In this document: positions 1 to 64,000 of the stretch, one piece after another | How the letters are laid out: each line of letters starts with the position of its first letter | Numbering within the stretch: the stretch's first letter is position 1 | From: Promethearchaeota archaeon | GTDB lineage: Archaea > Asgardarchaeota > Lokiarchaeia > Sigyniarchaeales > SOKP01 | Assembly (NCBI GenBank): GCA_019058365.1 | Contig: JAHPZE010000005.1 | Coordinates: 96,001 to 160,000, forward strand | Direction: 5' to 3' | DNA length: 64,000 nt | The notes under the pieces: generated by a model | What the model was told of the DNA's origin: nothing | The model's input: the letters and a program-made list of their open reading frames with translations, nothing else | Databases searched by the model: none | Program-made: the position numbers and the translations under genes

Positions 1-29
1 TGAAATAAAAATCTTCATGAAGATCTGTT

Positions 30-1229
30 TTAGAATTGATTTTCGTTTAATTTATTCTTTAAAACTTTAGTTAATAGAGGTAAAATTTCACATAGATCAC
101 CAACAATCCCGTAGTTAGCAAATTGGAAAATTGGAGCATCAGGATCCTTATTAATTGCGATTATTATATCGCTACTCTTCATTCCAACTAAATGTTGAAT
201 AGTCCCTGAGATTCCACATGCGATGTAAATTTTCGGAGAAACGGTATTTCCACTTTGTCCGACTTGTTGTGATTTTGGAATCCAACCTAAATCAACTGCT
301 GCTCTGCTTGCTCCCACAGCTGCATTTAATACATTGGCTAAGTCCTCAATCAACTTAAAATTCTCCTTACTTCCAACACCTCTACCACCAGATACAATAG
401 TATCCGCTTCACATACGGGAATACCACATTCGAAAGCAGTTCCCCTGATTACTTCTTTTGTTTTTACCTTTAAACCTTGAAGATCTACTTTTACAGGCAC
501 TTCAATGATTTCTGCATTATTATCAGCTTGAATCGGTGCCATTTCCATGACGTTTGGTCTGACTGTTGCCATTTGGGGGCGTGTTGCAGGACAAATAATG
601 TCAGCCATAATATTTCCACCAAAAGCCGGTCTGGTTTGTAATAATAATCCATCGCGTATCGACAATCCAGTACAATCAGCAGTAAGTCCTAATTCTAAAG
701 TTGCTGCTACTCTTGGTGCTAGATCCCTTCCATTTATTGTTGCAGGATATAATACAATATTTGGGTTATATTTTGAAATTATTCCTGTAATTACAGAAGA
801 ATAAGTTTCAGTATGATAATCCCTAAGAGCTTCATGTTCAGCAACATATACTTTGTAAGCACCACGCTTAGAAAATTCCTGAGAAAGCCTTTTTACATTA
901 TCTCCTAAAAGTAACACACAAGCTCTTTGATATATAATATCTGCTAATTCTCTTGCTTTACCCAGTAATTCAAATGAGACATTTCTAACCTTTCTATCTT
1001 TTATTTCAGCAACAACCCATACGTCCTGATATTTTGATAAATCAATCTCTTCAATTTTTTTCCGCTGAATTTTAATTGCCCCTACATTACATTGATCGAC
1101 GCATGCACCACAAAGAGTGCACTCATCTCCTATTATAGCTATTTTATCTACAACTGTTATTGCTCCAAATGGACATGCTTTTTCACAGAGCCCGCATCCA
1201 GTACATTTCTCCTTATCTACATTTATCAG
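30..1229 (-). CDS. etfA: Electron transfer flavoprotein alpha subunit with N-terminal 2[4Fe-4S] ferredoxin domain (probable CTG start)
   Basis: The ORF track starts at GTG 917, but the frame is open to a TGA at 1238-1236. The extension encodes CTGCGLCEKACP and CTLCGACVDQC ferredoxin motifs followed by the EtfA N-terminus (VWVVAE...ELLGKARELA). EtfA motifs: TADCT, TRPAFGGN, SGGRG, GASRAAVD, QVGQSG, GISGTIQH. A GGTGA RBS lies 6 nt upstream of CTG 1229. Confidence 0.92.
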   Translation of the reverse strand: MINVDKEKCTGCGLCEKACPFGAITVVDKIAIIGDECTLCGACVDQCNVGAIKIQRKKIEEIDLSKYQDVWVVAEIKDRKVRNVSFELLGKARELADIIYQRACVLLLGDNVKRLSQEFSKRGAYKVYVAEHEALRDYHTETYSSVITGIISKYNPNIVLYPATINGRDLAPRVAATLELGLTADCTGLSIRDGLLLQTRPAFGGNIMADIICPATRPQMATVRPNVMEMAPIQADNNAEIIEVPVKVDLQGLKVKTKEVIRGTAFECGIPVCEADTIVSGGRGVGSKENFKLIEDLANVLNAAVGASRAAVDLGWIPKSQQVGQSGNTVSPKIYIACGISGTIQHLVGMKSSDIIIAINKDPDAPIFQFANYGIVGDLCEILPLLTKVLKNKLNENQF

Positions 1230-1230
1230 A

Positions 1231-2019
1231 TTAAATCACCTTATCTTTAGATAATAACTCAATTAATTTTTGGACTGAAGCTTCAGGGGTATCTTCTTTA
1301 ATAACAACCCCTTGTTGTCTTGCTGGGGGAGAATAAACTTTAATAACTTCAGTTAGTGACCCATTTAAGCCATAATCATCTTTATTACCTCCAAGTTCAT
1401 CCGCATCCCAGGTAGAGAATGGCTTTTTATTTGCTTTCATTATATTCATCATGGGAGGATTGGTTGGCTCAAAGGAAGAAGATGTTATTCCAGTTATAAG
1501 TACTGGCAGTTTTACTTCTACAATTTTGTACCCATCATCTGTTTGAACTTGTGCTGTTAATTTTTTACCTTTTAATTTTTCAACACTTTCACAGTGTGTT
1601 ATCTGTGGAATCCCTAAATGAGCCGCAATTTCAGGTCCAACCTGAGCGGTGTCTCCATCAATTGCTTGTAAACCACAGAAAATGATATTAAAATCACCAA
1701 TTTTCTTAATACACTGAGTTAAAGTATATGATGTTGCCCATGTATCAGCACCAGCAAAAGCTCTATCACTTAGCAAGATAGCTTTATCCGCTCCTAATGC
1801 TAAACATTTCAATAAAGCTTTTTTAGCTTGAGGTGGCCCCATGGAAATAACAATAATTTCATCACCTTCTTGTCTGATCTTAATAGCTTCCTCAAGCGCA
1901 AACTGGTCGAAGGGATTCAGAATACTGGGGACACCCTCTCTTATTAATGTGTTGGTTTCTGGGTCAATTTTGACTTCAGTAGTATCTGGAACTTGTTTTA
2001 CACATACAATAAATCTCAT
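1231..2019 (-). CDS. etfB: Electron transfer flavoprotein beta subunit
   Basis: MRFIVCVKQVPD start (ATG at 2019), NPFD, SMGPP, DRAFAGADT and QAIDGDTAQVGP motifs. Confidence 0.95.
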   Translation of the reverse strand: MRFIVCVKQVPDTTEVKIDPETNTLIREGVPSILNPFDQFALEEAIKIRQEGDEIIVISMGPPQAKKALLKCLALGADKAILLSDRAFAGADTWATSYTLTQCIKKIGDFNIIFCGLQAIDGDTAQVGPEIAAHLGIPQITHCESVEKLKGKKLTAQVQTDDGYKIVEVKLPVLITGITSSSFEPTNPPMMNIMKANKKPFSTWDADELGGNKDDYGLNGSLTEVIKVYSPPARQQGVVIKEDTPEASVQKLIELLSKDKVI

Positions 2020-2108
2020 AGTTTCATCAAAATTCAAATAAGATTCTAAATTCAATCTCAATCTTTTAAGAGTTAAATAAAAATATTAAAAATATAAAAA
2101 AAAGTTAA

Positions 2109-3293
2109 TTAATATTGTTTCTTACCAAGTAGCTCTCTCGCTACAATCATCTTCATTACTTCTTTTGTTCCTTCTGCAAGTGAAAATGATCGAACAGCTC
2201 TCCATGCGGCTTGATCAAGGCATTCTCGTGAATATCCAAAAGCACCTTGCCATTGCATGACATCATTTATAGCTTCACAAGCCCAATCCGAGCAGAACAT
2301 TTTAGCTTGAGCTACAATATTACTTGTTTCGAATCTACTTACCTTTCCTTCTTGTTCTAAATCAATAGTCTTTAAAGCTTTATAACCCAAATCCCTTAAC
2401 ATATTCAATTTTGTATAGTGTTCAGATAGTCTAAAATTTATTTCTTGATATTGTGCTAAAGGTTTTCCAAATGATTTTCTTTCTTTAATATAATTTATTC
2501 CGTTTTCTAACGATTTCAAGCCAGCGGATGCGCAAATTACAGAAATTAATGCCCTTGCATATTCATATCCTTCATGGAGTATGTAGAATCCTCTGTTTTC
2601 TTCTCCTAATATATAATGTTTTGGGATTCTTACATTATCTATAGAGAACCCACCGCATGAAATCCCCTCTCTACCTAAATCGTTTATATAGGTAGGTGTA
2701 ATTCCTTCAGCTGTCAATGGTAAATAAAATGTAGTCATTCCTCTTGTCCCACGCTCAGGAGTTTGATGGGCAATTGTGATATGTCCGCCACCGTGTGTTA
2801 CAGCCTCTCTAACTCCACTAATATACATTTTTTCACCGTTCACCACAAATCCATCTCCATCTGGCTTTATGGATGTTTTAGTGGCGCCTACATCAGAACC
2901 AGCATCACTTTCAGTTGTAGCTATTCCAAGGAACCATTCACCTGAGACTGTTTTAGGAAATATTTCTTGTTTTGCTTCTTCTGTTCCATATTTATTTAAA
3001 AGAAAACCCCATGACGCGGGAACCAAGTAATATACACATGTAGAACCTGTGCAATCTGCTTTTGCTAGTTCTTCTGCGATAACACCGGCACTTACGGCAT
3101 CTAATCCGGGACCACCATACTTTTCTGAAGCTGTACAGGTCATTAGTCCTAATTCGGCCATTCCTTTGACGATATCTCTAGGTATTGCCTTAGTTTCTTC
3201 CATGTGAAGAGCAATTGGGGCTATTTTACTTTGAGCAAATTCCCTTACACTTTCCCGAATCATTTCTTGTTCTTCAGTAAATTTAATACTCAT
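2109..3293 (-). CDS. Acyl-CoA dehydrogenase
   Basis: FTEEQEMIRESVREFA N-terminus, TESDAGSD, NGEKMYIS, RKSFGKPL, GAFGY and C-terminal catalytic AEGT; directly upstream of etfB/etfA. Confidence 0.95.
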   Translation of the reverse strand: MSIKFTEEQEMIRESVREFAQSKIAPIALHMEETKAIPRDIVKGMAELGLMTCTASEKYGGPGLDAVSAGVIAEELAKADCTGSTCVYYLVPASWGFLLNKYGTEEAKQEIFPKTVSGEWFLGIATTESDAGSDVGATKTSIKPDGDGFVVNGEKMYISGVREAVTHGGGHITIAHQTPERGTRGMTTFYLPLTAEGITPTYINDLGREGISCGGFSIDNVRIPKHYILGEENRGFYILHEGYEYARALISVICASAGLKSLENGINYIKERKSFGKPLAQYQEINFRLSEHYTKLNMLRDLGYKALKTIDLEQEGKVSRFETSNIVAQAKMFCSDWACEAINDVMQWQGAFGYSRECLDQAAWRAVRSFSLAEGTKEVMKMIVARELLGKKQY

Positions 3294-3429
3294 ATATCTT
3301 ACCTTTTTGATAATAGTTAATCTGTATACCTTTTAATTGCTAAAAATTCTTAAGTTTTATTATTCAATTAAAAGATCAAATTAATCGGGAATAAAATGGG
3401 TCGAAAAGACTTAAAAACAGTAATTATCT

Positions 3430-3837
3430 CTACTTTTCTACAATGATAAATCCTTTTTTTTCTAAGATATCTACGGCTTCCTCGATGATCGTGTCTTCAA
3501 CACGTAATATAAGCATAGATTCATCTTTTACTAAAGTAGAGTAAAAATAATCAATGTTAATTTTGTTTTCGCCTAAAGATTTTGGTATCTCATAAAGTGC
3601 TTGTGGATGATCATTCAACCTGACAGCAATGACATTAGTGGTAGAGATAAGAAAATCCTTTTCTTCTAATAAATTAATGCATTTTTCTGGTTTATCAACT
3701 AAAATTAATATTAACCCATAATCACTGGTTTTTGCTACTGTCAAGGCTCGTATAAAGATTTTATTATCCATAAGAAGTTTTATAAAATTAGCAAGTTCAC
3801 CTGGTCTATCTTCTAAAAACACTGAGAGCTGAATCAT
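3430..3837 (-). CDS. Tandem ACT-domain protein (BT0572-like)
   Basis: MIQLSVFLEDRPGELA, second unit LNDHPQAL...INIDYFY. Start moved to ATG 3837; the longer ORF-track N-terminus overlaps the divergent gene. Confidence 0.8.
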   Translation of the reverse strand: MIQLSVFLEDRPGELANFIKLLMDNKIFIRALTVAKTSDYGLILILVDKPEKCINLLEEKDFLISTTNVIAVRLNDHPQALYEIPKSLGENKINIDYFYSTLVKDESMLILRVEDTIIEEAVDILEKKGFIIVEK

Positions 3838-3942
3838 TTTAACCAAATTTTTAAAAAGTAAATAGATGTTAAATTTTAATATTCCCTTTTTTTTAAACTT
3901 AGTAAGAAAATTATTATGAAGATATGATTTTAAATTAAACTG

Positions 3943-4701
3943 ATGCTGAAGGATTTTTACGATCAACACAAAAATTTTTCCTTTAGAACTTTATCAGAAT
4001 ACTATCTATCTCCAGGAATAAGATGTAAGTTTGATATATTGAAAGAAAAAATTAAAACTAAAAGAAAATTTTCGCATGGCATTGATCTCGGTTCATCTGG
4101 AAATTCGATTCTCTCTTTTCTAAATAATATAGAACACAAATCTTTCTTTGATATTGCGGATCTTCCATTAAGGCAATATAAAAATAAAGAAGTATGTTAT
4201 CCTTTATGTGGTGATCTTAATAACTTACCATATAGAGATGAAACATTTGATTTTATAAGTGCTCTTGACGTTTTAGAGCATATTGAAAATGATAATTTAG
4301 CAGTATCAGAAATCGGGAGGATTCTAAAGAAAAATGGGATAGCTGTAATAACAGTTCCTCACAGAATGAAATACTACACAACTCAGGATAAAATAATAGG
4401 ACACTATAGACGGTACGAAATAAAACAAATTATTTCTCTTTTCAATAAATTTAATCTAAGAAACCTAAGAATCTTTGGCGTTTATGGGAGATTGATGATA
4501 ATAGCAGATATACAGTCTACGAATCCTAAAAAAATTGAACAGAGTCTTATACGATTAAGAAATAAATACGAATCCAATGTTTTATTTCGTAAATTTTGGA
4601 ATATTATTGTAGGAATTCTGTCTAAGTTTATGAAAATAGATGCTAAATTTCAATCTAATAAAAGAATTAGGAACTTAGGTTTAATTTTTATAAAGAAATG
4701 A
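3943..4701 (+). CDS. Class I SAM-dependent methyltransferase (Methyltransf_11-like)
   Basis: IDLGSSG (atypical motif I), GDLNNLPYRDETFD, LDVLEHI, RILKKNG, GHYRRY. Confidence 0.85.
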   Translation: MLKDFYDQHKNFSFRTLSEYYLSPGIRCKFDILKEKIKTKRKFSHGIDLGSSGNSILSFLNNIEHKSFFDIADLPLRQYKNKEVCYPLCGDLNNLPYRDETFDFISALDVLEHIENDNLAVSEIGRILKKNGIAVITVPHRMKYYTTQDKIIGHYRRYEIKQIISLFNKFNLRNLRIFGVYGRLMIIADIQSTNPKKIEQSLIRLRNKYESNVLFRKFWNIIVGILSKFMKIDAKFQSNKRIRNLGLIFIKK

Positions 4702-4720
4702 GTATATTTTTAAGAAGCTT

Positions 4721-5125
4721 TCAAGAAGTATCACTCTTCAATTTTTCGAATAATTGTTTGTATTCCTCGATATATTTCTCATCATTAGTTTCCTCTATCT
4801 TTTTAAGAAGTTCTACTGATCTACTTAAAATTTCAGACTGTCGCTTGATTTTTTCATAAAAAATTTTCTTTGTATCTTGTGTTTCGGCCGTTTCTAATTT
4901 ATCTTCATATTCTTTTATAGATGTTTTGATTATGTTCTGGGATTCAATTACTGAAGATGTTAGTTGTTTTTTTCTCTCTTCTAATTTAATACAATTCTCA
5001 CAGACGATTTCTTCATTATTTTCTTGTTTTCTTAATTTTTCTCCCTTCTGCATCATAAAAGGATTCTTACAACGAGAACAAGCAACAAGCTCAAGTAATA
5101 ACTTGTCAGTGTTAGAATCGGGCAT
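4721..5125 (-). CDS. Hypothetical protein, N-terminal CxxC..CxxC zinc ribbon plus coiled coil
   Basis: CSRC and CENC pairs followed by an E/K-rich helical region. Confidence 0.65.
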   Translation of the reverse strand: MPDSNTDKLLLELVACSRCKNPFMMQKGEKLRKQENNEEIVCENCIKLEERKKQLTSSVIESQNIIKTSIKEYEDKLETAETQDTKKIFYEKIKRQSEILSRSVELLKKIEETNDEKYIEEYKQLFEKLKSDTS

Positions 5126-5258
5126 ATTTAAGAGAGAAATGAATTTTTAATTATATTAATTTATCAATAATTATAATCTTGACTTAATAATATATTATTT
5201 TTCTATTAAGTTCTCACTTTTTAGAAAACTAATAATAGCCGAAGGTATTTCACATTAT

Positions 5259-6053
5259 ATGGATGCTGTAGTAGTTATTATTTTATTAATTGCGGGATTT
5301 CTTTTCGGAATTTTAAGCTCTATAGCGGGGATAGGTGGTGGTGTGTTTTTTGTGAGCATTATGGTTCTACTATTTCTTATTCCTATAAATATAGCCGTAG
5401 ATACTTCTGCTTTTATAATATTAATTTCTTCTGGGGGAGGATTTTTTACTTATTTCAGAGAAGAAAGACTGCATATTAAACAAGTTCTTATATTTGCATC
5501 ATTTTCAATATTGGGGAGCATAGTGAGTACGATTATATTCAAATTCTTTAAATTAGATAATACAGTGTTAAAAATTTTTTTTGCTTCAACATTATTGATA
5601 GCTGGATTAAATATGATATACAAGGTAATTAAATCTAGAAAATTTAATCCTTCTCAAGAGGAATATGAAAATAATTTCATACTTAATGATCATGATTACC
5701 AATCAAATTTGAAAAAGTCAATACCATTATTTTTTTTAGCAGGTTTTACTGCTAATTTATTAGGTATTGGAGGAGGTATAATCAATACTCCGGTTCTTAA
5801 CATAATTCTTCAATATCCCATTCATAATGCAACAGCAATTTCTACGGGCATAATATTTTTTACTGCAATATATAATACTATTGCTAAAAGCATTGATGGT
5901 CAAATAAACTATTTAATTGGTATTTTAATTGGATTAGGTGCTATTTTAGGTTCAGTTTTTGGGGCTAAAATTTCTGGAAAAATACAAAAGAAAAATTTAC
6001 AACTTTTGGTTGCTGTTGTGTTGATGGGTTTAGCAATTAGAATGTACTTTTAG
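5259..6053 (+). CDS. TauE/SafE family (sulfite exporter-like) membrane protein
   Basis: Duplicated GIGGG motifs (SIAGIGGG, LLGIGGG), about 8 TM segments, AVDTS and ATAIS motifs. Confidence 0.9.
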   Translation: MDAVVVIILLIAGFLFGILSSIAGIGGGVFFVSIMVLLFLIPINIAVDTSAFIILISSGGGFFTYFREERLHIKQVLIFASFSILGSIVSTIIFKFFKLDNTVLKIFFASTLLIAGLNMIYKVIKSRKFNPSQEEYENNFILNDHDYQSNLKKSIPLFFLAGFTANLLGIGGGIINTPVLNIILQYPIHNATAISTGIIFFTAIYNTIAKSIDGQINYLIGILIGLGAILGSVFGAKISGKIQKKNLQLLVAVVLMGLAIRMYF

Positions 6054-6128
6054 GATGTGATTTTTAAAACTTTATAAATTTTGAAATTCAATTTTTAATT
6101 AGATAAACCTTAAAAATAACCTCTTGGG

Positions 6129-7232
6129 GTGGAATTAATTAAATCTGAAAACAAAAATAATCATGAAATTTCCATTAACAGTCAAATAAAAAAATTTGCT
6201 ATAAACGGTCTTTATGGTTTTAATACCATTATATTAATTGGCATGGGTAGACGTTTAGGCATTTTTAATTATTTATATGAAAAAGTTAAATCTTCACATA
6301 GTTCTGGTAAAAATATTGAGGTGATTTTTACTCCAATTGAGCTGTCTGAAAATCTAAATTTGGATTTTAAGTACTTAGACGGTTGGTTTCATTTGGCACT
6401 TGAATGTGGTATACTTGAGATTGAAAATTCAGAAAAGAAAATTTTAAAAACTGCTCCTTATGTATATGATTTACTTGTTGATCCAAACAATGAGTTTTAT
6501 ATTGGAGGAACTTTAGGAGCATTCTATTATATTGCTCCAGCTCAGAATACCTTTATAGAGAATTTTAAAACAGGAAAAGTCTGGAGCATATTGGATTTAC
6601 CTGGAGATGTTATGAAAGATCTACAAGAACGTGGGGCAAGGTTTGGTACTTTAGTAGAAAGATTGTTTTCTAAAAAGTTTGAAAATTTTTGTAAAAATGT
6701 ATTAAAGAAAGGTACTATTCTTGAACTAGGATGCGGTTATGGATTTAATCTTGAAACCTGGGCAAAAAAGTATACAAATGCTAGATTTGTAGGAATTGAT
6801 ATCGATCCCAATGCATTAGCACATGCAAAGAAATTAATAGAATTAAATATGTGGAATGAAAGGATTGAAATATTTGATATAGAAATTGATGAATTTGCCC
6901 GTTCCTTTAAAAAGAAATTTGATTTGATCATATTAAATCAGGTACTCCACGAAATGAACACTGATGAGAATTACCGTAGAGGTGTATTTAACAATCTATA
7001 TTCCTTATTGAAGGATAATGGGATTTTACTGATTGGAGAAAGTATGATTCCTGATACTTTTACCCCGAAAAAAAGATTTCAACTTTTTGATATCACACAT
7101 AAGTTTACAGAAGTAAAAGCTTCTCTGTTTTATAATGAAAAAAGCTTCAAAGAATTTATTGATTCAACTCCATTTACTAAGGCAAATTTTATAAGAGAAG
7201 GTGGAGATAGTATCTGGGTAGTAAAAAAATAA
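6129..7232 (+). CDS. SAM-dependent methyltransferase with N-terminal winged-helix/dimerisation region
   Basis: ILELGCGYG, FVGIDID, FDLII, LHEM, LKDNG; N-terminal GRRLGIF...ELSENLNLD...GW. The start may be ATT 6138. Confidence 0.85.
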   Translation: MELIKSENKNNHEISINSQIKKFAINGLYGFNTIILIGMGRRLGIFNYLYEKVKSSHSSGKNIEVIFTPIELSENLNLDFKYLDGWFHLALECGILEIENSEKKILKTAPYVYDLLVDPNNEFYIGGTLGAFYYIAPAQNTFIENFKTGKVWSILDLPGDVMKDLQERGARFGTLVERLFSKKFENFCKNVLKKGTILELGCGYGFNLETWAKKYTNARFVGIDIDPNALAHAKKLIELNMWNERIEIFDIEIDEFARSFKKKFDLIILNQVLHEMNTDENYRRGVFNNLYSLLKDNGILLIGESMIPDTFTPKKRFQLFDITHKFTEVKASLFYNEKSFKEFIDSTPFTKANFIREGGDSIWVVKK

Positions 7233-7254
7233 AGCAAGTAATCATCCATTTAAT

Positions 7255-7344
7255 GATATTGACCTCTTCAAATTACGTTCAGAACACTAAAACTGGGAAA
7301 TAGAACAAAAAAAAGAATTGCAATTTATCCAAAGTACAAGATAA
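7255..7344 (+). pseudogene. Decayed 3'-terminal fragment of a paralog of the downstream TPR-nitrilase gene
   Basis: Translates DIDLFKLRSEH*NWEIEQKKELQFIQSTR*, versus DIDLFKLRSERKKWEKQQKKEVQFIQSTR* at 11222-11311. 74/90 nt identical by manual count; internal TAA at 7288-7290. Confidence 0.9.
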
Positions 7345-7474
7345 AATATTCTAAATCATACCTTTAAAAAAGAAAAAAATATAAAATGATTTAACTTGAA
7401 TATTAATCATTCTTTAGATATACATAATGAATCCAAGGTTATTAAAAGGAAAATATATATGAGAGTTTAGTCGT

Positions 7475-10400
7475 ATGATAATGAATGGAGAAAATATAGA
7501 GATTTTATTAGAGAAAGCAATACTTGAAGAAAAACATTATAGCTGGAAAGAAGCAGCTAACCTATATGATCAAATTGCAAAATCTTATTTAAGTATGGGT
7601 GATAAGAAAAAAGCAGCAGAAATGTATTATAAATCTGGATGGTCTTTTTTTGAAGCATCTTATGCATCAGAAAATACTGAGGATTTAATAGAGAATAGTA
7701 AAAATTTGATTAGAACATTAAAAGAATCTGAAAATCTCTTCAAAGAAAATAGAAATATATCTGAGGAATTAGAATGTAAAGGATTTAGAATACTGTTACA
7801 AGCTATGTTTTTTACAAAATCAAAACCTGAAGTCCCAAATTTAGTACGCGAATCTTTTGAGATTATCATAAGATCATATCAACTTTATAATAAAGATGTG
7901 ATTAACGAAAAACTTGCTAGAAAACCATATGTTTGTTCATTAATTGCAGTTACTCTAGCTTATTGTAGTAGAGATCCTAAAGAAATATATATAACTTTAC
8001 AAAAAGGGTTAGATTTTGCGTATGAGGCTTGGAAAATTTCAAAAGAGGTAAAAGATTTTAAACTTCTCACTAATTCACTGGAGTTAGAAACTACAGCTTG
8101 GAAAATTCTAACTTTTATAAAAAACTTCAAACAAGATAAACATTGGAAAGAATTTTTAGGAAATCTCATTTTAAGATGTGAAGAAAGTCTAAAAATTATA
8201 GAAGAATCTAAAGATTCACAACTTCTTAGAACAATTAATTGGGTAACTGGTCTAGCTTATGTAAATTTTGGATTTCATTATCTTGAAGAAGAAGTAGAGC
8301 AGAGAAAATATCTTGATAAAGGTCTGGAATTAATTGAAAAAAGTATCAAATTTGCAAGAGATACGAGAAATAATTATGTTTTGATTCAGATATTCTTCGA
8401 TCTCGATTTCTACCTCTTCGTGGCGGGTAGAATCGATTATCTTCAGAAAAGAATTATTAATGATATCGATGAAATCACCAAGAAAGGAAAAATATTTGAA
8501 AATACTAATATTTCTTCCTATTTTATAGCTAATTATTTAACTGCATTCTATTATTCGAATAGCGCTCAAATGAGCTTTTTTCCCATAACCCAAAGAATTT
8601 CATATGCTAAGAAGGGTATTGAATATGCTAGAATAGCTTTAACAAAAAACATATGTGAATTTATGAATACATTGCCATATCAAGCTTTAGTCTGGTCATA
8701 TTCTCAATTAATTAACTTAACAAACTTACAAGAAGAACGTATTGAGTTTATGCAGAAAATGCTTGAATATGCAAATAAGGCTAAGGAGATTGGTGAAAAA
8801 TTTGAAGGTGGGTTTACTCGAACTGATGGTTATTCTTCCATATACAGAGCTTATAAAACTTTAGCTGATATTGCTGATAATAAGCAAGAAAAAGTTAAAA
8901 TGTTAAACATTGCTATTGATGCTGGTAAAAATTACGCGAATCACGCATTGGAATCTCGGACTGGCATAATAACGGCAACATTGCGATTAGGACTTTTATA
9001 TGAAGAAATGGGTATATTAACATTGAATAAAGAGGCATTTCTCCGGGCTAAAACATTATTTGATAATCTTATTAGTGAATGCATTGAAAAAAAATATCAC
9101 TCATACGCGGCAGCTGGATGTGAATATATCGCTCGGATCGAAGATAGATTAGGGAATCACAATAGTTCTGCATGTTATTATGAAAAAGCTAAAACTGCAT
9201 ATTTAAATTCACTGCAAAATGTTGGTTACAAACTCCTTAAAAACAGAATTAATGAAAAAATTAATTATGTAGATGCTTGGAGCTTTATAGAAAAAGCAAA
9301 AGCATACCATAAAAAGGAAAATCATCTAAAAGCTAAGGAAAGTTATGAGAGAGCTTTTAAAATTCTTAGAGGATTTCATAATTTTAATTATGAATCTGTT
9401 TATTATTCTGCTTGGGCTATACAAGAAGAAGCAGAACAATTTAGCAAACTTGAAAATCATAAAGAAGCTATAGAAAAATTTGATGCAACAAATACAATTT
9501 TTAACGATTCCATAAAGGCTATGAATAAAATCGCTAACCAGATAAAAGATAAATTCACTATACAAAGGATTGAAAGGCTTAAAAAAGTAGCACAATTACG
9601 GATTAAATATTGTTTAGCAAGATCACATATAGAAAAGGCGAGAATTCTTGGAAAAAAAGGTGAGTATAGCGCAGCAGCAGAGTTATTTGCCTCTGCCGCA
9701 TCTGAGTTTAGAGATGTTTGTAATCTCTTTAAAATTGAATCAGAAAGGGTTGAACTTGAAGCAGTATACTTTCTCTGTAGAGCATGGGAAAGCATGGAAC
9801 TGGCTGAGAAATTTGTTGATCCAGAAAGATTTGCAGATGCAGCAAATCTCTTCATTAAAGCAAGTGAACTTTTTAGTGATAGCAAATTAAAATTATTAGC
9901 TTCTGGTAATTCAGCCTTTTGTGAAGCTTTAGAATTAGGTTGTGAGTTTGATGGAACTCATGAATATAATATAAAAGCAGAATTATATCCAAAAATCAGA
10001 ACAAGATTAAGAAAAGCTGCTTCTTCTTATGAAAAAGGTGGTTTTGAAAAAGGAAGTGACTGGGCGTTAGCAACATTAACCTATTTTGATGCTGCATGGT
10101 CTTTAATACAAGCAGATGAAAAATTAGAGTTTGAGGAAAGGAAAAAACTCTTAAGTATTGGATCAGAATATTTAAAGTCCGCAGCAGCACTTTTTAGTAA
10201 AGCTGGTTATAAAGATAAGGAAAAAGAAACTTTAAAACACTTGAATATTGTCGCAAAAGAAGAAAAAATAATTTTTTCAGCTTTAAATTCAATTAAAAAA
10301 CCAGGTATATCGGGTAGTACTGTTGGGATTATCGCTCCTGCTTGTGCGGTAGAAATCAGTCAATCTCCGAGATTAGGTGAAGTAACTCAATTTACTCAAG

Positions 10401-11311
10401 AAGAAAGAAGAGTTTTAGGAGAAAGGTTAACTAAAAAGAAATATGAAATAATCTATAAGGACTTGTTTAAAGAATATTCAAGAGCTCAAAAAAGAGAATT
10501 TAGGGTTGGAATTGCTCAAATTGGTGTATCCAAATCTGGTGATATTATGAGAGAATTCTATACTATGACATTTTCAGGTCTCTTAAGCCTCAGACGTAAT
10601 AAAGTTGAAGCTTTAAGATTTAAAGTAAAAAATATGATTGAAAATGCACATAAAGAAGGTGTTAATGTTTTACTTTTTCCAGAAATGATCGTTGACCTCA
10701 ATTACAGTGAAATGTTAGAGGATATTTCTGATCTTGCTAAAAAATATGAAATGTACATAATTCCAGGTTCATTTCATGATCAAAAAACAAAGAGAAATCT
10801 TGCCAGGGTCTTTGGACCAGAGGGTATTCTTTGGGAACAAGAGAAACATATACCGGCAATTATACAACATGGAGAAAGAAAATTTAAGGAAGGTATAGAG
10901 GTAGAAAATCTTCCCCAAAAGATATTCGTTTATGATACAGAGTTTGGAAGAATTGTAATTTCTATTTGCCGCGATTTTCTTGATATGGATTTAAGAGTAG
11001 AACTGAAAAATTTTGAACCACCGGTTGATATAATTCTAAATCCTGCTTTTACTCCTGTCACTGCAGATTTTAAAGCAATACACTTCGATGCTCGGAGATC
11101 TATTTATGCTTACTGTTTTTTTGCCAACGTAGCTGAATTCGGTGATTCTCTTATCTATACACCCGAGAAAGATCGCACTGAGAGAAATATTCCGGCAAAA
11201 GAAGAGGGGTTGATTTATAAAGACATAGACCTTTTTAAATTGCGTTCAGAACGCAAAAAATGGGAAAAACAGCAAAAGAAAGAAGTACAATTTATTCAAA
11301 GTACAAGATAG
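7475..11311 (+). CDS. Large TPR/alpha-solenoid protein with C-terminal carbon-nitrogen hydrolase (nitrilase-fold) domain
   Basis: About 980 aa of helical repeats (e.g. WKEAANLYDQIA, AAEMYYKSG, AKESYERA), then RVGIAQ, LLFPEM (Glu, 10682), IIPGS, QEKH (Lys, 10844) and ICRDF (Cys, 10967), giving an intact E-K-C triad. Confidence 0.85.
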   Translation: MIMNGENIEILLEKAILEEKHYSWKEAANLYDQIAKSYLSMGDKKKAAEMYYKSGWSFFEASYASENTEDLIENSKNLIRTLKESENLFKENRNISEELECKGFRILLQAMFFTKSKPEVPNLVRESFEIIIRSYQLYNKDVINEKLARKPYVCSLIAVTLAYCSRDPKEIYITLQKGLDFAYEAWKISKEVKDFKLLTNSLELETTAWKILTFIKNFKQDKHWKEFLGNLILRCEESLKIIEESKDSQLLRTINWVTGLAYVNFGFHYLEEEVEQRKYLDKGLELIEKSIKFARDTRNNYVLIQIFFDLDFYLFVAGRIDYLQKRIINDIDEITKKGKIFENTNISSYFIANYLTAFYYSNSAQMSFFPITQRISYAKKGIEYARIALTKNICEFMNTLPYQALVWSYSQLINLTNLQEERIEFMQKMLEYANKAKEIGEKFEGGFTRTDGYSSIYRAYKTLADIADNKQEKVKMLNIAIDAGKNYANHALESRTGIITATLRLGLLYEEMGILTLNKEAFLRAKTLFDNLISECIEKKYHSYAAAGCEYIARIEDRLGNHNSSACYYEKAKTAYLNSLQNVGYKLLKNRINEKINYVDAWSFIEKAKAYHKKENHLKAKESYERAFKILRGFHNFNYESVYYSAWAIQEEAEQFSKLENHKEAIEKFDATNTIFNDSIKAMNKIANQIKDKFTIQRIERLKKVAQLRIKYCLARSHIEKARILGKKGEYSAAAELFASAASEFRDVCNLFKIESERVELEAVYFLCRAWESMELAEKFVDPERFADAANLFIKASELFSDSKLKLLASGNSAFCEALELGCEFDGTHEYNIKAELYPKIRTRLRKAASSYEKGGFEKGSDWALATLTYFDAAWSLIQADEKLEFEERKKLLSIGSEYLKSAAALFSKAGYKDKEKETLKHLNIVAKEEKIIFSALNSIKKPGISGSTVGIIAPACAVEISQSPRLGEVTQFTQEERRVLGERLTKKKYEIIYKDLFKEYSRAQKREFRVGIAQIGVSKSGDIMREFYTMTFSGLLSLRRNKVEALRFKVKNMIENAHKEGVNVLLFPEMIVDLNYSEMLEDISDLAKKYEMYIIPGSFHDQKTKRNLARVFGPEGILWEQEKHIPAIIQHGERKFKEGIEVENLPQKIFVYDTEFGRIVISICRDFLDMDLRVELKNFEPPVDIILNPAFTPVTADFKAIHFDARRSIYAYCFFANVAEFGDSLIYTPEKDRTERNIPAKEEGLIYKDIDLFKLRSERKKWEKQQKKEVQFIQSTR

Positions 11312-11396
11312 TTAAAATACTCTCTAAAATTTTAAATTATTTTAATAATAGTAAAGAATTATCTTTGAATGATAAATTTTAAAGTGTTCTATTTTA

Positions 11397-12212
11397 ATGA
11401 GTAAGGGATTTAAACTTCTTCGCGTAGAATATATATTTTCTGTATTAATACCATGTTTATTATGTATATATTTGAATAGTTATTATATAATTTCTCAAAT
11501 ATGGATATTAGCAGGATTTGCTTTTTATGCGATTACAGGGAATACTCTAAATGATTTCATTGATATGAAAGATCCTAATGAAAAAGAAACCTTAGAACGA
11601 GTGAAAGGATATGGGAGAAAAGAAATTGCTGTTCTTGCTATGGCAAGTTTCATGCTTGGAACCATGTGTTTTATAAATGGTATCTTAGTGAGACCAATTC
11701 TCGGAATATACTTGGGACTTATTGTATTTATGGTAGTTTTCTATTGTCTATTTAAAAAGCTTGTTATTATTAATCATATTATTTTGGGCATTTCTCATAT
11801 AATTTTACCTTATTTTATGATTAAAATTAATGCTGGAGATGTCTTCATGAATATTTTTCCCGAAATGGGGTTATTTGAATCTTTAATATTAGCAACTATA
11901 ACAGTTGTAGCATTTACAGGGCAAATGGTTCATGAGATGATTGATGGTGACTCATTAGCTAAATTAAAACCAAGATCATCTCAAATGGTAATTTGGGTAG
12001 CTTGTATAATTTCTTTACTAATTTCAATAATCTCTTTCATTATTACAAAATACTGGATATTCTTGCCAATTGTATTTTTTCCACTTGGAATTATGTATAT
12101 TTATAGAAAACCTCGGACTGATCTATTAGGAAGAACATCGCTAAAAGATACTGGAATTATATTAGGAAATCTTATGTTAGTGTATATCATTATTTTAATA
12201 TTGGCTCCATAA
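11397..12212 (+). CDS. UbiA prenyltransferase family membrane protein
   Basis: Multi-TM protein; FKLLR N-terminus, Asp-rich motif NDFIDMKD, second acidic motif HEMIDGD. Confidence 0.7.
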   Translation: MSKGFKLLRVEYIFSVLIPCLLCIYLNSYYIISQIWILAGFAFYAITGNTLNDFIDMKDPNEKETLERVKGYGRKEIAVLAMASFMLGTMCFINGILVRPILGIYLGLIVFMVVFYCLFKKLVIINHIILGISHIILPYFMIKINAGDVFMNIFPEMGLFESLILATITVVAFTGQMVHEMIDGDSLAKLKPRSSQMVIWVACIISLLISIISFIITKYWIFLPIVFFPLGIMYIYRKPRTDLLGRTSLKDTGIILGNLMLVYIIILILAP

Positions 12213-12284
12213 AAACAATAAGAATTATATTAATATCTACTAATATTAGATAAATTGATTTAAGTTTTTAAAAGGGGATTAAAA

Positions 12285-13556
12285 ATATCGAAAATAAAAC
12301 CTGTAAGTAAAGATTTTTTTTCTGACTTTGATGAGAAAGCATGTACTCGCTGTGGTGAATGCTTTCATAAATGTCCAGTTATGTTACTTCCTAAAGATTT
12401 AGCAATTGATGAGATTAAAAAATTGATTGCGGGAGAGAAGACCAAAAAAGTATTAAGTGAATGTCAAAGCTGTTTCTCATGTAATTTTTATTGTCCAGAG
12501 AATGCCCATCCAGCTGGTCTTGTTTTACAGCGATGGAATGAGCAATATCAAAAAGAGGAACTGAAAGTAAGAGCAAAACATTATATGACACTTTATCCAT
12601 ATTATCCTAACTTCCGATCCTATGTTATGGAACATTTACCAGAAAAAACAAAAGATCTTGTTAAGAGTTGGGCTTCTTTAAAACCTTTAAAGGGAGATAC
12701 ACTGACTTATCCAGGTTGTAATATCATAACATTTGCTGAACTTACACAAGCTAGTTTTTTTAAGGACTTAGATATAAGAGGCCGTTTAGAATATTGTTGT
12801 GGTGAAACTTTATTTCGAACAGGATATACAGAGGAGCTTTATCAGATTACTAAAAGATTAGATAAATGGTTTAATATTTTGAAACCTAAAAATTTACTTG
12901 TTCTTTGCACTGCAGGTACAAATGTTTTCAAAAATGTACTTCCTCAATATGGATTAACTTATAAATTTGAAGAGATAAAGTCATATATTCAATTCTTATG
13001 GGAAAAAATTGAGACTGGGAAACTTAAAATCAAGAAAAAATTAGATATGACCGTTACGATACAAGATTCTTGTTATTCTAAAATGTTCGGAGAAGAATAT
13101 ATGGATTTACCTCGAAAGATTTTAGATGCAATAGGGATAGAGATTATTGAAACGGAGTCATGTAAGCAGAATATGAGATGTTGTGGAATTGGTGCAGGAT
13201 TTTCAGTTGATTCCGCTTATCAATCATTTAGAATCCGGTCATCAACTCTTAGAAACTTTAAGGATTTTAAAAAGACTAAAGCTGATGCTGTATGTGTATA
13301 TTGTGCTGGATGCTTAGCAACATTCATTGGAAATAAGAAACTTTATTTTAAAAAACTTAAGGTTTATCATATTATTGAGTTAATACAAATGGCTATTGGA
13401 GAAAAACCTTGCTTAACATCAAAATTGAAAAAGAAAAGGGGCAATTATTTTTTCTGGGGTGCTATTCGAAAACAAGTCCCTAAATTACTATCAAAAAAAA
13501 CATTTAAAATAGCTAAAATTCCTGAAGAACCTCCTGAATACGATGAGGCTTGGTAA
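12285..13556 (+). CDS. HdrD/GlpC-like Fe-S oxidoreductase (2x[4Fe-4S] + 2 CCG domains), probable ATA start
   Basis: The frame upstream of ATG 12381 encodes CTRCGECFHKCP; the second cluster motif is CQSCFSCNFYCP; CCG motifs YCCGE, QDSC, CCGIG, YCAGC. ATA 12285 gives (M)SKIKP, matching the paralog start MSKLKR; GGGGA RBS 6 nt upstream. Confidence 0.85.
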   Translation: MSKIKPVSKDFFSDFDEKACTRCGECFHKCPVMLLPKDLAIDEIKKLIAGEKTKKVLSECQSCFSCNFYCPENAHPAGLVLQRWNEQYQKEELKVRAKHYMTLYPYYPNFRSYVMEHLPEKTKDLVKSWASLKPLKGDTLTYPGCNIITFAELTQASFFKDLDIRGRLEYCCGETLFRTGYTEELYQITKRLDKWFNILKPKNLLVLCTAGTNVFKNVLPQYGLTYKFEEIKSYIQFLWEKIETGKLKIKKKLDMTVTIQDSCYSKMFGEEYMDLPRKILDAIGIEIIETESCKQNMRCCGIGAGFSVDSAYQSFRIRSSTLRNFKDFKKTKADAVCVYCAGCLATFIGNKKLYFKKLKVYHIIELIQMAIGEKPCLTSKLKKKRGNYFFWGAIRKQVPKLLSKKTFKIAKIPEEPPEYDEAW

Positions 13557-13558
13557 TT

Positions 13559-14920
13559 ATGAGTAAACTTAAAAGAATATCAGGATTTAGAGAAGACCTA
13601 TGTAATTTATGTGGTGAATGCCTACATTTATGTCCTGTCTTAAGCCTACCTATTGAGGATGCAAAGGAAGAGATTAAGAACTTAATTGAAGGAAAGGACT
13701 CCAAATATACCCTAACTAAATGTAATACCTGTTTTTCTTGTAATTTGTATTGTCCTCAAAATGCAAATCCTTATAATTTAATTCTTGAGAGATGGAATGA
13801 CCTTTACAAAAAAAGAGCAGCCCCGTCATTATATCGTTTTGTCTGTCCTACTGAACAAAATAATATTTGGCAACTACTAAATATTTTTTTATCTAATCAG
13901 GAAAGAAGATGGATTTATAAATGGTTTAATTACATCCCAAAACCTAATGATACCCCATTATTGATTGGAAATTATACCCATTTATTTCCATTTATAATAG
14001 GCGGAAGTAAATTATTAGATTATTTTAAGCCTATTGACAGAATTGATCAATGGGAAGGTGGTGCATATTTATACCAAGGTGGATATTTAGATGTTGTCCA
14101 AAGGATCGCTCAGAGAACAAAGATTGAATTTGATAACTGGGGTGTAAAAAAAATTGCTGCTTGTTTGGATGCGGTTGAATATATATTTAAAGAAGTTCAT
14201 CCTAAAGAGATGGGAGTAGTTCATGCTCAAGAATTTGTTAATTTTAACCAATGGTTATTAGATAAAATTAATTCTAATGAAATTCAGCTAAAAAATCAAT
14301 TAAATTTGAAAGTAACAGTTCATGATAATTGTTATTCTAAAAGTCTAGATGGTGCTTATTGGGAAGCTCCTCGAGAAATATTAAAAAAATGTGGATGTCG
14401 AATTAAAGAAATGAAACATAATCGAAAGAATTCATTGTGTTGTGGTTTCGGCGCAGGGGCTTCTTGGGTAAAAAATATTTCAATCCCATTTGATATTATT
14501 TCGGAAGGATTCAAAAAATTCAAAGAAGCAGAAGACACGGGCGCAAAAGCTTTAATATCCTACTGTGGGGGCTGTATTTATTTATTATGGGCTATAAAAG
14601 AGCTCAAACGAAGTAAAATAGATATATTCCATGTTATTGAAATTGTAAGAATGGCTATGGGAGAAAGGTTGAATTATCCGCAAGATCACATTAAACGAGC
14701 ATGGGATATTATCGCAATTATATCTTATTCGCTACTACTTTCTGTTTATAAAAAGAATTTTTTCTTAAATAAATTAATATATGATGAAAAATTCAGTTCT
14801 TTCCAGCCAAAAAGGCATACTCTTTTAAAAATTATGAGAGCTTTATTTAAGATCTCATTAGTCAGAAAGGTTTATGCTTTACTTTTTCGTTTGTTCATGC
14901 CAATTTTAAGAACTAGGTAA
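13559..14920 (+). CDS. HdrD/GlpC-like Fe-S oxidoreductase paralog with degenerate first CCG domain
   Basis: CNLCGECLHLCP, CNTCFSCNLYCP, HDNC, CCGFG, YCGGC. WEGG replaces CCGE in the first CCG domain. Confidence 0.85.
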   Translation: MSKLKRISGFREDLCNLCGECLHLCPVLSLPIEDAKEEIKNLIEGKDSKYTLTKCNTCFSCNLYCPQNANPYNLILERWNDLYKKRAAPSLYRFVCPTEQNNIWQLLNIFLSNQERRWIYKWFNYIPKPNDTPLLIGNYTHLFPFIIGGSKLLDYFKPIDRIDQWEGGAYLYQGGYLDVVQRIAQRTKIEFDNWGVKKIAACLDAVEYIFKEVHPKEMGVVHAQEFVNFNQWLLDKINSNEIQLKNQLNLKVTVHDNCYSKSLDGAYWEAPREILKKCGCRIKEMKHNRKNSLCCGFGAGASWVKNISIPFDIISEGFKKFKEAEDTGAKALISYCGGCIYLLWAIKELKRSKIDIFHVIEIVRMAMGERLNYPQDHIKRAWDIIAIISYSLLLSVYKKNFFLNKLIYDEKFSSFQPKRHTLLKIMRALFKISLVRKVYALLFRLFMPILRTR

Positions 14921-15068
14921 TTTCACATACTTTTTAGTGAAAATTAAGGTTTTATTATAATTCATTATAGAGTGACTTTTTAAATATCTTTAAAAAATAT
15001 TAAATAATTACCTCATATTCGAAAGACAATTATCGATTAAGATATCCAAATCAATATATTAATAGTAT

Positions 15069-16316
15069 TTGGAGGAGTTACTCATATCTGATATAGAATC
15101 TCAAAATTCAATACAGTATATTCAACAAAAAGATGAATTTGATTATTTGAAGAGTTTGATTAGCTCTGTTGATAAAGGGAAATGTGTTGGTATTTTATTA
15201 CACGGTCCTCCTGGTACTGGTAAGACTTTATTAGCAATTTCACTTGCACAGAATTTTAATTCTTCTTACTATATAATTGATGGATCTCCTGATCTTGATA
15301 GAAGAGATATTGAAGGTAATTGGGAACTTATTAAAGGAGCAACCAAATTTAACTATGGACCATTAACTTTAGCAATTAAAGATGCGAATAAACGTGGAAT
15401 TTCCTTTGTTATCATTAATGAAATAAATGCTATAAGAGAGAATGAACAAATATCTTTAAACTCGTTATTATCTGAATACCACATCAATTTAATCTCTAAG
15501 GCGTTTGAGAAACATGAACTAAGTTCTAAAAGTAAGTTAATAATAATCGGAACCATGAATAAGGGAGTTGCTGGAATAAATAAACTTCAAGAAGCATTTG
15601 AAGATCGATTCATAATAAGCCCAGAAATAAATTACCCTTTAAAAAATAAGGAAATTGATATCGCTATTAAAATGTCAGGATGTAAAGAAAAAATCGCTGA
15701 AATTGTTGTAGATGCAGCCCGGCAAATAAGAAAACAAGCGATACAGGACTTCTCAATTACAAAAATCTTCTCAACTCGTTTGATTATTAATTTTTGTATG
15801 TTAATTTCCAAAATGCCTCCTAAATTTTTAAAAAATAATATTGAAAATGTAATCTTAAACAAACTTGGAAATACTCCTGAAGAAAAGAAGTCGATCGCAA
15901 TGATACTAGATGGTAAAATGTTTGAGAGTAAATTAAAAGAAGAACTAATTAATAAAGCAGGTGTTCCATTAGTATGGGAAGATGCTATTGATAATTGCTC
16001 AGTAGATCAGATTATTTTAAAGACCAAATCGTGTTTTGATAATTATATTAAGACTTGGGGGAGAGGAAATACAATTAAAAAAAATGGAAATATAATGTGG
16101 AAGCCATTACAATGGATGTGGAATAAAAATAGATTAATTTTACAAGAATATATCAAACTAACAGAATTATTAAGATTTCCAGTAATCTATAAACAAGAAA
16201 CAGGAAAAGATCATATCTACAATGAAGTATTGACATTGAATTACATTCGATGGCTTTACCAACAGAAAATAGAAGAATTAACAAATTTTATGGCAAAAAT
16301 ATTTCCAGTTATTTAG
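15069..16316 (+). CDS. MoxR-clade (CbbQ/NorQ/CobS-like, AAA_5) ATPase with C-terminal extension
   Basis: Walker A GPPGTGKT, Walker B variant VIINEIN, sensor-1 GTMN, Arg finger EDRF, sensor-2 FSTR. The start may be ATA 15084. Confidence 0.88.
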   Translation: MEELLISDIESQNSIQYIQQKDEFDYLKSLISSVDKGKCVGILLHGPPGTGKTLLAISLAQNFNSSYYIIDGSPDLDRRDIEGNWELIKGATKFNYGPLTLAIKDANKRGISFVIINEINAIRENEQISLNSLLSEYHINLISKAFEKHELSSKSKLIIIGTMNKGVAGINKLQEAFEDRFIISPEINYPLKNKEIDIAIKMSGCKEKIAEIVVDAARQIRKQAIQDFSITKIFSTRLIINFCMLISKMPPKFLKNNIENVILNKLGNTPEEKKSIAMILDGKMFESKLKEELINKAGVPLVWEDAIDNCSVDQIILKTKSCFDNYIKTWGRGNTIKKNGNIMWKPLQWMWNKNRLILQEYIKLTELLRFPVIYKQETGKDHIYNEVLTLNYIRWLYQQKIEELTNFMAKIFPVI

Positions 16317-16358
16317 ACTTCAAATCAAATTGATTCAAAATAAGAGTTTTAAAAAAAA

Positions 16359-18332
16359 ATGGCAGAATTATTTGATCTTTTTGAAAGAGATTTTTTTACT
16401 GATATTTTAGCACTAACTAATATTGGGAAAAGAATTAGTGGAAATAATGAAATCATGATCCAATTCTTAAATGGGGTAGAAGCAGTATATACAGATTGTA
16501 GATTTATCTACTTACCTACAAAATATAAATCAGAAATTAAAGATGCTCAAGGACTTGTAGCTCATGAAAGTGGACACATAGGGTATGGCTCATTTGAGCT
16601 TGCGTTCAAAAAGCTAATTGATACACTTGCTAATAAATATAAAATGCCTCATTTTTTTGTAAAAAACGTTGTAAATGTCGTTGAAGATGTAAGAGTTAAT
16701 GCTATTAATAATATAAAATTCCCAGGTTTTTACAGGAATCTAAGATTATTAACAAAAAGAATGTTACCTAGACTTATATCAAGGATTGAAAAAGCTAAAG
16801 ATATTTTACTCTACATTAATCTATTTCTTGAAGAATATGAAGGTTTTCAGTTGAAACCTACTATAAAAGATATCGAAATGAGTGGAGATGATTGGGAGGG
16901 AATTTCAGAAGTGAAAAAATTTCTATTTAAAAATTTAACTCCTAGTTCTTCAATTATTTCATGTGATTTATTATGTAAATTCCTCAAAAAGTATTTTTCA
17001 TTCGAAGAAATGAATACAACGAAGGATATTAATGGTCTTCAAGGTAAAAATAACAACACCATCCATCAAATCGAAAATTTATCTACAAATAAAAAAAATC
17101 AAGACAAAACTAAATTAGATAGAACTAGTGAAGAACTAATTGAAAAACTAAAAGACATCAATTTAGAACCTGGAGATTTAGAGATATTAAGTGAAGAAGA
17201 TGAATCAAAAGAAGAGAATGACAAAAATAAAGCTAGAAAAAAGAAAAATAAAAGTAAAAAAAAGTCTGGAACAAAAAGTAAAAGAGAAAATACAAAAGAT
17301 AAAAATAAAATTATTGATACACCTGAAAATAAGGATTTAAAGAAAAGTCAAAAAAAGTTAGTAATTAGTGAATCACTTGAACAAGAAATGAATATTGCCT
17401 TCTTAGAATGTGATCTTAACCAAAAACAAAAAGAAACGAAATTAAAAGAAATATCAAAATTAGTAAAAGAAGCGGAAGAAGCAATGAAAGAACGTTTGAT
17501 TTTCTTAGAAAAGGGGGAATATTTAATTATTCCTCATAAAGATAAAGGAAAAAGGAATGTAAAAGATACTAAAATTGAAAATGAGAGCATGATTCCTTCG
17601 GGGATGTCTTATTCTCAAATAAAAGTAAAATATATGAATACGATTAAAAAAATGAAATTGATTTTTTCAGATTTAAAAAACAAATCGGGTAATGATTCAT
17701 TTCAAAAAAAAGGGCGATTAAACAATAAATTTGTAAAGGCGATTACAAGTGATTATAAATTTAAACAATGTTTTACAAGGAAATTGTTAAATAAAGAATT
17801 GAGATTATTAGTTTTAGTCGATATAAGTGGCAGTATGAGGGGGATAAAAGTACAAGCAGCTAAAATAGCGTTGGTTATGCTAAGTGAAGCTCTTGAAGAT
17901 ATTGCAAAGATTAGAATTGTATTATTTACAGGTACATTCCATGCATTAAATATTTTAGTAAAAGATTTTGAGGAAATGCTTAATCCTCGTAAAATTGATA
18001 AATTTGGTTGCCATTCAAGAGACGGACAAAATATTGATGGTGTATCAATTAAGCATGAAGCAAATAAATTAGATAAAGAGGATATAATAATTGTTATTTC
18101 AGATGGACAGCCTGCAGCTAATGGTGGCTACAATTTAAATGATGCGATTCCGGAGATTCACCAAGTGAGAAAAAAGTTTAAAACTTTCGCATTCTCTATA
18201 GATTCGCAAGGAGAATACTTAAATAAAATGTATGGGAATGATTGGGTTTTAACGAACTCTAGTAATCAAACAGAATTAGGGCAAAAGATGATAAAATTTT
18301 GTCAAATAATTGCCCGTGAATTTTTTAGATAG
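16359..18332 (+). CDS. CobT/NorD-like VWA protein with N-terminal HExxH domain and K/E-rich linker
   Basis: AHESGH...NVVEDVRVN N-domain, low-complexity charged linker, GRLN, MIDAS VDISGSM, ISDGQP. Confidence 0.85.
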   Translation: MAELFDLFERDFFTDILALTNIGKRISGNNEIMIQFLNGVEAVYTDCRFIYLPTKYKSEIKDAQGLVAHESGHIGYGSFELAFKKLIDTLANKYKMPHFFVKNVVNVVEDVRVNAINNIKFPGFYRNLRLLTKRMLPRLISRIEKAKDILLYINLFLEEYEGFQLKPTIKDIEMSGDDWEGISEVKKFLFKNLTPSSSIISCDLLCKFLKKYFSFEEMNTTKDINGLQGKNNNTIHQIENLSTNKKNQDKTKLDRTSEELIEKLKDINLEPGDLEILSEEDESKEENDKNKARKKKNKSKKKSGTKSKRENTKDKNKIIDTPENKDLKKSQKKLVISESLEQEMNIAFLECDLNQKQKETKLKEISKLVKEAEEAMKERLIFLEKGEYLIIPHKDKGKRNVKDTKIENESMIPSGMSYSQIKVKYMNTIKKMKLIFSDLKNKSGNDSFQKKGRLNNKFVKAITSDYKFKQCFTRKLLNKELRLLVLVDISGSMRGIKVQAAKIALVMLSEALEDIAKIRIVLFTGTFHALNILVKDFEEMLNPRKIDKFGCHSRDGQNIDGVSIKHEANKLDKEDIIIVISDGQPAANGGYNLNDAIPEIHQVRKKFKTFAFSIDSQGEYLNKMYGNDWVLTNSSNQTELGQKMIKFCQIIAREFFR

Positions 18333-18402
18333 GGTGGCTTTTTATTCTTTAGAGGAAATATTGAAAAATACTAATACTGCTAAAATTTAATATTGAAATT
18401 AT

Positions 18403-19446
18403 ATGAATTCACAGTTAATAAAGAAGGCTAAATATCAGAGAAGGATTGATGATAAATACTCTCAATGTTTAACTTGTGAGAGAAAATGTAAGATTTTAAA
18501 TGGAAATGCTGGATTTTGTCAAACACGGATTAATATAGACGGTGAAATTTATTCTATAGTTTATGGATTAATTCCTGCTCTATCGTTTAATCCAATAGAA
18601 AAAAAGCCTTTCTATCATTTTTATCCCGGCAGTACAGCTATAACAATAGGAACTTATGGTTGTAATTTTGCATGTTTTTGGTGTCAAAATCATCACCTTT
18701 CAAAGGCAAACCCTTTAAATCTTTTTCAATTTACTGCATCTGAAGATTATTTTACTCCTAAAAAGCTCATTGAGATTGCATTAAAAAGAAAATGTCAAGG
18801 AACTTCAATATCCTTTAACGAACCTACATTACTGTTTGAATATTCATTAGAAGTATTCAAACTAGCAAAGCAGCATGGATTATATAATACTTATGTTACA
18901 AATGGCTATATGACTGAAGATGTTTTAAGGGATCTAGTAGACGCTGGTCTTGATGCAATGAACATAGACATAAAAGGAGATTCTGATATGATTAAGAAAT
19001 ATTGTGGCGCAAATGTAGATAAAGTATGGAGAAACGCCAAGTTAGCAAAAAACTTAGGTGTTCATATAGAGATAACAACATTATTAATTCAAGGATTTAA
19101 TTCCAATCAAAAAATTATTAGAAAACTTACTGAGAGAATAGTTAGTGAATTAGGTGAACTAACACCATTTCATATCAGTCGGTTCTTTCCTCATTATAAA
19201 GCACAAAACTACGGACTTTCTGAGCCTACACCTTTAGATCTTCTATATGAAGCTTATAAGAATGCAAATGATGTTGGTTTGAAATACATTTACTTAGGGA
19301 ATTTACCTATAAACAATTATGATAATACTTATTGCCCAAAATGTTCTAAACTAGTCATCAAAAGAAAAGTATTTGGGATCAAAGAGTTATATTTAGATTC
19401 TGAGGGAAATTGCAAGTTTTGTGGATTTCCAATTTGTATTATTTGA
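18403..19446 (+). CDS. amrS: AmmeMemoRadiSam system radical SAM enzyme
   Basis: CLTCERKC...GFCQTR, PIEKKPFYHFYPG, GCNFACFWCQN, FNEP, VTNGY, FHISRFFP, YLGN, C-terminal CPKC/CKFC. Confidence 0.92.
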   Translation: MNSQLIKKAKYQRRIDDKYSQCLTCERKCKILNGNAGFCQTRINIDGEIYSIVYGLIPALSFNPIEKKPFYHFYPGSTAITIGTYGCNFACFWCQNHHLSKANPLNLFQFTASEDYFTPKKLIEIALKRKCQGTSISFNEPTLLFEYSLEVFKLAKQHGLYNTYVTNGYMTEDVLRDLVDAGLDAMNIDIKGDSDMIKKYCGANVDKVWRNAKLAKNLGVHIEITTLLIQGFNSNQKIIRKLTERIVSELGELTPFHISRFFPHYKAQNYGLSEPTPLDLLYEAYKNANDVGLKYIYLGNLPINNYDNTYCPKCSKLVIKRKVFGIKELYLDSEGNCKFCGFPICII

Positions 19447-19470
19447 TTTTTTTCTTCAACTTTTTTTTAT
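19447..19470 (+). terminator. Oligo-T tract, likely archaeal terminator
   Basis: TTTTTTTCTTCAACTTTTTTTT immediately after the amrS stop; weak evidence in such an AT-rich genome. Confidence 0.4.
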
Positions 19471-19560
19471 TAATTCAAATAAGATGTAGTTTTTAAATAG
19501 CACTTAGTAATTATTTTTAGAAGTACAAGAATTCAAATTTCATTTTTAAAGGTTTAAAAA

Positions 19561-20673
19561 ATGGCGAAAAAACCATTATCTAAAACGACAACCTCATCAA
19601 AATCTTCTCCATCTAAAATTCCAACATTAAAATCTCCTGAAGTAGCACCCACTCAAAAAAAACCCCCCACGTCAATATCTAAAAAAAAAAAACCAATAGA
19701 TAATCTGTCAATTTTAAAAACTTCTCCATATTTGAAACAATCATCAAAGTCTCAGACATCTGGAAAACATTTTACTTTAAAAGAATTGTTTGAGAGAAAT
19801 CTGCTTTCTCAAAAGGAAGAAAAGATGGAAATTATATTAAGTGGACAATATCAAGATGCCCTTGATTTAATGTATGAAGCCGACGCATCAAATCTATACC
19901 CAATTTTAGTGGGACCACCAGGGATTGGCAAAACAACATTATGTCGGTATTATGCCCAATTAAGGGCAGAAATTACGGGAAATGATTCATTTGAGTGGAT
20001 AACTTTTGATGAATCGACTAAACCGGCTCATCTTGTTGGAAGTTTCAACCCTGCAACTACAATACAAAAAGGATTTTCTTTTGAAGCATTTAATCCAGGA
20101 CCTTTAATTAAATCAATGTTAAATGGAGGTTTATTTCTTGCGAATGAAATCAATCGAGCAACTGAATATACTCAAAATTCACTTCTTGAACCATTAGAAG
20201 AAAAAACCTTAGCAATTCCACATATAGGAAGAATAAAAGCATCGCCAGGATTTTTCTTTATCGGCGCCATGAATCCTTCTGAATTAGTAGGTACGCATAG
20301 ATTAGGAGAAGCATTAAAAGATAGGTTTAATGTATGGATTGAACTTGATTATCCTGATAAGAAAACAGAGATGAAGATAATTGAACATAATAATCCATAT
20401 TATAAAATAAACGAGAGCACACTTGAGAAAATATATTTGATTATTAATAGAACTCGTACTCATCATCAAATCCAAACACCTGCTAGTTTAAGGAGTGGCA
20501 TCGCGCTGGCACGTCTTACCGGAGTAGCACAAAAGAAAGTTAAAAAGGATCCAGATAAAATTCTTGGGGATATTGCTAGTAATGTGTTATTCGGAGCGAT
20601 ACAAACAAAACCTGGAGTTAAAATAAATGATGTTATTAAAAATATCATTTCCCAAGTTGTAGGTTCTGCATAA
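19561..20673 (+). CDS. MoxR family AAA+ ATPase with disordered S/K/P/T-rich N-terminus
   Basis: GPPGIGKT, FLANEINRA (Walker B D->N), NSLLEPLEE, GAMNP, ALKDRF, LDYP, lid ASLR. Confidence 0.9.
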   Translation: MAKKPLSKTTTSSKSSPSKIPTLKSPEVAPTQKKPPTSISKKKKPIDNLSILKTSPYLKQSSKSQTSGKHFTLKELFERNLLSQKEEKMEIILSGQYQDALDLMYEADASNLYPILVGPPGIGKTTLCRYYAQLRAEITGNDSFEWITFDESTKPAHLVGSFNPATTIQKGFSFEAFNPGPLIKSMLNGGLFLANEINRATEYTQNSLLEPLEEKTLAIPHIGRIKASPGFFFIGAMNPSELVGTHRLGEALKDRFNVWIELDYPDKKTEMKIIEHNNPYYKINESTLEKIYLIINRTRTHHQIQTPASLRSGIALARLTGVAQKKVKKDPDKILGDIASNVLFGAIQTKPGVKINDVIKNIISQVVGSA

Positions 20674-20710
20674 ATTAAAAATTCAATTCATTTAAGAGAA
20701 GGTAAAGATT

Positions 20711-23323
20711 GTGATATTATTTCCAACTAATCCCGTTTGGTTTTCTCTTAAATTTATAAATGCTTTGAGAAAGCATGAAAAGTGTATAATTAAACCATCT
20801 GTTAGGCAAGCTATTGCTATGTGCAAGCTAATATTCGCAAGATTTTTAAATAGGGGTATGTGTGATATTGAAGATTTTTTAGAAGTTGCAGTAGTAACAA
20901 GCCCCTTAGAAAATCAAGATTTAGCTAAACAATTAGCAAGAGATGTTCTAACTTATGTAGATCCATCAAAAAATACCATCTCTAGTGAAATTAATAATTT
21001 TGATATTTTTGATCATACTAAACCTAAAGATTTAGTAGATGATATTGCACAAGATTTTAGCGATTTGGATGAAATTTATGATGATTTAGAGCTCTTGAAA
21101 GACTTTTTTGGTGAGATCGAAGGCTTAGATTTGGAAACGATGATGGAATCAACTTTTAATACTTTTTTTGATAGATTTGCTAATGAACTTGAGGAAGATC
21201 CATATAAAACAGCACTAGATGTAATAGAAAGAAATTCAATTGTAAATTTTGAAAAAATCCCGGATCTCAAATCTTTATTAAAAAAAGCAAAAGATCTTTT
21301 AAGGAAAAAAGTAAATCATTTAGAACCGGAAGATATTGATTTTGCAAGAAAATTAGGAATTCTTGATGATATAATTGAGGAATCTAGTGTTGCCAGAGAA
21401 AAGATATTGTCTCAATTTGCTAAAGATAAAACTTTAAGTAGAGAGGAAAAAGGAAAACCAAAAGCTGATAATATAATTGGATTAAAGAAATCTTTAGAAA
21501 AGACTTTTCAAAAAAGTTTTTATGATGCCTTAAACCTTGCTGAATTTGGGTTAAAAGGGAAAATCCTTGATAATAAAGAAAAAGAGACTATGAAGAAACT
21601 TTTTAAAGAAAGTTTGAAACAGGGAAATCGAAATCTCAATGATCTATTTAGAGCTACTAAAGTAATGGGTTCGAATCTTGATATTGAGAAGCAAGATTTA
21701 GACCATATTATTGATAATAGTTTAGATTTACCCTTTAAAGATGCTCTTCAGAGTGTTAAGAATTATGATCAATATTTTGGTGGGAGTCTAAGTGATAAGT
21801 ATTTAGAGAAATATAGTAATGATTTAGATACCATCAATAAGAAATATAATTTAGAGGATATCCGAAAAATTTTAATAAAAAATCCAACAAAGACCCCTTC
21901 ATGGCGAAAATTATTGTCTAAAACAATCGATAAAGAAGTTCAAGAACTCAAAAAAAATTATGCTAAAACTGAGGTATTAAATGCACAAATGAAAAATTTA
22001 GCAGATACATTAATTGCATCTCAAGATGAATGCTCTGATTTTGTTTGTAACGCTCAGTTATCTACTAAAATCCAAGATGTAGTAAATAAAACCACAGAAA
22101 TTGCAGTAAATAAAAATGTATTAAGAAATCTTATTAAAAATTTTAATGAAATGGGATTTCTTCCTAATCTTGATTCCATCAGGAAAGCGGGAAAACAATT
22201 AAAAATGTCAGAAGCAGAGATTCTTAGTTTGATAGAAGCAAATTTTAAATACTTTAAGAAAATGGTAGAAGAACACTCAACAACTTATCAAGGCTATAAA
22301 GATTATCTTAAGCAGTTAAAACTTACACCTCAACAAGTTGATCAGATCATAAGAAGCGCCATGGGGACCGTACCACCCAAAACTACTAACTTAGATGCAC
22401 TAAGTGTATTAAGTGAAAAACTTTTATCCCAAGTTCTTAATACTGCTGAAAGCATGGGTGATACAGCTTTAAATTCTGCATTTTCTTCTTTAGGTGCAGG
22501 TAGTGGGTTAGATCTTCTTGAGCAATGGTTTTTTTCAAGACATAATATCTCGGCAAAGGTTAAAAGAAAACTAAAAGAGATTATCAAACACATTATGATA
22601 GATCTTGGGATACGTTCGGCAAATTCTCTAATTGGCTCAGCTAATTCAGGTCCAATTGTAGAAAATATAGTAATTCCTTATACACCTGGTGATGACTTTG
22701 AATTAATAGATCTTGAGGAAACAATAAACAATCTACTAGAGGGAGGTAAAACAGTTGATTTGATTTCTAATGATGATTTTTTAGTAGCTAAAACAAGTCA
22801 AGGACTTCGTTGTTTGGTCCTGGAATTGGATATTAGTGGGAGTATGACAGGACAGAAATTATCGCAAATGGCTCTTTGTGCTACTATGTTAGTCTATGCA
22901 TTCAAGCCAGAAGAGCTAGCTCTTACATTTTTTGAATCTAATACTCAAAGGGTAAAGAATCTCGATGAGGATGTTGAGTTAGAAAGAGTCGTTGATGAAT
23001 TATTAGAAATTCAAGCTAGGGGTGGTACATGTATAAATTTTGCCCTTAAATGGGCGAATCATCAATTTGAGAAAAAAACTCGATCCAAACATAAATTAAA
23101 TGTGCTCTTTACTGATGCCGACGTATTTGATCTTAATAATAGTCTTATAGAATTGAAGAAAATGAGTGAAAAGAACGTTAAATTTGTTATGGTCGTGCCT
23201 AAATTTAATTTTTCTCCTGTTATGGCTAGAAAAATGGTTGAGGAAGCAAACGGAGTTCTTTTAACATTGAATCAGTGGAGAGAATTTCCAAAATTAATTT
23301 CTGAAATTATTACTAACCAATAA
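20711..23323 (+). CDS. Large helical VWA-domain protein, partner of the MoxR ATPase
   Basis: C-terminal VWA: IDLEET, MIDAS LDISGSM, ARGGT, FTDAD. N-terminal AAA-lid-like segment (INALRKH...PSVRQAIA). Confidence 0.85.
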   Translation: MILFPTNPVWFSLKFINALRKHEKCIIKPSVRQAIAMCKLIFARFLNRGMCDIEDFLEVAVVTSPLENQDLAKQLARDVLTYVDPSKNTISSEINNFDIFDHTKPKDLVDDIAQDFSDLDEIYDDLELLKDFFGEIEGLDLETMMESTFNTFFDRFANELEEDPYKTALDVIERNSIVNFEKIPDLKSLLKKAKDLLRKKVNHLEPEDIDFARKLGILDDIIEESSVAREKILSQFAKDKTLSREEKGKPKADNIIGLKKSLEKTFQKSFYDALNLAEFGLKGKILDNKEKETMKKLFKESLKQGNRNLNDLFRATKVMGSNLDIEKQDLDHIIDNSLDLPFKDALQSVKNYDQYFGGSLSDKYLEKYSNDLDTINKKYNLEDIRKILIKNPTKTPSWRKLLSKTIDKEVQELKKNYAKTEVLNAQMKNLADTLIASQDECSDFVCNAQLSTKIQDVVNKTTEIAVNKNVLRNLIKNFNEMGFLPNLDSIRKAGKQLKMSEAEILSLIEANFKYFKKMVEEHSTTYQGYKDYLKQLKLTPQQVDQIIRSAMGTVPPKTTNLDALSVLSEKLLSQVLNTAESMGDTALNSAFSSLGAGSGLDLLEQWFFSRHNISAKVKRKLKEIIKHIMIDLGIRSANSLIGSANSGPIVENIVIPYTPGDDFELIDLEETINNLLEGGKTVDLISNDDFLVAKTSQGLRCLVLELDISGSMTGQKLSQMALCATMLVYAFKPEELALTFFESNTQRVKNLDEDVELERVVDELLEIQARGGTCINFALKWANHQFEKKTRSKHKLNVLFTDADVFDLNNSLIELKKMSEKNVKFVMVVPKFNFSPVMARKMVEEANGVLLTLNQWREFPKLISEIITNQ

Positions 23324-23346
23324 GAAAACTTTCTTAAACTATAGAG

Positions 23347-25686
23347 GTGTTAATTATAGATTTAAAAAACAATCTTAAAAATGCAGACTCTTTCAAGAGG
23401 CATGTCCAAGGAGCTAGATTTAATAGAGGAACTAATATCCCTAATAAAAATATTATTAATTTTAATGTTGAAAAAGATCCAGTTATTAAAGTGATAGCAG
23501 AGCTTCAAGGATCAGGAAATTCTCGGTATGTTATTAATATTTTTCAAGATAATACTGGATTTAAAATCATACATGACTGTCCTGATTTTAAAAAAGGGAC
23601 AAAATTTTGTAAACACATTGTTAAAATTTTATTATTACTTGAAAATCAAGTTTGTCAAACAATTTGTCAGAGTATTTCCAGAATGTTTTTTACCTCAGAT
23701 TTTGGATTGGTTAAAAAAAGCAAGACGACAAGCTATATTCTTAAAGCTGAAGATTTAATTAAGCAAGCTAAGTATTATGAAGCTATTAATTTCCTACATC
23801 AAGCATTTGATGAATCGAAAAATTTTGAATATATCTTAAAAATAGGTGAAATTACGCTAAATTATGATTTCTACGATCAGTTCTTAAAATATTCTATACA
23901 ATTTAAAGAATTAGCAGATAAATATTTAACTGAATATCCAAAAATTATAAGCACAGCAATTTCTAACTTCGACAATTTTAACTTTTCAAAGAAGGTTGAG
24001 ATTTTAATCAATAGTCAAATTTTAATGATGAATTTTCCAAAACTTCTCATGCTGGATGTTTTAAAACATATAACAATAAATGAAATTGAGGAACCAATTC
24101 TAAGATACTTGTTATTGCATAAATTTGAGTCTGAGTTTTATATCATGGATTATTTTAAAGATTTTCCAAAAGATTCTAAATCTAATTTAAAAGATTTAAT
24201 GGAAGAGAATACTTTAGATTTAGTTAATGAAGCGATATTAAATATGGAATCAGAAGAAGAAGTAAAAGCATTTATTACTATAGCACAGAACTGCAAATTT
24301 AACAACGATGGTATAATTTTTTCTAAAGTTCAAGATTACATGAAGAAATTAAAGGATATTTATTTGGAAGGTTTAAAATTAAAGCATGCCTTTCTTCGGT
24401 CTTTAGTTATAGCAAATACGCAAAGTGATAAGTTAAGGCAAATGAAATTTATCAAGAAATATAATTATCCAACTCTCATCTGGACTTCACCATACAAAAG
24501 TGAAACACCTTTACATTATTATATTCTTGAAAAGTGTGGATTTGAGAGCCATCATCTTGAATATACTGATATTAATAATTTTATTGAGAATTATCCTGTA
24601 TTTAAAGATATTTTCCGTGGAAATAATCCAGTACGTTATGAAGTTAAAAATTTTTGGGGCGATTATGAACCGAAAATAAAAAACACTGTCCAATCTAATC
24701 AAAAAGTTGAATTAGACTATGAATTAAATCTACAAGATATTAATAAAGTTATTTTAGTCGAATGGGATTTGGCACAAAAACCGATCCTAGGGAGCTATAC
24801 TTGTCAATTTTCTGATGGGTATCTTATACCAGATGGAACTCATCCTCTAACATATGAAATACAACCTTTTGATATAATATTATGTGAAAAAAATCCAGTA
24901 GTAATAAAGAGCCATAATATTAAAATCATGAAACCTCTAAGAAGAATAAATCAGAAAACAGCAATCGAGTTAGTATGGGCTGGTATTGAATATATATCTT
25001 CTTATTTGCCATTGGATCTCATTGAGGAATTAAAAAAATACAAAATTGATGAATTGGACGCTATTGATAAAATTTTTGAGACCTTTAATAATAGTTTCTT
25101 GCCAAATAAAGACTCTTCAAGAAAATTATTTCACGAATTTATTCAAAATAAAATTATAAAGGAGCTCAATCAAGTATATTTGAACGTAATTAATAACACT
25201 AACTATAGAGATAAAATTCTAAGATTGATTGGATTTGAAAGATATTCTGAGATTTTTAAAAAAAGAACGATTTTACAACAGTTTAAACTGGGAGATCTAA
25301 AAAGAAACTCACTCCAAGAATTAAAACGTGATTTTAAGAAATTTATTTTACAAAAATTAGCAGATTTAATAAAAAGTAAGAATTTTGAAGAAATTGATTT
25401 AAAAATTTTAAGAAGATTTCCCAAATTCAAAAAATTAACCCTCAAACTAATTTATGAGTTAAGAAAGCAACTCATTGAGTGCAAGATATATCAAATTGGT
25501 AAAGAATCTTATGATATCCAGAATTTATTCGAAAATTATTATGGTGAGATTATTATTAGGAATGCTTTAAATGTAATTTCGAGTCAAAAAAGACTTAATA
25601 CAATAATATCTGAGGATGATCTTTCAAAAATTCTAGAAAATTTTAACTACTTGAAATTAAAAACACCAAAAATTATTGAAAAATAG
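23347..25686 (+). CDS. SWIM zinc-finger protein with TPR-like helical region
   Basis: LQGSGNSRYVINI...HDCPDF...FCKHIVKIL (SWIM with first Cys replaced by His), then a TPR-like KAEDLIKQAKYYEAINFL. The start may be ATA 23356. Confidence 0.7.
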   Translation: MLIIDLKNNLKNADSFKRHVQGARFNRGTNIPNKNIINFNVEKDPVIKVIAELQGSGNSRYVINIFQDNTGFKIIHDCPDFKKGTKFCKHIVKILLLLENQVCQTICQSISRMFFTSDFGLVKKSKTTSYILKAEDLIKQAKYYEAINFLHQAFDESKNFEYILKIGEITLNYDFYDQFLKYSIQFKELADKYLTEYPKIISTAISNFDNFNFSKKVEILINSQILMMNFPKLLMLDVLKHITINEIEEPILRYLLLHKFESEFYIMDYFKDFPKDSKSNLKDLMEENTLDLVNEAILNMESEEEVKAFITIAQNCKFNNDGIIFSKVQDYMKKLKDIYLEGLKLKHAFLRSLVIANTQSDKLRQMKFIKKYNYPTLIWTSPYKSETPLHYYILEKCGFESHHLEYTDINNFIENYPVFKDIFRGNNPVRYEVKNFWGDYEPKIKNTVQSNQKVELDYELNLQDINKVILVEWDLAQKPILGSYTCQFSDGYLIPDGTHPLTYEIQPFDIILCEKNPVVIKSHNIKIMKPLRRINQKTAIELVWAGIEYISSYLPLDLIEELKKYKIDELDAIDKIFETFNNSFLPNKDSSRKLFHEFIQNKIIKELNQVYLNVINNTNYRDKILRLIGFERYSEIFKKRTILQQFKLGDLKRNSLQELKRDFKKFILQKLADLIKSKNFEEIDLKILRRFPKFKKLTLKLIYELRKQLIECKIYQIGKESYDIQNLFENYYGEIIIRNALNVISSQKRLNTIISEDDLSKILENFNYLKLKTPKIIEK

Positions 25687-25749
25687 GTTAATCAAATTAT
25701 ACTTCTTATAGGAATAAAGTTATAATTCTGTAAGTTATATTTATTTTTT

Positions 25750-26583
25750 ATGACTGAATTATTTGCTGAAAATATTAATGGAATAAAAATCTGTTATGAA
25801 ATTTATGGAGAAGGATACCCGGTATTTCTTGTACATGGATTTGCTGCTAAAAAAGAGTATTGGATTGCACAAATTAGTGACTTATCTAAAAAGTTCAAAG
25901 TAATAACACTAGATAATCGGGGTGCTGGAAAATCTGATAGACCGAATATACCCTACACGATGGAGATGTTAGTTGATGATTTAAAGGGATTAATGGATTT
26001 TTTGAAAATTGATAAAGCACATCTTATTGGGCACTCTTTGGGGGGAGCTGTAATACAACATTTTGCCGTAAAATATCCTGAGTGCGTTAATAGGATAATA
26101 CTCATTTGCTCATTTCCAGATTTACCACTCGATGAAGTGGGCACAAGAATGTATAAAGAAAACCATATTGCTATATATGAAGCAAGATTAAAGGATCCAA
26201 TCAAATCCTTTTATGATAAAATTAAATTAAGATTCTCTCGCGAATTTATTAAATTAATGAAGGAAGATCCTAAGAAGAAATTCCATGGAATTTTTTCTGC
26301 GAATGATTTAATGGAAAGTGAAAAAATAAATCCCGTAACCCCTCAAGATATTAACAACCTAACTAATACTTTAATCACTTATAGAGTCTTGAATCGATTG
26401 CAAGAAATTAAAAATGAAACTCTAATAATTGCAGGAGATAAAGATAAACTTGCTCCTAAAGCGGCAAGGGACAAGTTGCATGAAAAGATTCCAAATAATA
26501 CATTAAAAATAATTCTAGGAAGCCACTGGGTTAATTTAGAAAAAGCTCCAGAAGTAAATAAAGTTATTTTAGACTTTTTATAG
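25750..26583 (+). CDS. Alpha/beta hydrolase (paralog 1)
   Basis: VHGF, DNRGAGKS, GHSLG nucleophile, GDKD, GSHW. Confidence 0.92.
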   Translation: MTELFAENINGIKICYEIYGEGYPVFLVHGFAAKKEYWIAQISDLSKKFKVITLDNRGAGKSDRPNIPYTMEMLVDDLKGLMDFLKIDKAHLIGHSLGGAVIQHFAVKYPECVNRIILICSFPDLPLDEVGTRMYKENHIAIYEARLKDPIKSFYDKIKLRFSREFIKLMKEDPKKKFHGIFSANDLMESEKINPVTPQDINNLTNTLITYRVLNRLQEIKNETLIIAGDKDKLAPKAARDKLHEKIPNNTLKIILGSHWVNLEKAPEVNKVILDFL

Positions 26584-26587
26584 ATAT

Positions 26588-27352
26588 TTAATTTCTTCCA
26601 AAATGGAGTTTCAACCATTCAATTGTATGCTTTATAAACTCTTTTAGATATTTCTCTTCGATTTCATGAGTAGCATTTTCTACTGGCACAAACCTGTTTT
26701 CATCTTTTTTTGGTAGAAAATTAAATGCTTTCCTTGTTAAATCACATGGTGTTTTTTCATCAGCTTTTCCAACTACAATTAATACGGGGTAATCAAACTT
26801 TTTTAGATGATTTTTTACTCGAAATTTAGCAAAATCTGTCATATAAGTCATATCTATAATTATAGGTTTCCCCTCTACAGATGATGGAATTTCTACAGGA
26901 CCTTTGTCTAAATCCCTGAACCAATCTGCTTGATCGTCAGTAGTATGAAGAAACAAAACTGGTGCCCAAAAAATGTACGTTTTGATTCCTGGTAAATTAG
27001 TTCCTAGTATGGTAAGCCCTCCGAATGATAAACCTAATACAGCTATATTTTGATAACCTTGATTTTGAACCCATTTATATACTGATTCTACATCTTCAAT
27101 CTGTTTAAATAGAGTCACAGGTACTCTCTCATTTTCTCCAGATCCTGTAAAATCAAAAATAAGTCCGTCAATACCTTTATTATTACAAGCATTTGCTAAT
27201 GCAGGAAAATGACCGTGTTCATATTTATCTCCCGTAAAACCATGACACATTATTAGAATTGACGATTTTTTTGCTTCTTTATTATGTATAAAATGGATCC
27301 CATGAAGATCACTACCTGTAGTACTTAAAATTAGCACTTTTTCTTCAATCAT
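26588..27352 (-). CDS. Alpha/beta hydrolase of a different (Hydrolase_4/OsmC-N-like) subfamily
   Basis: CHGFTG, FDFTGSGEN, GLSFGG, GKADE, ATH. Confidence 0.88.
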   Translation of the reverse strand: MIEEKVLILSTTGSDLHGIHFIHNKEAKKSSILIMCHGFTGDKYEHGHFPALANACNNKGIDGLIFDFTGSGENERVPVTLFKQIEDVESVYKWVQNQGYQNIAVLGLSFGGLTILGTNLPGIKTYIFWAPVLFLHTTDDQADWFRDLDKGPVEIPSSVEGKPIIIDMTYMTDFAKFRVKNHLKKFDYPVLIVVGKADEKTPCDLTRKAFNFLPKKDENRFVPVENATHEIEEKYLKEFIKHTIEWLKLHFGRN

Positions 27353-27458
27353 AGATTTTCCCTAGTTACGATACTTTAAACGTATTTAATTAAAGATTTT
27401 ATAATTCTTAAAATTACTTTATGATAATACTTATTATTTTTCTGTTTTTTTAATAGAT

Positions 27459-28310
27459 ATGACTGATTTATTTGCTGATGTGAATGGTATAAACATTTGT
27501 TATGAGAAAAGAGGTGAAGGAGACCCTGTTCTATTAGTTCACGGTTTTGGTGATAGAAAAGAACATTGGCGTGCTCAATTTGGAGAGTTATCAGAACATT
27601 TCCAAGTTATAAGATTTGATAATAGAGGAGCTGGAAAATCAGATAGAGCTGATGGTGTTTATTCGATGGAACTTTTTGCTGATGATATCAAATGCTTATT
27701 GGATTATCTTAAAATAAAGAAAACTCACATAATCGGACACAGTTTAGGTGGGATGATCGTTCAAAATGTCTGTTTAAAATATCCAAAAAGAATTAACAAA
27801 ATAATATTAATCAATACAATAGCCGGTATCGTCCCTCCAGGAGCTCTACCTGACCAAGGAATTGAATGGTATATAAATAAAGCTATTAAAGATAATGAAT
27901 CACTACAAAAAGATCCACTAAATTTATTTATCGAACGTGCTAAAAAAAGTTATTCAAGAGAATTTTGGAAACAAATGAAAGAGAATCCAAAAAAGAGGTT
28001 TCATAATATCTGGTCGGTAGAGGATCTAGTAGAAGAAAAAACTGCTTATGGCCCAACAGAACGAGATTATTATCACCTAGGTGAAGCTTTAAAAACTCAT
28101 AATACTTATGAACGATTACATGAAATAAAAAATGAAGTTTTAATAATTGCCGCAGATAAGGATAAAACAATTCCTTTGGTTATCGCTAAACGAATTCATG
28201 AAAAGCTCCCTAATAGTAAGTTTATTGTTATTGAGAACGCTGGTCATCAATCAATACTAGAATATCCTCATAAAATTAATCAACATATTATAAAATTTTT
28301 AAAAACCTAA
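27459..28310 (+). CDS. Alpha/beta hydrolase (paralog 2)
   Basis: VHGF, DNRGAGKS, GHSLG, ADKD, AGHQ. Confidence 0.92.
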   Translation: MTDLFADVNGINICYEKRGEGDPVLLVHGFGDRKEHWRAQFGELSEHFQVIRFDNRGAGKSDRADGVYSMELFADDIKCLLDYLKIKKTHIIGHSLGGMIVQNVCLKYPKRINKIILINTIAGIVPPGALPDQGIEWYINKAIKDNESLQKDPLNLFIERAKKSYSREFWKQMKENPKKRFHNIWSVEDLVEEKTAYGPTERDYYHLGEALKTHNTYERLHEIKNEVLIIAADKDKTIPLVIAKRIHEKLPNSKFIVIENAGHQSILEYPHKINQHIIKFLKT

Positions 28311-28350
28311 AGTATTTTATATATAATATTATCCTACTAAATTGATTTAT

Positions 28351-29187
28351 ATGACAGAATTGTATGCTGAAGTTAATGGAATAAAAATTTGCTATGAAAT
28401 AAATGGCGAAGGAGAACCCGTCATATTAGTGCATGGATGGGGTGCGTCTAAAGATGGATGGTTTGTTCAAGTTGGCGCTTTATCAAAATATTTTAAAGTT
28501 ATAACATTCGATAATAGAGGAGCGGGTAAAAGTTCAAGACCTAATTATCCATACACAATGGATATGTATGCTGATGATATCAATGGATTGTTAGAATTTC
28601 TGAATATAGAGAAAACCCATTTGATAGGAGAATCTTTAGGTGGTATGATAGCACTCAATTTTATAGTTAAATATCCTGAACGGGTAAATAAATTTATTTT
28701 GATAAATTCATGGCCCGGTTTCCCTAATGAACAAGGTCCAGAAATGTATAGTCAGGGGAAAATAGCTTATTTTGAAGAACTAAAAAAGGATCCTCTTAAT
28801 GCTTTTTTAAAAGGAGCAAAAGCCAGTTATTCTCGAGAATTTTTTAAAATGATGCAAGAAAACCCAAAGAAAAAATTCTTCGGTTTATGGTCAGTAGAGG
28901 ATCTCGTAAATATAGATTTAACTAATCCTTCTACTCCTGAAGATAATAATAATGCTGCAAATGCAGTCAAAGGTCATAATGTTACAAGCCGGCTCCATGA
29001 AATTAAAAGTGAGACTCTTTTGATCTGTGGAGAAAAAGATCGAATCGCAACACTTTCGGTACAAAGAAAGATCCATGAACAAATTCCTAACAGTGTTTTT
29101 AAGATTATAAAAGATGCACGACACGGTGTTTCAAAAGAAAAAGCACCAGAAGTCAATGAAACTATTATAAATTTTTTAAAAAAGTAA
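28351..29187 (+). CDS. Alpha/beta hydrolase (paralog 3)
   Basis: MTELYAEVNG start, VHGW, DNRGAGKS, GESLG, GEKD, ARHG. Confidence 0.92.
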   Translation: MTELYAEVNGIKICYEINGEGEPVILVHGWGASKDGWFVQVGALSKYFKVITFDNRGAGKSSRPNYPYTMDMYADDINGLLEFLNIEKTHLIGESLGGMIALNFIVKYPERVNKFILINSWPGFPNEQGPEMYSQGKIAYFEELKKDPLNAFLKGAKASYSREFFKMMQENPKKKFFGLWSVEDLVNIDLTNPSTPEDNNNAANAVKGHNVTSRLHEIKSETLLICGEKDRIATLSVQRKIHEQIPNSVFKIIKDARHGVSKEKAPEVNETIINFLKK

Positions 29188-29201
29188 TCTTCAAGATTTA
29201 A

Positions 29202-30041
29202 ATGACAGAACTTTATGCAAAAATAAATGGAATAGAACTCTGCTATGAAATATTTGGTGAAGGCTACCCAATAATATTAATTCATGGGTTTGGTTCAAGA
29301 AAGGAGGGTTATAAATGCCAAATTCCCACGTTGTCTAGGGAATTTGAAGTAATAGTTTTTGATAATCGAGGTGCTGGAAAATCAGAAAGAGTTAATGAAC
29401 GCTATACTATGGAAACTCTTGCTGATGATATTAAGGAACTATTAAATTTCCTTAAAATAAAAAAAGCACATGTGTTGGGGACATCAATGGGAGGTATGAT
29501 TGCTCAACAATTTACCCTGCAATACTCAGAATATGTTAAAAAGTTGGTATTAGTGAATACTATTAGCGGGACACCGGATAATGTAGGATTAGAAATATTG
29601 AAAAAGAATAGATTAGAACAGCTAAAGCTTATTAAAAATGATCCAGAGAAAGCCTTTTGGGATAATGCTCATATTTGGTTCTATCATAAATACCGTAAAG
29701 AATTAAAGGCAAATCCTAAAAAAAAATTTTTTGGAATTTGGTCTGCTGAAGATGAAATAAGGGAGAGCACAATTCTTATGCCAACTCCGCGTGATATTGA
29801 ACTTCAAATAGAAGCATTGAAGGGATTCAATATTTTTGAGAAATTGCATGAAATCAAGAGTCCTGTCTTATTATTAGCTGCTTCACATGATAAAGTTTGT
29901 TCAAAAAGCAATGCAGAGGAAATGCATAAAAGAATTCCTAATTGTGTACTTAGAATAATTGAAAAAGCGGGTCATGAATCTCCAAAAACGAGAGCTCTTG
30001 AAGTTAATAATATTATTCTAAATTTTTTAAAAAATAAATGA
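29202..30041 (+). CDS. Alpha/beta hydrolase (paralog 4)
   Basis: IHGF, DNRGAGKS, GTSMG, ASHD, AGHE. Confidence 0.92.
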   Translation: MTELYAKINGIELCYEIFGEGYPIILIHGFGSRKEGYKCQIPTLSREFEVIVFDNRGAGKSERVNERYTMETLADDIKELLNFLKIKKAHVLGTSMGGMIAQQFTLQYSEYVKKLVLVNTISGTPDNVGLEILKKNRLEQLKLIKNDPEKAFWDNAHIWFYHKYRKELKANPKKKFFGIWSAEDEIRESTILMPTPRDIELQIEALKGFNIFEKLHEIKSPVLLLAASHDKVCSKSNAEEMHKRIPNCVLRIIEKAGHESPKTRALEVNNIILNFLKNK

Positions 30042-30195
30042 CTTGTTTCTTTCATAGAGAATTATTCTTTTAATAAAAATTAATATTATCCTTCTGCTCT
30101 TCTAATTTCAATTCCTAATGATATAAAGTGTAAATAAAAGGATTTAAAATATATTTATATACTAAAGAGTCTAGGTTATTTATAATACGCAATTA

Positions 30196-33100
30196 GTGGT
30201 GAAATTCTTGATTATAGAATTAAATAAAAAAAAAAAAATAATCGGATTTTTATTAATACTATCCTTTATATTTGGCTCCGTCCAAATTATTTGTTTTTCT
30301 CAGCAGAATCTAATAATTTCTGACAGAAATGGATCTAGTGCGGAGCATGTTGATAATCCTAAAATAGCAGCAACAATTCAACCAGATTGGGAAATCGCAA
30401 CAGGTACAAGTGATACTATAGCTATAGTAGATAGACCTAGTGGAACCCAAGATGGTGATTTATTAATATTTCATGGCACAATTGATGGAAATGGCGACTC
30501 TTTTAATGATCCTCTTGGCTGGAATGAACTTCTACCAGAATATTCATCTAATGGGATAACAGTAGCATTATGGTATAGAATTGCTGGAGGTTCAGAACCA
30601 CTCACCTATAATGTATCTTGGGGAGGTGGGGACGAAGCTTATGTTGTTGGAATTATAAGAATTATTGGATACGATAGAAATGATCCCTTTCAAACAAATA
30701 ATACTGCCTTTGGAACAGGAGATATTGTAAATCCTTCAGTCACTACTACACAAGATGATACTTTAATTATTGGATTTCATGGACGTGATACTGGTATTCA
30801 AGGTAATAATTATGGGCATCTTCTTGAACCAGGACCTACAGTTTTATATGCAAATACCTCTGGAGGAGGGGGAGGTATGTGCAGTGCTGGAATGTATTAT
30901 GAAATTCAAGCAAATCAAGGAGCTTCTGATGAGCGAACTTGGGATGTATACACTAGCGGTTTTAATCCTTATTGGTATGCGGCAACTATAGCAATAAATT
31001 CGCCTGCATCTGGTATTGATATTATTGCCCCAACTGAAAATGAAGTTTTTGGAGACATCGCTCCGAATTTCACTGTGGAAGTAAAAATTCCAGATCTTGA
31101 TGCTATGTGGTATACCCTGGATGGAGGATTAAACAACTACACATTTACTTCAAATGAAACGATTAATCAGGGGGCATGGGATGCATTATCCGATGGAGTA
31201 GTTCCAATTCAATTCTATGCTAACAATACTTCAGGGGATATATATTTCGATCAAGTAAATGTAATAAAAGATACCTCAGCACCAAATATTACTATTATTA
31301 GCCCTTTGGAGAATGAAATTTTTAAAACTGACCCTCCAAGTTTCATTGTAGACATTATGGATTTGAATCTGGATACTATGTGGTATTCGATATTTAATAC
31401 AACGTATATATCACAGAATAGAACATTTACAGTGAATGGAACAATTGATTCAACAGAATGGAATGCATTATACGATGGAACATACACTATTAGATTTTAT
31501 GCGAATGATAGTCTTGGAAACGTTAATTTTGAGGAAGTTAATGTAATAAAAGATTTTGATGCTATCGTTATCAATATTGTTAGTCCAACTGAAAATGAAG
31601 TTTTTGGTGTTAGTGCTCCCAGTTTCATTGTTGAATTTTCGGATACGAATTTAAATGCCACTTGGTATACTGTGGATGGGGGAATAAATATTTATATATT
31701 TACAGAAAATGAGACTATTAATCAAGGGGCTTGGGGCGCTTTATCTGATGGAATAGTTACTATTCGATTTTACGCTAATAACACATCAGGAGATATATAT
31801 TTCAAGCAAGTTAATGTTATAAAGAATAGTTCAGGACCAAGTATAAATATAATCAGTCCAACAGAAAATGAAGAGTTTGCGATTAATCCTCCTAATTTCA
31901 TCGTAGAGATTATTGATCCGAATTTGGATGCTATGTGGTATTCAATATTTAATAATACCTATAGTTCATTAAATATTACATTTACAAATAATGGGACAAT
32001 TGATCCAACGGAATGGGGTGTTTTGTCCAATGGTACCTATACTCTGAGATTTTACGCCAACAATAGTCTTGGAAATATTAATTTTGAGGAGGTAGTCATC
32101 ATAAAAGATATTTATGGAGTCTCTATTAATATCGTTAGCCCAATGGAAAATGACGTATTTGGGGCTGCTGCACCAAGTTTTATAGTAGAAATGGCGTCTT
32201 TATATTTAGATACTATGTGGTATACTTTGGATGTTGTGCCAAAAAATTACATCTTTACTGTAAATGGAACAATTAATCAAACAGCATGGGGATCATTACC
32301 AGACGGAGTAATTACTATTCAATTCTACGCTAATAATACATTGGGGGATATTTATTTCAAGCAAGTGAATGTTATAAAAGATACCACCGGACCAAATATC
32401 AATATTGTTAGTCCCATAGAAAATGAATTATTTGGAGTTGCTGCCCCGAGTTTTACAGTAGAAATTGCAGATCCATATTTAGATGCTATGTGGTATTGGA
32501 TATTTAATGACACTTATCAATCAATAAATATCACATTTACCGGCAATGGAACTATTAATCAAGCAGAGTGGAATGCCTTTTCAAATGGAATTATATCTAT
32601 TAGATTTTACGCTAATGATACCATAGGAAATATGAACTTTGAAGATGTAAATGTAACAAAAGATATTTATGCAATCTTTATCGATATTATTAGTCCAATA
32701 GAGAATCAGAATTTTAGAGTTATTTCACCAAGTTTTATTGTTGAGATTACATGTGCTTTTTTAAATAGCACTTGGTATAGTTTGGACAATGGATTACATA
32801 ACTACATATTTACTGAGAATGGAACTATTAATCAAGAAGCATGGGATGCATTACCGGATGGAGTAGTTACTATTCAATTCTATGCTAACAACACTTTAGG
32901 GGACATCAATTTCGAGCAAGTGAATGTAATAAAGGATACTTCAGATCCTATCATAGCCATTGTTAGCCCTACTGAAAATGAAGTATTTGAAGTTGAGGCT
33001 CCTGATTTCATTGTTGAAATTATGGACCCAAATTTAGATACCATGTGGTATACAGTAAATAATATGGCCTTTAAGTATATCTTCACTCAAAATAGCACAA

Positions 33101-33393
33101 TAAATCAAACAATATGGGACTCTCTAACGGATGGAAATGTTCTTCTTATTTTTTATGCTAATGATACTGCTGGAAATTTAGCATCTGAATATGTCATTAT
33201 TATAAAGAGTTCCCCAAGCCAAGGAGGTCAAACTGGTCCAGATACTACTTTAATTATTATAATTGTTTCAGTTATTGCGGGAATAGCAGCTGTAGGAGTA
33301 ACATTAGGAATACTCATAAAAAAAGGGAAAATTAAACTATTTTCCTTAAGGGAAAAGGATCTAATAGAACCAACACCTGAGGAAAGTCAATAA
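30196..33393 (+). CDS. Cell-surface glycoprotein: signal peptide, N-terminal beta domain, 8 Ig-like repeats, C-terminal TM anchor
   Basis: KKKK plus hydrophobic signal, repeated I.I.SP.ENE.F...WY...FYAN units, many NxS/T sequons, TM LIIIIVSVIAGIAAVGVTLGILI followed by KKGK. Confidence 0.88.
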   Translation: MVKFLIIELNKKKKIIGFLLILSFIFGSVQIICFSQQNLIISDRNGSSAEHVDNPKIAATIQPDWEIATGTSDTIAIVDRPSGTQDGDLLIFHGTIDGNGDSFNDPLGWNELLPEYSSNGITVALWYRIAGGSEPLTYNVSWGGGDEAYVVGIIRIIGYDRNDPFQTNNTAFGTGDIVNPSVTTTQDDTLIIGFHGRDTGIQGNNYGHLLEPGPTVLYANTSGGGGGMCSAGMYYEIQANQGASDERTWDVYTSGFNPYWYAATIAINSPASGIDIIAPTENEVFGDIAPNFTVEVKIPDLDAMWYTLDGGLNNYTFTSNETINQGAWDALSDGVVPIQFYANNTSGDIYFDQVNVIKDTSAPNITIISPLENEIFKTDPPSFIVDIMDLNLDTMWYSIFNTTYISQNRTFTVNGTIDSTEWNALYDGTYTIRFYANDSLGNVNFEEVNVIKDFDAIVINIVSPTENEVFGVSAPSFIVEFSDTNLNATWYTVDGGINIYIFTENETINQGAWGALSDGIVTIRFYANNTSGDIYFKQVNVIKNSSGPSINIISPTENEEFAINPPNFIVEIIDPNLDAMWYSIFNNTYSSLNITFTNNGTIDPTEWGVLSNGTYTLRFYANNSLGNINFEEVVIIKDIYGVSINIVSPMENDVFGAAAPSFIVEMASLYLDTMWYTLDVVPKNYIFTVNGTINQTAWGSLPDGVITIQFYANNTLGDIYFKQVNVIKDTTGPNINIVSPIENELFGVAAPSFTVEIADPYLDAMWYWIFNDTYQSINITFTGNGTINQAEWNAFSNGIISIRFYANDTIGNMNFEDVNVTKDIYAIFIDIISPIENQNFRVISPSFIVEITCAFLNSTWYSLDNGLHNYIFTENGTINQEAWDALPDGVVTIQFYANNTLGDINFEQVNVIKDTSDPIIAIVSPTENEVFEVEAPDFIVEIMDPNLDTMWYTVNNMAFKYIFTQNSTINQTIWDSLTDGNVLLIFYANDTAGNLASEYVIIIKSSPSQGGQTGPDTTLIIIIVSVIAGIAAVGVTLGILIKKGKIKLFSLREKDLIEPTPEESQ
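31012..33207 (+). repeat. Eight intragenic Ig-like repeats, alternating 91-aa (A) and 94-aa (B) types (555-nt higher-order unit)
   Basis: CCAACTGAAAATGAAG at 31030 and 31585 (555 nt apart). A units carry WYT(L/V)D...FYANNT.GDI; B units carry WY(S/W)IFN.TY...GN.NFE. Confidence 0.9.
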
Positions 33394-33468
33394 AATTTTT
33401 TTTAAATTTATTTTTGTTAAAACCAAGCGATTAATTTAACTAATATACTACTTTTATATTTTAAATTG

Positions 33469-34686
33469 TTATTCTTCAATTATCTTTTCTTGACTTAACT
33501 TAGGCATACTATATTTCTTTAATTGAATTGTTTTGAAACCCATTATGAATGGAACTATAGCAATAGAACTAATAAGAAAACTTAGAAAATAGGGTTCAAA
33601 AAAGTTAAGCATGAATGTTCCAAGTAAAGGTCCGAGAATTTGAGCAAAACTATCTAGACCCGAGGAGTAGCCATTTATTTTTCCTTGTTCCATGGGAGAT
33701 ACTGACTGGCTTATCTTACTATTTAATGGCCCGCGAGTTAAAGATGCAGCAAAACTAATGATCATTATCAAAACAAAAAACATTACTAAATTAATAGAGA
33801 ACCCCACAAGGAAGAATGAAATAAGAAACATTGTCATACCAAGTTTAATTGCATTATTTTCCCCAAGCTTCATTATTGTTGGTTTAAACAGGGTAAACCG
33901 TACAACTGCTCGAAAAATACCCGATATCATTAAAAGAAGTCCAATCTCAAATGCATTTAATCCAAAAGCAATTTGTGCAAAAAATGAAAGTGAAGCCATA
34001 GCAATCATGAATGATGCTGTATGAAAACCCCATAGTATTAAATACCACATTGCACCTTTATTTTTTCTGATGTGAATAACAATGTTTTTCTGTAATTCAT
34101 GGTTTAATTCACGCTTTTCCTTAGGCCAAGTTTCGGGTAAAATAGAAATAGTAATTATCATAGTGAATAAAGAAAGCCCTGCTGCGAACAATCCAGGTAA
34201 TAACAAACCACCGATACTAAAAAGTGTTCCTCCTAATCCCGGACCAATAAGAGAAGCCAAAACGTGGCAAACTCCGATATTTGCCATTTGAATACTTCTA
34301 TCTTTTGGAGGTACTTCATCACCAATTACTGCTTTAGCAATAGGAAAATTTCCACCGAAGATCCCGTCAATAACTCTAGAGATTATTAACAACCATATAG
34401 AACCAGAAAATGCAAGTAATATGAATCCCGCAAACGTTCCCGCTTGTGAAATCAAAAGTAATGGTCTTCTCCCAAATTTATCACTAAGTTTTCCTAGGAT
34501 TGGCCCAAATATTAATGAAAACATCGCATTTATAGAAAGTACGATACCCATTATAAAAATTGGAATGGAAAAACTTTCCGCTATAAATGGAGCCATTGGG
34601 AGGATCATAGAAAATCCAATGATATCAATAAAAACAGCTATCCATAAAGGTGATAGATTAGGGTATTTAAAGATGGATATTTGCAT
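33469..34686 (-). CDS. MFS transporter, TetA/DHA1-like
   Basis: VFIDIIGFSMILP, motif A GKLSDKFGRRP, SRVIDGIFGG, IGPGLGG, EQGKING. Confidence 0.92.
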   Translation of the reverse strand: MQISIFKYPNLSPLWIAVFIDIIGFSMILPMAPFIAESFSIPIFIMGIVLSINAMFSLIFGPILGKLSDKFGRRPLLLISQAGTFAGFILLAFSGSIWLLIISRVIDGIFGGNFPIAKAVIGDEVPPKDRSIQMANIGVCHVLASLIGPGLGGTLFSIGGLLLPGLFAAGLSLFTMIITISILPETWPKEKRELNHELQKNIVIHIRKNKGAMWYLILWGFHTASFMIAMASLSFFAQIAFGLNAFEIGLLLMISGIFRAVVRFTLFKPTIMKLGENNAIKLGMTMFLISFFLVGFSINLVMFFVLIMIISFAASLTRGPLNSKISQSVSPMEQGKINGYSSGLDSFAQILGPLLGTFMLNFFEPYFLSFLISSIAIVPFIMGFKTIQLKKYSMPKLSQEKIIEE

Positions 34687-34847
34687 GGCTATTCTTATAC
34701 TTAAATAAAATTGAAATAACTCCTAAATTGAAAATTCAAATTAATTATTAACTTAAAAAGTTTGGATTTTATTCTATAAATAATTAAATTGGGTATTAAA
34801 AAAGAATTATAAGTAATTTTTTATATACGTTATTCAGATATATTATT

Positions 34848-35648
34848 ATGGATGGTAATAAACAGGAAAAAGAAGATAAATTAAGTTTTGAGGAAAAATT
34901 AGAGAAAACAGTTGAGCTTCCTGCTTTAGATTTTTTTAAAATTAACTTTATTAGCTTTTTGGTACCTCTTTACGTATGCTTGAGCCTTTTCTTATTATTT
35001 GAATATGGTTTCATTAATCTTTTCTCAATACCTCCAATTATTCATATTTTTACCTTACCAGTTGTTTTTTTAATCCTTTATTATATTTATCTAATTATTT
35101 TAATTGAATTTACCGCTTTGTGGGCTCGAAGTTGGAATAAAAAATCTCCTCCTAAAGAAGGTGTGTTTAAGCGTGTACTCGATGATGTGAATAGTGAGGA
35201 AGGAAAATTGATGAAATATTACCATAAAAGAGGATTTATTATCAAATATCCTATGTGGTTAACATCAAAATCACCTTTTCCTTGGCTTATTAATCGGACG
35301 CTACGTAGAATTAGCCATAACAAAATTGGTAAGAATGTTATTTATAATGATTCATATGTGGGTTTAGAATTTACTGATATTGGTGATAATTCTTTCTTTT
35401 ATCCAACCAGTAGTCTTTCTAGCCATGCAGTAAACACTATCTTCGGAAAAATTACAATGATAGAAATAAAAATAGGTGAAAATAATACATTTTATCCTGG
35501 AACAATAATGGGTTGTGGAGCTTTAAGTACAAATGATGTTGTTATATATCCAAATACAGTTTTACATAAAAATTGGAGAGGTAAACCGGGAAAATTATAC
35601 TACCAAGGCAGTCCAGGAAGACCTATAGATGAAGAATATAAAAGTTAA
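34848..35648 (+). CDS. Membrane protein with left-handed beta-helix (hexapeptide) acyltransferase-like domain
   Basis: Two N-terminal TM helices, then KIGKN/DIGDN/KIGEN turns, SSH, and C-terminal YQGSPGRP; resembles the C-terminal repeat of Pls/PosA-type synthetases. Confidence 0.6.
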   Translation: MDGNKQEKEDKLSFEEKLEKTVELPALDFFKINFISFLVPLYVCLSLFLLFEYGFINLFSIPPIIHIFTLPVVFLILYYIYLIILIEFTALWARSWNKKSPPKEGVFKRVLDDVNSEEGKLMKYYHKRGFIIKYPMWLTSKSPFPWLINRTLRRISHNKIGKNVIYNDSYVGLEFTDIGDNSFFYPTSSLSSHAVNTIFGKITMIEIKIGENNTFYPGTIMGCGALSTNDVVIYPNTVLHKNWRGKPGKLYYQGSPGRPIDEEYKS

Positions 35649-35777
35649 TTATTGCTTTTACAATATTTATTCCTTTATTTTTCAAATTTTTCAAGATTCA
35701 CAAACATTTATTAATAATTTTAGTGCATATTTTTAAATGGATGTAAATTTTTAAAAAAATACTTGTGTGGATTTACT

Positions 35778-37538
35778 ATGAATGTACTCAAATTTTCTGT
35801 TGATGATAATAAACCTTGGTTTAAAAAATATCAAAAGGGAGTTCCAAAACACCCTGAATTTCCAGTTATTAGCCTAGGCGACTGGTTTGATCAAAAAACA
35901 GATGAAAACGCAAAAAATAAAGCAATTTGGTTTTCGAAGACATTTTTAACTTATCGAGTTTTAAGAAAGTATACAGATTCTTTCGCTACGTCATTGTCCA
36001 GATTAGGAGTAAAAAAAGGTGACGTAATTGCCATTCTTTTACCTAATTGTTTTCAATTTACAATTGGATATTTCGCTACTGTTAAGCTGGGGGGAATCGT
36101 AATCCCACTAAATCCAACATATAAACCTATAGAGATTCTCCATGTCCTCGAACAGGTAAAACCGAAGGGGCTTTTGTGTATGGATGTTATGTATGGTCTA
36201 ATAAAACCTATACAAGAAAAATATAAATTTGATTTTGTTATTTCCACTTGTATAATCGATTTAGCAGCTATTCCTCCTGCTGTTAAAGAACAGTTAATTG
36301 CGGACGGAACAATTCCTAAAGGCGAAGTTCCTGGAGCTATAAATTTCTTAGACGTATGTCAAAAACGTGGAGAAGTCGATATTCCTGAAGTAGAAATTGA
36401 TCCTTTAAATGATACCGCTGTTTACTTAATGACGGGTGGCACTACAGGTGTACCAAAACCTGCAGTTCTCACACATTATAATTGTGTTACGAATGCTAAG
36501 CAAAATGTGATGTGGATGCCTGATGCAGACCATCCAATGGCATGTATAGGAATAATACCTATGTTCCATGCATTCGGAATGACCATCGTTCAGAACGTTG
36601 TTATTGAAGGAGGAGATTATAATATATTATTCGCTAAACGGGAACTTATATTAAAAGAAGTTGTTGATACAATATTGGAAGTAGGACCGGAAAACGGAGT
36701 AATTCTACCTGGTGTGGAAAATTTTTTTATTGGTTTAACTCGCTACTTAAAAGAAAATCCAGAACCTCGACTCAAGGATATGTTTAGATTATGCGTAAGT
36801 GGAGCAGGACCATTACATAAGCCTGTAAAGGATGCTTTTGAAGCGATTAGTGGTGGTAGACTAGTTGAAGCATATGGTCTTACAGAATGCACAACTGCAG
36901 TGAGTGTCGGGCCTTTTGATGGGACAGATACACCTGGGACAATTGGATTACCATATCCCGGAGTTGATTGGGCTATTTTTAATAGTGAAGATTTTAGTAA
37001 AGGCCCATTGGAAGGTTATGGAATTGATTATACAGGTGAAATTTGTGTTTGTGGTCCACAGGTAATGAAAGGCTATTTGAACAGACCCGAAGCTACAGCT
37101 GAAACTCTTCGGGAGTGGGATGGTCGGATTTGGTGTTTAACTGGAGATATCGGTTATATGGACGAAATGGGTCAAATGGTTATTCGCGACAGGAAGAAGC
37201 AGATGATTAAATATAAAGGTTATTCAGTATTTCCAAAGGAGGTAGAAGAATTACTAGGAATTCATCCAGATGTTCTTGAAGTAGCAGTTGCCGGTTTACC
37301 AGATCCCGAAACAGGTGAAATGGTTAAAGCATGGGTACAGTTAAATGATGATTCAAAAGGTAAAATTGACTCTGATGGTTTAATTGCATGGTGTAAAGAT
37401 AATATTACTCATTATAAGTGTCCGAAACAAATAGAAATTATCGAGGAAATCCCCAAATCTATGGTAGGTAAGGTGCAGAGAAGAATTTTACAAATTAAAG
37501 ATCCGATATGGATAAAGAAATATGGAGAGATAGAATAA
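35778..37538 (+). CDS. Long-chain fatty-acid--CoA ligase (FadD-like AMP-forming synthetase)
   Basis: KPWFKKY, MTGGTTGVPK, PMFHAFG, SGAGPL, EAYGLTE, GPQVMKGY, TGDIG, PKSMVGK. Confidence 0.93.
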   Translation: MNVLKFSVDDNKPWFKKYQKGVPKHPEFPVISLGDWFDQKTDENAKNKAIWFSKTFLTYRVLRKYTDSFATSLSRLGVKKGDVIAILLPNCFQFTIGYFATVKLGGIVIPLNPTYKPIEILHVLEQVKPKGLLCMDVMYGLIKPIQEKYKFDFVISTCIIDLAAIPPAVKEQLIADGTIPKGEVPGAINFLDVCQKRGEVDIPEVEIDPLNDTAVYLMTGGTTGVPKPAVLTHYNCVTNAKQNVMWMPDADHPMACIGIIPMFHAFGMTIVQNVVIEGGDYNILFAKRELILKEVVDTILEVGPENGVILPGVENFFIGLTRYLKENPEPRLKDMFRLCVSGAGPLHKPVKDAFEAISGGRLVEAYGLTECTTAVSVGPFDGTDTPGTIGLPYPGVDWAIFNSEDFSKGPLEGYGIDYTGEICVCGPQVMKGYLNRPEATAETLREWDGRIWCLTGDIGYMDEMGQMVIRDRKKQMIKYKGYSVFPKEVEELLGIHPDVLEVAVAGLPDPETGEMVKAWVQLNDDSKGKIDSDGLIAWCKDNITHYKCPKQIEIIEEIPKSMVGKVQRRILQIKDPIWIKKYGEIE

Positions 37539-37620
37539 ATTTAATTAATAATTTTCCTATTCTTTTTTGTTTTATACATTTTTCCAATATTATAAATTAA
37601 ATGAAATTATATTGAATGTT

Positions 37621-38439
37621 ATGAATATATTAGCTATTTTTGCACATCCAGATGACACAACATTTTCTTGTTCTGGTACTTTAGCTAGATGGGCAGAAGA
37701 GGGTCACTCTATTTATGCTTTATGTTGTACAAAAGGAGAAGTTGGCACACTAAGGAGAGAATTAACAAAAAAACAAGTTGCAGAAAAACGTATGAAAGAA
37801 TTAATGGCTGCTAATCTTATAATAGGTGTGGAAGAGACAATTGTATTAGATTATCCTGACGCAGGATTTATCAATGGACCTGAATTACGTGAAAAACTGG
37901 TTTTCCACGTAAGAAAAACTGAAGCAGATCGAGTAGTTACATTTGATCCTTGGGTAAATTATGAAATTCATCCTGATCATGTTGTAGTAGGAAGAATGGC
38001 AGCAGAAGCAGCAGCATTCTCAGCATTTCCGTTGTTATATTCCGATCAGTTAAAAGAAGGGATAGAACCATATAATTGTTCTGAGGTGTGGTTAATGGGA
38101 CAATTAGGACATTCACCCAACTATTTTGTAGATATCTCCACAACTCTTGAAAAAAAAGTTAAGGCTGCATTAAAATTTGAAGCAACCCTCGAACTATTAG
38201 CTCACTTGTTTGCCCCTAATATAGATCCCGCAAATGTATCTGAAGATGAATTAAAAAAGCTTACCAAGTATGCGAATAGGCTACTACGTTCCATGGCTTC
38301 TGCAATAGGTAAAAATATCAATTTGAAAGCAGCTGAAGCTTTCTACGTACAAAAAACTTTACCTGGGCATTTCGATAATTTCCAACAACAAATGTCAGAA
38401 ATGTTAGGAAATCCTCCTGAACCCCCAAAAATCTTATAA
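37621..38439 (+). CDS. PIG-L/LmbE family N-acetyl deacetylase
   Basis: AHPDD, TKGEVG, R..E...A, HPDH, VDIS, AEAF. Confidence 0.9.
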   Translation: MNILAIFAHPDDTTFSCSGTLARWAEEGHSIYALCCTKGEVGTLRRELTKKQVAEKRMKELMAANLIIGVEETIVLDYPDAGFINGPELREKLVFHVRKTEADRVVTFDPWVNYEIHPDHVVVGRMAAEAAAFSAFPLLYSDQLKEGIEPYNCSEVWLMGQLGHSPNYFVDISTTLEKKVKAALKFEATLELLAHLFAPNIDPANVSEDELKKLTKYANRLLRSMASAIGKNINLKAAEAFYVQKTLPGHFDNFQQQMSEMLGNPPEPPKIL

Positions 38440-38543
38440 TTTTTTTTTTGAACTAAATTCTTTTTTAAATCTTTATATAGATCATAATTCAACTATTATT
38501 GAAACTTCTACTAAATTTAAAAATAACAATAAAGTGATAACAA

Positions 38544-39923
38544 ATGAGTAAGGAATACAAAACACCTTCGATTCTTAATATTTTGTCTTATAGCTCTTCA
38601 GGCTTCTGGAGTATGATGTTATGGACGGTTTTTGGATCTTATGTATTTTTCTTCTACGAAAGGGTTCTAGGTTTGGAAACAATTTATATCTTTCTTGCGA
38701 TGTTAATTTTTACCTTATGGGATGCTATAGACGACCCACTCCTTGGTTTCTTAACAGATCGAAATACCAAATTCACAAAAAAAATAGGAAAACGATTTCC
38801 TTGGATAGTTATAGGTATTATACCTGCAACATTTTTATTCGCTTTGCTATTTATGCCTCCTGTTACTAATGCTGCTACAAATCCATTACCTGTTTTTGGA
38901 TGGGTAGTTTTAATGACTTGTTTATTTGATTCTCTAACATCACTCGCTTTTGTTAATGTTGACAGTCTTTTTTATGATAAATTTCGCACGGGCGAAGCAA
39001 TGAGAAAAGCAAGAGGGTGGGGTACACCATTATCTATGTTAGCACTACCGGTAGCATCTATTATACCACCTTTATTAATATCTTATGCTGTTGCATCTAC
39101 ATATATTTTCATGGCATGGATTTTTGTAGCTATAGCGGCAACAATAGTAATTGTACTACTACCTGGTATGTATGAAAATGCTGAGTTGAAAGAACGATAT
39201 TATATAGGAGAATATAGACGACCTAATTTTATCTCAGAATTGAAATTATCTCTTAAGCAAAAGAGTTTTATAACATATATTATTCTATTCTTTGGATTTC
39301 AAATAGTAACAGGTTCTTTGACAGCAACTATTCCATATGCGGCAGAATTTCTATTAGGTGGTCCTGAATGGTGGATGATATTGTTATTTGCTCCATTTCT
39401 CCAGTTTGCAATCTTCGGTGTACCTTTTTGGATCTGGTTTGCCAAGAGAATGAAGAATAACAAGAAAACGGCTGTGATTGGAGGGATAGTTTTATGCATA
39501 TCAGCATTTATTACGCCATTTTTTACAGGATTAATCGACTCAATGATCTATATGTCGATTTTGGGTTTTATGATGGCAAACTTTTGGGCTCTTATGACAA
39601 TTTATTTTTCAGATGTCTTGCAAGAAAGAATGCTCAAAACACGTTCTCCTATAAGAGGTACAGCTGTTGGAGTTCAATCATTCTTCTCAAGATTATCCCG
39701 TGGTGTTCAGCTTGGTATATTTGCAATAGTTCATATTCTCACTGAATTTCAGGAAGGTTCATCTACTCAAACAGGATTAGCTAAGATTGGTATACGTTTA
39801 CATATGGGTATAATCCCCGCAATTATCTTGGCAATATGTGTTCTAATATTCTATCTAAAGCATCCACTAACACCAGAAATAATGCAGGACATTCAAAGGC
39901 AATTGAAAGAAGTGGGATTTTAA
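38544..39923 (+). CDS. MFS transporter, GPH/MelB (glycoside-pentoside-hexuronide) family
   Basis: WDAIDDPLLGFLTDR..T...GKRFPW, 12 TM, GIRLHMGIIP. Confidence 0.9.
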   Translation: MSKEYKTPSILNILSYSSSGFWSMMLWTVFGSYVFFFYERVLGLETIYIFLAMLIFTLWDAIDDPLLGFLTDRNTKFTKKIGKRFPWIVIGIIPATFLFALLFMPPVTNAATNPLPVFGWVVLMTCLFDSLTSLAFVNVDSLFYDKFRTGEAMRKARGWGTPLSMLALPVASIIPPLLISYAVASTYIFMAWIFVAIAATIVIVLLPGMYENAELKERYYIGEYRRPNFISELKLSLKQKSFITYIILFFGFQIVTGSLTATIPYAAEFLLGGPEWWMILLFAPFLQFAIFGVPFWIWFAKRMKNNKKTAVIGGIVLCISAFITPFFTGLIDSMIYMSILGFMMANFWALMTIYFSDVLQERMLKTRSPIRGTAVGVQSFFSRLSRGVQLGIFAIVHILTEFQEGSSTQTGLAKIGIRLHMGIIPAIILAICVLIFYLKHPLTPEIMQDIQRQLKEVGF

Positions 39924-40042
39924 ACTCAATTAATTAAAATCTTTTTTTTTATAATATTTTTTTAAAGTACACATACATTCTATACCACATAATATAATTT
40001 TTTTTATATACTTTATAGCTCTAATTGATAAGAGGGATACTA

Positions 40043-41464
40043 ATGAAAGTAGAAATACTTGATCGGTTGGAAATTGATGAGATACATGAAAATTCACTTA
40101 AAATTCTTGAGAATGTTGGTATTAATGTTCCACATAAAGAGGTTTTAAAACGCTTTGATAATATAGGGGCAAGTGTAGATTTTAAGAATCAATTGGTCAA
40201 ATTACCTCAAAATTTAGTTAACGAGCTTATCTCAAAAGCTGGAAAAATTTTTACCATACATGGTCGAGATCTTTCAAGAAAGGCTGAATTCGGAGTCAAG
40301 AAACGAAATTATAATACAACTGCTGGTCAAGCATTCTGGATTGATAATCCTGGTGATGAAAGAAGGTATTCCACCTTAAATGATATTTCTACTGCTGTGA
40401 GATTTTCTGATATTTTGAATCAAATTACAATTCCAGGAGCTATGGCTGATCCGCATGAAATTCCAGTCGAATGGCGCTGTGTGAAAGTAGCTACTGAAAT
40501 GATAAAAAATACTACTAAACCAATTTATTTTTGGTTTTATGATAGAGCTTCAACGAAATTTTTAGTGAAAATTGCAATATCTCTGAGAGGAGATGAAAAA
40601 AAGGCAATTAAATATCCTCTAACTTTCCCTCTTTTTGAACCAGTGAGTCCACTAAGTTTTCCTTTTAATGGTATTGATCTATTATTCGAGACTGCTCGGC
40701 TCAATATGCCAGTTATGATTGGTCCAATGGCTCAGATGGGCATAACGGCACCAGCTACGATTGCTGGAACTTTAGTGCAAGAAAATGCTGAAATTTTAGC
40801 GGGTATATGCATTACTCAACTTATTAGAGAAGGAATTCCCGTGTGCTATGGTGGTATATGTCATGCTTTTGACATGAAGAAAATACAAATGATTTTTTCA
40901 GGTCCAGAACAAGCAATATTCAGTATTGCAATGGCTCAGATGGGAAAATATTATGGGTTTCCAGTCTATCTAAATGTAGGACTCACTGATTCAAAAATAC
41001 CCGATGCCCAAGCAGGTCTAGAATGTGGATTAACATTAGCTATGGGAGCTGCTGCAGGAGCTGATATTTTTGGACACATGGGAATTTCCGGAGTTGATCA
41101 AGCAAGTTCACTAGATATGCTTATTATGCAGTCAGAAATGATTTCTTATGTAGAGAGCCTTAATCGAGACATAATTTTTGATGAGGATACCTTTGCTTTA
41201 GATATTATCCAAGAAGTGGAACCAAAAGGTTCTTTTCTTGAAAAATCCCACACTCGTAAGCATTTTAGAAAAGAATTATGGTTTCCTTCATTATTAAATA
41301 GGGATATTTATGATGTTTGGAGAGATAAAGGAGGAAAAAGTATGGAAAAGCATTGTCAGGAACGCAAGGAGGAAATATTAGCATCTCATGAACCTCAACC
41401 ACTCGATGCCGATGTTTTACGAGATCTAAATAAAATTGTCCAAGATGCAAAAAAAGTACTCTAA
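40043..41464 (+). CDS. Non-pyrrolysine MttB-superfamily (trimethylamine/quaternary amine:corrinoid) methyltransferase
   Basis: IHENSLKILENVG, PVSPL, TAPATIAGTLVQENAEILAG, GPEQ, GLTDSKIPDAQAG. Leu (CTC 40982) occupies the Pyl-equivalent position. Confidence 0.9.
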   Translation: MKVEILDRLEIDEIHENSLKILENVGINVPHKEVLKRFDNIGASVDFKNQLVKLPQNLVNELISKAGKIFTIHGRDLSRKAEFGVKKRNYNTTAGQAFWIDNPGDERRYSTLNDISTAVRFSDILNQITIPGAMADPHEIPVEWRCVKVATEMIKNTTKPIYFWFYDRASTKFLVKIAISLRGDEKKAIKYPLTFPLFEPVSPLSFPFNGIDLLFETARLNMPVMIGPMAQMGITAPATIAGTLVQENAEILAGICITQLIREGIPVCYGGICHAFDMKKIQMIFSGPEQAIFSIAMAQMGKYYGFPVYLNVGLTDSKIPDAQAGLECGLTLAMGAAAGADIFGHMGISGVDQASSLDMLIMQSEMISYVESLNRDIIFDEDTFALDIIQEVEPKGSFLEKSHTRKHFRKELWFPSLLNRDIYDVWRDKGGKSMEKHCQERKEEILASHEPQPLDADVLRDLNKIVQDAKKVL

Positions 41465-41502
41465 AAATCAGATTAACTAGAAGTTATGAATAGGCTTTAA
41501 AA

Positions 41503-42999
41503 TTATTTCTTAGGAAATTTTCCATGCTTTTGTAAGAATTCTCTATAAGAATTTATTTTATCTAAAACAGCTCCAGTTAATTCCAAACTTTCAAATACTG
41601 GCACATTACGATTTAAAAGTTTTAATTTGAATTTATACCGGCTTTTATATTCTTCAAAACCTTCATTAATTTTAAGCATAACACAATACATTGGTTTTGT
41701 GCAGATTCTTTTTGCTTTAGATATATACCTGATAAATTCTTTATTAAGATCCATGTCTTTATAGCCCATTTCTTCTAATAACTCTTGAAAACTTCCAAAT
41801 CTTTCAGGATCTTTTATAAAAACGGTTGCTGAGATATTTGGATCTTTATCTAAAGCCAAAATAGTTCGATAATAGATATTAGGTTGTATACCAGCACTAC
41901 CGAGATCAAGGGGGTTTGTAATATTTGTATTTACATCCGGTAAAAACCTATTCATTTTATTAATGGTTTTTTCTGTTAAACTGGGTATTTTTAAGTTGTA
42001 TTTTTCAAGTATATCTATTGCTTCGATCGTGGAACCTCCACCAATTCCAATAATGCCCACATTACGAGTTTCTGGTAAATGGGTTAAATTGAAGCCTGAT
42101 GCTAATGCAGTAAGTTCATTTGAATTGTTAACTACACAACTGCCTGTTTGTTTACCAACAGCTTTCCAGATTTCATTTTTCCCGGCTAGACCCCCAGTAT
42201 GAGATAGAATTGCTTTTTTCGTTGCTTCTCCATATCCCGCTCTCCAAAGTATCACCGGTTTCCTATTTAAATTGCATTTTTTGATCATTCTCATAAATTT
42301 TCTTCCCTGATTTATGGATCTTAAGTTTTCAATATATAATCCAATGATTTTTGTGTACTCATCATCCAGAAAATATTCTAAAAAATCTGCGGGAGATAGA
42401 TCTAAAGCGTTCCCAATTGATATAAATTTAGAGACATATAACCCATAAGAGACTGCTAAATGAGATAAATTTTGAGCAATCCCGCCTGATTGAAAAACCC
42501 CGCTAAAATTCCCTGCTTTTTTAGATTGTTCAAAAGCAAAATATAATCCTGCTCTAGGATTATAAACCCCAATACAATTTGGTCCGATAATTCTAATATT
42601 ATACTGTTTGGCAATATCTAAAATCTCTTTTTCTAGATTTTCATTTCCTACCTCACGAAAACCCGAAGCAAAAACAGTCACAAAAGGTACACTTTTTTGA
42701 CCGATTTCTTCCATTAGTATAGGACATAACCGAGCAGGAACGGCTAAGATCACATAATCAATTGGTTCAGTTATCTCTAAAATAGAAGCATAAATTTTAT
42801 ATCCATATAAATTCTGACCATTTAACCGTGGATTAAATAAATAAATCGGTCCTTTAAATCTATTTTTCATACATCGTAGAAAAAAGCCCCCACTACCGGG
42901 ATCACTACTAACTCCGATTATTCCAATAGACTTAGGAAAAAATAATTTGTCAAAATTAATATTTTGGGCGGATTCTATAGTAGACATGTTAAAATACAT
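41503..42999 (-). CDS. ADP-forming acyl/acetyl-CoA synthetase alpha-type subunit (CoA-binding + ligase domains)
   Basis: LFFPKSIGIIGVS, ASGFRE, IIGPNCIG, QSGG, SIGN, phospho-His motif SHTGGLAG, NPLDL. Confidence 0.88.
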   Translation of the reverse strand: MYFNMSTIESAQNINFDKLFFPKSIGIIGVSSDPGSGGFFLRCMKNRFKGPIYLFNPRLNGQNLYGYKIYASILEITEPIDYVILAVPARLCPILMEEIGQKSVPFVTVFASGFREVGNENLEKEILDIAKQYNIRIIGPNCIGVYNPRAGLYFAFEQSKKAGNFSGVFQSGGIAQNLSHLAVSYGLYVSKFISIGNALDLSPADFLEYFLDDEYTKIIGLYIENLRSINQGRKFMRMIKKCNLNRKPVILWRAGYGEATKKAILSHTGGLAGKNEIWKAVGKQTGSCVVNNSNELTALASGFNLTHLPETRNVGIIGIGGGSTIEAIDILEKYNLKIPSLTEKTINKMNRFLPDVNTNITNPLDLGSAGIQPNIYYRTILALDKDPNISATVFIKDPERFGSFQELLEEMGYKDMDLNKEFIRYISKAKRICTKPMYCVMLKINEGFEEYKSRYKFKLKLLNRNVPVFESLELTGAVLDKINSYREFLQKHGKFPKK

Positions 43000-43053
43000 A
43001 TAAAATAGATAACTTAATTATAGAGAATAATAACTCTGAACTAAAATACTTTA

Positions 43054-43776
43054 TTAATAAGATCTCCCTAAGACTTGATTTAATAAAGCAATATCATCAG
43101 TCATAATTCCATCAACATCTAAATCAATTAATTTTCTCATTAAGCTTTCTTCATTAACTGTCCATACATGAATTTTTAAACCATTGTCATGAGCTAATTC
43201 CACAAACTCTCTATCAACTACCTGGTGATTGGGATGAATTGCGTAGAATTCATTTTTACCTGCTCTTTGAACATAACGTTTTACTATCCGTTTATAAGTT
43301 AAGGCTCTAGGAATTAAATAGCCTAATTTTAAGGTAGGTTCTATTTCTTTGATTTTTAAAAGCTCTACAACTTCAAAACAACTAGCTATAGAACTTTCAA
43401 TTAGACCATTTTTTCTTAAGATATTTACGAAATCCAGAGTTACTCCTGGAACTTTAATGTCAGACAAGAGACCAATCTTTCCCTTAGTGAGGTTTATCAA
43501 CTCCATGAGAGTAGCTACTTTTTCACCTTCTCCAATATCTAATTGTTTTAATTCTTTTAATGCCATTTCATAAACTAATCTATTATGACCCGTAATGTCA
43601 ATAGCATCTTCATCATGCATGATAACGATTTCACCATCCTTAGATAAACGAAGATCAAATTCAATGAAATCTGCTTTTAATTCAATTGCTTTTTGAAATG
43701 CCTTTAAAGAATTCTCTGGAGCTACAGCTTTACCTCCTGAATGACCTATTACCAAAAAATCGTTATTTCTTTTCAT
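43054..43776 (-). CDS. Glycerophosphodiester phosphodiesterase (variant HSG)
   Basis: GHSGG, PENSL.AF, IEFD, MHD, WTVN, GIMTD. Confidence 0.9.
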   Translation of the reverse strand: MKRNNDFLVIGHSGGKAVAPENSLKAFQKAIELKADFIEFDLRLSKDGEIVIMHDEDAIDITGHNRLVYEMALKELKQLDIGEGEKVATLMELINLTKGKIGLLSDIKVPGVTLDFVNILRKNGLIESSIASCFEVVELLKIKEIEPTLKLGYLIPRALTYKRIVKRYVQRAGKNEFYAIHPNHQVVDREFVELAHDNGLKIHVWTVNEESLMRKLIDLDVDGIMTDDIALLNQVLGRSY

Positions 43777-43820
43777 AAGAATTTATAAAATGTATTTTTT
43801 AATAGCGATTTAAAATTATT

Positions 43821-44555
43821 TTAATCTTCTTGTTCAAGGACTTTTTTTGCTTTTGAAATACTATTTACGATAATTCCATCTACTCCCAAAGTTACATATC
43901 TATCTATTATCTTTTTTGTATTAAGAGGATAAACAAATACCTTTAAATTGTGTTTATGAGAATAATTTACAAATACTTCGTCTACATTTTTGAATCTAGT
44001 TTCTATAATAGGAAAGTTTAATTTAATTACAGTTTCAATAAGTTCTTTTTTTTTTCCCCACTCAGGCAAATATTCTTCAGTAATCGGAATAATTAGTGCT
44101 AAATCCGATTCTGGTTCAAGTTTTTTAACTTCTAATAACACATCAACATAAAATGACTGAAAAATTGTTGAATTTAACATATCTTCATCTCTAAGGAGAG
44201 AGATTACTTCATAAGAAATTCCTTTTGCTTTAATTTCACAGAGTAAATTAATTTTCCCCTTAGCAAGTTTTAATACTTCCCATAATTCAGGGATGGTTTC
44301 ACCTTCTCCAAGATCTAATTTTTTTAATTCGCTTAATGTCATTTCGTCTATTGATTTATTATATCTCATTCTTCTGAGAATATCATTACCATGGATTACC
44401 ACAAGTGCTCCATCTTGAGATTTGTGTACATCAAATTCAATATAGTCCGCTTCTAATTCAATTGCTTTTTTAAACCCTTTTAAACTGTTTTCAGGAGCCT
44501 TATCATAAGCTCCTCTATGTCCAATTATTAAAGGTTGACTTTTATTTTCATTCAT
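43821..44555 (-). CDS. Glycerophosphodiester phosphodiesterase (divergent)
   Basis: GHRG, PENSL, IEFDV, VIHG, CEIK. Confidence 0.88.
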   Translation of the reverse strand: MNENKSQPLIIGHRGAYDKAPENSLKGFKKAIELEADYIEFDVHKSQDGALVVIHGNDILRRMRYNKSIDEMTLSELKKLDLGEGETIPELWEVLKLAKGKINLLCEIKAKGISYEVISLLRDEDMLNSTIFQSFYVDVLLEVKKLEPESDLALIIPITEEYLPEWGKKKELIETVIKLNFPIIETRFKNVDEVFVNYSHKHNLKVFVYPLNTKKIIDRYVTLGVDGIIVNSISKAKKVLEQED

Positions 44556-44593
44556 AATTATACTATTTATTTTATTTCATTAAAAAGAGATTT

Positions 44594-45325
44594 TTAAATT
44601 ATTTGATTCAATAACTTTCTAACTTTCTCAACATCATTAGTAATAATTCCATTAACCCCAAGATTAATCAGCTTCTTTATAGCGGAATCAGAATTCACAG
44701 TCCAAGGAAAAATTTTGAGATTATTATTATGAGCTTTAGCCATAAAATTTTTATTAACAAGTTTAAAGAAAGGGTTAATAGCATAAAACTTATTCTTAAT
44801 TGCTACCCTAATTAATTTTTTCCTTGATATCCAACTTCTTATCCATCCAGTTTTATTAGGTTCCAACGATGCCAATTTAATTCTTGGTTCTAATTTCTTA
44901 ATGTTCAACAAAACATCATGTTTAAATGAACTAATTATCGTTGTTTCGAGACTATCTTCTTCTTTGATAATTTTTATAATTTCTTCAGCGATACCTCTAA
45001 CTTTTACCTCACAATTCAAGCTAATCTCCCCTTTTGCTAGCCTAACTAATTCTCGTAAAGTAGGTATTTTCTCACCATCTCCGCAATCAAGTTGCCTTAA
45101 CTCTTCAAGGGTCATTTCTTTTACTGATCCAAAATGACCTGTTGTTCTGAATGTATTAGCATCGTGCATTATTACGATTTCCCCATCTTTAGATTTATGA
45201 ACATCAAATTCAATACAATCCGCTTTTAATTCTATAGCTTTCTTAAAGGCTCTTAAAGTATTCTCAGGCGCTATACTACTAGCACCTCTATGAGCAATTA
45301 TTAAGACTTTCTTTTCATTATTCAT
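44594..45325 (-). CDS. Glycerophosphodiester phosphodiesterase (canonical motifs)
   Basis: AHRG, PENT, IEFDV, MHD, NCEVK, SSF, PWTVN. Confidence 0.92.
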   Translation of the reverse strand: MNNEKKVLIIAHRGASSIAPENTLRAFKKAIELKADCIEFDVHKSKDGEIVIMHDANTFRTTGHFGSVKEMTLEELRQLDCGDGEKIPTLRELVRLAKGEISLNCEVKVRGIAEEIIKIIKEEDSLETTIISSFKHDVLLNIKKLEPRIKLASLEPNKTGWIRSWISRKKLIRVAIKNKFYAINPFFKLVNKNFMAKAHNNNLKIFPWTVNSDSAIKKLINLGVNGIITNDVEKVRKLLNQII

Positions 45326-45671
45326 TTTTAAACAAATATTTCTTTATATCCCTTTATCACATCTTATTGTTAGTAGAAATATTAGATTATTAATTATCTT
45401 TTTCTAATACTTTAATAATTCAGATTTAGAGAGATTTCATCATATATGTTTTTATTCAAATAAATATTTGATCACAAATTCTAGGGATTTTTTTCAAAGA
45501 TTCTTTTATGTGATCATCTAATTTTTGAAAATTTTATTAATAGTAAAACTGCAGGTTTATATATCTGTGATACGATAACAATTATTTGAGTAATGCGATA
45601 AATTTATAAAGCTATAATATTTTTTATATTTCTGACAATTTTAAAAAAACATAAGAACTAACCGAATAAAC

Positions 45672-45686
45672 CGATAAGTTTAAATA
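45672..45686 (+). promoter_or_regulatory. Putative archaeal BRE + TATA box
   Basis: CGATAAG followed by TTTAAATA, about 30 nt upstream of the ATG at 45717. Confidence 0.5.
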
Positions 45687-45716
45687 TATAAACCAACCAA
45701 AAAAAAGAATATAGAA

Positions 45717-45974
45717 ATGATGAAGTTTTGCCCTAATTGCGACAATATATTAATCCCAAAGAATAGAAAATTATATTGTAAAGCATGCGAAGAAGAATTT
45801 GATTTAGACACTTCAAAGAAGGAAGATTATAAAATAACTAAATCCATTAAACATGATGAAAAAGAAAGTGCTCCAATTATTATAAAAGAAGGGCTAAGAA
45901 GCGAAAGAATTTCTGCTCAAGATCGGAAGGCTTTTGAAGAATTCTTTGGAAGTGCTGAATCAGATAACTTCTAG
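45717..45974 (+). CDS. TFS/RpoM (Rpb9/Rpa12/Rpc11)-like protein with only the N-terminal zinc ribbon
   Basis: MKFCPNCDNILIPK...LYCKAC; no C-terminal CPxC...RxADE...CxxC ribbon. Confidence 0.75.
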   Translation: MMKFCPNCDNILIPKNRKLYCKACEEEFDLDTSKKEDYKITKSIKHDEKESAPIIIKEGLRSERISAQDRKAFEEFFGSAESDNF

Positions 45975-46150
45975 TGTCCTACTTAGAGGACGTATAGTTA
46001 GATCACTTATTCTTCCTTGGTTTTACCTGATTAAAAAAAATTTTTTAATCCAAAATATTTAAAGTTTTAAATTATCTGAGAAGTAAATAATTTATAATTA
46101 GAAAAATAATTTCACAATATAATTACAAAACACATCAAATGTAGATTTAT

Positions 46151-46546
46151 ATGTCTGAAGAAAAAAAGACTCGATTACATGGTTTCGCTGGAATTTTATC
46201 CAAACAAGTGGAACCGTTGAATGAGATGGAAAAATTTAAAGAAAAATTTAAGGATACTGAAGTTAAAGTTCTTTTAAATGCAAAGGATGGAAAATGGGCT
46301 GCAATGTTGATAATAGATAAAGGTAAAATATATGTAGAAGGTATTAAAAATGACCCAAAAGAAAACATAAATAAGAAAAACGCGGGGTGGGATGGATTTT
46401 TACAAACAACCACCAATATATTTTTGCAGCTCTTTGGTAGCGACGAACTTTCAACTGGGAAAGTTATTAAAAAAATCCTAACACGCAAAATAAAAATTAG
46501 GGGAATAAAACATGTTTTAGTATTACTACAATTGTTTGACTTATAA
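46151..46546 (+). CDS. SCP2/sterol-carrier-like lipid-binding protein
   Basis: Pattern helix, then VLLN...AMLIIDKGKIYV...DGFLQTT...FLQLF...KKILTRKIKIRG, resembles the SCP2 fold. Confidence 0.55.
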   Translation: MSEEKKTRLHGFAGILSKQVEPLNEMEKFKEKFKDTEVKVLLNAKDGKWAAMLIIDKGKIYVEGIKNDPKENINKKNAGWDGFLQTTTNIFLQLFGSDELSTGKVIKKILTRKIKIRGIKHVLVLLQLFDL

Positions 46547-46972
46547 ATTAATTTTAAAAATATTAGCTAAAGATACCATCTCTTCTCTTAATTTTTCATC
46601 ATTTTTTTCATCTTTTAATGATTGTAAAATTACATCTTTATCTGTTTCTGATACTCGATCTTGAAATAATTCAAGAAATTCTCTTAAAAAGATAATCTTT
46701 TTATAAGGATTCTGCTGGATTTTAGTAATAAATCCATTAATTACATGATCAAAAGAAATTGTCTCTTGGTTTTCACTTATAACGATTTTTTCTTCAGTTC
46801 CTAAGATTTCTTGTAATAAAGAATTATTACTAATGATCTCCCGCGAGATTTCTTTTAACATATCATTTCTTGTAGGTATTGATAAATTTGAAATGAAGTC
46901 TTCCATTTCTGAGTTCTTACTTTCAATTGCTTTTATCATTTCAAGAATTTTTTCTTTATTTCCTCTTTCCAT
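46541..46972 (-). CDS. Hypothetical helical protein
   Basis: 143-aa E/K/I/L-rich ORF filling the gap; its stop overlaps the convergent gene's end in TTATAA. Confidence 0.6.
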   Translation of the reverse strand: MERGNKEKILEMIKAIESKNSEMEDFISNLSIPTRNDMLKEISREIISNNSLLQEILGTEEKIVISENQETISFDHVINGFITKIQQNPYKKIIFLREFLELFQDRVSETDKDVILQSLKDEKNDEKLREEMVSLANIFKINL

Positions 46973-47032
46973 ATTATATTAAAGTTTTGTCTAAATTTTT
47001 AAATTTAACTGAAAATAATAGTTAATTACAAA

Positions 47033-47764
47033 ATGAATGCTATTGAGAAAGAAAAATTGCGTAATTTCCAAGAATTTATAGGATATAAATTTAATAAAGA
47101 AGCACTTTTAATTGAAGCCCTAACAACTCCAAGGTTAGCAAATGAAATTGGAAAACCTAGTTATGATTTTTTAGAAACATTAGGAGATGCTATAATTAAA
47201 ATTATACTTATTTTACAACTTTATAAGAAGGGAGTTAAAGATTCGGGGGAAATTACAAAAATAAAAGCAACTCTAGAAAGTGATAATGCTCTAAAAAATA
47301 TCGCAAATAAGATAGGTTTAGAAAAATATATTTTTAAGACGGAAAAACAGAGAGTAAAAGGAACTCGTATTTTAGCAGATATTTTTGAAGCATTATGTGG
47401 TGCTATTTTTCTTGATTCTAAATATAATCTGGATTTAGTAGAACAAAAAATGATTAATCCTTTTTATGAAGATTTGAATGTAATCATTCAGACGTCGATA
47501 ATTTCTAGTAAAAATGTATTATTAGAATTTTTACAGGAGAGATTTAAAACAAACATAATTATCGAACTTGAATATGAAAAAAGTGGAGTGGAGCATAATC
47601 CTAACTGGATCGCAAAAAATCCAAGAATTTTAGAACAAGAAAGTCGAGAGGAACTAGTTAAAATACCTGGAAGTCTAAAATCAACAAAGAGTAAATCAAA
47701 AAAAATGTCAGAAAAAGATCTTTATGTAAAAATCCTTAAATTTTTAGAAAAGAAAAAAAAATAA
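47033..47764 (+). CDS. rnc: Ribonuclease III with degenerate dsRBD
   Basis: IGYKF...LLIEALT, signature DFLETLGDA, ADIFEALCGAIFLD (all four catalytic acids present); C-terminal KNVLLEFLQ...SGVEH.P...SKK.SE dsRBD-like segment. Confidence 0.85.
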   Translation: MNAIEKEKLRNFQEFIGYKFNKEALLIEALTTPRLANEIGKPSYDFLETLGDAIIKIILILQLYKKGVKDSGEITKIKATLESDNALKNIANKIGLEKYIFKTEKQRVKGTRILADIFEALCGAIFLDSKYNLDLVEQKMINPFYEDLNVIIQTSIISSKNVLLEFLQERFKTNIIIELEYEKSGVEHNPNWIAKNPRILEQESREELVKIPGSLKSTKSKSKKMSEKDLYVKILKFLEKKKK

Positions 47765-47957
47765 GATTTTTAGATTGACCAATCTTTTTTAAATTCAGAT
47801 TTTTTTAAAAAACAGTAAAGGATATTGAATTTTCTAATAAAATAGAACCTTAATTTTTAAAAAATGTGCTATATTTCCGTATCTGTACAAGAGTTATATT
47901 CTAAAAAAGTTTATTTTATGTTAGCATTATGATATAATAAAGAAGAAAAAAATAGAA

Positions 47958-49151
47958 ATGAGAGAATTTCAAATGTCTAAATCCCCAGTAATAGAAAAAA
48001 CTCCCCTTATGGAAGAATTTGAAGAAGAAACTGGAAAAGTATCAATTTGGAAGGGGGAACTATCAAAAAATTTTAAAAAGTGGGAAAAAAAAAAGAAACA
48101 AAATGAAATAAAACAAATGAAAGAAGATATTCTTTCTCAGTCTCGTATAGAAAAGAAAAAAATGAAAAAAGAATTCAGAGAGGATCGATTGGCAGGTAAG
48201 AGTTATGAGCATTTAATTGTGGTTGATGGGCTTCATAAGACTTATTTATTAGGTACCACGGCTGTTGCCGCGCTTCGAGGTATTGATTTAACAATAGATA
48301 ACGGAGATTTTGTTGATATTATGGGACCTTCTGGTTCTGGAAAGACAACACTCCTAAACTTGATCGGTGGATTAGATACCCCCACTCGAGGGAAAATCTT
48401 TTTAGAAGGGCGTAATATTTCAATGCTTTCAGATAATGATTTGGCAGAGATAAGACGTGAGAGAATTGGATTTGTTTTTCAGTTCTATAACCTTCTACCA
48501 CAGATGACAGCTATGGAAAATGTTATGGTACCTTTACATTTTTCAGGGAAATTAAGTCGTCGAGGTAAAAGGAAAAAAGCAATGGATCTCTTGAGATTGG
48601 TAGGTTTAGATGAACGAGCACATCATACTCCCTCTGAATTGAGTGGCGGTGAACAGCAGAGAGTAGCGATAGCTCGGGCTTTCGCAAATGATCCTGCAAT
48701 CTGTGTTCTTGATGAACCTACGGGTGATTTGGATTCTAAAACGGGTGTAATGGTTCTAAATCTTCTTAGAGATTTAAACAAAAGAGGTGCTACCTTTGTT
48801 GCGGTAAGCCATGATGCCGCAGTGTCGGAATTTGCGACTAGAGTGTTCCATATGAAAGATGGAAAACTTACTCATGAAGGAAAAATAGGAGGCTTAAAAG
48901 AAACTGAGATTATGCAACTTAAGAGAAGACAAGAAACAGAAATAAATAAAGAGAAATGTAAAAGTAAAATTTTTCAATACCTCTATGCAAATCAAGGTAA
49001 AGCTGAAATTCCAGTTAGTGATATTAAAAGCAGCATTCCAAATTCTATAGTTATGAATTTGCCAGAACACTTTAATGACATTTTACAAGAACTTATTGAA
49101 GAGAATAACTTTTCTGGCAAAATTGAAGGAGAAATTTTGATTTTAAAATAA
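47958..49151 (+). CDS. Type VII (LolD/MacB/FtsE-like) ABC ATPase with N- and C-terminal extensions
   Basis: GPSGSGKT, GFVFQFYNL, LSGGEQQRVAIARA, LDEPTGDLD, VSHD; about 85-aa N-extension and about 70-aa winged-helix-like C-extension. Confidence 0.95.
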   Translation: MREFQMSKSPVIEKTPLMEEFEEETGKVSIWKGELSKNFKKWEKKKKQNEIKQMKEDILSQSRIEKKKMKKEFREDRLAGKSYEHLIVVDGLHKTYLLGTTAVAALRGIDLTIDNGDFVDIMGPSGSGKTTLLNLIGGLDTPTRGKIFLEGRNISMLSDNDLAEIRRERIGFVFQFYNLLPQMTAMENVMVPLHFSGKLSRRGKRKKAMDLLRLVGLDERAHHTPSELSGGEQQRVAIARAFANDPAICVLDEPTGDLDSKTGVMVLNLLRDLNKRGATFVAVSHDAAVSEFATRVFHMKDGKLTHEGKIGGLKETEIMQLKRRQETEINKEKCKSKIFQYLYANQGKAEIPVSDIKSSIPNSIVMNLPEHFNDILQELIEENNFSGKIEGEILILK

Positions 49152-49199
49152 CTTTTCATAAATGAGGATTAAATAAAAATCTAAATTATTTTAAGTCAT

Positions 49200-52100
49200 A
49201 TGACACAAATAAAGCTAATTTTTAAATATGCATTCCAAGATTTAAGTAAACAAAAGATTAGAACCTTACTAGCAATAATAGGAATGTTAATTTCCATTGG
49301 CTTGTTAACTGTCGTCTTATTCTTATCTGACTCTATTTCTATGGGGTATGCAGATTATCTTACCATTGAAGCAGGTAATCAAGATGCTGTTATCTCTGTA
49401 AGACATTATTACGAAGAACCAAGTAATAGATCATCGTATTTTGACTATGATCCCCTAATTGAGACTATTCAATCTTCAACTAGTATTATAGAGAATTTTA
49501 TCCCGAGAATGGAAATAACGGGATCTGTTAATATTTCCGAAGGTTTCCATACCACAAATCTACTAGATGAAGAAGAATCGTGTATAATATCAGCAATTAA
49601 TTTTTCTTTTGAAAATGATATAAATTTTGGGACATTTGTAAGTCCAGTATTTAATAAATTACTTGATTTAACTGAATTACCTTCAAATCATTGTGCAATC
49701 TATTATGGGTTTAATGATGTTATCAAATATTCTGAAGGTAATACCATTAAAATATTCATGGAATTAACTAATGGAAATACAACAATAAATCGAACAAAAT
49801 CTTTAATAATTGATAAAATCTTTGATTTCAATTTAAAATGGTCTGCTGAGTATCGTAGTAGGAATTTAATTATAGTAGATATTAATACGCTATACCAAAT
49901 TTTTGGTTATGACGAATTTAAGGGTAAATGTAGCGATTTGATATTAACTTTTAAAGAATCTAGTAAACTCTATGATATTAGGAGTATTGAATTAGCTACG
50001 ATAAATGTAAAGAATATTGTTAATGATATTCAAATTGCAATAGGAATTGATGAATATAGCATTGATTTACCTAAATTAAGAGCATTATCATCTGCTGAAT
50101 TTTTAAGTGTATTTATAGTTATAGTGTTTGTGTTTGTTTCAATTGTAGCTATGCTAATTTCCGGTGTTCTCATCAATGGAATATTAAAAACTTCAGTGGA
50201 GGAGCGAATTCGAGAATTTGGGATATTCAGAACGTTAGGTGCGAATAAAAAGTATAATCTTATGATAGTATTGATGCAAGGCTTTTTATTATGCAATTTT
50301 GGGGCAATTTCAGGAATAATAACTGCATTTTTTCTTTCCATATATGTAATAATACCTTTTGCAAATACTGTGGTTTCCGGCAGTATGTTAGGTTTAGGTA
50401 CAATACCTTTCTCTTTCACTTGGTGGTCTGTTATAATATCATATATCATGGGTATTAGTGTGGGGATGATTGTGAGTATCGCTCCTGCTTTAAAAGTGAT
50501 GCGTCTTCAATTGATTGAATCAATTCATCCATATCGCCATGAAGATACATTATATCATCTACAAAAAAAAGCATCAGTAAATTACAAATTAATCTTAGCA
50601 GGATTAATTTTGGCATTTAATGGTATATTTGTGTTTTTTGTTATACCGAGAATTATGGTTGCGAGTGATATGACTCTCTTTGCTGGTACATTGGTTGCAA
50701 TTTTACTTATATTTAATATTGGATTAACTCTTGCTGGATTAGGTTTAATTCCTCTAATATTAAGGTTAATAATTCAATTATTCAGACCAATATCAAGAAG
50801 ATTGCATAATATTATTAAGATTTTTGTTTTTCGATATCAACGTAGAAATTCGAGTACTATCATGATCTTTGCATTGTCTTTCTCTTTTGTTATTTTTACA
50901 TCATCTCTAGTTAATACTTTATCAGCACAAGTTGGTGCTTCAACTAAATTAAGATATGGATCAGACATCTTAATTGAAACTACTGGATGGAAAGAACTCG
51001 AAAATGGATTTGGAGGGGGTGGTTTTGGTTTCATGGCTACTAGTGAGGATTCAGAACAATCCGGTTTAAATTTGTATAGTACTCAAACATATCTTGATTC
51101 TATTAATCCAAATAGAATCATTACAACGGAGTTTGGACAAGAATTATTAGCTATGGATGGCATTGAGAAAGTGTCATCTGTGTTAGCAAGACCTTATCAA
51201 TTAACTCAAATTTATGCTGGAGAGGATAAAGAATTTGTGGCAGAAATTGGGGATTTTGCCGGATTAAGTACGCAAGAGATAACTTTAATAGGAATTGATG
51301 AAGAATATCCTTTCACAGTGAAAAGTGAGTACATAGAAATGACTTCTGGAAATGTAATTACCTCCTTTAACGATCTATTTCATAATAATCAATCGTATAC
51401 CTGCATAATTTCTGAAGCAATAGCTTTAGCAATGTCTTTATTAATTGGTGATAAAATTCGAATTGTAATCCAAAGAGGAGACGAATTAGAAGTGTATCCT
51501 TTCATAATAGCAGGAACCGCGAAAAGTATGCCGGGATTTTCTCGAGAATTTAGTGGATCAAGTACGGGGGCTTCGAATGGAGGGGTGTTAATCTCTCAAG
51601 CAACATATATCGAAATAATGGATATTCCTCCTGTCCCTTATTTGGATAGAATTTTCATTAAACTTAGAGAAGATAAATTATCAGAAGCTCATAATATAGA
51701 GGATTTAATTGATGAATATTATCAAACTGATTATAATTATGAAATATCCAATCTAGCAAGAATGATAGCACAACAAGAATCCGCATTTTCTGTATTAGAT
51801 ACTCTTTTTACTCTCATAGCTCTTACTACAGTATTTATTTGTATTTTTGGATTGCTATCTTCATCTTATTCAACTATTATTGAAAGGAAGAAAGAAATCG
51901 GTATTGTTCGAACTTTAGGGTTAAAAGGTAGAGATATTAATCGCTTATTTATAATTGAATCCTTAATAATTATGCTTAGTAGTGGAACTATAGGAATAAT
52001 TATAGGATGGGTAACTAGTTGGTTGGTTTCTTGGAATTTGTTGGGTACATTAGTGGGGATGCCAAATGTATTGTATGTTCCGTGGTTTAATATAATACTG

Positions 52101-52202
52101 ATCTATTTACTTTCTGTAATCATGATTTTTTTCGGAATGATAATATTGTTAAGAAAAGCCAGAAAACAGAAAATAGTTGAGATTTATAGAGAAACAATTT
52201 AA
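49200..52202 (+). CDS. FtsX/MacB-like ABC permease (internally duplicated)
   Basis: KIRTLLAIIG, EERIREFGIFRTLGA and IERKKEIGIVRTLG; two large extracytoplasmic domains. Confidence 0.92.
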   Translation: MTQIKLIFKYAFQDLSKQKIRTLLAIIGMLISIGLLTVVLFLSDSISMGYADYLTIEAGNQDAVISVRHYYEEPSNRSSYFDYDPLIETIQSSTSIIENFIPRMEITGSVNISEGFHTTNLLDEEESCIISAINFSFENDINFGTFVSPVFNKLLDLTELPSNHCAIYYGFNDVIKYSEGNTIKIFMELTNGNTTINRTKSLIIDKIFDFNLKWSAEYRSRNLIIVDINTLYQIFGYDEFKGKCSDLILTFKESSKLYDIRSIELATINVKNIVNDIQIAIGIDEYSIDLPKLRALSSAEFLSVFIVIVFVFVSIVAMLISGVLINGILKTSVEERIREFGIFRTLGANKKYNLMIVLMQGFLLCNFGAISGIITAFFLSIYVIIPFANTVVSGSMLGLGTIPFSFTWWSVIISYIMGISVGMIVSIAPALKVMRLQLIESIHPYRHEDTLYHLQKKASVNYKLILAGLILAFNGIFVFFVIPRIMVASDMTLFAGTLVAILLIFNIGLTLAGLGLIPLILRLIIQLFRPISRRLHNIIKIFVFRYQRRNSSTIMIFALSFSFVIFTSSLVNTLSAQVGASTKLRYGSDILIETTGWKELENGFGGGGFGFMATSEDSEQSGLNLYSTQTYLDSINPNRIITTEFGQELLAMDGIEKVSSVLARPYQLTQIYAGEDKEFVAEIGDFAGLSTQEITLIGIDEEYPFTVKSEYIEMTSGNVITSFNDLFHNNQSYTCIISEAIALAMSLLIGDKIRIVIQRGDELEVYPFIIAGTAKSMPGFSREFSGSSTGASNGGVLISQATYIEIMDIPPVPYLDRIFIKLREDKLSEAHNIEDLIDEYYQTDYNYEISNLARMIAQQESAFSVLDTLFTLIALTTVFICIFGLLSSSYSTIIERKKEIGIVRTLGLKGRDINRLFIIESLIIMLSSGTIGIIIGWVTSWLVSWNLLGTLVGMPNVLYVPWFNIILIYLLSVIMIFFGMIILLRKARKQKIVEIYRETI

Positions 52203-52214
52203 GGAGATAGAGAA

Positions 52215-55200
52215 ATTAAATTAAAAAATTTGATTATGATTTTTGTGTTATTTAATATGATTTTTCTTACACCTATAGTTTCAATTATAAATATAGATAA
52301 TAAAAATGTATTTACAGAACAAGATTATGTATCACCGTTTAATGAAGCTTATTTGAAATCTTCTGATATTGCTGGATCAGATCTTTATGCCGAAAAAATA
52401 AATGCATTTGTAGCGGGTAATAAATCAATAATAAAACAGTCACTTTTCACAAATGATACAAATATACTTTCAGAATTTGATTCAAATGATCCCGCATTTT
52501 ATAAATGCAATGTAATTATTAGTGCTTCAAATGGAATTAATCCAGAAATTTTTCCAACTATACTAACTGAGAGTGATATCTCTTCACAGTTTGCTGTTGG
52601 TTTCAATAATTTTGTAGGATTTCTCTATTATGATGAAGATTTGGATAAAGAGGATGCTTGTTTGAGAGCAGAAAGAGCGCTTGAGATAATTCGAAGAAAA
52701 TTTATGATTGATCTTATTATGATTAATGTAACAGCACCTAATTTCTTCCCATTTATTGGATCTTATCCCAATTGGAATTGTTTTTACGAGGAACTCACTA
52801 AAAATTTTCCTATGGATGGGTATTGGAAAGCATTGGATATTAATCGCTTAACTAACCAAGAATATCTAGAAAATTATCATGTTTCCTCAACATTCATGCT
52901 TCTAAATTCACTAGATTTTTTTGAAGGGGATTTTAATATTGGAACAGATCAAGTTAATTTTAATACTGAATCTTTAGATCTATCTTTCTTAGAAAGTTTG
53001 GAAATAGAAAATCTAGTTGAACAATTAGGTTCAGCTTTAGAAAATTTTGGAGACTTATTCAACGCTACAATTTCAGAAGATTCATTAGAACAATTCATTA
53101 ATATTTTTAGCTCATTTACCCTTAAAAATAACTCACATTATACAAGTATATCAATTCAATATGAAGGTTTAAATAAAGGTATCCAAAAGATTGGAAAAAA
53201 TCAATATAAGTTCAATTTATGGGACGCAATGGGTTATCAAGGAAGTCCATTAGCCCCTAGTAAAAAGATATATATTGCATTAACGGGAGCTTTAATGAGT
53301 GAAATTAAAATAAATATTTTATGTACAGATGTCATTGATATAACTCCAAAATATTTTGATTTTTATGAGTATCTTCTAGAACAAATAGGGTTACTTTTTT
53401 ATTATGCTGGTATTGAATTTGATGCACAAAGCCTTGAGAATTACTCCTTTGAACTATTATGGTTGAATAAAGAGGGAATTAAACAATCATATGTTAAACC
53501 TATAAATAGGGAAAATCCTTCAGACATTGTAAATATGCTGCAACAATTAGGTTTTCAAGGATTTTCCTATATTCCCACTGGTATTGTGAATCCAATAGAA
53601 AGTTTGATTATAACTTATAATATTTCTAATTCAGAACCAAATTTATTACTCAAAAAAGAATTAATTGGAGGAAATGCGTCATATGGTGCGTTTCGAGATT
53701 TTTCATATAATGTTTCTGCTGAAAATATCGGAAGTAAAACTGCGTGGGGTGTACCTACCCCAATTGCTTTAGAACTTGATTACTTCTTCCAAATAATAAG
53801 TCCATTTTTTTGGGAAAATCTTAAAAATGATATGTGGAATGTTATCAAAATTGAATATCCAAATCAATACGAATCTTTAGAGGATTTTTTCAATTTTGAT
53901 GAAGATCCTCGTATTTTTTACTTTGATTCATTTGGAGTAGGTACTTACGATAATTATTATCCTGATCTTCTTAATATAACAAATTTATGGCCTTATAATG
54001 AAGATGTAGGTGAGATTATTGATATAGTCTATAGCGAAAGCCCATTTTATTTTACATTGCCTCCTGATACTGTTAAAGAATTTACTATGAATGAAAATAG
54101 TATTTGGAATGATGATAATTGGAGGTTAGATCCCGGAGAGATAATATCATACCATATTGATAATTATTCGATTTCAAATTTAGATTCTTTTACTCCTTTT
54201 TATAGGAATAACTTTTCTATTGATACATCTCCAGAAACCCCAGAAATTATCTCAGGTACACAGATTGCGGGAACAATTCCAGAAATGGCTTTAACAGCCG
54301 ATAACTATAGTTGGATAATTGAATCAGATGAAAAATTTTTAGATCAAAAAATTGAGATTGATTTTATTTTTAAAAATAATACAATTATTGATTTTGTTAA
54401 TAACACTTTAGAAAATGTTTCTATAATAATAGATTTTAATGTGTCTGAAAATATTGGTTCTATTAATTTTGAAATTTTTAATTTTGATACTGAGGAGTTT
54501 CAAGATTTGAGTCCATATTTAGATTCAATTATAAATAATACTCGGACTTTTTCAATTGTTAGCTTTAACGAAAGTCTTGATTGGCTTTTTTATCCATTAG
54601 ATAATAAAAATTATACAGCTGTAATTAAAATCATCTGCACTGATCCAGAACCGTTTAACATTTCAATCAATAATCTGGATATTGAATTTTCCACAAGAGA
54701 CATTAATTTTAATGAAGATTCAGGAGCTAGAGTTATATATAGCTCTTCAACGGGATATGTCCAATATGAAAGACAATCTAATTCAATTCCTCTTAGTACA
54801 TATAACGCAGCTTCAATAATAGCTTCATCATATCTAACCAAATACAATGCAAAGCCAGGAGAATTAAATACATATACTCTTACTTTTAAGAATATTGGTT
54901 CTGCTATTGCTAAAAATGTAAGTATTTCTTTGCTAACTCCAGGTATAATGGAAAATTTGAATAATTTTACACTTAAAAATAGTAATTTAACTTATTATCT
55001 TTCAAAACTAGCACCTTCTGAAGAAAAAACCGTATATTTTACGTTCTATGTGCCTAATTCGATTTCTATTAGTGAAGTATCCATTTTTTATAATAATCCA
55101 ATGAATATTGAAGGGGAAAATTCTTCCAGAATTGAAAGTTTATCTAATGAGGTTTACATTTCTGCTCCAGTTAACTATGAAGATTTATTTCCCTTTGTCA

Positions 55201-56147
55201 GAGCTATTGAAATATATTATGGAGATAATGATATTGCTCCTGTTGTAGGGGATATATTTAATCTTACTGTAAATATTAAAAATGCAGGACCAATTGGATT
55301 TAATATATCAGATCTTAAAATAATCATGAATGATCAATTTGGTGATTTAAAAAAAATAGAGAATAACACAATAGATTTAATAAATATTGCCTATAATGAA
55401 ACCTCTTCTTTTACTATTACTTTAAAAAAGAGTGGGTGGAGAGGATATTATTATCCTCCTATTAACTTCATTGAAAGTTCAGAAGGTAGGACACTACAGA
55501 TTTATAGTTCTTTATCCAAGATATTAGGAAAAATCAGTTTTTCAATTGTTAAAAATGTAAGTAAAGATCAAATTGAGATTGGAGAAATCATAACTGTGAA
55601 TATCGAAGTGCGAAATACAGGGACTATTAGCATTGAGAATATAATTATTAATGATATGATTAGTTATTCACAGTCAGATTTCTCATTATCAGAAGGAAAA
55701 TTAGTTAATCTAATTATTTCATTGGATCCAGGTGAGAAAGTTACTATTAATTATTCTCTAAAGGCAAAAAGGCAAGCTCTTGTCAGTTTAAACCCAGCAT
55801 TTATAAAATATTATTACCTACATGAACTTGAAGACACTTCTAATAAAATCTTAGTTAAGATTATTACTCCTAAATTTAGACAATATTCATATATTACTTT
55901 ACCAATTTTAATTGTTTTCTTAATTTTGATGCTATATATCTGGCAAATTAAAAAATATAAAAAGAAAAGAATCGAATTTCAGAGATCTGAGAGTTCTATT
56001 TTTGAACTCAGCTCAAGAGAAACAATCCTCAAAAAAGAATATACTTTAAGACAAAGATTACATATTTTATCCGACAAATCTAAAGAAAAAACATTTGATA
56101 TTAAAGTAAATGAACCTATTGACAAATCACTATATAAAAATGAATAA
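52215..56147 (+). CDS. Large membrane-anchored surface protein with C-terminal DUF11/CARDB/COG1361-like Ig domains
   Basis: Signal peptide (probable ATT start giving MKLKNLIMIFVLF; ORF track TTG 52230), Ig units YTLTFKNIG, NLTVNIKNAG, ITVNIEVRNTG...LDPGE, TM ITLPILIVFLILMLYIW, basic cytoplasmic tail. Confidence 0.75.
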   Translation: MKLKNLIMIFVLFNMIFLTPIVSIINIDNKNVFTEQDYVSPFNEAYLKSSDIAGSDLYAEKINAFVAGNKSIIKQSLFTNDTNILSEFDSNDPAFYKCNVIISASNGINPEIFPTILTESDISSQFAVGFNNFVGFLYYDEDLDKEDACLRAERALEIIRRKFMIDLIMINVTAPNFFPFIGSYPNWNCFYEELTKNFPMDGYWKALDINRLTNQEYLENYHVSSTFMLLNSLDFFEGDFNIGTDQVNFNTESLDLSFLESLEIENLVEQLGSALENFGDLFNATISEDSLEQFINIFSSFTLKNNSHYTSISIQYEGLNKGIQKIGKNQYKFNLWDAMGYQGSPLAPSKKIYIALTGALMSEIKINILCTDVIDITPKYFDFYEYLLEQIGLLFYYAGIEFDAQSLENYSFELLWLNKEGIKQSYVKPINRENPSDIVNMLQQLGFQGFSYIPTGIVNPIESLIITYNISNSEPNLLLKKELIGGNASYGAFRDFSYNVSAENIGSKTAWGVPTPIALELDYFFQIISPFFWENLKNDMWNVIKIEYPNQYESLEDFFNFDEDPRIFYFDSFGVGTYDNYYPDLLNITNLWPYNEDVGEIIDIVYSESPFYFTLPPDTVKEFTMNENSIWNDDNWRLDPGEIISYHIDNYSISNLDSFTPFYRNNFSIDTSPETPEIISGTQIAGTIPEMALTADNYSWIIESDEKFLDQKIEIDFIFKNNTIIDFVNNTLENVSIIIDFNVSENIGSINFEIFNFDTEEFQDLSPYLDSIINNTRTFSIVSFNESLDWLFYPLDNKNYTAVIKIICTDPEPFNISINNLDIEFSTRDINFNEDSGARVIYSSSTGYVQYERQSNSIPLSTYNAASIIASSYLTKYNAKPGELNTYTLTFKNIGSAIAKNVSISLLTPGIMENLNNFTLKNSNLTYYLSKLAPSEEKTVYFTFYVPNSISISEVSIFYNNPMNIEGENSSRIESLSNEVYISAPVNYEDLFPFVRAIEIYYGDNDIAPVVGDIFNLTVNIKNAGPIGFNISDLKIIMNDQFGDLKKIENNTIDLINIAYNETSSFTITLKKSGWRGYYYPPINFIESSEGRTLQIYSSLSKILGKISFSIVKNVSKDQIEIGEIITVNIEVRNTGTISIENIIINDMISYSQSDFSLSEGKLVNLIISLDPGEKVTINYSLKAKRQALVSLNPAFIKYYYLHELEDTSNKILVKIITPKFRQYSYITLPILIVFLILMLYIWQIKKYKKKRIEFQRSESSIFELSSRETILKKEYTLRQRLHILSDKSKEKTFDIKVNEPIDKSLYKNE

Positions 56148-56159
56148 TAGGGATATAAA

Positions 56160-59100
56160 ATGAGAAGAAAACAAACATATTGCATTCTAATATTGTTAAT
56201 TCTTTCAATGTCAATATCTGGTTTATTTTTTAATGAAATAAATTCAAAAGAGAGCTCAATCGATTTATCAGAAAATTTGAATGATGAATCTAATCCAATA
56301 GTCTCAAATAATTATCAAAAGAATATTATTGTTTTTTTCAATTCACCATCTTATAGTGATACAGTAAAGGATCGTTTTGAGTTCTATGGTGGTACAATAA
56401 AAAAAGAATGGAATAATCAATTCGACTCGATTTCAGGATTTGCTGGTTATATGCCTCTTGAAATAAATCTAATTGGGTTTCAAAATGAGTTTCCTGAAGC
56501 TAAAATAGAAAATGATGAGATTTTGGAGGCTCAAATGAATTATGCATCTGTTCAATCAGGAGCTATTAATACTACATGGTATTTGAATGGCTTAAAAGGT
56601 AATACTAATTCTTCCATAGCAGTGTTGGATACTGGAATTAACCCTAATCATGATTTCTTGAGAGGTGTTATTGTTGGTTGGGAAAATTTTGTTGACATAC
56701 AACCGATATCAGATGATAATGGCCATGGAACTTTTATCTCATCTGTTATTGCTGGGACTGGTAAGGATAAGTATGATTCAAATTATCCTTCAACAATCAA
56801 AATTAAGGGGAATTATTCTCACATAGAATTATTTGATGAATATTCAGTTTCAAAAAATTATACTCTAAAAATAATTTCATTTAATGCATCAAAAGTAGGT
56901 TCAAATATTATAATTAATTCATCATGGAATTTGGAAGATGGTGGAATAGATAACTTCTGGGTTGAATTATATTATGATAATACGCTTGTTAATTATTCTC
57001 ATAATGAAATTCAAGATACCAATTATACAATAAACCATCCACTTACATTAGATAATATAGGTGTTTATGATATATATATAAAATACCATAAATTGCTTCA
57101 AGCTAAGCCAATTTTCTCATTTAATTCAAAAATTTCTTATTTTCCTGAAGTATATACCGAAAATAGAAATCATTTTACAGGTATCGCAAATGCTACTAAA
57201 ATTGTCGCTTATAAAATTTTAAATCAATCTGGAATGGGATGCACTTCTGATTTAATATCCGCATTCGCAAGTGTTATACAAAACAGAAGTAAATATCATA
57301 TAGTAAGTGTTTGTTTAAGTGTTGGCACTTTAGGAGAAGATATAGAAGCAGTAAATTCTGTAATAAATGAAGTAATAGAGAAGGGTATCTTAGTGGTAAT
57401 TGCAGCTGGAAATACAGGCATAGAAATCTCAGATTCACTGAATAAATTAGCTGAAAACAAAAACGCTATTGTTGTTGGTGCTACAAATGATAAAGATCAA
57501 GTTACCTCTTACAGTAGTATGGGAAAAGAAATCGATAGTATCATTAAACCTGATATTGTTGCTCCTGGTGGTAGCAAGATACCTAATCATCGTTCAGTAA
57601 TTGCTGCTGATAAAGAAATAGATAAAGCTACATCTTCTTATGGAACTTCAATTGCTACAGCTATAGTCTCTGCTTCGATTAATCTTTTGATAGAAGCAAG
57701 ATGGGATACATGGAATCAATGGAATAATCTAAATTTAACAGAATGGGTTAAATACATAAAGGCATTTCTCTTAATGACTGCTTCAGAAACTAACCTTGAA
57801 AGAGAGGACGACCCGGCTACCACGATTGATGAAAGTTCCTACTCTCCATCTTTATCTCTTGCTCCTTTGACAAGTGGTTTAAAAGATATTCATGAAGGTT
57901 ATGGTAGATTAAACATTCAAGCTGCCATTGATGCTCTAACAAAAATTATTAAGGTAAATAATTCAATTAATGGAAATTTATTAAGTTCACAAGAAGATCC
58001 TTTAGGAACACATGTGTTTGCTCGACAAGTTGAGCTGATTGAGGATGTCCAATATAATTTTAGTTTATCAACAGCAGATTCACATGCTAATTTTAATATG
58101 TTTCTGTTTTCAAATGAATCAAATCAGTATGGAGAACCGATTTTATTAGGGTCTTCGAGAAAATGGTATAGTAATTTTGATAACTTCTATTTTATTCCAA
58201 AGAATAATCAAACCAATTGCGTAATCGTTGTTAAAGCAATTGAGGGAAACAGTGATTTTACCTTGAATATATCTATTGTAGAAAATTATTTTACACCAGA
58301 ATTGAAAATACCCGAAATAAATTATTTGGGAGGTTCTAAAAATACAACTGTAATGAGTCTCCAAGAATTAATGGGAAATGAACCTAAAAAGAACTATAGT
58401 ATTGATAGCTATAGGTTTTATATTGAATATTATGATAATGATACTTCCAATGTTCCTCCACAAGAAGTTTATGTCTCCATTATAGAAACTTCTGAAAACT
58501 ATACTTTAACTCAATACTACCCTACTGATAACAATTATACTGATGGAGCCTTATTTGTAAGTGATTATGTTCAATTTTCTAAACCAAGAATATATCAATA
58601 TTTTTTCGTTGCTAGCGATGGTAAATTTAAAACGCTCTATCCAGAAACAGGTTGCCTTAACATAACAATTGAGTTTCCTACGGATAGTATCCAATTCCCG
58701 CATCAATATAGTTTTAATGAAGGAATTGGTAATTGGAGCTATACAGGTACTGGATGGGAATTACTTAACCAAAGCAATGATATTGATAATAGATCTAGGA
58801 TATATGAGAATTCATGGAATTCTTTATATTTTGGAATATACCATAATTATCCAAGGAACTATACATATCAACCCATTAACCTGATTGAAGATCCCTTCCC
58901 AAATGGTTCTTTAATAAGCCCTTTATTTAACTTAACAAATATTAATGAGAACACTACAAATCCGTATGCTAAATTTGGATTAAGAACAAGTATAAATGCT
59001 GGAGACTTTATTTATTTACAGATCAATCTAAATTGGACTGGTTGGATAACTTTAAAAACATATACTAACGTAGAGGATGAATGGTTTTTGGAAGAAATAA

Positions 59101-60959
59101 ATTTAACTCAATATATTGGAAATTTTATTCAATTTAGGTTCGAATCTAATCTGGATGATACGTCTGATTCAAGAAATTATAAAGGATTTATTATAGATTA
59201 TTTTGCTATTGAAAATTATACTAATAGAAATTCACCATCAATATTTTTCAATCCATATACGGATATTTCCTCAACTCAAGATTCAAAATATCAGAAGTAT
59301 ACATTTTCATGTGAATATTTTGATTTGGATAATAATTATCCCGATTTTATATATTTAGAGATGAGTGATACAAATTACACTATGTATAATATTTTTGGTG
59401 ATTGGAATGCTAGCTCTAATATTTTGGGAGATTATGGTATATATTTTATAAAATCCTTAACATTGGAAGATATCTCAAATCAATCATTTAGGTTCCATGT
59501 TTCAGATGGATTTAATATAATTACGACTTCATGGTATAATAAAAATAATTCTCTTTTTGAATTCATTAATCCAAATCCTTTACAATTTAAGGTCTTAATG
59601 GATAACAAGTACATAGGATACAGTTTTTCAAATATAGATCTATCTGATTACTATGTGTCTGGTACTCCACCTCCAAAAGAAACAACGGCATGGTTTAGAG
59701 GAGATAATAGTTGGCATCCAATAATTCGATATGGAAATCCTCTGCTTTATGGAGGGATTGGCCAGAGTTTTGGGGGTTCTGAGCAAGGATATGGCTCTAA
59801 TTGGGATATAAATTTAATTACTCATCCACTCCATTTGGAGAGTGAATATAAGGTTTACTTAGAATTTGATTATGAAATTTCATTACAGAATGAATATTAT
59901 CAACCTGAAGATCAACTAGATAAATGTAATATATCATTATCAAAAGATTTTGGTAAAACTTGGATCGTGTTAAAAGAATTTACATATGATAGTGAAGACC
60001 TTATTGGTAGTAGTAAAATTGATATTTCCCAATATTCTGATGAAGATATAATGATAATGTTCACATTACATTCAAATGATAATGTAATTGGCTTAGGTTA
60101 TGGATGGTTATTATCAAATATCTATATAGGGTACGATAAATCAACAGATTTTATAGCTCCAGAAATTAAAATTATAAATCCAAAATCTGATAGTACAATT
60201 AAATCATTAATTATAATAGAAGCAAATATTTCTGATAATGTTAGGTTAGATGAATCAAGAATTTATATATATCTTAATGGTAAGAGTATTGACAGAAATA
60301 AACTCACATTTAATAGTACTACTCATAATTTAAAGTTTAATTGGGACACCAAGAAATATAATGATGGAACATATGAAATTAAAGTAGTAGCTTATGATGT
60401 AGAAGGGAATATTGGAGAAGAAATCATAGTAGTTAAAGTCAATAATATGAAGTGGTGGAGTACATGGAGTCCATACATTATCATAATTGCGTCTGTTATT
60501 GTTATTGGAATTATCATTTATATTATCTCAGAAAAAAAGGGTAAACTTTGGATTGGTAGAATAAAAGACAGTCGTGCTGAAAAAATAAGAATAAAAGATA
60601 TTGATAAAGATCAAGTAATAGAACGGATAGAATTAATTGAACATGAAGTAGAACTAGCAAGACCTTTAACATTGTACTGTAAATCATGTAAATCTTGGTT
60701 CTTTTCATCGAAATTTGATATAATATGCCCAGTTTGTGAACATGATCAAATTTACGCAGCATATTTATGTGAGAACTGCAAAAAATGGTATTTCAAGGAT
60801 GAACCCAGCGAAAATTATTATTGCAAAAATAAAACATGTGAAGGTGTGAGGTTAATTAGGCGGAAAAAAGAAGAAATTCAAGAACTTTTAGCTAAAGAGG
60901 GAAAAGTCCTTAAAAAGTTTAAGAGTAAGGAGAAAAAATTTAGTATTTTAGATGTTTAA
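56160..60959 (+). CDS. Membrane-anchored S8 (subtilase) serine protease with cytoplasmic double zinc ribbon
   Basis: Signal peptide, I9-like prodomain, VLDTG (D 56628), NGHGT (H 56724), AAGN, GTSIA (S 57648), MAM/adhesin-like and Ig domains, TM near 60474-60530, CKSC/CPVC/CENC/CKNKTC tail. Confidence 0.88.
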   Translation: MRRKQTYCILILLILSMSISGLFFNEINSKESSIDLSENLNDESNPIVSNNYQKNIIVFFNSPSYSDTVKDRFEFYGGTIKKEWNNQFDSISGFAGYMPLEINLIGFQNEFPEAKIENDEILEAQMNYASVQSGAINTTWYLNGLKGNTNSSIAVLDTGINPNHDFLRGVIVGWENFVDIQPISDDNGHGTFISSVIAGTGKDKYDSNYPSTIKIKGNYSHIELFDEYSVSKNYTLKIISFNASKVGSNIIINSSWNLEDGGIDNFWVELYYDNTLVNYSHNEIQDTNYTINHPLTLDNIGVYDIYIKYHKLLQAKPIFSFNSKISYFPEVYTENRNHFTGIANATKIVAYKILNQSGMGCTSDLISAFASVIQNRSKYHIVSVCLSVGTLGEDIEAVNSVINEVIEKGILVVIAAGNTGIEISDSLNKLAENKNAIVVGATNDKDQVTSYSSMGKEIDSIIKPDIVAPGGSKIPNHRSVIAADKEIDKATSSYGTSIATAIVSASINLLIEARWDTWNQWNNLNLTEWVKYIKAFLLMTASETNLEREDDPATTIDESSYSPSLSLAPLTSGLKDIHEGYGRLNIQAAIDALTKIIKVNNSINGNLLSSQEDPLGTHVFARQVELIEDVQYNFSLSTADSHANFNMFLFSNESNQYGEPILLGSSRKWYSNFDNFYFIPKNNQTNCVIVVKAIEGNSDFTLNISIVENYFTPELKIPEINYLGGSKNTTVMSLQELMGNEPKKNYSIDSYRFYIEYYDNDTSNVPPQEVYVSIIETSENYTLTQYYPTDNNYTDGALFVSDYVQFSKPRIYQYFFVASDGKFKTLYPETGCLNITIEFPTDSIQFPHQYSFNEGIGNWSYTGTGWELLNQSNDIDNRSRIYENSWNSLYFGIYHNYPRNYTYQPINLIEDPFPNGSLISPLFNLTNINENTTNPYAKFGLRTSINAGDFIYLQINLNWTGWITLKTYTNVEDEWFLEEINLTQYIGNFIQFRFESNLDDTSDSRNYKGFIIDYFAIENYTNRNSPSIFFNPYTDISSTQDSKYQKYTFSCEYFDLDNNYPDFIYLEMSDTNYTMYNIFGDWNASSNILGDYGIYFIKSLTLEDISNQSFRFHVSDGFNIITTSWYNKNNSLFEFINPNPLQFKVLMDNKYIGYSFSNIDLSDYYVSGTPPPKETTAWFRGDNSWHPIIRYGNPLLYGGIGQSFGGSEQGYGSNWDINLITHPLHLESEYKVYLEFDYEISLQNEYYQPEDQLDKCNISLSKDFGKTWIVLKEFTYDSEDLIGSSKIDISQYSDEDIMIMFTLHSNDNVIGLGYGWLLSNIYIGYDKSTDFIAPEIKIINPKSDSTIKSLIIIEANISDNVRLDESRIYIYLNGKSIDRNKLTFNSTTHNLKFNWDTKKYNDGTYEIKVVAYDVEGNIGEEIIVVKVNNMKWWSTWSPYIIIIASVIVIGIIIYIISEKKGKLWIGRIKDSRAEKIRIKDIDKDQVIERIELIEHEVELARPLTLYCKSCKSWFFSSKFDIICPVCEHDQIYAAYLCENCKKWYFKDEPSENYYCKNKTCEGVRLIRRKKEEIQELLAKEGKVLKKFKSKEKKFSILDV

Positions 60960-60991
60960 AATAAAAATTAAAAATTCATAATAAAAAAGGC

Positions 60992-63967
60992 ATGGATATA
61001 AGAAATTTTCTATATAGGTTAAGAAAACGAATAAATCTACAATTTCTCAAACATTCTTGGCTTGATCTCAAGCGAGATAAAACTAAAGTTATATTCGGGA
61101 TAAGTGGTATCGCAATTTCATTATTTTTATTGACTGTTATTGGAATGTTAAATGATACAGTGAATTATAATTATCTTTTATATGTTACTTCAACAACAGG
61201 AAAATCTGATATTATGATTACACGTACAATTCAGACCGATTTAACGTTTGATCCTTTCTATGATGAAGACATTATAAATAATGAATTAAAGGATATTGAG
61301 GGCGTTGATGAACTATTTCCCCGAATTATGATGTTAGTAACATGTACTTCAGAAAATATTAACACAAGCGGTACCTTACAATTTTATGGTCTTGATTTTA
61401 TAAAGGAAGCTGAAAATGGTAACCTGGGAGATTTATTTATAGTTGATGATGAAGGAAAAGAAACCAATGAAGTTTATGATGATGAACCAGATGATGGTGA
61501 ATGTGTAATATTATTAAATGTAGCAGAGATCCTTAATGTTACCAGGGGCGATATAATACACTTAGAATATCAAAATTATGAATTAAATTTAACTGTTGCT
61601 GAAATTTGTATTCAAAATCTTAGATTTATGCAATTCGAAACTTCTTTAATTCTTGTTAATTTACAACAAGCTCAAGAATTTTTGCAAAGAGAAAATCAAA
61701 TAAATTTTATAGTCGGAACAATTAAAAATCCTAAAATTGTCTATGATGCTAGTGATTTAACGTTAACAACAAGAAGACTTCGAATAATCGGTACAAGGGT
61801 ACAAGAAAGGTTGGATCTAAACGAATTTTCCATAAGTTTACCAAAATTAGACGAACTTGAAAGTGGTCAATTTATGCTAATGATGGTAACAATAATATTT
61901 TGGTTTATCATAATTCTTTCAATGCTTATAACAGGTATTTTAATAAATAGCATACTTTCTACTTCGGCTGAAGAGCGCGTGCGTGAATTTGGAATTGTTC
62001 GAGTGGTTGGGAGTAAAAAAATATATCCTATGAAAATGGTTTTATTTGAAGGGGTTATGTTAGGGGTGTTTGGATCGATTATCGGAATGATACTTGGATT
62101 TGCATTGATGAGACCTATAGCACAATCCATATTTCCTATGTATCACTTTCAATTTGAGTTTGCTGACGTAGAATGGGTCATTCAACCTGATACACTCATT
62201 TTAACCTTTTCAATAGGTATATTAGTGTCCTTAGGAGTAGCTTTAATACCTGCTCTTAGAACTGCAAGGGTTGATCTAATTAAATCTATTACTCCTTTTC
62301 AAACTAAAGAAGAAGGTTGGGAAATTAAAAAAGAAGGGAGTATGAATGTTAAAAGTTTTCTTGCGGGAATTTCGATCGCTACTATTGGGATGATAGTCTT
62401 TGTCTTACTACCAAATATCTTTGTCACTGGTGATTATATGTTAACAAATGGACTTTTTATCGGTTTACTTGCTGCTATAGTAATCGGGTTAGTATTTGCT
62501 TCAGTTGGAATAATACCACTAATTCAGAGAATTTTTTTAGGAGTAATTTCACCGGCTATAAAAAAGTATAGTAGTATCATTGGCATTTCCTTAAAGCGTT
62601 ATAGAAGACGTAATACTAGTACTGTTGTTATGTTTGCTATTAGTTTTTCATTTATTTTTTTCCTTACAAGCGTTACTAAAATGCAATCAGCTAATACAGC
62701 ACTAAATTTAAAATTTCAATACGGGTCAGATTTAGTTTTAATGAATCAAGAATTATATAGTCCTGAGAGTGCTCTTACTCTTGAAATGGCTGATGAATTA
62801 AAAGAATTAGCGGGAGTGGATAAATTAGCGATTTCACTTCATAATACATTCGATCTTCAAGCCACACTAGCAGCGATGTTTGAAGTTAGTGAAGGACAAG
62901 TAGGTTTTTCGGGTGGATCATCAGAAGAAATGATGATGGGTATGTTTCAATTCTATACAACTCAAGAAGAGATAAAATTCAAAACTACAGCAGGAGATAT
63001 AATGGATTTTGATGTCGTGGATGCTGGATTTATAGGTATTAATGAAGATTTTGTTGATTTAATTGATAAGAAATTATTAATATGGAAAAGTACTGGAAGT
63101 AGTACTTCATATTCTTTTAATGAATTATTTAATTATAATAATACATGTATTATAGCAAAATCTATTGCGAGTAGACTCGGTATCCAGGATGTAGGAGAAT
63201 ATGTACGAATAACGTTCTATGATCCAAAAATAGAAGATCATCCTGGGAATGTTACTCTATTTAGGGTTGTAGGAATCTCGGGAGGAATTCCTGGATTTTA
63301 TAATTTCCGAACTAATGAGATGTCAGCTAATGGAGGAGGTGTAATGGTCTCATTAGACAATTATATACGCCTAATGAAAATAAAGAATCCTGGAGAGAGT
63401 AATATGATTTTAGATAAAGTATTCATAAATTTGATTGATAATACAGAGGAAAATATTGAAGAAACTAAAGATGATATTCGTATAATGTATCAAGATAAAG
63501 ATATACTTATTGATGATGCAATTTCTAAAATAAACTTCATGGAATCGATGACTGAAAGACAGAGTTTTTTGATGGAGTTGATTCTGATGTTTACGATAAT
63601 AATAAGCATTTTTGGGTTAGTTAGTAGCATGTATGCAATTATATTGGAGAGAAAGTTTGAAATTGGAATCCTTCGGTCAATGGGTATGAAAGTTAGAAAT
63701 GTTAGAAATATGTTTTTAATTGAAAGTATGACTATTTTGCTCGCCGCAGGAATTATGGGGACCATTATTGGATCATATAGTGCATATCTCCTTCAAACAA
63801 CTATAAGCTTAATGACAGAGATGCCGGTGATCTTCACAATTCCTATGGATACATTACTCAGAGTTTTTATTTTATCAATCTCTTTTGCATTTCTAGGAAC
63901 TTATGTGATCTTAATCAAATATTTCTATAAGAAAACCATAATGGACATATTCCGCCAAACATTCTAA
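60992..63967 (+). CDS. FtsX/MacB-like ABC permease (second paralog)
   Basis: DLKRDKTK, EERVREFGIVRVVGS, RRRNTST, QYGSD, LERKFEIGILRSMG; colinear with 49200..52202. Confidence 0.92.
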   Translation: MDIRNFLYRLRKRINLQFLKHSWLDLKRDKTKVIFGISGIAISLFLLTVIGMLNDTVNYNYLLYVTSTTGKSDIMITRTIQTDLTFDPFYDEDIINNELKDIEGVDELFPRIMMLVTCTSENINTSGTLQFYGLDFIKEAENGNLGDLFIVDDEGKETNEVYDDEPDDGECVILLNVAEILNVTRGDIIHLEYQNYELNLTVAEICIQNLRFMQFETSLILVNLQQAQEFLQRENQINFIVGTIKNPKIVYDASDLTLTTRRLRIIGTRVQERLDLNEFSISLPKLDELESGQFMLMMVTIIFWFIIILSMLITGILINSILSTSAEERVREFGIVRVVGSKKIYPMKMVLFEGVMLGVFGSIIGMILGFALMRPIAQSIFPMYHFQFEFADVEWVIQPDTLILTFSIGILVSLGVALIPALRTARVDLIKSITPFQTKEEGWEIKKEGSMNVKSFLAGISIATIGMIVFVLLPNIFVTGDYMLTNGLFIGLLAAIVIGLVFASVGIIPLIQRIFLGVISPAIKKYSSIIGISLKRYRRRNTSTVVMFAISFSFIFFLTSVTKMQSANTALNLKFQYGSDLVLMNQELYSPESALTLEMADELKELAGVDKLAISLHNTFDLQATLAAMFEVSEGQVGFSGGSSEEMMMGMFQFYTTQEEIKFKTTAGDIMDFDVVDAGFIGINEDFVDLIDKKLLIWKSTGSSTSYSFNELFNYNNTCIIAKSIASRLGIQDVGEYVRITFYDPKIEDHPGNVTLFRVVGISGGIPGFYNFRTNEMSANGGGVMVSLDNYIRLMKIKNPGESNMILDKVFINLIDNTEENIEETKDDIRIMYQDKDILIDDAISKINFMESMTERQSFLMELILMFTIIISIFGLVSSMYAIILERKFEIGILRSMGMKVRNVRNMFLIESMTILLAAGIMGTIIGSYSAYLLQTTISLMTEMPVIFTIPMDTLLRVFILSISFAFLGTYVILIKYFYKKTIMDIFRQTF

Positions 63968-64000
63968 TAAATAAATTGAATATAAAAAGAAATATTAATT

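Follow-up and report, generated by a model that had tools for sequence, protein, structure and literature searches.

One hallmark of eukaryotic protein networks is the use of small, promiscuous adaptor domains, for example SAP, HeH, WW and UBA. Among them, the SAP/HeH/LEM modules (SAP, PF02037; the HeH of Src1/Man1; the N-terminal HeH of Rho) act as generic tethers to DNA or RNA. They resemble the element described here in length (about 35 residues), in having two helices with a short connector, and in their promiscuous fusion via flexible linkers to the termini of diverse proteins, including the tails of membrane proteins. SHOCT (PF09851) offers a second comparison: it too is very small, mostly terminal, found on many unrelated bacterial and archaeal proteins and sometimes duplicated. 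The window analysed here, a stretch of 64,000 nucleotides, encodes one clear copy and one probable, diverged copy of such a module, attached to two ATPases. The features concerned are as follows.

15069..16316, + strand: gene for a MoxR/CbbQ-type AAA+ ATPase, 415 aa (Pfam AAA_5, PF07728, 1e-20; CbbQ_C, PF08406, 1e-5)
16188..16256, + strand: module copy 2, a probable, diverged copy in the 135-aa C-terminal extension of the MoxR protein (from profile and ortholog evidence)
16359..18332, + strand: gene for a VWA-domain protein (Pfam VWA_CoxE, CobT_C, VWA_2)
47958..49151, + strand: gene for a MacB/LolD-like ABC transporter ATPase, 397 aa (Pfam ABC_tran, PF00005, aa 106-255, E 1e-35)
48003..48104, + strand: module copy 1, at the N-terminus of the ABC ATPase (profile core 48006-48092)
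48105..48230, + strand: K/E-rich charged stretch, read from the sequence, the putative linker from the module to the nucleotide-binding domain
48855..49148, + strand: C-terminal extension of the ABC ATPase (about aa 300-397), not module (from ortholog alignments; no Pfam match)
49200..52202, + strand: gene for an FtsX/MacB-type permease, partner of the ATPase (Pfam FtsX, PF02687, 5e-31; MacB_PCD, PF12704, 6e-10)

The AAA_5 core, the CbbQ_C lid and the adjoining VWA gene identify the first ATPase as a member of the MoxR/CbbQ AAA+ type; VWA-domain proteins are the usual partners of MoxR ATPases. The second is identified as a MacB/LolD-type ABC ATPase by its ABC_tran domain and the adjoining FtsX/MacB_PCD permease, with which it shares an operon whose first gene it is.

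The sequence FEEETGKVSIWKGELSKNFKKW is the translation of window positions 48018-48083(+) and comprises residues 21-42 of the 397-aa ABC ATPase, inside its N-terminal extension. YKQETGKDHIYNEVLTLNYIRW translates positions 16188-16253(+) and lies near the end of the 415-aa MoxR-type ATPase, inside its C-terminal extension. A preliminary description had reported that these segments align without gaps, with 8 identities, and translation and alignment confirmed both the locations and the count (8/22 identities, BLOSUM62 score 47). Its statement that neither segment belongs to an ATPase fold is also correct (Pfam ABC_tran, aa 106-255; AAA_5, aa 42-181, and CbbQ_C, aa 195-277). On its own, this pairing is no better than chance would give. 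When the window's 42 ORFs were residue-shuffled eight times, 0-3 equally good 22-mer diagonals arose per shuffle (mean 1.0), and the pair is absent from the BLASTP HSPs of the two ATPases, where only P-loop-type HSPs were reported. We nevertheless regard the resemblance as real, because there are further copies in the genome, the segments are conserved in orthologs of both ATPases, and a profile-profile comparison gives a 93% match.

The six-frame translation of the source genome (4.74 Mb, 29.5% GC) was searched with a permissive pattern: ETGK, then any two residues, then an aliphatic and an aromatic one. The search returned two further copies, one at the N-terminus of a receiver-domain protein and one at the extreme C-terminus of RNA polymerase A'. 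An HMM seeded with the receiver-protein, RpoA' and ABC copies converged after one round and identified 9 copies in 8 unrelated proteins of the genome, with domain i-E-values of ~5e-15 to 8e-10. The hosts are as follows.

ABC ATPase: N-terminal copy
RpoA': copy at the very C-terminus
Three RHH-HisKA-receiver paralogs: N-terminal copies
338-aa protein: tandem copies on K/P-rich linkers
GldG/IFT52-GIFT-like protein: C-terminal copy
Four-TM protein: copy in the C-terminal tail

The module is ~30-45 residues long, with the consensus M-x-x-[YF]-E-x-E-T-G-K-x-A-I-W-x-G-x-x-T-K-x-[FY]-x-x-W-K-K; a B-type variant reads Y[RK]KETGKxxYY[RK]GKPTKN[YF]xxYL. The consensus drawn earlier from the two window segments alone survives in its ETGK...W pattern, but its L and N positions turn out to be coincidences, as the corresponding columns vary within the family (I/E/V/L and G/N/A/S). 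Synonymous sites vary freely between the copies, while T, G, K, A, W, G, T and W are kept. Since synonymous variation falls at the conserved residues, conservation acts at the protein level. A DNA repeat or mobile element was rejected on the same synonymous variation and because the copies have no extended nucleotide identity in common.

No Pfam (E<=1), NCBIfam (E<=1) or PHROGs family was found to cover the module, the Pfam check being made on eight module-bearing proteins. A match of one module to uS10 (TIGR01046) reached 17 bits against a cut-off of 96 and was judged to be chance. A profile search of PDB sequences yielded only trivial matches of 14-19 residues (E>=0.09), and the ESM Atlas contained no usable match to the module. 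In the literature searched, neither the module nor, for Asgard archaea, a tail on Rpo1N is described, an absence that is not proof. We conclude that the module forms a previously undescribed family of a known kind, that of small domains fused promiscuously at protein termini.

That the ABC segment is a member is nearly certain. Copy 1 scored 60.8 bits (E 2e-16) in the six-frame genome with an HMM built from copy 1 and two other proteins; a profile made without it, from 216 instances in other proteins, gave 34.8 bits (E 1e-8). It is predicted to form a helix (aa 16-25 of the ABC protein) followed by a β-hairpin and a helix. Orthologs of the ABC ATPase occur in 50/61 genomes of the order. In genera g1, g14, g15, g17 and g18 of its own family the module is kept and the alignments begin at residue 2-15; in genus g13 and families f2, f3 and f4 the orthologs lack it, with alignments beginning at residue 64-97 and ORFs of 311-370 aa. 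The C-terminal extension of the ATPase is kept in all four families, where alignments reach residue 394-397. The patchy presence of the module in these orthologs is therefore direct evidence of mobility, a property that the preliminary description had supposed. Judged from these alignments, the ABC ATPase gained the module recently, and only within part of its own family.

For the MoxR segment the alternative is chance or convergence: the segment would share ETGK...W by accident and belong, without kinship to the module, to a C-terminal domain peculiar to MoxR. Besides the pairwise score at chance level, this alternative can draw on the poor score of copy 2 alone, just 12-15 bits with E-values of 0.006-0.4 (12.0 bits, E 0.09, with the nine-copy profile genome-wide; 15.0 bits, E 0.006, with the profile of 216 instances). 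Copy 2 also lacks the conserved A, the turn G and the K after T, and it sits in a conserved 135-aa extension carried only by a narrow group of MoxR orthologs (4 same-genus genomes and 9 database proteins). Against coincidence, all 13 of these orthologs match the module profile in one register and keep Y..T.K..I[YF]...LTL.YI.W. Several are nearer to the consensus; the hairpin Gly is restored in three, and the best, YKKDTGKNYLFRGEITLNYIKW, scores 21.7 bits (genome-scale E 4e-4). When hhalign aligned the module profile with the MoxR C-extension profile, the probability was 93.2% (E 3e-7); the alignment spans 29 columns and falls where expected. In the genome ranking the MoxR copy comes directly after the accepted members, ahead of every unrelated protein, and it lies near a terminus, as other copies do. 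Because the case is made by profile evidence and not by a significant single-sequence score, we hold the MoxR segment to be probably, and short of certainly, a diverged member of the family; an accidental likeness seems improbable. Since most of its basic residues have been lost, the MoxR form may by now have become a structural element of the C-terminal domain of its host. The segment is thus conserved in each of the two ortholog groups, ABC and MoxR.

Among 1.84 billion proteins, clustered at 50% identity, the nine-copy profile matched 460 representatives at E<=1e-3 and 43 at E<=1e-10; the figure of 460 is a lower bound, the profile being just 35 positions long. Together with the 9 significant copies in 8 unrelated genome proteins, these matches take the occurrence of the module far beyond chance, in keeping with the earlier proposal of a segment appended to diverse proteins. 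Of the best 150 representatives, 39 have the module at the N-terminus, 44 at or close to the C-terminus and 37 in tandem; another 29 consist of the module alone (<=80 aa, some of them fragments). Only 1 of the 150 is internal, against 149 in these other arrangements. With the module masked, the best 150 fall into 84 sequence clusters, and one scan found 67 Pfam partner families. The partners include Response_reg/HisKA (14/8), LRR, RNA_pol_Rpb1, zinc ribbons, NosD/β-helix, Ras/Roc/Arf, Ribosomal_L13e (eL13), SWIM, HTH_Tnp, a Cap4-nuclease-LRR-reverse transcriptase, a BBS7/BBS2-like propeller, dNMP kinase and Phage_Mu_F. Further hosts are a C2H2-like finger, CPWC ribbons, a NucS-like protein and the cytoplasmic tails of surface proteins. 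The largest host family (34/150) has the module directly in front of the RHH strand. The flanks of the module contain 17.9% K and 12.2% E, against a background of 8.7% and 7.2%, the K-richness reflecting in part the genome's GC content of 29.5%. The SPKK-like motif [ST]P[KR][KR] occurs in the flanks at 0.55 vs 0.06 per 1000 aa, a ~9-fold enrichment that is inflated by homologous representatives. HC2 histone-H1-like matches are also found in the flanks of module-bearing representatives.

Three hundred genomes sampled from the phylum were scanned. The source family was positive in 68/68 genomes (3-24 matches per genome) and family f2 in 7/7, whereas none of the ~225 genomes from 28 other families was positive, save for one marginal match (8e-4). 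In a separate check of the two remaining families of the order, f4 was positive in 4/4 genomes and the single f3 genome, 66% complete, was negative. The module is thus lineage-specific, as the preliminary description had surmised, and its range is three of the four families of one Lokiarchaeia (Promethearchaeia) order, plus some of their viruses. Among prokaryotes at one genome per species, the best 80 loci came from MAGs labelled Promethearchaeota/-ia or with other Asgard names, or have no taxon name ('uncultured archaeon', 'archaeon'), apart from one 'Woesearchaeota' MAG at 42% identity. Named database members are labelled 'Promethearchaeia / Candidatus Lokiarchaeia archaeon'. The order seems to include complete single-contig genomes, some presumably from cultured strains.

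Two of the fusions extend across families. The RpoA' C-terminal tail carries one copy in family f1 (ORFs of about 975-990 aa); in family f2, genus g2 has a tandem array of three (ORFs of 1158-1217 aa), and genera g5 and g9 have one copy. The RHH-HisKA-receiver fusion is present in families f1 and f4. In addition, two IMG/VR viral contigs encode small proteins that terminate in the module. On one contig the module ORF lies between the HK97-type major head protein and the head-tail adaptor, and on the other it lies beside DNA polymerase.

AlphaFold2 was run on the isolated module with a 46-sequence alignment, the ABC copy first. The model has a mean pLDDT of 79.8, with helices at 10-19 and 31-43 and a hairpin at 24-25/28-29. 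Inside the full tandem protein the module reaches pLDDT 84-91, against values under 50 for the linkers; neighbouring A and B modules there have one long helix in common. These models point to an autonomous predicted fold of helix, two-residue β-hairpin and helix between disordered linkers, in agreement with the helix-hairpin-helix guess made beforehand from its size. The column statistics of 216 instances give K/R at position 10 in 96%, W at position 14 conserved at 80%, and a net charge of +3.5 over columns 7-27; no Cys or His is conserved in the family columns. Foldseek against the PDB returned no match to the module model. In a wide VIA-align search the best Z was 2.9, which is at noise level for so small a model; the weak neighbours were mostly helix-wing-helix parts of DNA-binding domains (FOXP3, MerR, RacA and LysR, Z 2.0-2.9, with MerR, RacA and LysR at 2.2). 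For the N-terminal domain of the tandem protein, Med18/20 and CYTH appeared in weak Foldseek rows (E 0.01-0.06, TM about 0.1-0.2) and were rejected. VIA-align gave this domain a generic ferredoxin/ACT/RRM-like fold (top Z 8.5) and provided no functional lead.

The location of the module can be read from its hosts. Many copies lie within the first 10-30 residues of proteins that have no signal peptide. The type-I surface proteins (P0014, P0137/P0162) run from signal peptide through ectodomain, TM segment and acidic linker to the module, and in the four-TM host both the N-terminus and a loop are basic. For these reasons we place the module in the cytoplasm, as judged from host topology, with two small ambiguous exceptions (P0119, P0142).

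Our best overall explanation, to which we give slightly less than even weight, is that of one mobile mini-domain family acting as a cytoplasmic docking handle for polyanions. Domain shuffling has placed the module, via K/E-rich flexible linkers, at the cytoplasmic termini of many unrelated proteins, where it would serve as a tethered handle. In the proposed arrangement M1, [YF]4, I13, [FY]22 and W25 would form a small core, and T8-G9, G16 and T19 would provide helix caps and the turn. K10, W14, R/K15, K17 and K20, on the hairpin and at the start of helix 2, would make up a basic-aromatic contact patch and so hold the host proteins near DNA or RNA.

We suggest tentatively that the ligand is a polyanion, most likely nucleic acid. 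We lean this way because of the RHH adjacency, the RpoA' tail, the net charge, the K-rich SPKK-like flanks and the HC2-like matches. Several hosts point in the same direction, among them eL13, SWIM, the C2H2-like finger, the CPWC ribbons, HTH_Tnp, the Cap4-nuclease-RT, the NucS-like protein and dNMP kinase, as does the viral ORF beside DNA polymerase. About half of the hosts have no obvious nucleic-acid role, including the MacB-type ABC ATPase, MoxR, Ras/Roc, LRR, NosD β-helix surface proteins, the BBS-like propeller, the GldG/IFT52-like protein and Mu-F. The ligand assignment is less certain because many hosts are unrelated to nucleic acids and a protein hub fits those equally well. The sequence and structure searches also turned up no relative of known function that could guide it.

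Such a hub, which is the reading put forward in the preliminary description, would make the module a protein-protein docking tag. It would bind either itself or one cytoplasmic partner, which could be a chaperone-like factor, a scaffold or a cytoskeletal filament. The very heterogeneous set of hosts, with type-I surface-protein tails and the ABC ATPase beside MoxR, Ras/Roc GTPases and LRR proteins, is consistent with this, and small viral proteins carrying the module are what one would expect if viruses hijack a host interaction. The well-conserved W14 would be surface-exposed on the hairpin, as in peptide-binding mini-domains, and the frequent, directly adjacent A-B pairs joined by one common helix would suit a pairing unit. 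The tandem arrays on K-rich SPKK-like linkers and the RHH adjacency, however, suit nucleic acid better, and we consider the protein hub nearly, but not quite, as likely. A peripheral membrane anchor, in which the basic-aromatic patch would bind acidic lipid head groups, could account for the net positive charge, the conserved Trp and Tyr/Phe, and the several membrane-associated hosts (the ABC ATPase, tails of TM proteins, small GTPases). Yet the predicted fold is compact and its aromatics are spaced as in a core, not as in an amphipathic helix. Moreover, integral membrane hosts need no anchor, and RNA polymerase, eL13 and the RHH regulators are unlikely membrane proteins. We therefore regard an anchor as very improbable.

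A broader proposal, which we rate as rather less likely than not, sees the module as an 'address tag' peculiar to Lokiarchaeia and directed to one place in the cell, be it the nucleoid or a particular hub protein. RNA polymerase, eL13, two-component regulators, GTPases, transporter ATPases and receptor tails would then all be tethered to that target, and viruses of these archaea would have captured the tag. If this were true, it would represent a lineage-invented system of spatial organization in the closest prokaryotic relatives of eukaryotes. The identity of the ligand would reveal whether these archaea organize their cytoplasm or their nucleoid by a dedicated tag. The family can serve for annotation straight away in the form of a profile, which would cover several hundred 'hypothetical' proteins or proteins with unexplained extensions. 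At 30-45 residues and with a predicted autonomous fold, the module is also a testable handle for biochemistry in the few cultivable Asgard archaea.

Several familiar small domains were considered as identities for the module and rejected: WW on Trp spacing (11, not 20-22) and the predicted helices, villin headpiece as all-helical with other spacing, WH2 on the missing LKKT motif, Myb/SANT on Trp spacing, and the P-loop on pattern. The second half of the module, a hairpin and helix with a Phe/Tyr and Trp core, resembles the ββα unit of zinc fingers and the 'wing' of winged helices. The module differs from these by its additional N-terminal helix, and the structural Z-scores are at noise level; a C2H2-type zinc finger is ruled out by the lack of conserved Cys/His ligands in the module columns. 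SHOCT differs from the module in motif, lineage range and predicted fold alike. Membership is ruled out, with no SHOCT match on the window or the genome copies; SHOCT does occur in 2/150 representatives, as a separate domain that does not overlap the module signature.

The RpoA' tail alone invites comparison with the CTD of RNA polymerase II: both are repeated, linker-borne appendages in the lineage of the largest subunit, here with 1-3 copies depending on the family. Unlike the CTD, the tail follows the C-terminus of A', which corresponds to the N-terminal half of Rpb1, and not A''. No homology is implied. It consists of folded modules and not of heptad repeats, and these modules are common to dozens of non-polymerase proteins.

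The closest counterparts in style are the SAP/HeH/LEM tethers, and an address tag, if real, would work like these or like a CTD-like landing pad. The module differs from SAP and HeH in its connector, a predicted β-hairpin with an invariant Gly, and its ETGK, AIW-G, TK-F-W signature is unrelated to theirs; membership in SAP/HeH (PF02037, PF12949) is ruled out, with no Pfam match at E<=1 on eight module-bearing proteins. Nor did the module HMM locate a copy on any gelsolin of the genome. The module is an undescribed adaptor-style domain in Lokiarchaeia, and such inventions are part of the story of cellular complexity. By analogy, it would work like a SAP/HeH domain while being unrelated to one.

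Two features of the window lie within or next to the module-bearing ABC ATPase gene:

48855-49148, C-terminal extension of the ABC ATPase (∼ 100 aa)
47033-47764, RNase III-domain protein (243 aa; PF00636, 2e-17)

The extension has no Pfam match, and is kept in orthologs from all four families of the order, whereas the N-terminal module is not. The RNase III-domain protein has a K-rich tail and is encoded directly upstream of the ABC operon.

Several copies of the module occur together in a tandem-module protein of the source genome (G000) and in RNA polymerase subunit A' (RpoA') of a sister family:

G000 contig C24:99082-100095, minus strand, tandem-module protein (locus L005; relatives are database proteins P0003-P0027)
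Locus L059:138-3614 (genome G025), RpoA' with tandem modules; likewise in genomes G032 and G028

The L005 family combines a confidently predicted N-domain of 150 aa with a ferredoxin/ACT/RRM-like fold (best Z 8.5) and, after it, one to four pairs of A-type and B-type modules, the latter with the pattern Y[RK]KETGKxxYY[RK]GKPTKN[YF]xxYL. The linkers bearing the pairs are K/P-rich and SPKK-like, and the family looks like a chromatin-type protein. Two module copies are also found at the C-terminus of P0026, a metagenomic protein of 329 aa that is ribosomal protein eL13 (PF01294 at aa 48-130). In one genus of the sister family (G025, G032 and G028), subunit A' reaches 1158-1217 aa because its C-tail bears three spaced module copies, in every one of which the first helix is longer (L[ST]xE[DE]xxxxY).

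The module also forms the end of proteins of 82-89 aa encoded on two IMG/VR viral contigs:

L077:3818-4087 (UViG_3300025740_000089), viral module protein
L078:3854-4102 (UViG_3300027901_000002), viral module protein

One of the two genes is flanked by a major head protein gene on one side and a head-tail adaptor gene on the other; the second adjoins a DNA polymerase gene.

Two matches are marginal or outlying:

G000 contig C41:62789-64303, minus strand, nuclease with a weak module match (locus L008, 505 aa)
JAANXH010000013.1, MAG labelled Candidatus Woesearchaeota (locus L151)

The former contains a NucS_C/PDDEXK nuclease domain; its match (aa 323-342, LGKKAYIKGKFTKSFKEW) is partial, internal and weak (E 0.003, broad profile). 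L151, 42% identical to the query alignment, was the only match beyond Asgard-labelled or taxon-nameless genomes among the best 80 loci of a scan of one genome per prokaryotic species, and could reflect transfer or a mis-binned contig.

The rpoA' gene of the source genome, outside the window, contains an insertion:

G000 contig C52:2085-2114 (= L075:286-315), 30-nt insertion in rpoA'

The insertion is in-frame, includes a TAA stop and falls exactly at the codon boundary between the universally conserved motifs GHFGH and IELA; two related genomes do not have it. It is either a candidate archaeal bulge-helix-bulge (BHB) intron within an essential mRNA or an assembly artefact. Unconstrained RNA folding predicts a BHB layout, in which an exon-exon helix of 3 bp leads into a 5-nt bulge that contains the 3' junction. 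A 4-bp helix comes next, followed by a 3-nt bulge, with the 5' junction after its second base, and by an intron hairpin of 6 bp.

What the first reader, a model, noticed from the sequence alone, without database searches (positions are those of the whole stretch)
56160..60959. Receptor-like subtilase: split catalytic domain outside, duplicated zinc ribbons inside
Seen: the D/H/N/S catalytic set is intact. About 135 aa of beta-rich sequence (about 56763-57170) is inserted between the His helix (HGT...IAGTG) and the GIANATKIVAYKIL strand, which normally follows within a few residues. The Ser motif is GTSIATA rather than GTSMAxP. After the single TM there is a cytoplasmic tail of about 140 aa with two similar ribbons (LYCKSCKSWF...CPVC and YLCENCKKWYF...CKNKTC, 60678-60839). 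Inference: the insert may gate the active site, and the Zn tail may link proteolysis to cytoplasmic partners, a topology reminiscent of eukaryotic membrane-bound convertases such as furin or site-1 protease.
Basis: partly seen in the sequence, partly recalled or inferred. Interest (0 to 1): 0.7.

Follow-up and report, generated by a model that had tools for sequence, protein, structure and literature searches.

The report
Membrane protease of Asgard ABC cassette
This is a large surface-anchored protein-cutting enzyme of Lokiarchaea; its inserted domain and its inside zinc fingers are real but also occur in other proteins, and what stands out is that it almost always sits inside one five-gene cluster with an ATP-driven membrane motor, which it probably serves as a detachable enzyme subunit.

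Summary
Observation confirmed. The 1599-aa ORF has an invariant D157/H189/N418/S497 set, a 134-aa insert after the His helix, one TM and an inside tail with eight conserved Cys. The reading is only partly supported. The insert is a PPC/collagen-binding-domain-like jelly roll. It occupies the same loop in free-standing subtilases of other Asgard groups, Bathyarchaeia, Planctomycetes and Armatimonadota (109 of 115 measured), and it persists in catalytically dead orthologues, so gating is unlikely. TM plus zinc-ribbon tails end 8 proteins of this genome. Nothing links the protein specially to furin or site-1 protease; Tk-SP is closest. The gene is fourth in a five-gene cassette: MacB/LolD-like ATPase, permease, DUF11 surface protein, subtilase, permease. 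The order holds in all 35 informative loci across one Lokiarchaeal order, down to 28% identity. One lineage keeps a dead enzyme; one genome has cleanly dropped the gene. Best reading: the accessory hydrolase subunit of a type VII ABC envelope machine, like YbbAP-TesA. A co-fold gives weak support for the tail binding the ATPase. The scan found this cassette earlier in other genomes; no paper describing it was found.

The parts
56160..60959 (+). Membrane-anchored S8A subtilase, 1599 aa (P0001)
   Evidence: (PF00082 E 4.7e-36)
56160..56240 (+). Signal peptide (aa 1-27)
   Evidence: hydropathy
56313..56534 (+). I9-like prodomain (aa ~52-125); shortened to 19-35 aa in the dead clade
   Evidence: (model aligns with pro-subtilisin 3whi and 3afg from model residue 22-25)
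56535..56765 (+). Catalytic domain, first part, with Asp157 and His189
56766..57167 (+). 134-aa inserted 8-stranded jelly roll (PPC/collagen-binding-domain-like) in the loop equivalent to subtilisin BPN' ~75-81
   Evidence: (GOLD 5azx Z 10.1, rmsd 2.5, 97 aligned)
57168..57947 (+). Catalytic domain, second part, with oxyanion Asn418 and Ser497 (GTSIATA; Ile/Val at S+1 and Ala at S+4 in all 120 near homologues)
57948..58289 (+). Post-catalytic PPC/CBD-like jelly roll
   Evidence: 1nqd Z 10.8, 5sv5 Z 10.7
58290..60149 (+). Stalk: tandem duplication of an Ig-like plus MAM/reelin-like pair (aa 711-1330)
   Evidence: (hhalign 97.7% and 96.4% between copies)
60150..60455 (+). Bacterial Ig domain (Big_7)
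   Evidence: E 1.1e-10
60471..60530 (+). Single transmembrane helix, basic residues following
60531..60956 (+). Cytoplasmic tail: long helix then double zinc ribbon (Cys 60678-60737 and 60768-60839)
47958..49151 (+). Cassette gene 1: LolD/MacB-like ABC ATPase, catalytic motifs invariant, C-terminal winged-helix-like extension
49200..52202 (+). Cassette gene 2: type VII (FtsX/MacB) permease, two FtsX halves, 10 predicted TM
52230..56147 (+). Cassette gene 3: 1305-aa single-pass surface protein with DUF11/CARDB/TRAP-beta-like Ig stalk and an unassigned head
60992..63967 (+). Cassette gene 5: second, paralogous type VII permease, 10 predicted TM

Best explanation
The protein is the accessory hydrolase subunit of a type VII (MacB/LolCDE/FtsEX/YbbAP-type) ABC envelope machine of one Lokiarchaeal order. 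Shown here: it is a Tk-SP-like subtilase with a prodomain, anchored by one TM, and co-inherited in fixed order with an intact ATPase, two permeases and a giant surface protein. Inferred: after self-removal of the prodomain, the protease head, raised on an Ig/MAM stalk, cuts a narrow set of surface or membrane-anchored proteins (maturation or shedding) presented or exposed by the ATP-driven permeases. The inserted jelly roll is an inherited structural or exosite module, as in CspB, not a gate. The inside double zinc ribbon is a protein-binding clamp that holds the subunit to the cassette's own cytoplasmic parts, most plausibly the ATPase, not a signalling output. The core machine can run without catalysis or without this gene. 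My odds: active S8 with a structural jelly roll ~0.85; works with the ABC ~0.7; the whole mechanism as stated ~0.45.
For: Cassette order holds in all 35 loci that show a neighbour, 23 of them with all five genes, including orthologues at 28-30% identity such as Ca. Harpocratesius repetitus. Gene gaps are 12-48 bp. The gene is single copy, found in 55/68 genomes of the family and 7/7 of the sister family, with no orthologue found outside the order in 301 genomes; the partner gene gives the same family counts. Cassette subtilases form one clade (97/85) with their own Ser motif (I/V at S+1, A at S+4), against M..P in 115 of 117 free-standing relatives. Type VII ABCs are defined by partner proteins, including hydrolases (PMC12646458). 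A ~130-aa jellyroll insertion stabilises CspB and aids its autoprocessing (PMC3567191). Co-fold of the tail with an ATPase dimer: weak support, score 0.55 against best control 0.02, runs agree in at least 86% of contacts, partner pLDDT at least 71. The mark was reached by 58 of 80 solved and 2 of 110 mismatched pairs, but at 0.60 or under by only 7 of 80 solved and by both mismatches.
Against: No substrate, activity, expression or physical complex is shown; gene order in related genomes is not independent evidence. The dead clade and the clean loss in G168 show that proteolysis is not needed for the cassette's core job. Known type VII hydrolase partners are small soluble or periplasmic proteins, not 1600-aa type I membrane proteins. 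The catalytic N-lobe was modelled with low confidence, so the insert's position relative to the cleft rests on sequence mapping and general knowledge.
Confidence: 0.45

Rival explanations
1. Scaffold or adhesin first: the protein is mainly a structural or binding subunit of the cassette. Its catalytic activity serves only self-maturation (as PCSK9 or a prodomain-locked CspB) or is incidental.
For: One clade (L019, L029, P0139, P0132, P0145; support 100/99) has lost Asp, His, the oxyanion Asn and most of the prodomain, yet keeps the insert, stalk, TM, zinc tail (where the sequence is complete) and cassette position. The dead domain is as conserved against P0001 (41%) as active distant orthologues (42-49%). 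The clade-wide Met-to-Ile and Pro-to-Ala changes beside the nucleophile could lower turnover (general knowledge, untested).
Against: All four catalytic residues are invariant in 120 of 120 near homologues and in all other distant clades. Loss occurred once on the tree.
Confidence: 0.25
2. Feeding protease: a cell-bound enzyme that digests environmental protein for a peptide-fermenting archaeon. The jelly rolls and MAM/Ig modules bind substrate, and the ABC neighbours handle products or protect the membrane.
For: Closest solved relative is the broad degradative Tk-SP. PPC/CBD-like domains are substrate-binding in collagenases. Lokiarchaeota appear in a study of protein catabolism in sediments (PMC9123169, seen in the listing only).
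Against: The genome has other free-standing subtilases with canonical motifs for that job. Type VII ABCs typically do not import substrates. A feeding enzyme would not be retained dead or need a conserved zinc tail.
Confidence: 0.13
3. One reading: a receptor-like protease whose insert gates the active site and whose zinc tail passes signals to or from the cytoplasm, a forerunner or analogue of furin or site-1 protease.
For: Type I topology is real and the tail Cys are invariant; the zinc region is as conserved as the catalytic domain among near homologues (0.79 vs 0.79). One orthologue has doubled the tail module (P0134). BceAB-type systems couple type VII ABCs to signalling.
Against: The insert is shared with free-standing enzymes and kept in dead ones. 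TM plus zinc-ribbon tails are a recurring module here (8 ORFs, including a subtilase without the insert). No signalling domain is present in the tail. About 700 aa of Ig/MAM stalk separate the head from the TM. No P domain or kexin motifs were found.
Confidence: 0.1
4. Anchor-swapping transamidase: the ABC extracts a lipid or glycolipid, the subtilase forms an acyl-enzyme with a surface protein's C-terminus and transfers it to the lipid, with the partner protein as scaffold (a GPI-transamidase-like logic).
For: LolCDE and YbbAP extract lipid-like substrates. The Ala at S+4 recalls the engineered subtiligase change (memory, a lead only). Earlier scan notes predict a PIG-T-like head for the partner (unchecked here by structure).
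Against: A profile of the partner head finds no PIG-T or Gpi16 match by sequence (inconclusive for fold). GPI transamidase uses a cysteine-protease fold, not S8 (general knowledge). The cassette survives dead or absent subtilase.
Confidence: 0.07

Closest known systems
Tk-SP, Thermococcus kodakarensis subtilase (PDB 3afg, 9ues)
   Same: Best sequence match (E 4e-29) and best Foldseek match (E 3e-13); prodomain, S8A core and C-terminal jelly roll.
   Different: Tk-SP has 3 residues where this has 134, a canonical Met after the Ser, and no stalk, TM or tail; it is a free degradative enzyme.
CspB/CspA/CspC of clostridia (PDB 4i0w, 6mw4; PMC3567191)
   Same: A ~130-aa jellyroll interrupts the subtilase domain and stabilises it; the family includes pseudoproteases.
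   Different: CspB numbering (His183, Ser252, Asn287, Ser494) puts its insert between the oxyanion Asn and the Ser, the PA site; here it follows the His helix. Csp proteins are soluble spore proteins.
YbbAP-TesA of E. coli (PMC12646458), and FtsEX with its hydrolase partners
   Same: Type VII ABC with a 10-TM permease and a co-encoded extracytoplasmic hydrolase.
   Different: Here there are two paralogous 10-TM permeases, a giant second partner, and a membrane-anchored protease with a cytoplasmic zinc tail. The YbbP model scores far below its cut-off (16.8 vs 999 bits).
Free-standing insert-bearing S8 subfamily (uncharacterised; G000:C29/L037, L039, P0146-P0264)
   Same: Insert of about 115-145 aa in the same loop, and a similar post-catalytic domain. 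L039 is 31% identical over 695 aa, and its insert matches the cassette insert profile (E 4.4e-5).
   Different: Canonical M..P motif, no Ig/MAM duplication, mostly no zinc tail; those whose neighbours were seen (L037, L039, L043) are not in the cassette.
Furin/kexin and site-1 protease
   Same: Type I membrane subtilases with a beta domain after the catalytic domain; shared S8 fold (8uw8 Z 13.1, 4omc Z 10.7).
   Different: No closer than bacterial subtilisins (3whi Z 16.1); no P-domain hit, no kexin motifs; their tails are not zinc ribbons (general knowledge).

Membership tests
S8A subtilisins | Asp-His-Ser order with oxyanion Asn; PF00082 above cut-off | tested here: met
   125 bits vs 21.8; 120/120
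S8A subtilisins | Canonical G-T-S-M-A-x-P nucleophile motif | tested here: not met
   I/V at S+1 and A at S+4 in 120/120; M..P in 115/117 relatives
S8A subtilisins | Proteolytic activity and prodomain autoprocessing | not testable with these tools
   needs an assay
PA-domain subtilases | PA domain inserted between oxyanion Asn and catalytic Ser | tested here: not met
   Asn418-Ser497 spacing is 79 aa; no PA hit in the protein or in 52 inserts
PPC / collagen-binding domain (PF04151) | Pfam PPC score above cut-off | tested here: not met
   0/52 cassette inserts; 1/56 related inserts at E 0.01
PPC / collagen-binding domain (PF04151) | 8-stranded jelly-roll fold and remote profile likeness | tested here: met
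   (GOLD Z 9-10; tandem CBD 5iku Z 11.2, 203 aligned, rmsd 13.3); the related-insert profile's best PDB hit is 5iku, E 3.6e-4. The link between the two insert sets is modest (E 0.002-0.04; E 4.4e-5 to L039)
Csp proteases | Jellyroll inserted between oxyanion Asn and Ser | tested here: not met
Kexin/furin convertases (S8B) | P domain (PF01483) and kexin-type His and Ser motifs | tested here: not met
   no PF01483 hit; motifs HGTFI and GTSIATA; no kexin among the best 60 sequence hits
Double zinc ribbon (DZR) | Four Cys pairs folding as two ribbons | tested here: inconclusive
   8 Cys invariant; Zn_ribbon_6 hits 61/65 members at E up to 1, best E 9.3e-5, and the query scores below cut-off; best fold match PolD DP2 zinc region, Z 5.5, rmsd 2.8, 60 aligned; metal binding untested
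Type VII ABC system | LolD/MacB-like ATPase with intact Walker A/B, signature and His switch | tested here: met
Type VII ABC system | FtsX/MacB-fold permeases | tested here: met
Type VII ABC system | Identity with a named system (LolCDE, MacB, FtsEX, YbbAP) by curated cut-off | tested here: not met
   all NCBIfam equivalog scores below cut-off
Type VII ABC-hydrolase complex | Physical complex of hydrolase and transporter; mechanotransmission | tested here: inconclusive
   weak co-fold support for tail with ATPase only (0.55 vs control 0.02; see the counts under Best explanation)
GPI transamidase-like complex | PIG-T-like scaffold in the partner protein | tested here: inconclusive

The most novel reading that the evidence does not exclude
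Lokiarchaea have an undescribed ATP-powered surface-protein processing machine. A heterodimeric type VII ABC drives a membrane-spanning subtilase that is clamped to the ATPase inside the cell by a double zinc ribbon, and the protease matures, sheds or re-anchors surface proteins together with a giant scaffold partner. It would be a protease-coupled mechanotransmission system, testable in cultured Asgard archaea.
Probability: 0.3. Interest if true: 0.8.

Novelty: new variant of a known kind. Interest (0 to 1): 0.55.

Why it matters
How Asgard archaea build and remodel their unusual cell surface is an open question. A single-copy cassette kept in order across a whole order, down to 28% identity, is a strong candidate piece of that machinery. 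I found no description of a type VII ABC system paired with a protease or tied to a partner through a cytoplasmic tail. Natural dead and deleted versions give ready comparisons. Separately, the work outlines an apparently undescribed S8 subfamily with a jelly roll in the loop after the His helix, spread over archaea and bacteria. The features first flagged (insert, zinc tail, convertase likeness) are each less special than claimed.

Tried and rejected
Pfam and PDB sequence searches with the cassette insert: nothing significant. Its profile against 1.84 billion representatives returned only family members plus a few low-complexity chance hits, so its wider relatives were found only through the paralogue. 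Insert against the protein's own post-catalytic domain: no profile similarity (E 0.41), so a recent internal duplication is rejected; they share only the fold class. Tail: no usable Atlas hit, no Foldseek match at E up to 0.001, only middling VIA matches; this does not show a new fold. PIG-T likeness of the partner: not seen by sequence, inconclusive. Promoter scan: bacterial consensus, at chance level. Ten paper searches found no description of the cassette or of this insertion site; the library lacks most subscription papers. The tree has too few insert-free rows to show that all insert-bearing enzymes share one origin.
Full report
Observation. The ORF at 56160-60959 encodes 1599 aa. Against Tk-SP, the closest solved protein, the alignment breaks at residue 202 and resumes at 337, where Tk-SP skips only 3 residues. 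Against subtilisin BPN' it resumes at residue 81. The insert therefore replaces the loop at the far end of the His helix, which in BPN' is the calcium loop 75-81 (general knowledge). One TM follows a long stalk. The eight tail cysteines are conserved in essentially every full-length homologue, and basic residues follow the TM in 113 of 113. The tail is inside.

The insert. AlphaFold models it mostly at pLDDT 71-93 as an eight-stranded beta sandwich with the same strand count as the domain after the catalytic core. Structure comparison gives GOLD-type jelly rolls for the insert (5azx Z 10.1, rmsd 2.5, 97 aligned) and collagenase PPC/collagen-binding domains for the later domain. It is not unique to this protein. 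A free-standing paralogue in the same genome (contig C29) has a 125-aa insert at the same point. Of its measurable homologues, 109 of 115 have a His-to-GxA distance over 90 aa, nearly all 126-157. They include named Heimdallarchaeota, Hodarchaeales, Thorarchaeota, Bathyarchaeia, Armatimonadota and Planctomycetes proteins, and one sits among porin and RND genes. The profile of those inserts finds the ColG collagen-binding domain as best PDB hit (E 3.6e-4). Sequence links between the cassette insert and the wider set are modest but reach E 4.4e-5 for a close free-standing relative, L039. The insert is the fastest-changing ectodomain module and survives in dead orthologues. The published precedent, the ~130-aa jellyroll of CspB, stabilises the enzyme and helps autoprocessing (PMC3567191), though it sits at a different site. 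A structural or exosite role is more likely than a gate. The low-confidence catalytic N-lobe in my model means the geometry was not measured.

The tail. It is modelled as a long helix followed by two ribbons (mean pLDDT 83); the best match is the zinc region of PolD DP2 at a middling Z of 5.5. Ending a membrane protein with a zinc ribbon is a recurring habit in this genome: 8 of 2197 ORFs, among them a second subtilase without the insert. Similar double ribbons end unrelated proteins in another family of the class (L021, L022). The tail is nonetheless well conserved, so it has a partner.

The context. The gene is fourth of five co-oriented genes with gaps of 12-48 bp: a LolD/MacB-like ATPase, a ten-helix FtsX-type permease, a 1305-aa single-pass DUF11/CARDB protein, the subtilase, and a second permease. 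This order held in all 35 loci that showed a neighbour, 23 with all five genes, including Ca. Harpocratesius repetitus, where the subtilase is only 30% identical. Tail, insert and partner gene each occur once in most genomes of two sister families (55/68 and 7/7 for the tail). No orthologue was found outside that order among 301 genomes, apart from weak module-level hits. Some near-complete genomes lack the cassette. These genomes are kin, so the counts show long retention, not independent events.

Natural variants. Cassette subtilases form a clade (97/85) marked by Ile/Val and Ala beside the nucleophile, where free-standing relatives keep Met and Pro. One nested clade (100/99) has lost Asp, His, the oxyanion Asn and most of the prodomain but keeps everything else in place. 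In genome G168 the partner gene abuts the second permease with no subtilase between them. The ABC plus the giant partner is therefore the core, and the subtilase is an accessory subunit that has a non-catalytic role as well.

Mechanism. Type VII ABCs do mechanical work outside the membrane through partner proteins, including hydrolases such as TesA (PMC12646458). I infer that this subtilase is such a partner and cuts a limited set of surface substrates presented by the machine. A co-fold of the tail with the ATPase dimer gave weak support: 0.55 against a best control of 0.02, runs agreeing in at least 86% of contacts, partner pLDDT at least 71. The mark was reached by 58 of 80 solved and 2 of 110 mismatched pairs, but scores of 0.60 or under by only 7 of 80 solved and by both mismatches. 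It raises my odds modestly. No substrate, activity or expression was shown.

Comparison and verdict. It is an S8A subtilase closest to Tk-SP. It is not a PA-domain enzyme, a Csp or a convertase; site-1 protease and furin score no better than bacterial subtilisins. As a system it works like a type VII ABC-hydrolase pair but matches no named one. I found no paper on the cassette or on this insertion site. Earlier notes of this scan describe the same cassette and the dead clade in other genomes. I had found the cassette and the dead orthologues before reading them, took the YbbAP-TesA paper from them, and could not confirm their PIG-T lead. Verdict: a new variant of a known kind, interest 0.55, carried by the cassette rather than by the insert or tail alone.

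Noticed in passing
window 48900-49151 (ATPase C-terminus); L017-L041: The cassette ATPase ends in a conserved ~80-aa winged-helix/PCI-like extension (weak hits F-93_WHD E 0.001, PCI E 0.22). In most of the window's family it also has an ~85-aa charged N-terminal extension. Either could be the docking site for the zinc tail.
   Followed up: partly
L017 553-2061, L018, L019, L029, L045 72-1658: In the sister family a ~500-530-aa small-GTPase-like gene (Gtr1_RagA hit in L045) lies directly upstream of the cassette on the same strand; in the window's family an RNase III-like gene (named from motifs only; window 47033-47764) usually does.
   Followed up: no
L046 3817-11835 (G168:C431): Cassette without the subtilase: the DUF11 partner gene is followed directly by the second permease.
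   Followed up: yes
L037 2284-5136 (G000:C29) and L039 4149-6620: Free-standing subtilases with the same-site insert and canonical Ser motif; L039 is the closest non-cassette relative found (31% over 695 aa). They point to an apparently undescribed archaeal-bacterial S8 subfamily.
   Followed up: yes
L038 (G000:C7:34998-39056): A ~1330-aa membrane subtilase without the insert but with a single C-terminal zinc ribbon.
   Followed up: partly
L040 10001-15064 (P0134): Cassette subtilase whose tail carries two copies of the double zinc ribbon.
   Followed up: partly
L021 1418-2911 (-); L022 4550-6628: A similar double ribbon ends an Ig-repeat membrane protein and a vWA-like protein (named from motifs) in another family of the class.
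   Followed up: partly
L011 9644-13871: The subtilase is split into 1044- and 402-aa frames; assembly error or real break not determined.
   Followed up: no
window 43054-45325 (-): Three tandem ~240-aa paralogues with glycerophosphodiester phosphodiesterase-like N-terminal motifs (read by eye).
   Followed up: no
window 30196-33393 (+): A 1065-aa single-pass surface protein with about eight tandem Ig-like repeats (read by eye).
   Followed up: no
window 49200-52202 and 60992-63967: PMC7997004 reports ten-helix MK-D1 and Heimdall permeases resembling the eukaryotic ABC3 family (TC 3.A.1.207); whether these are the cassette permeases was not established.
   Followed up: partly
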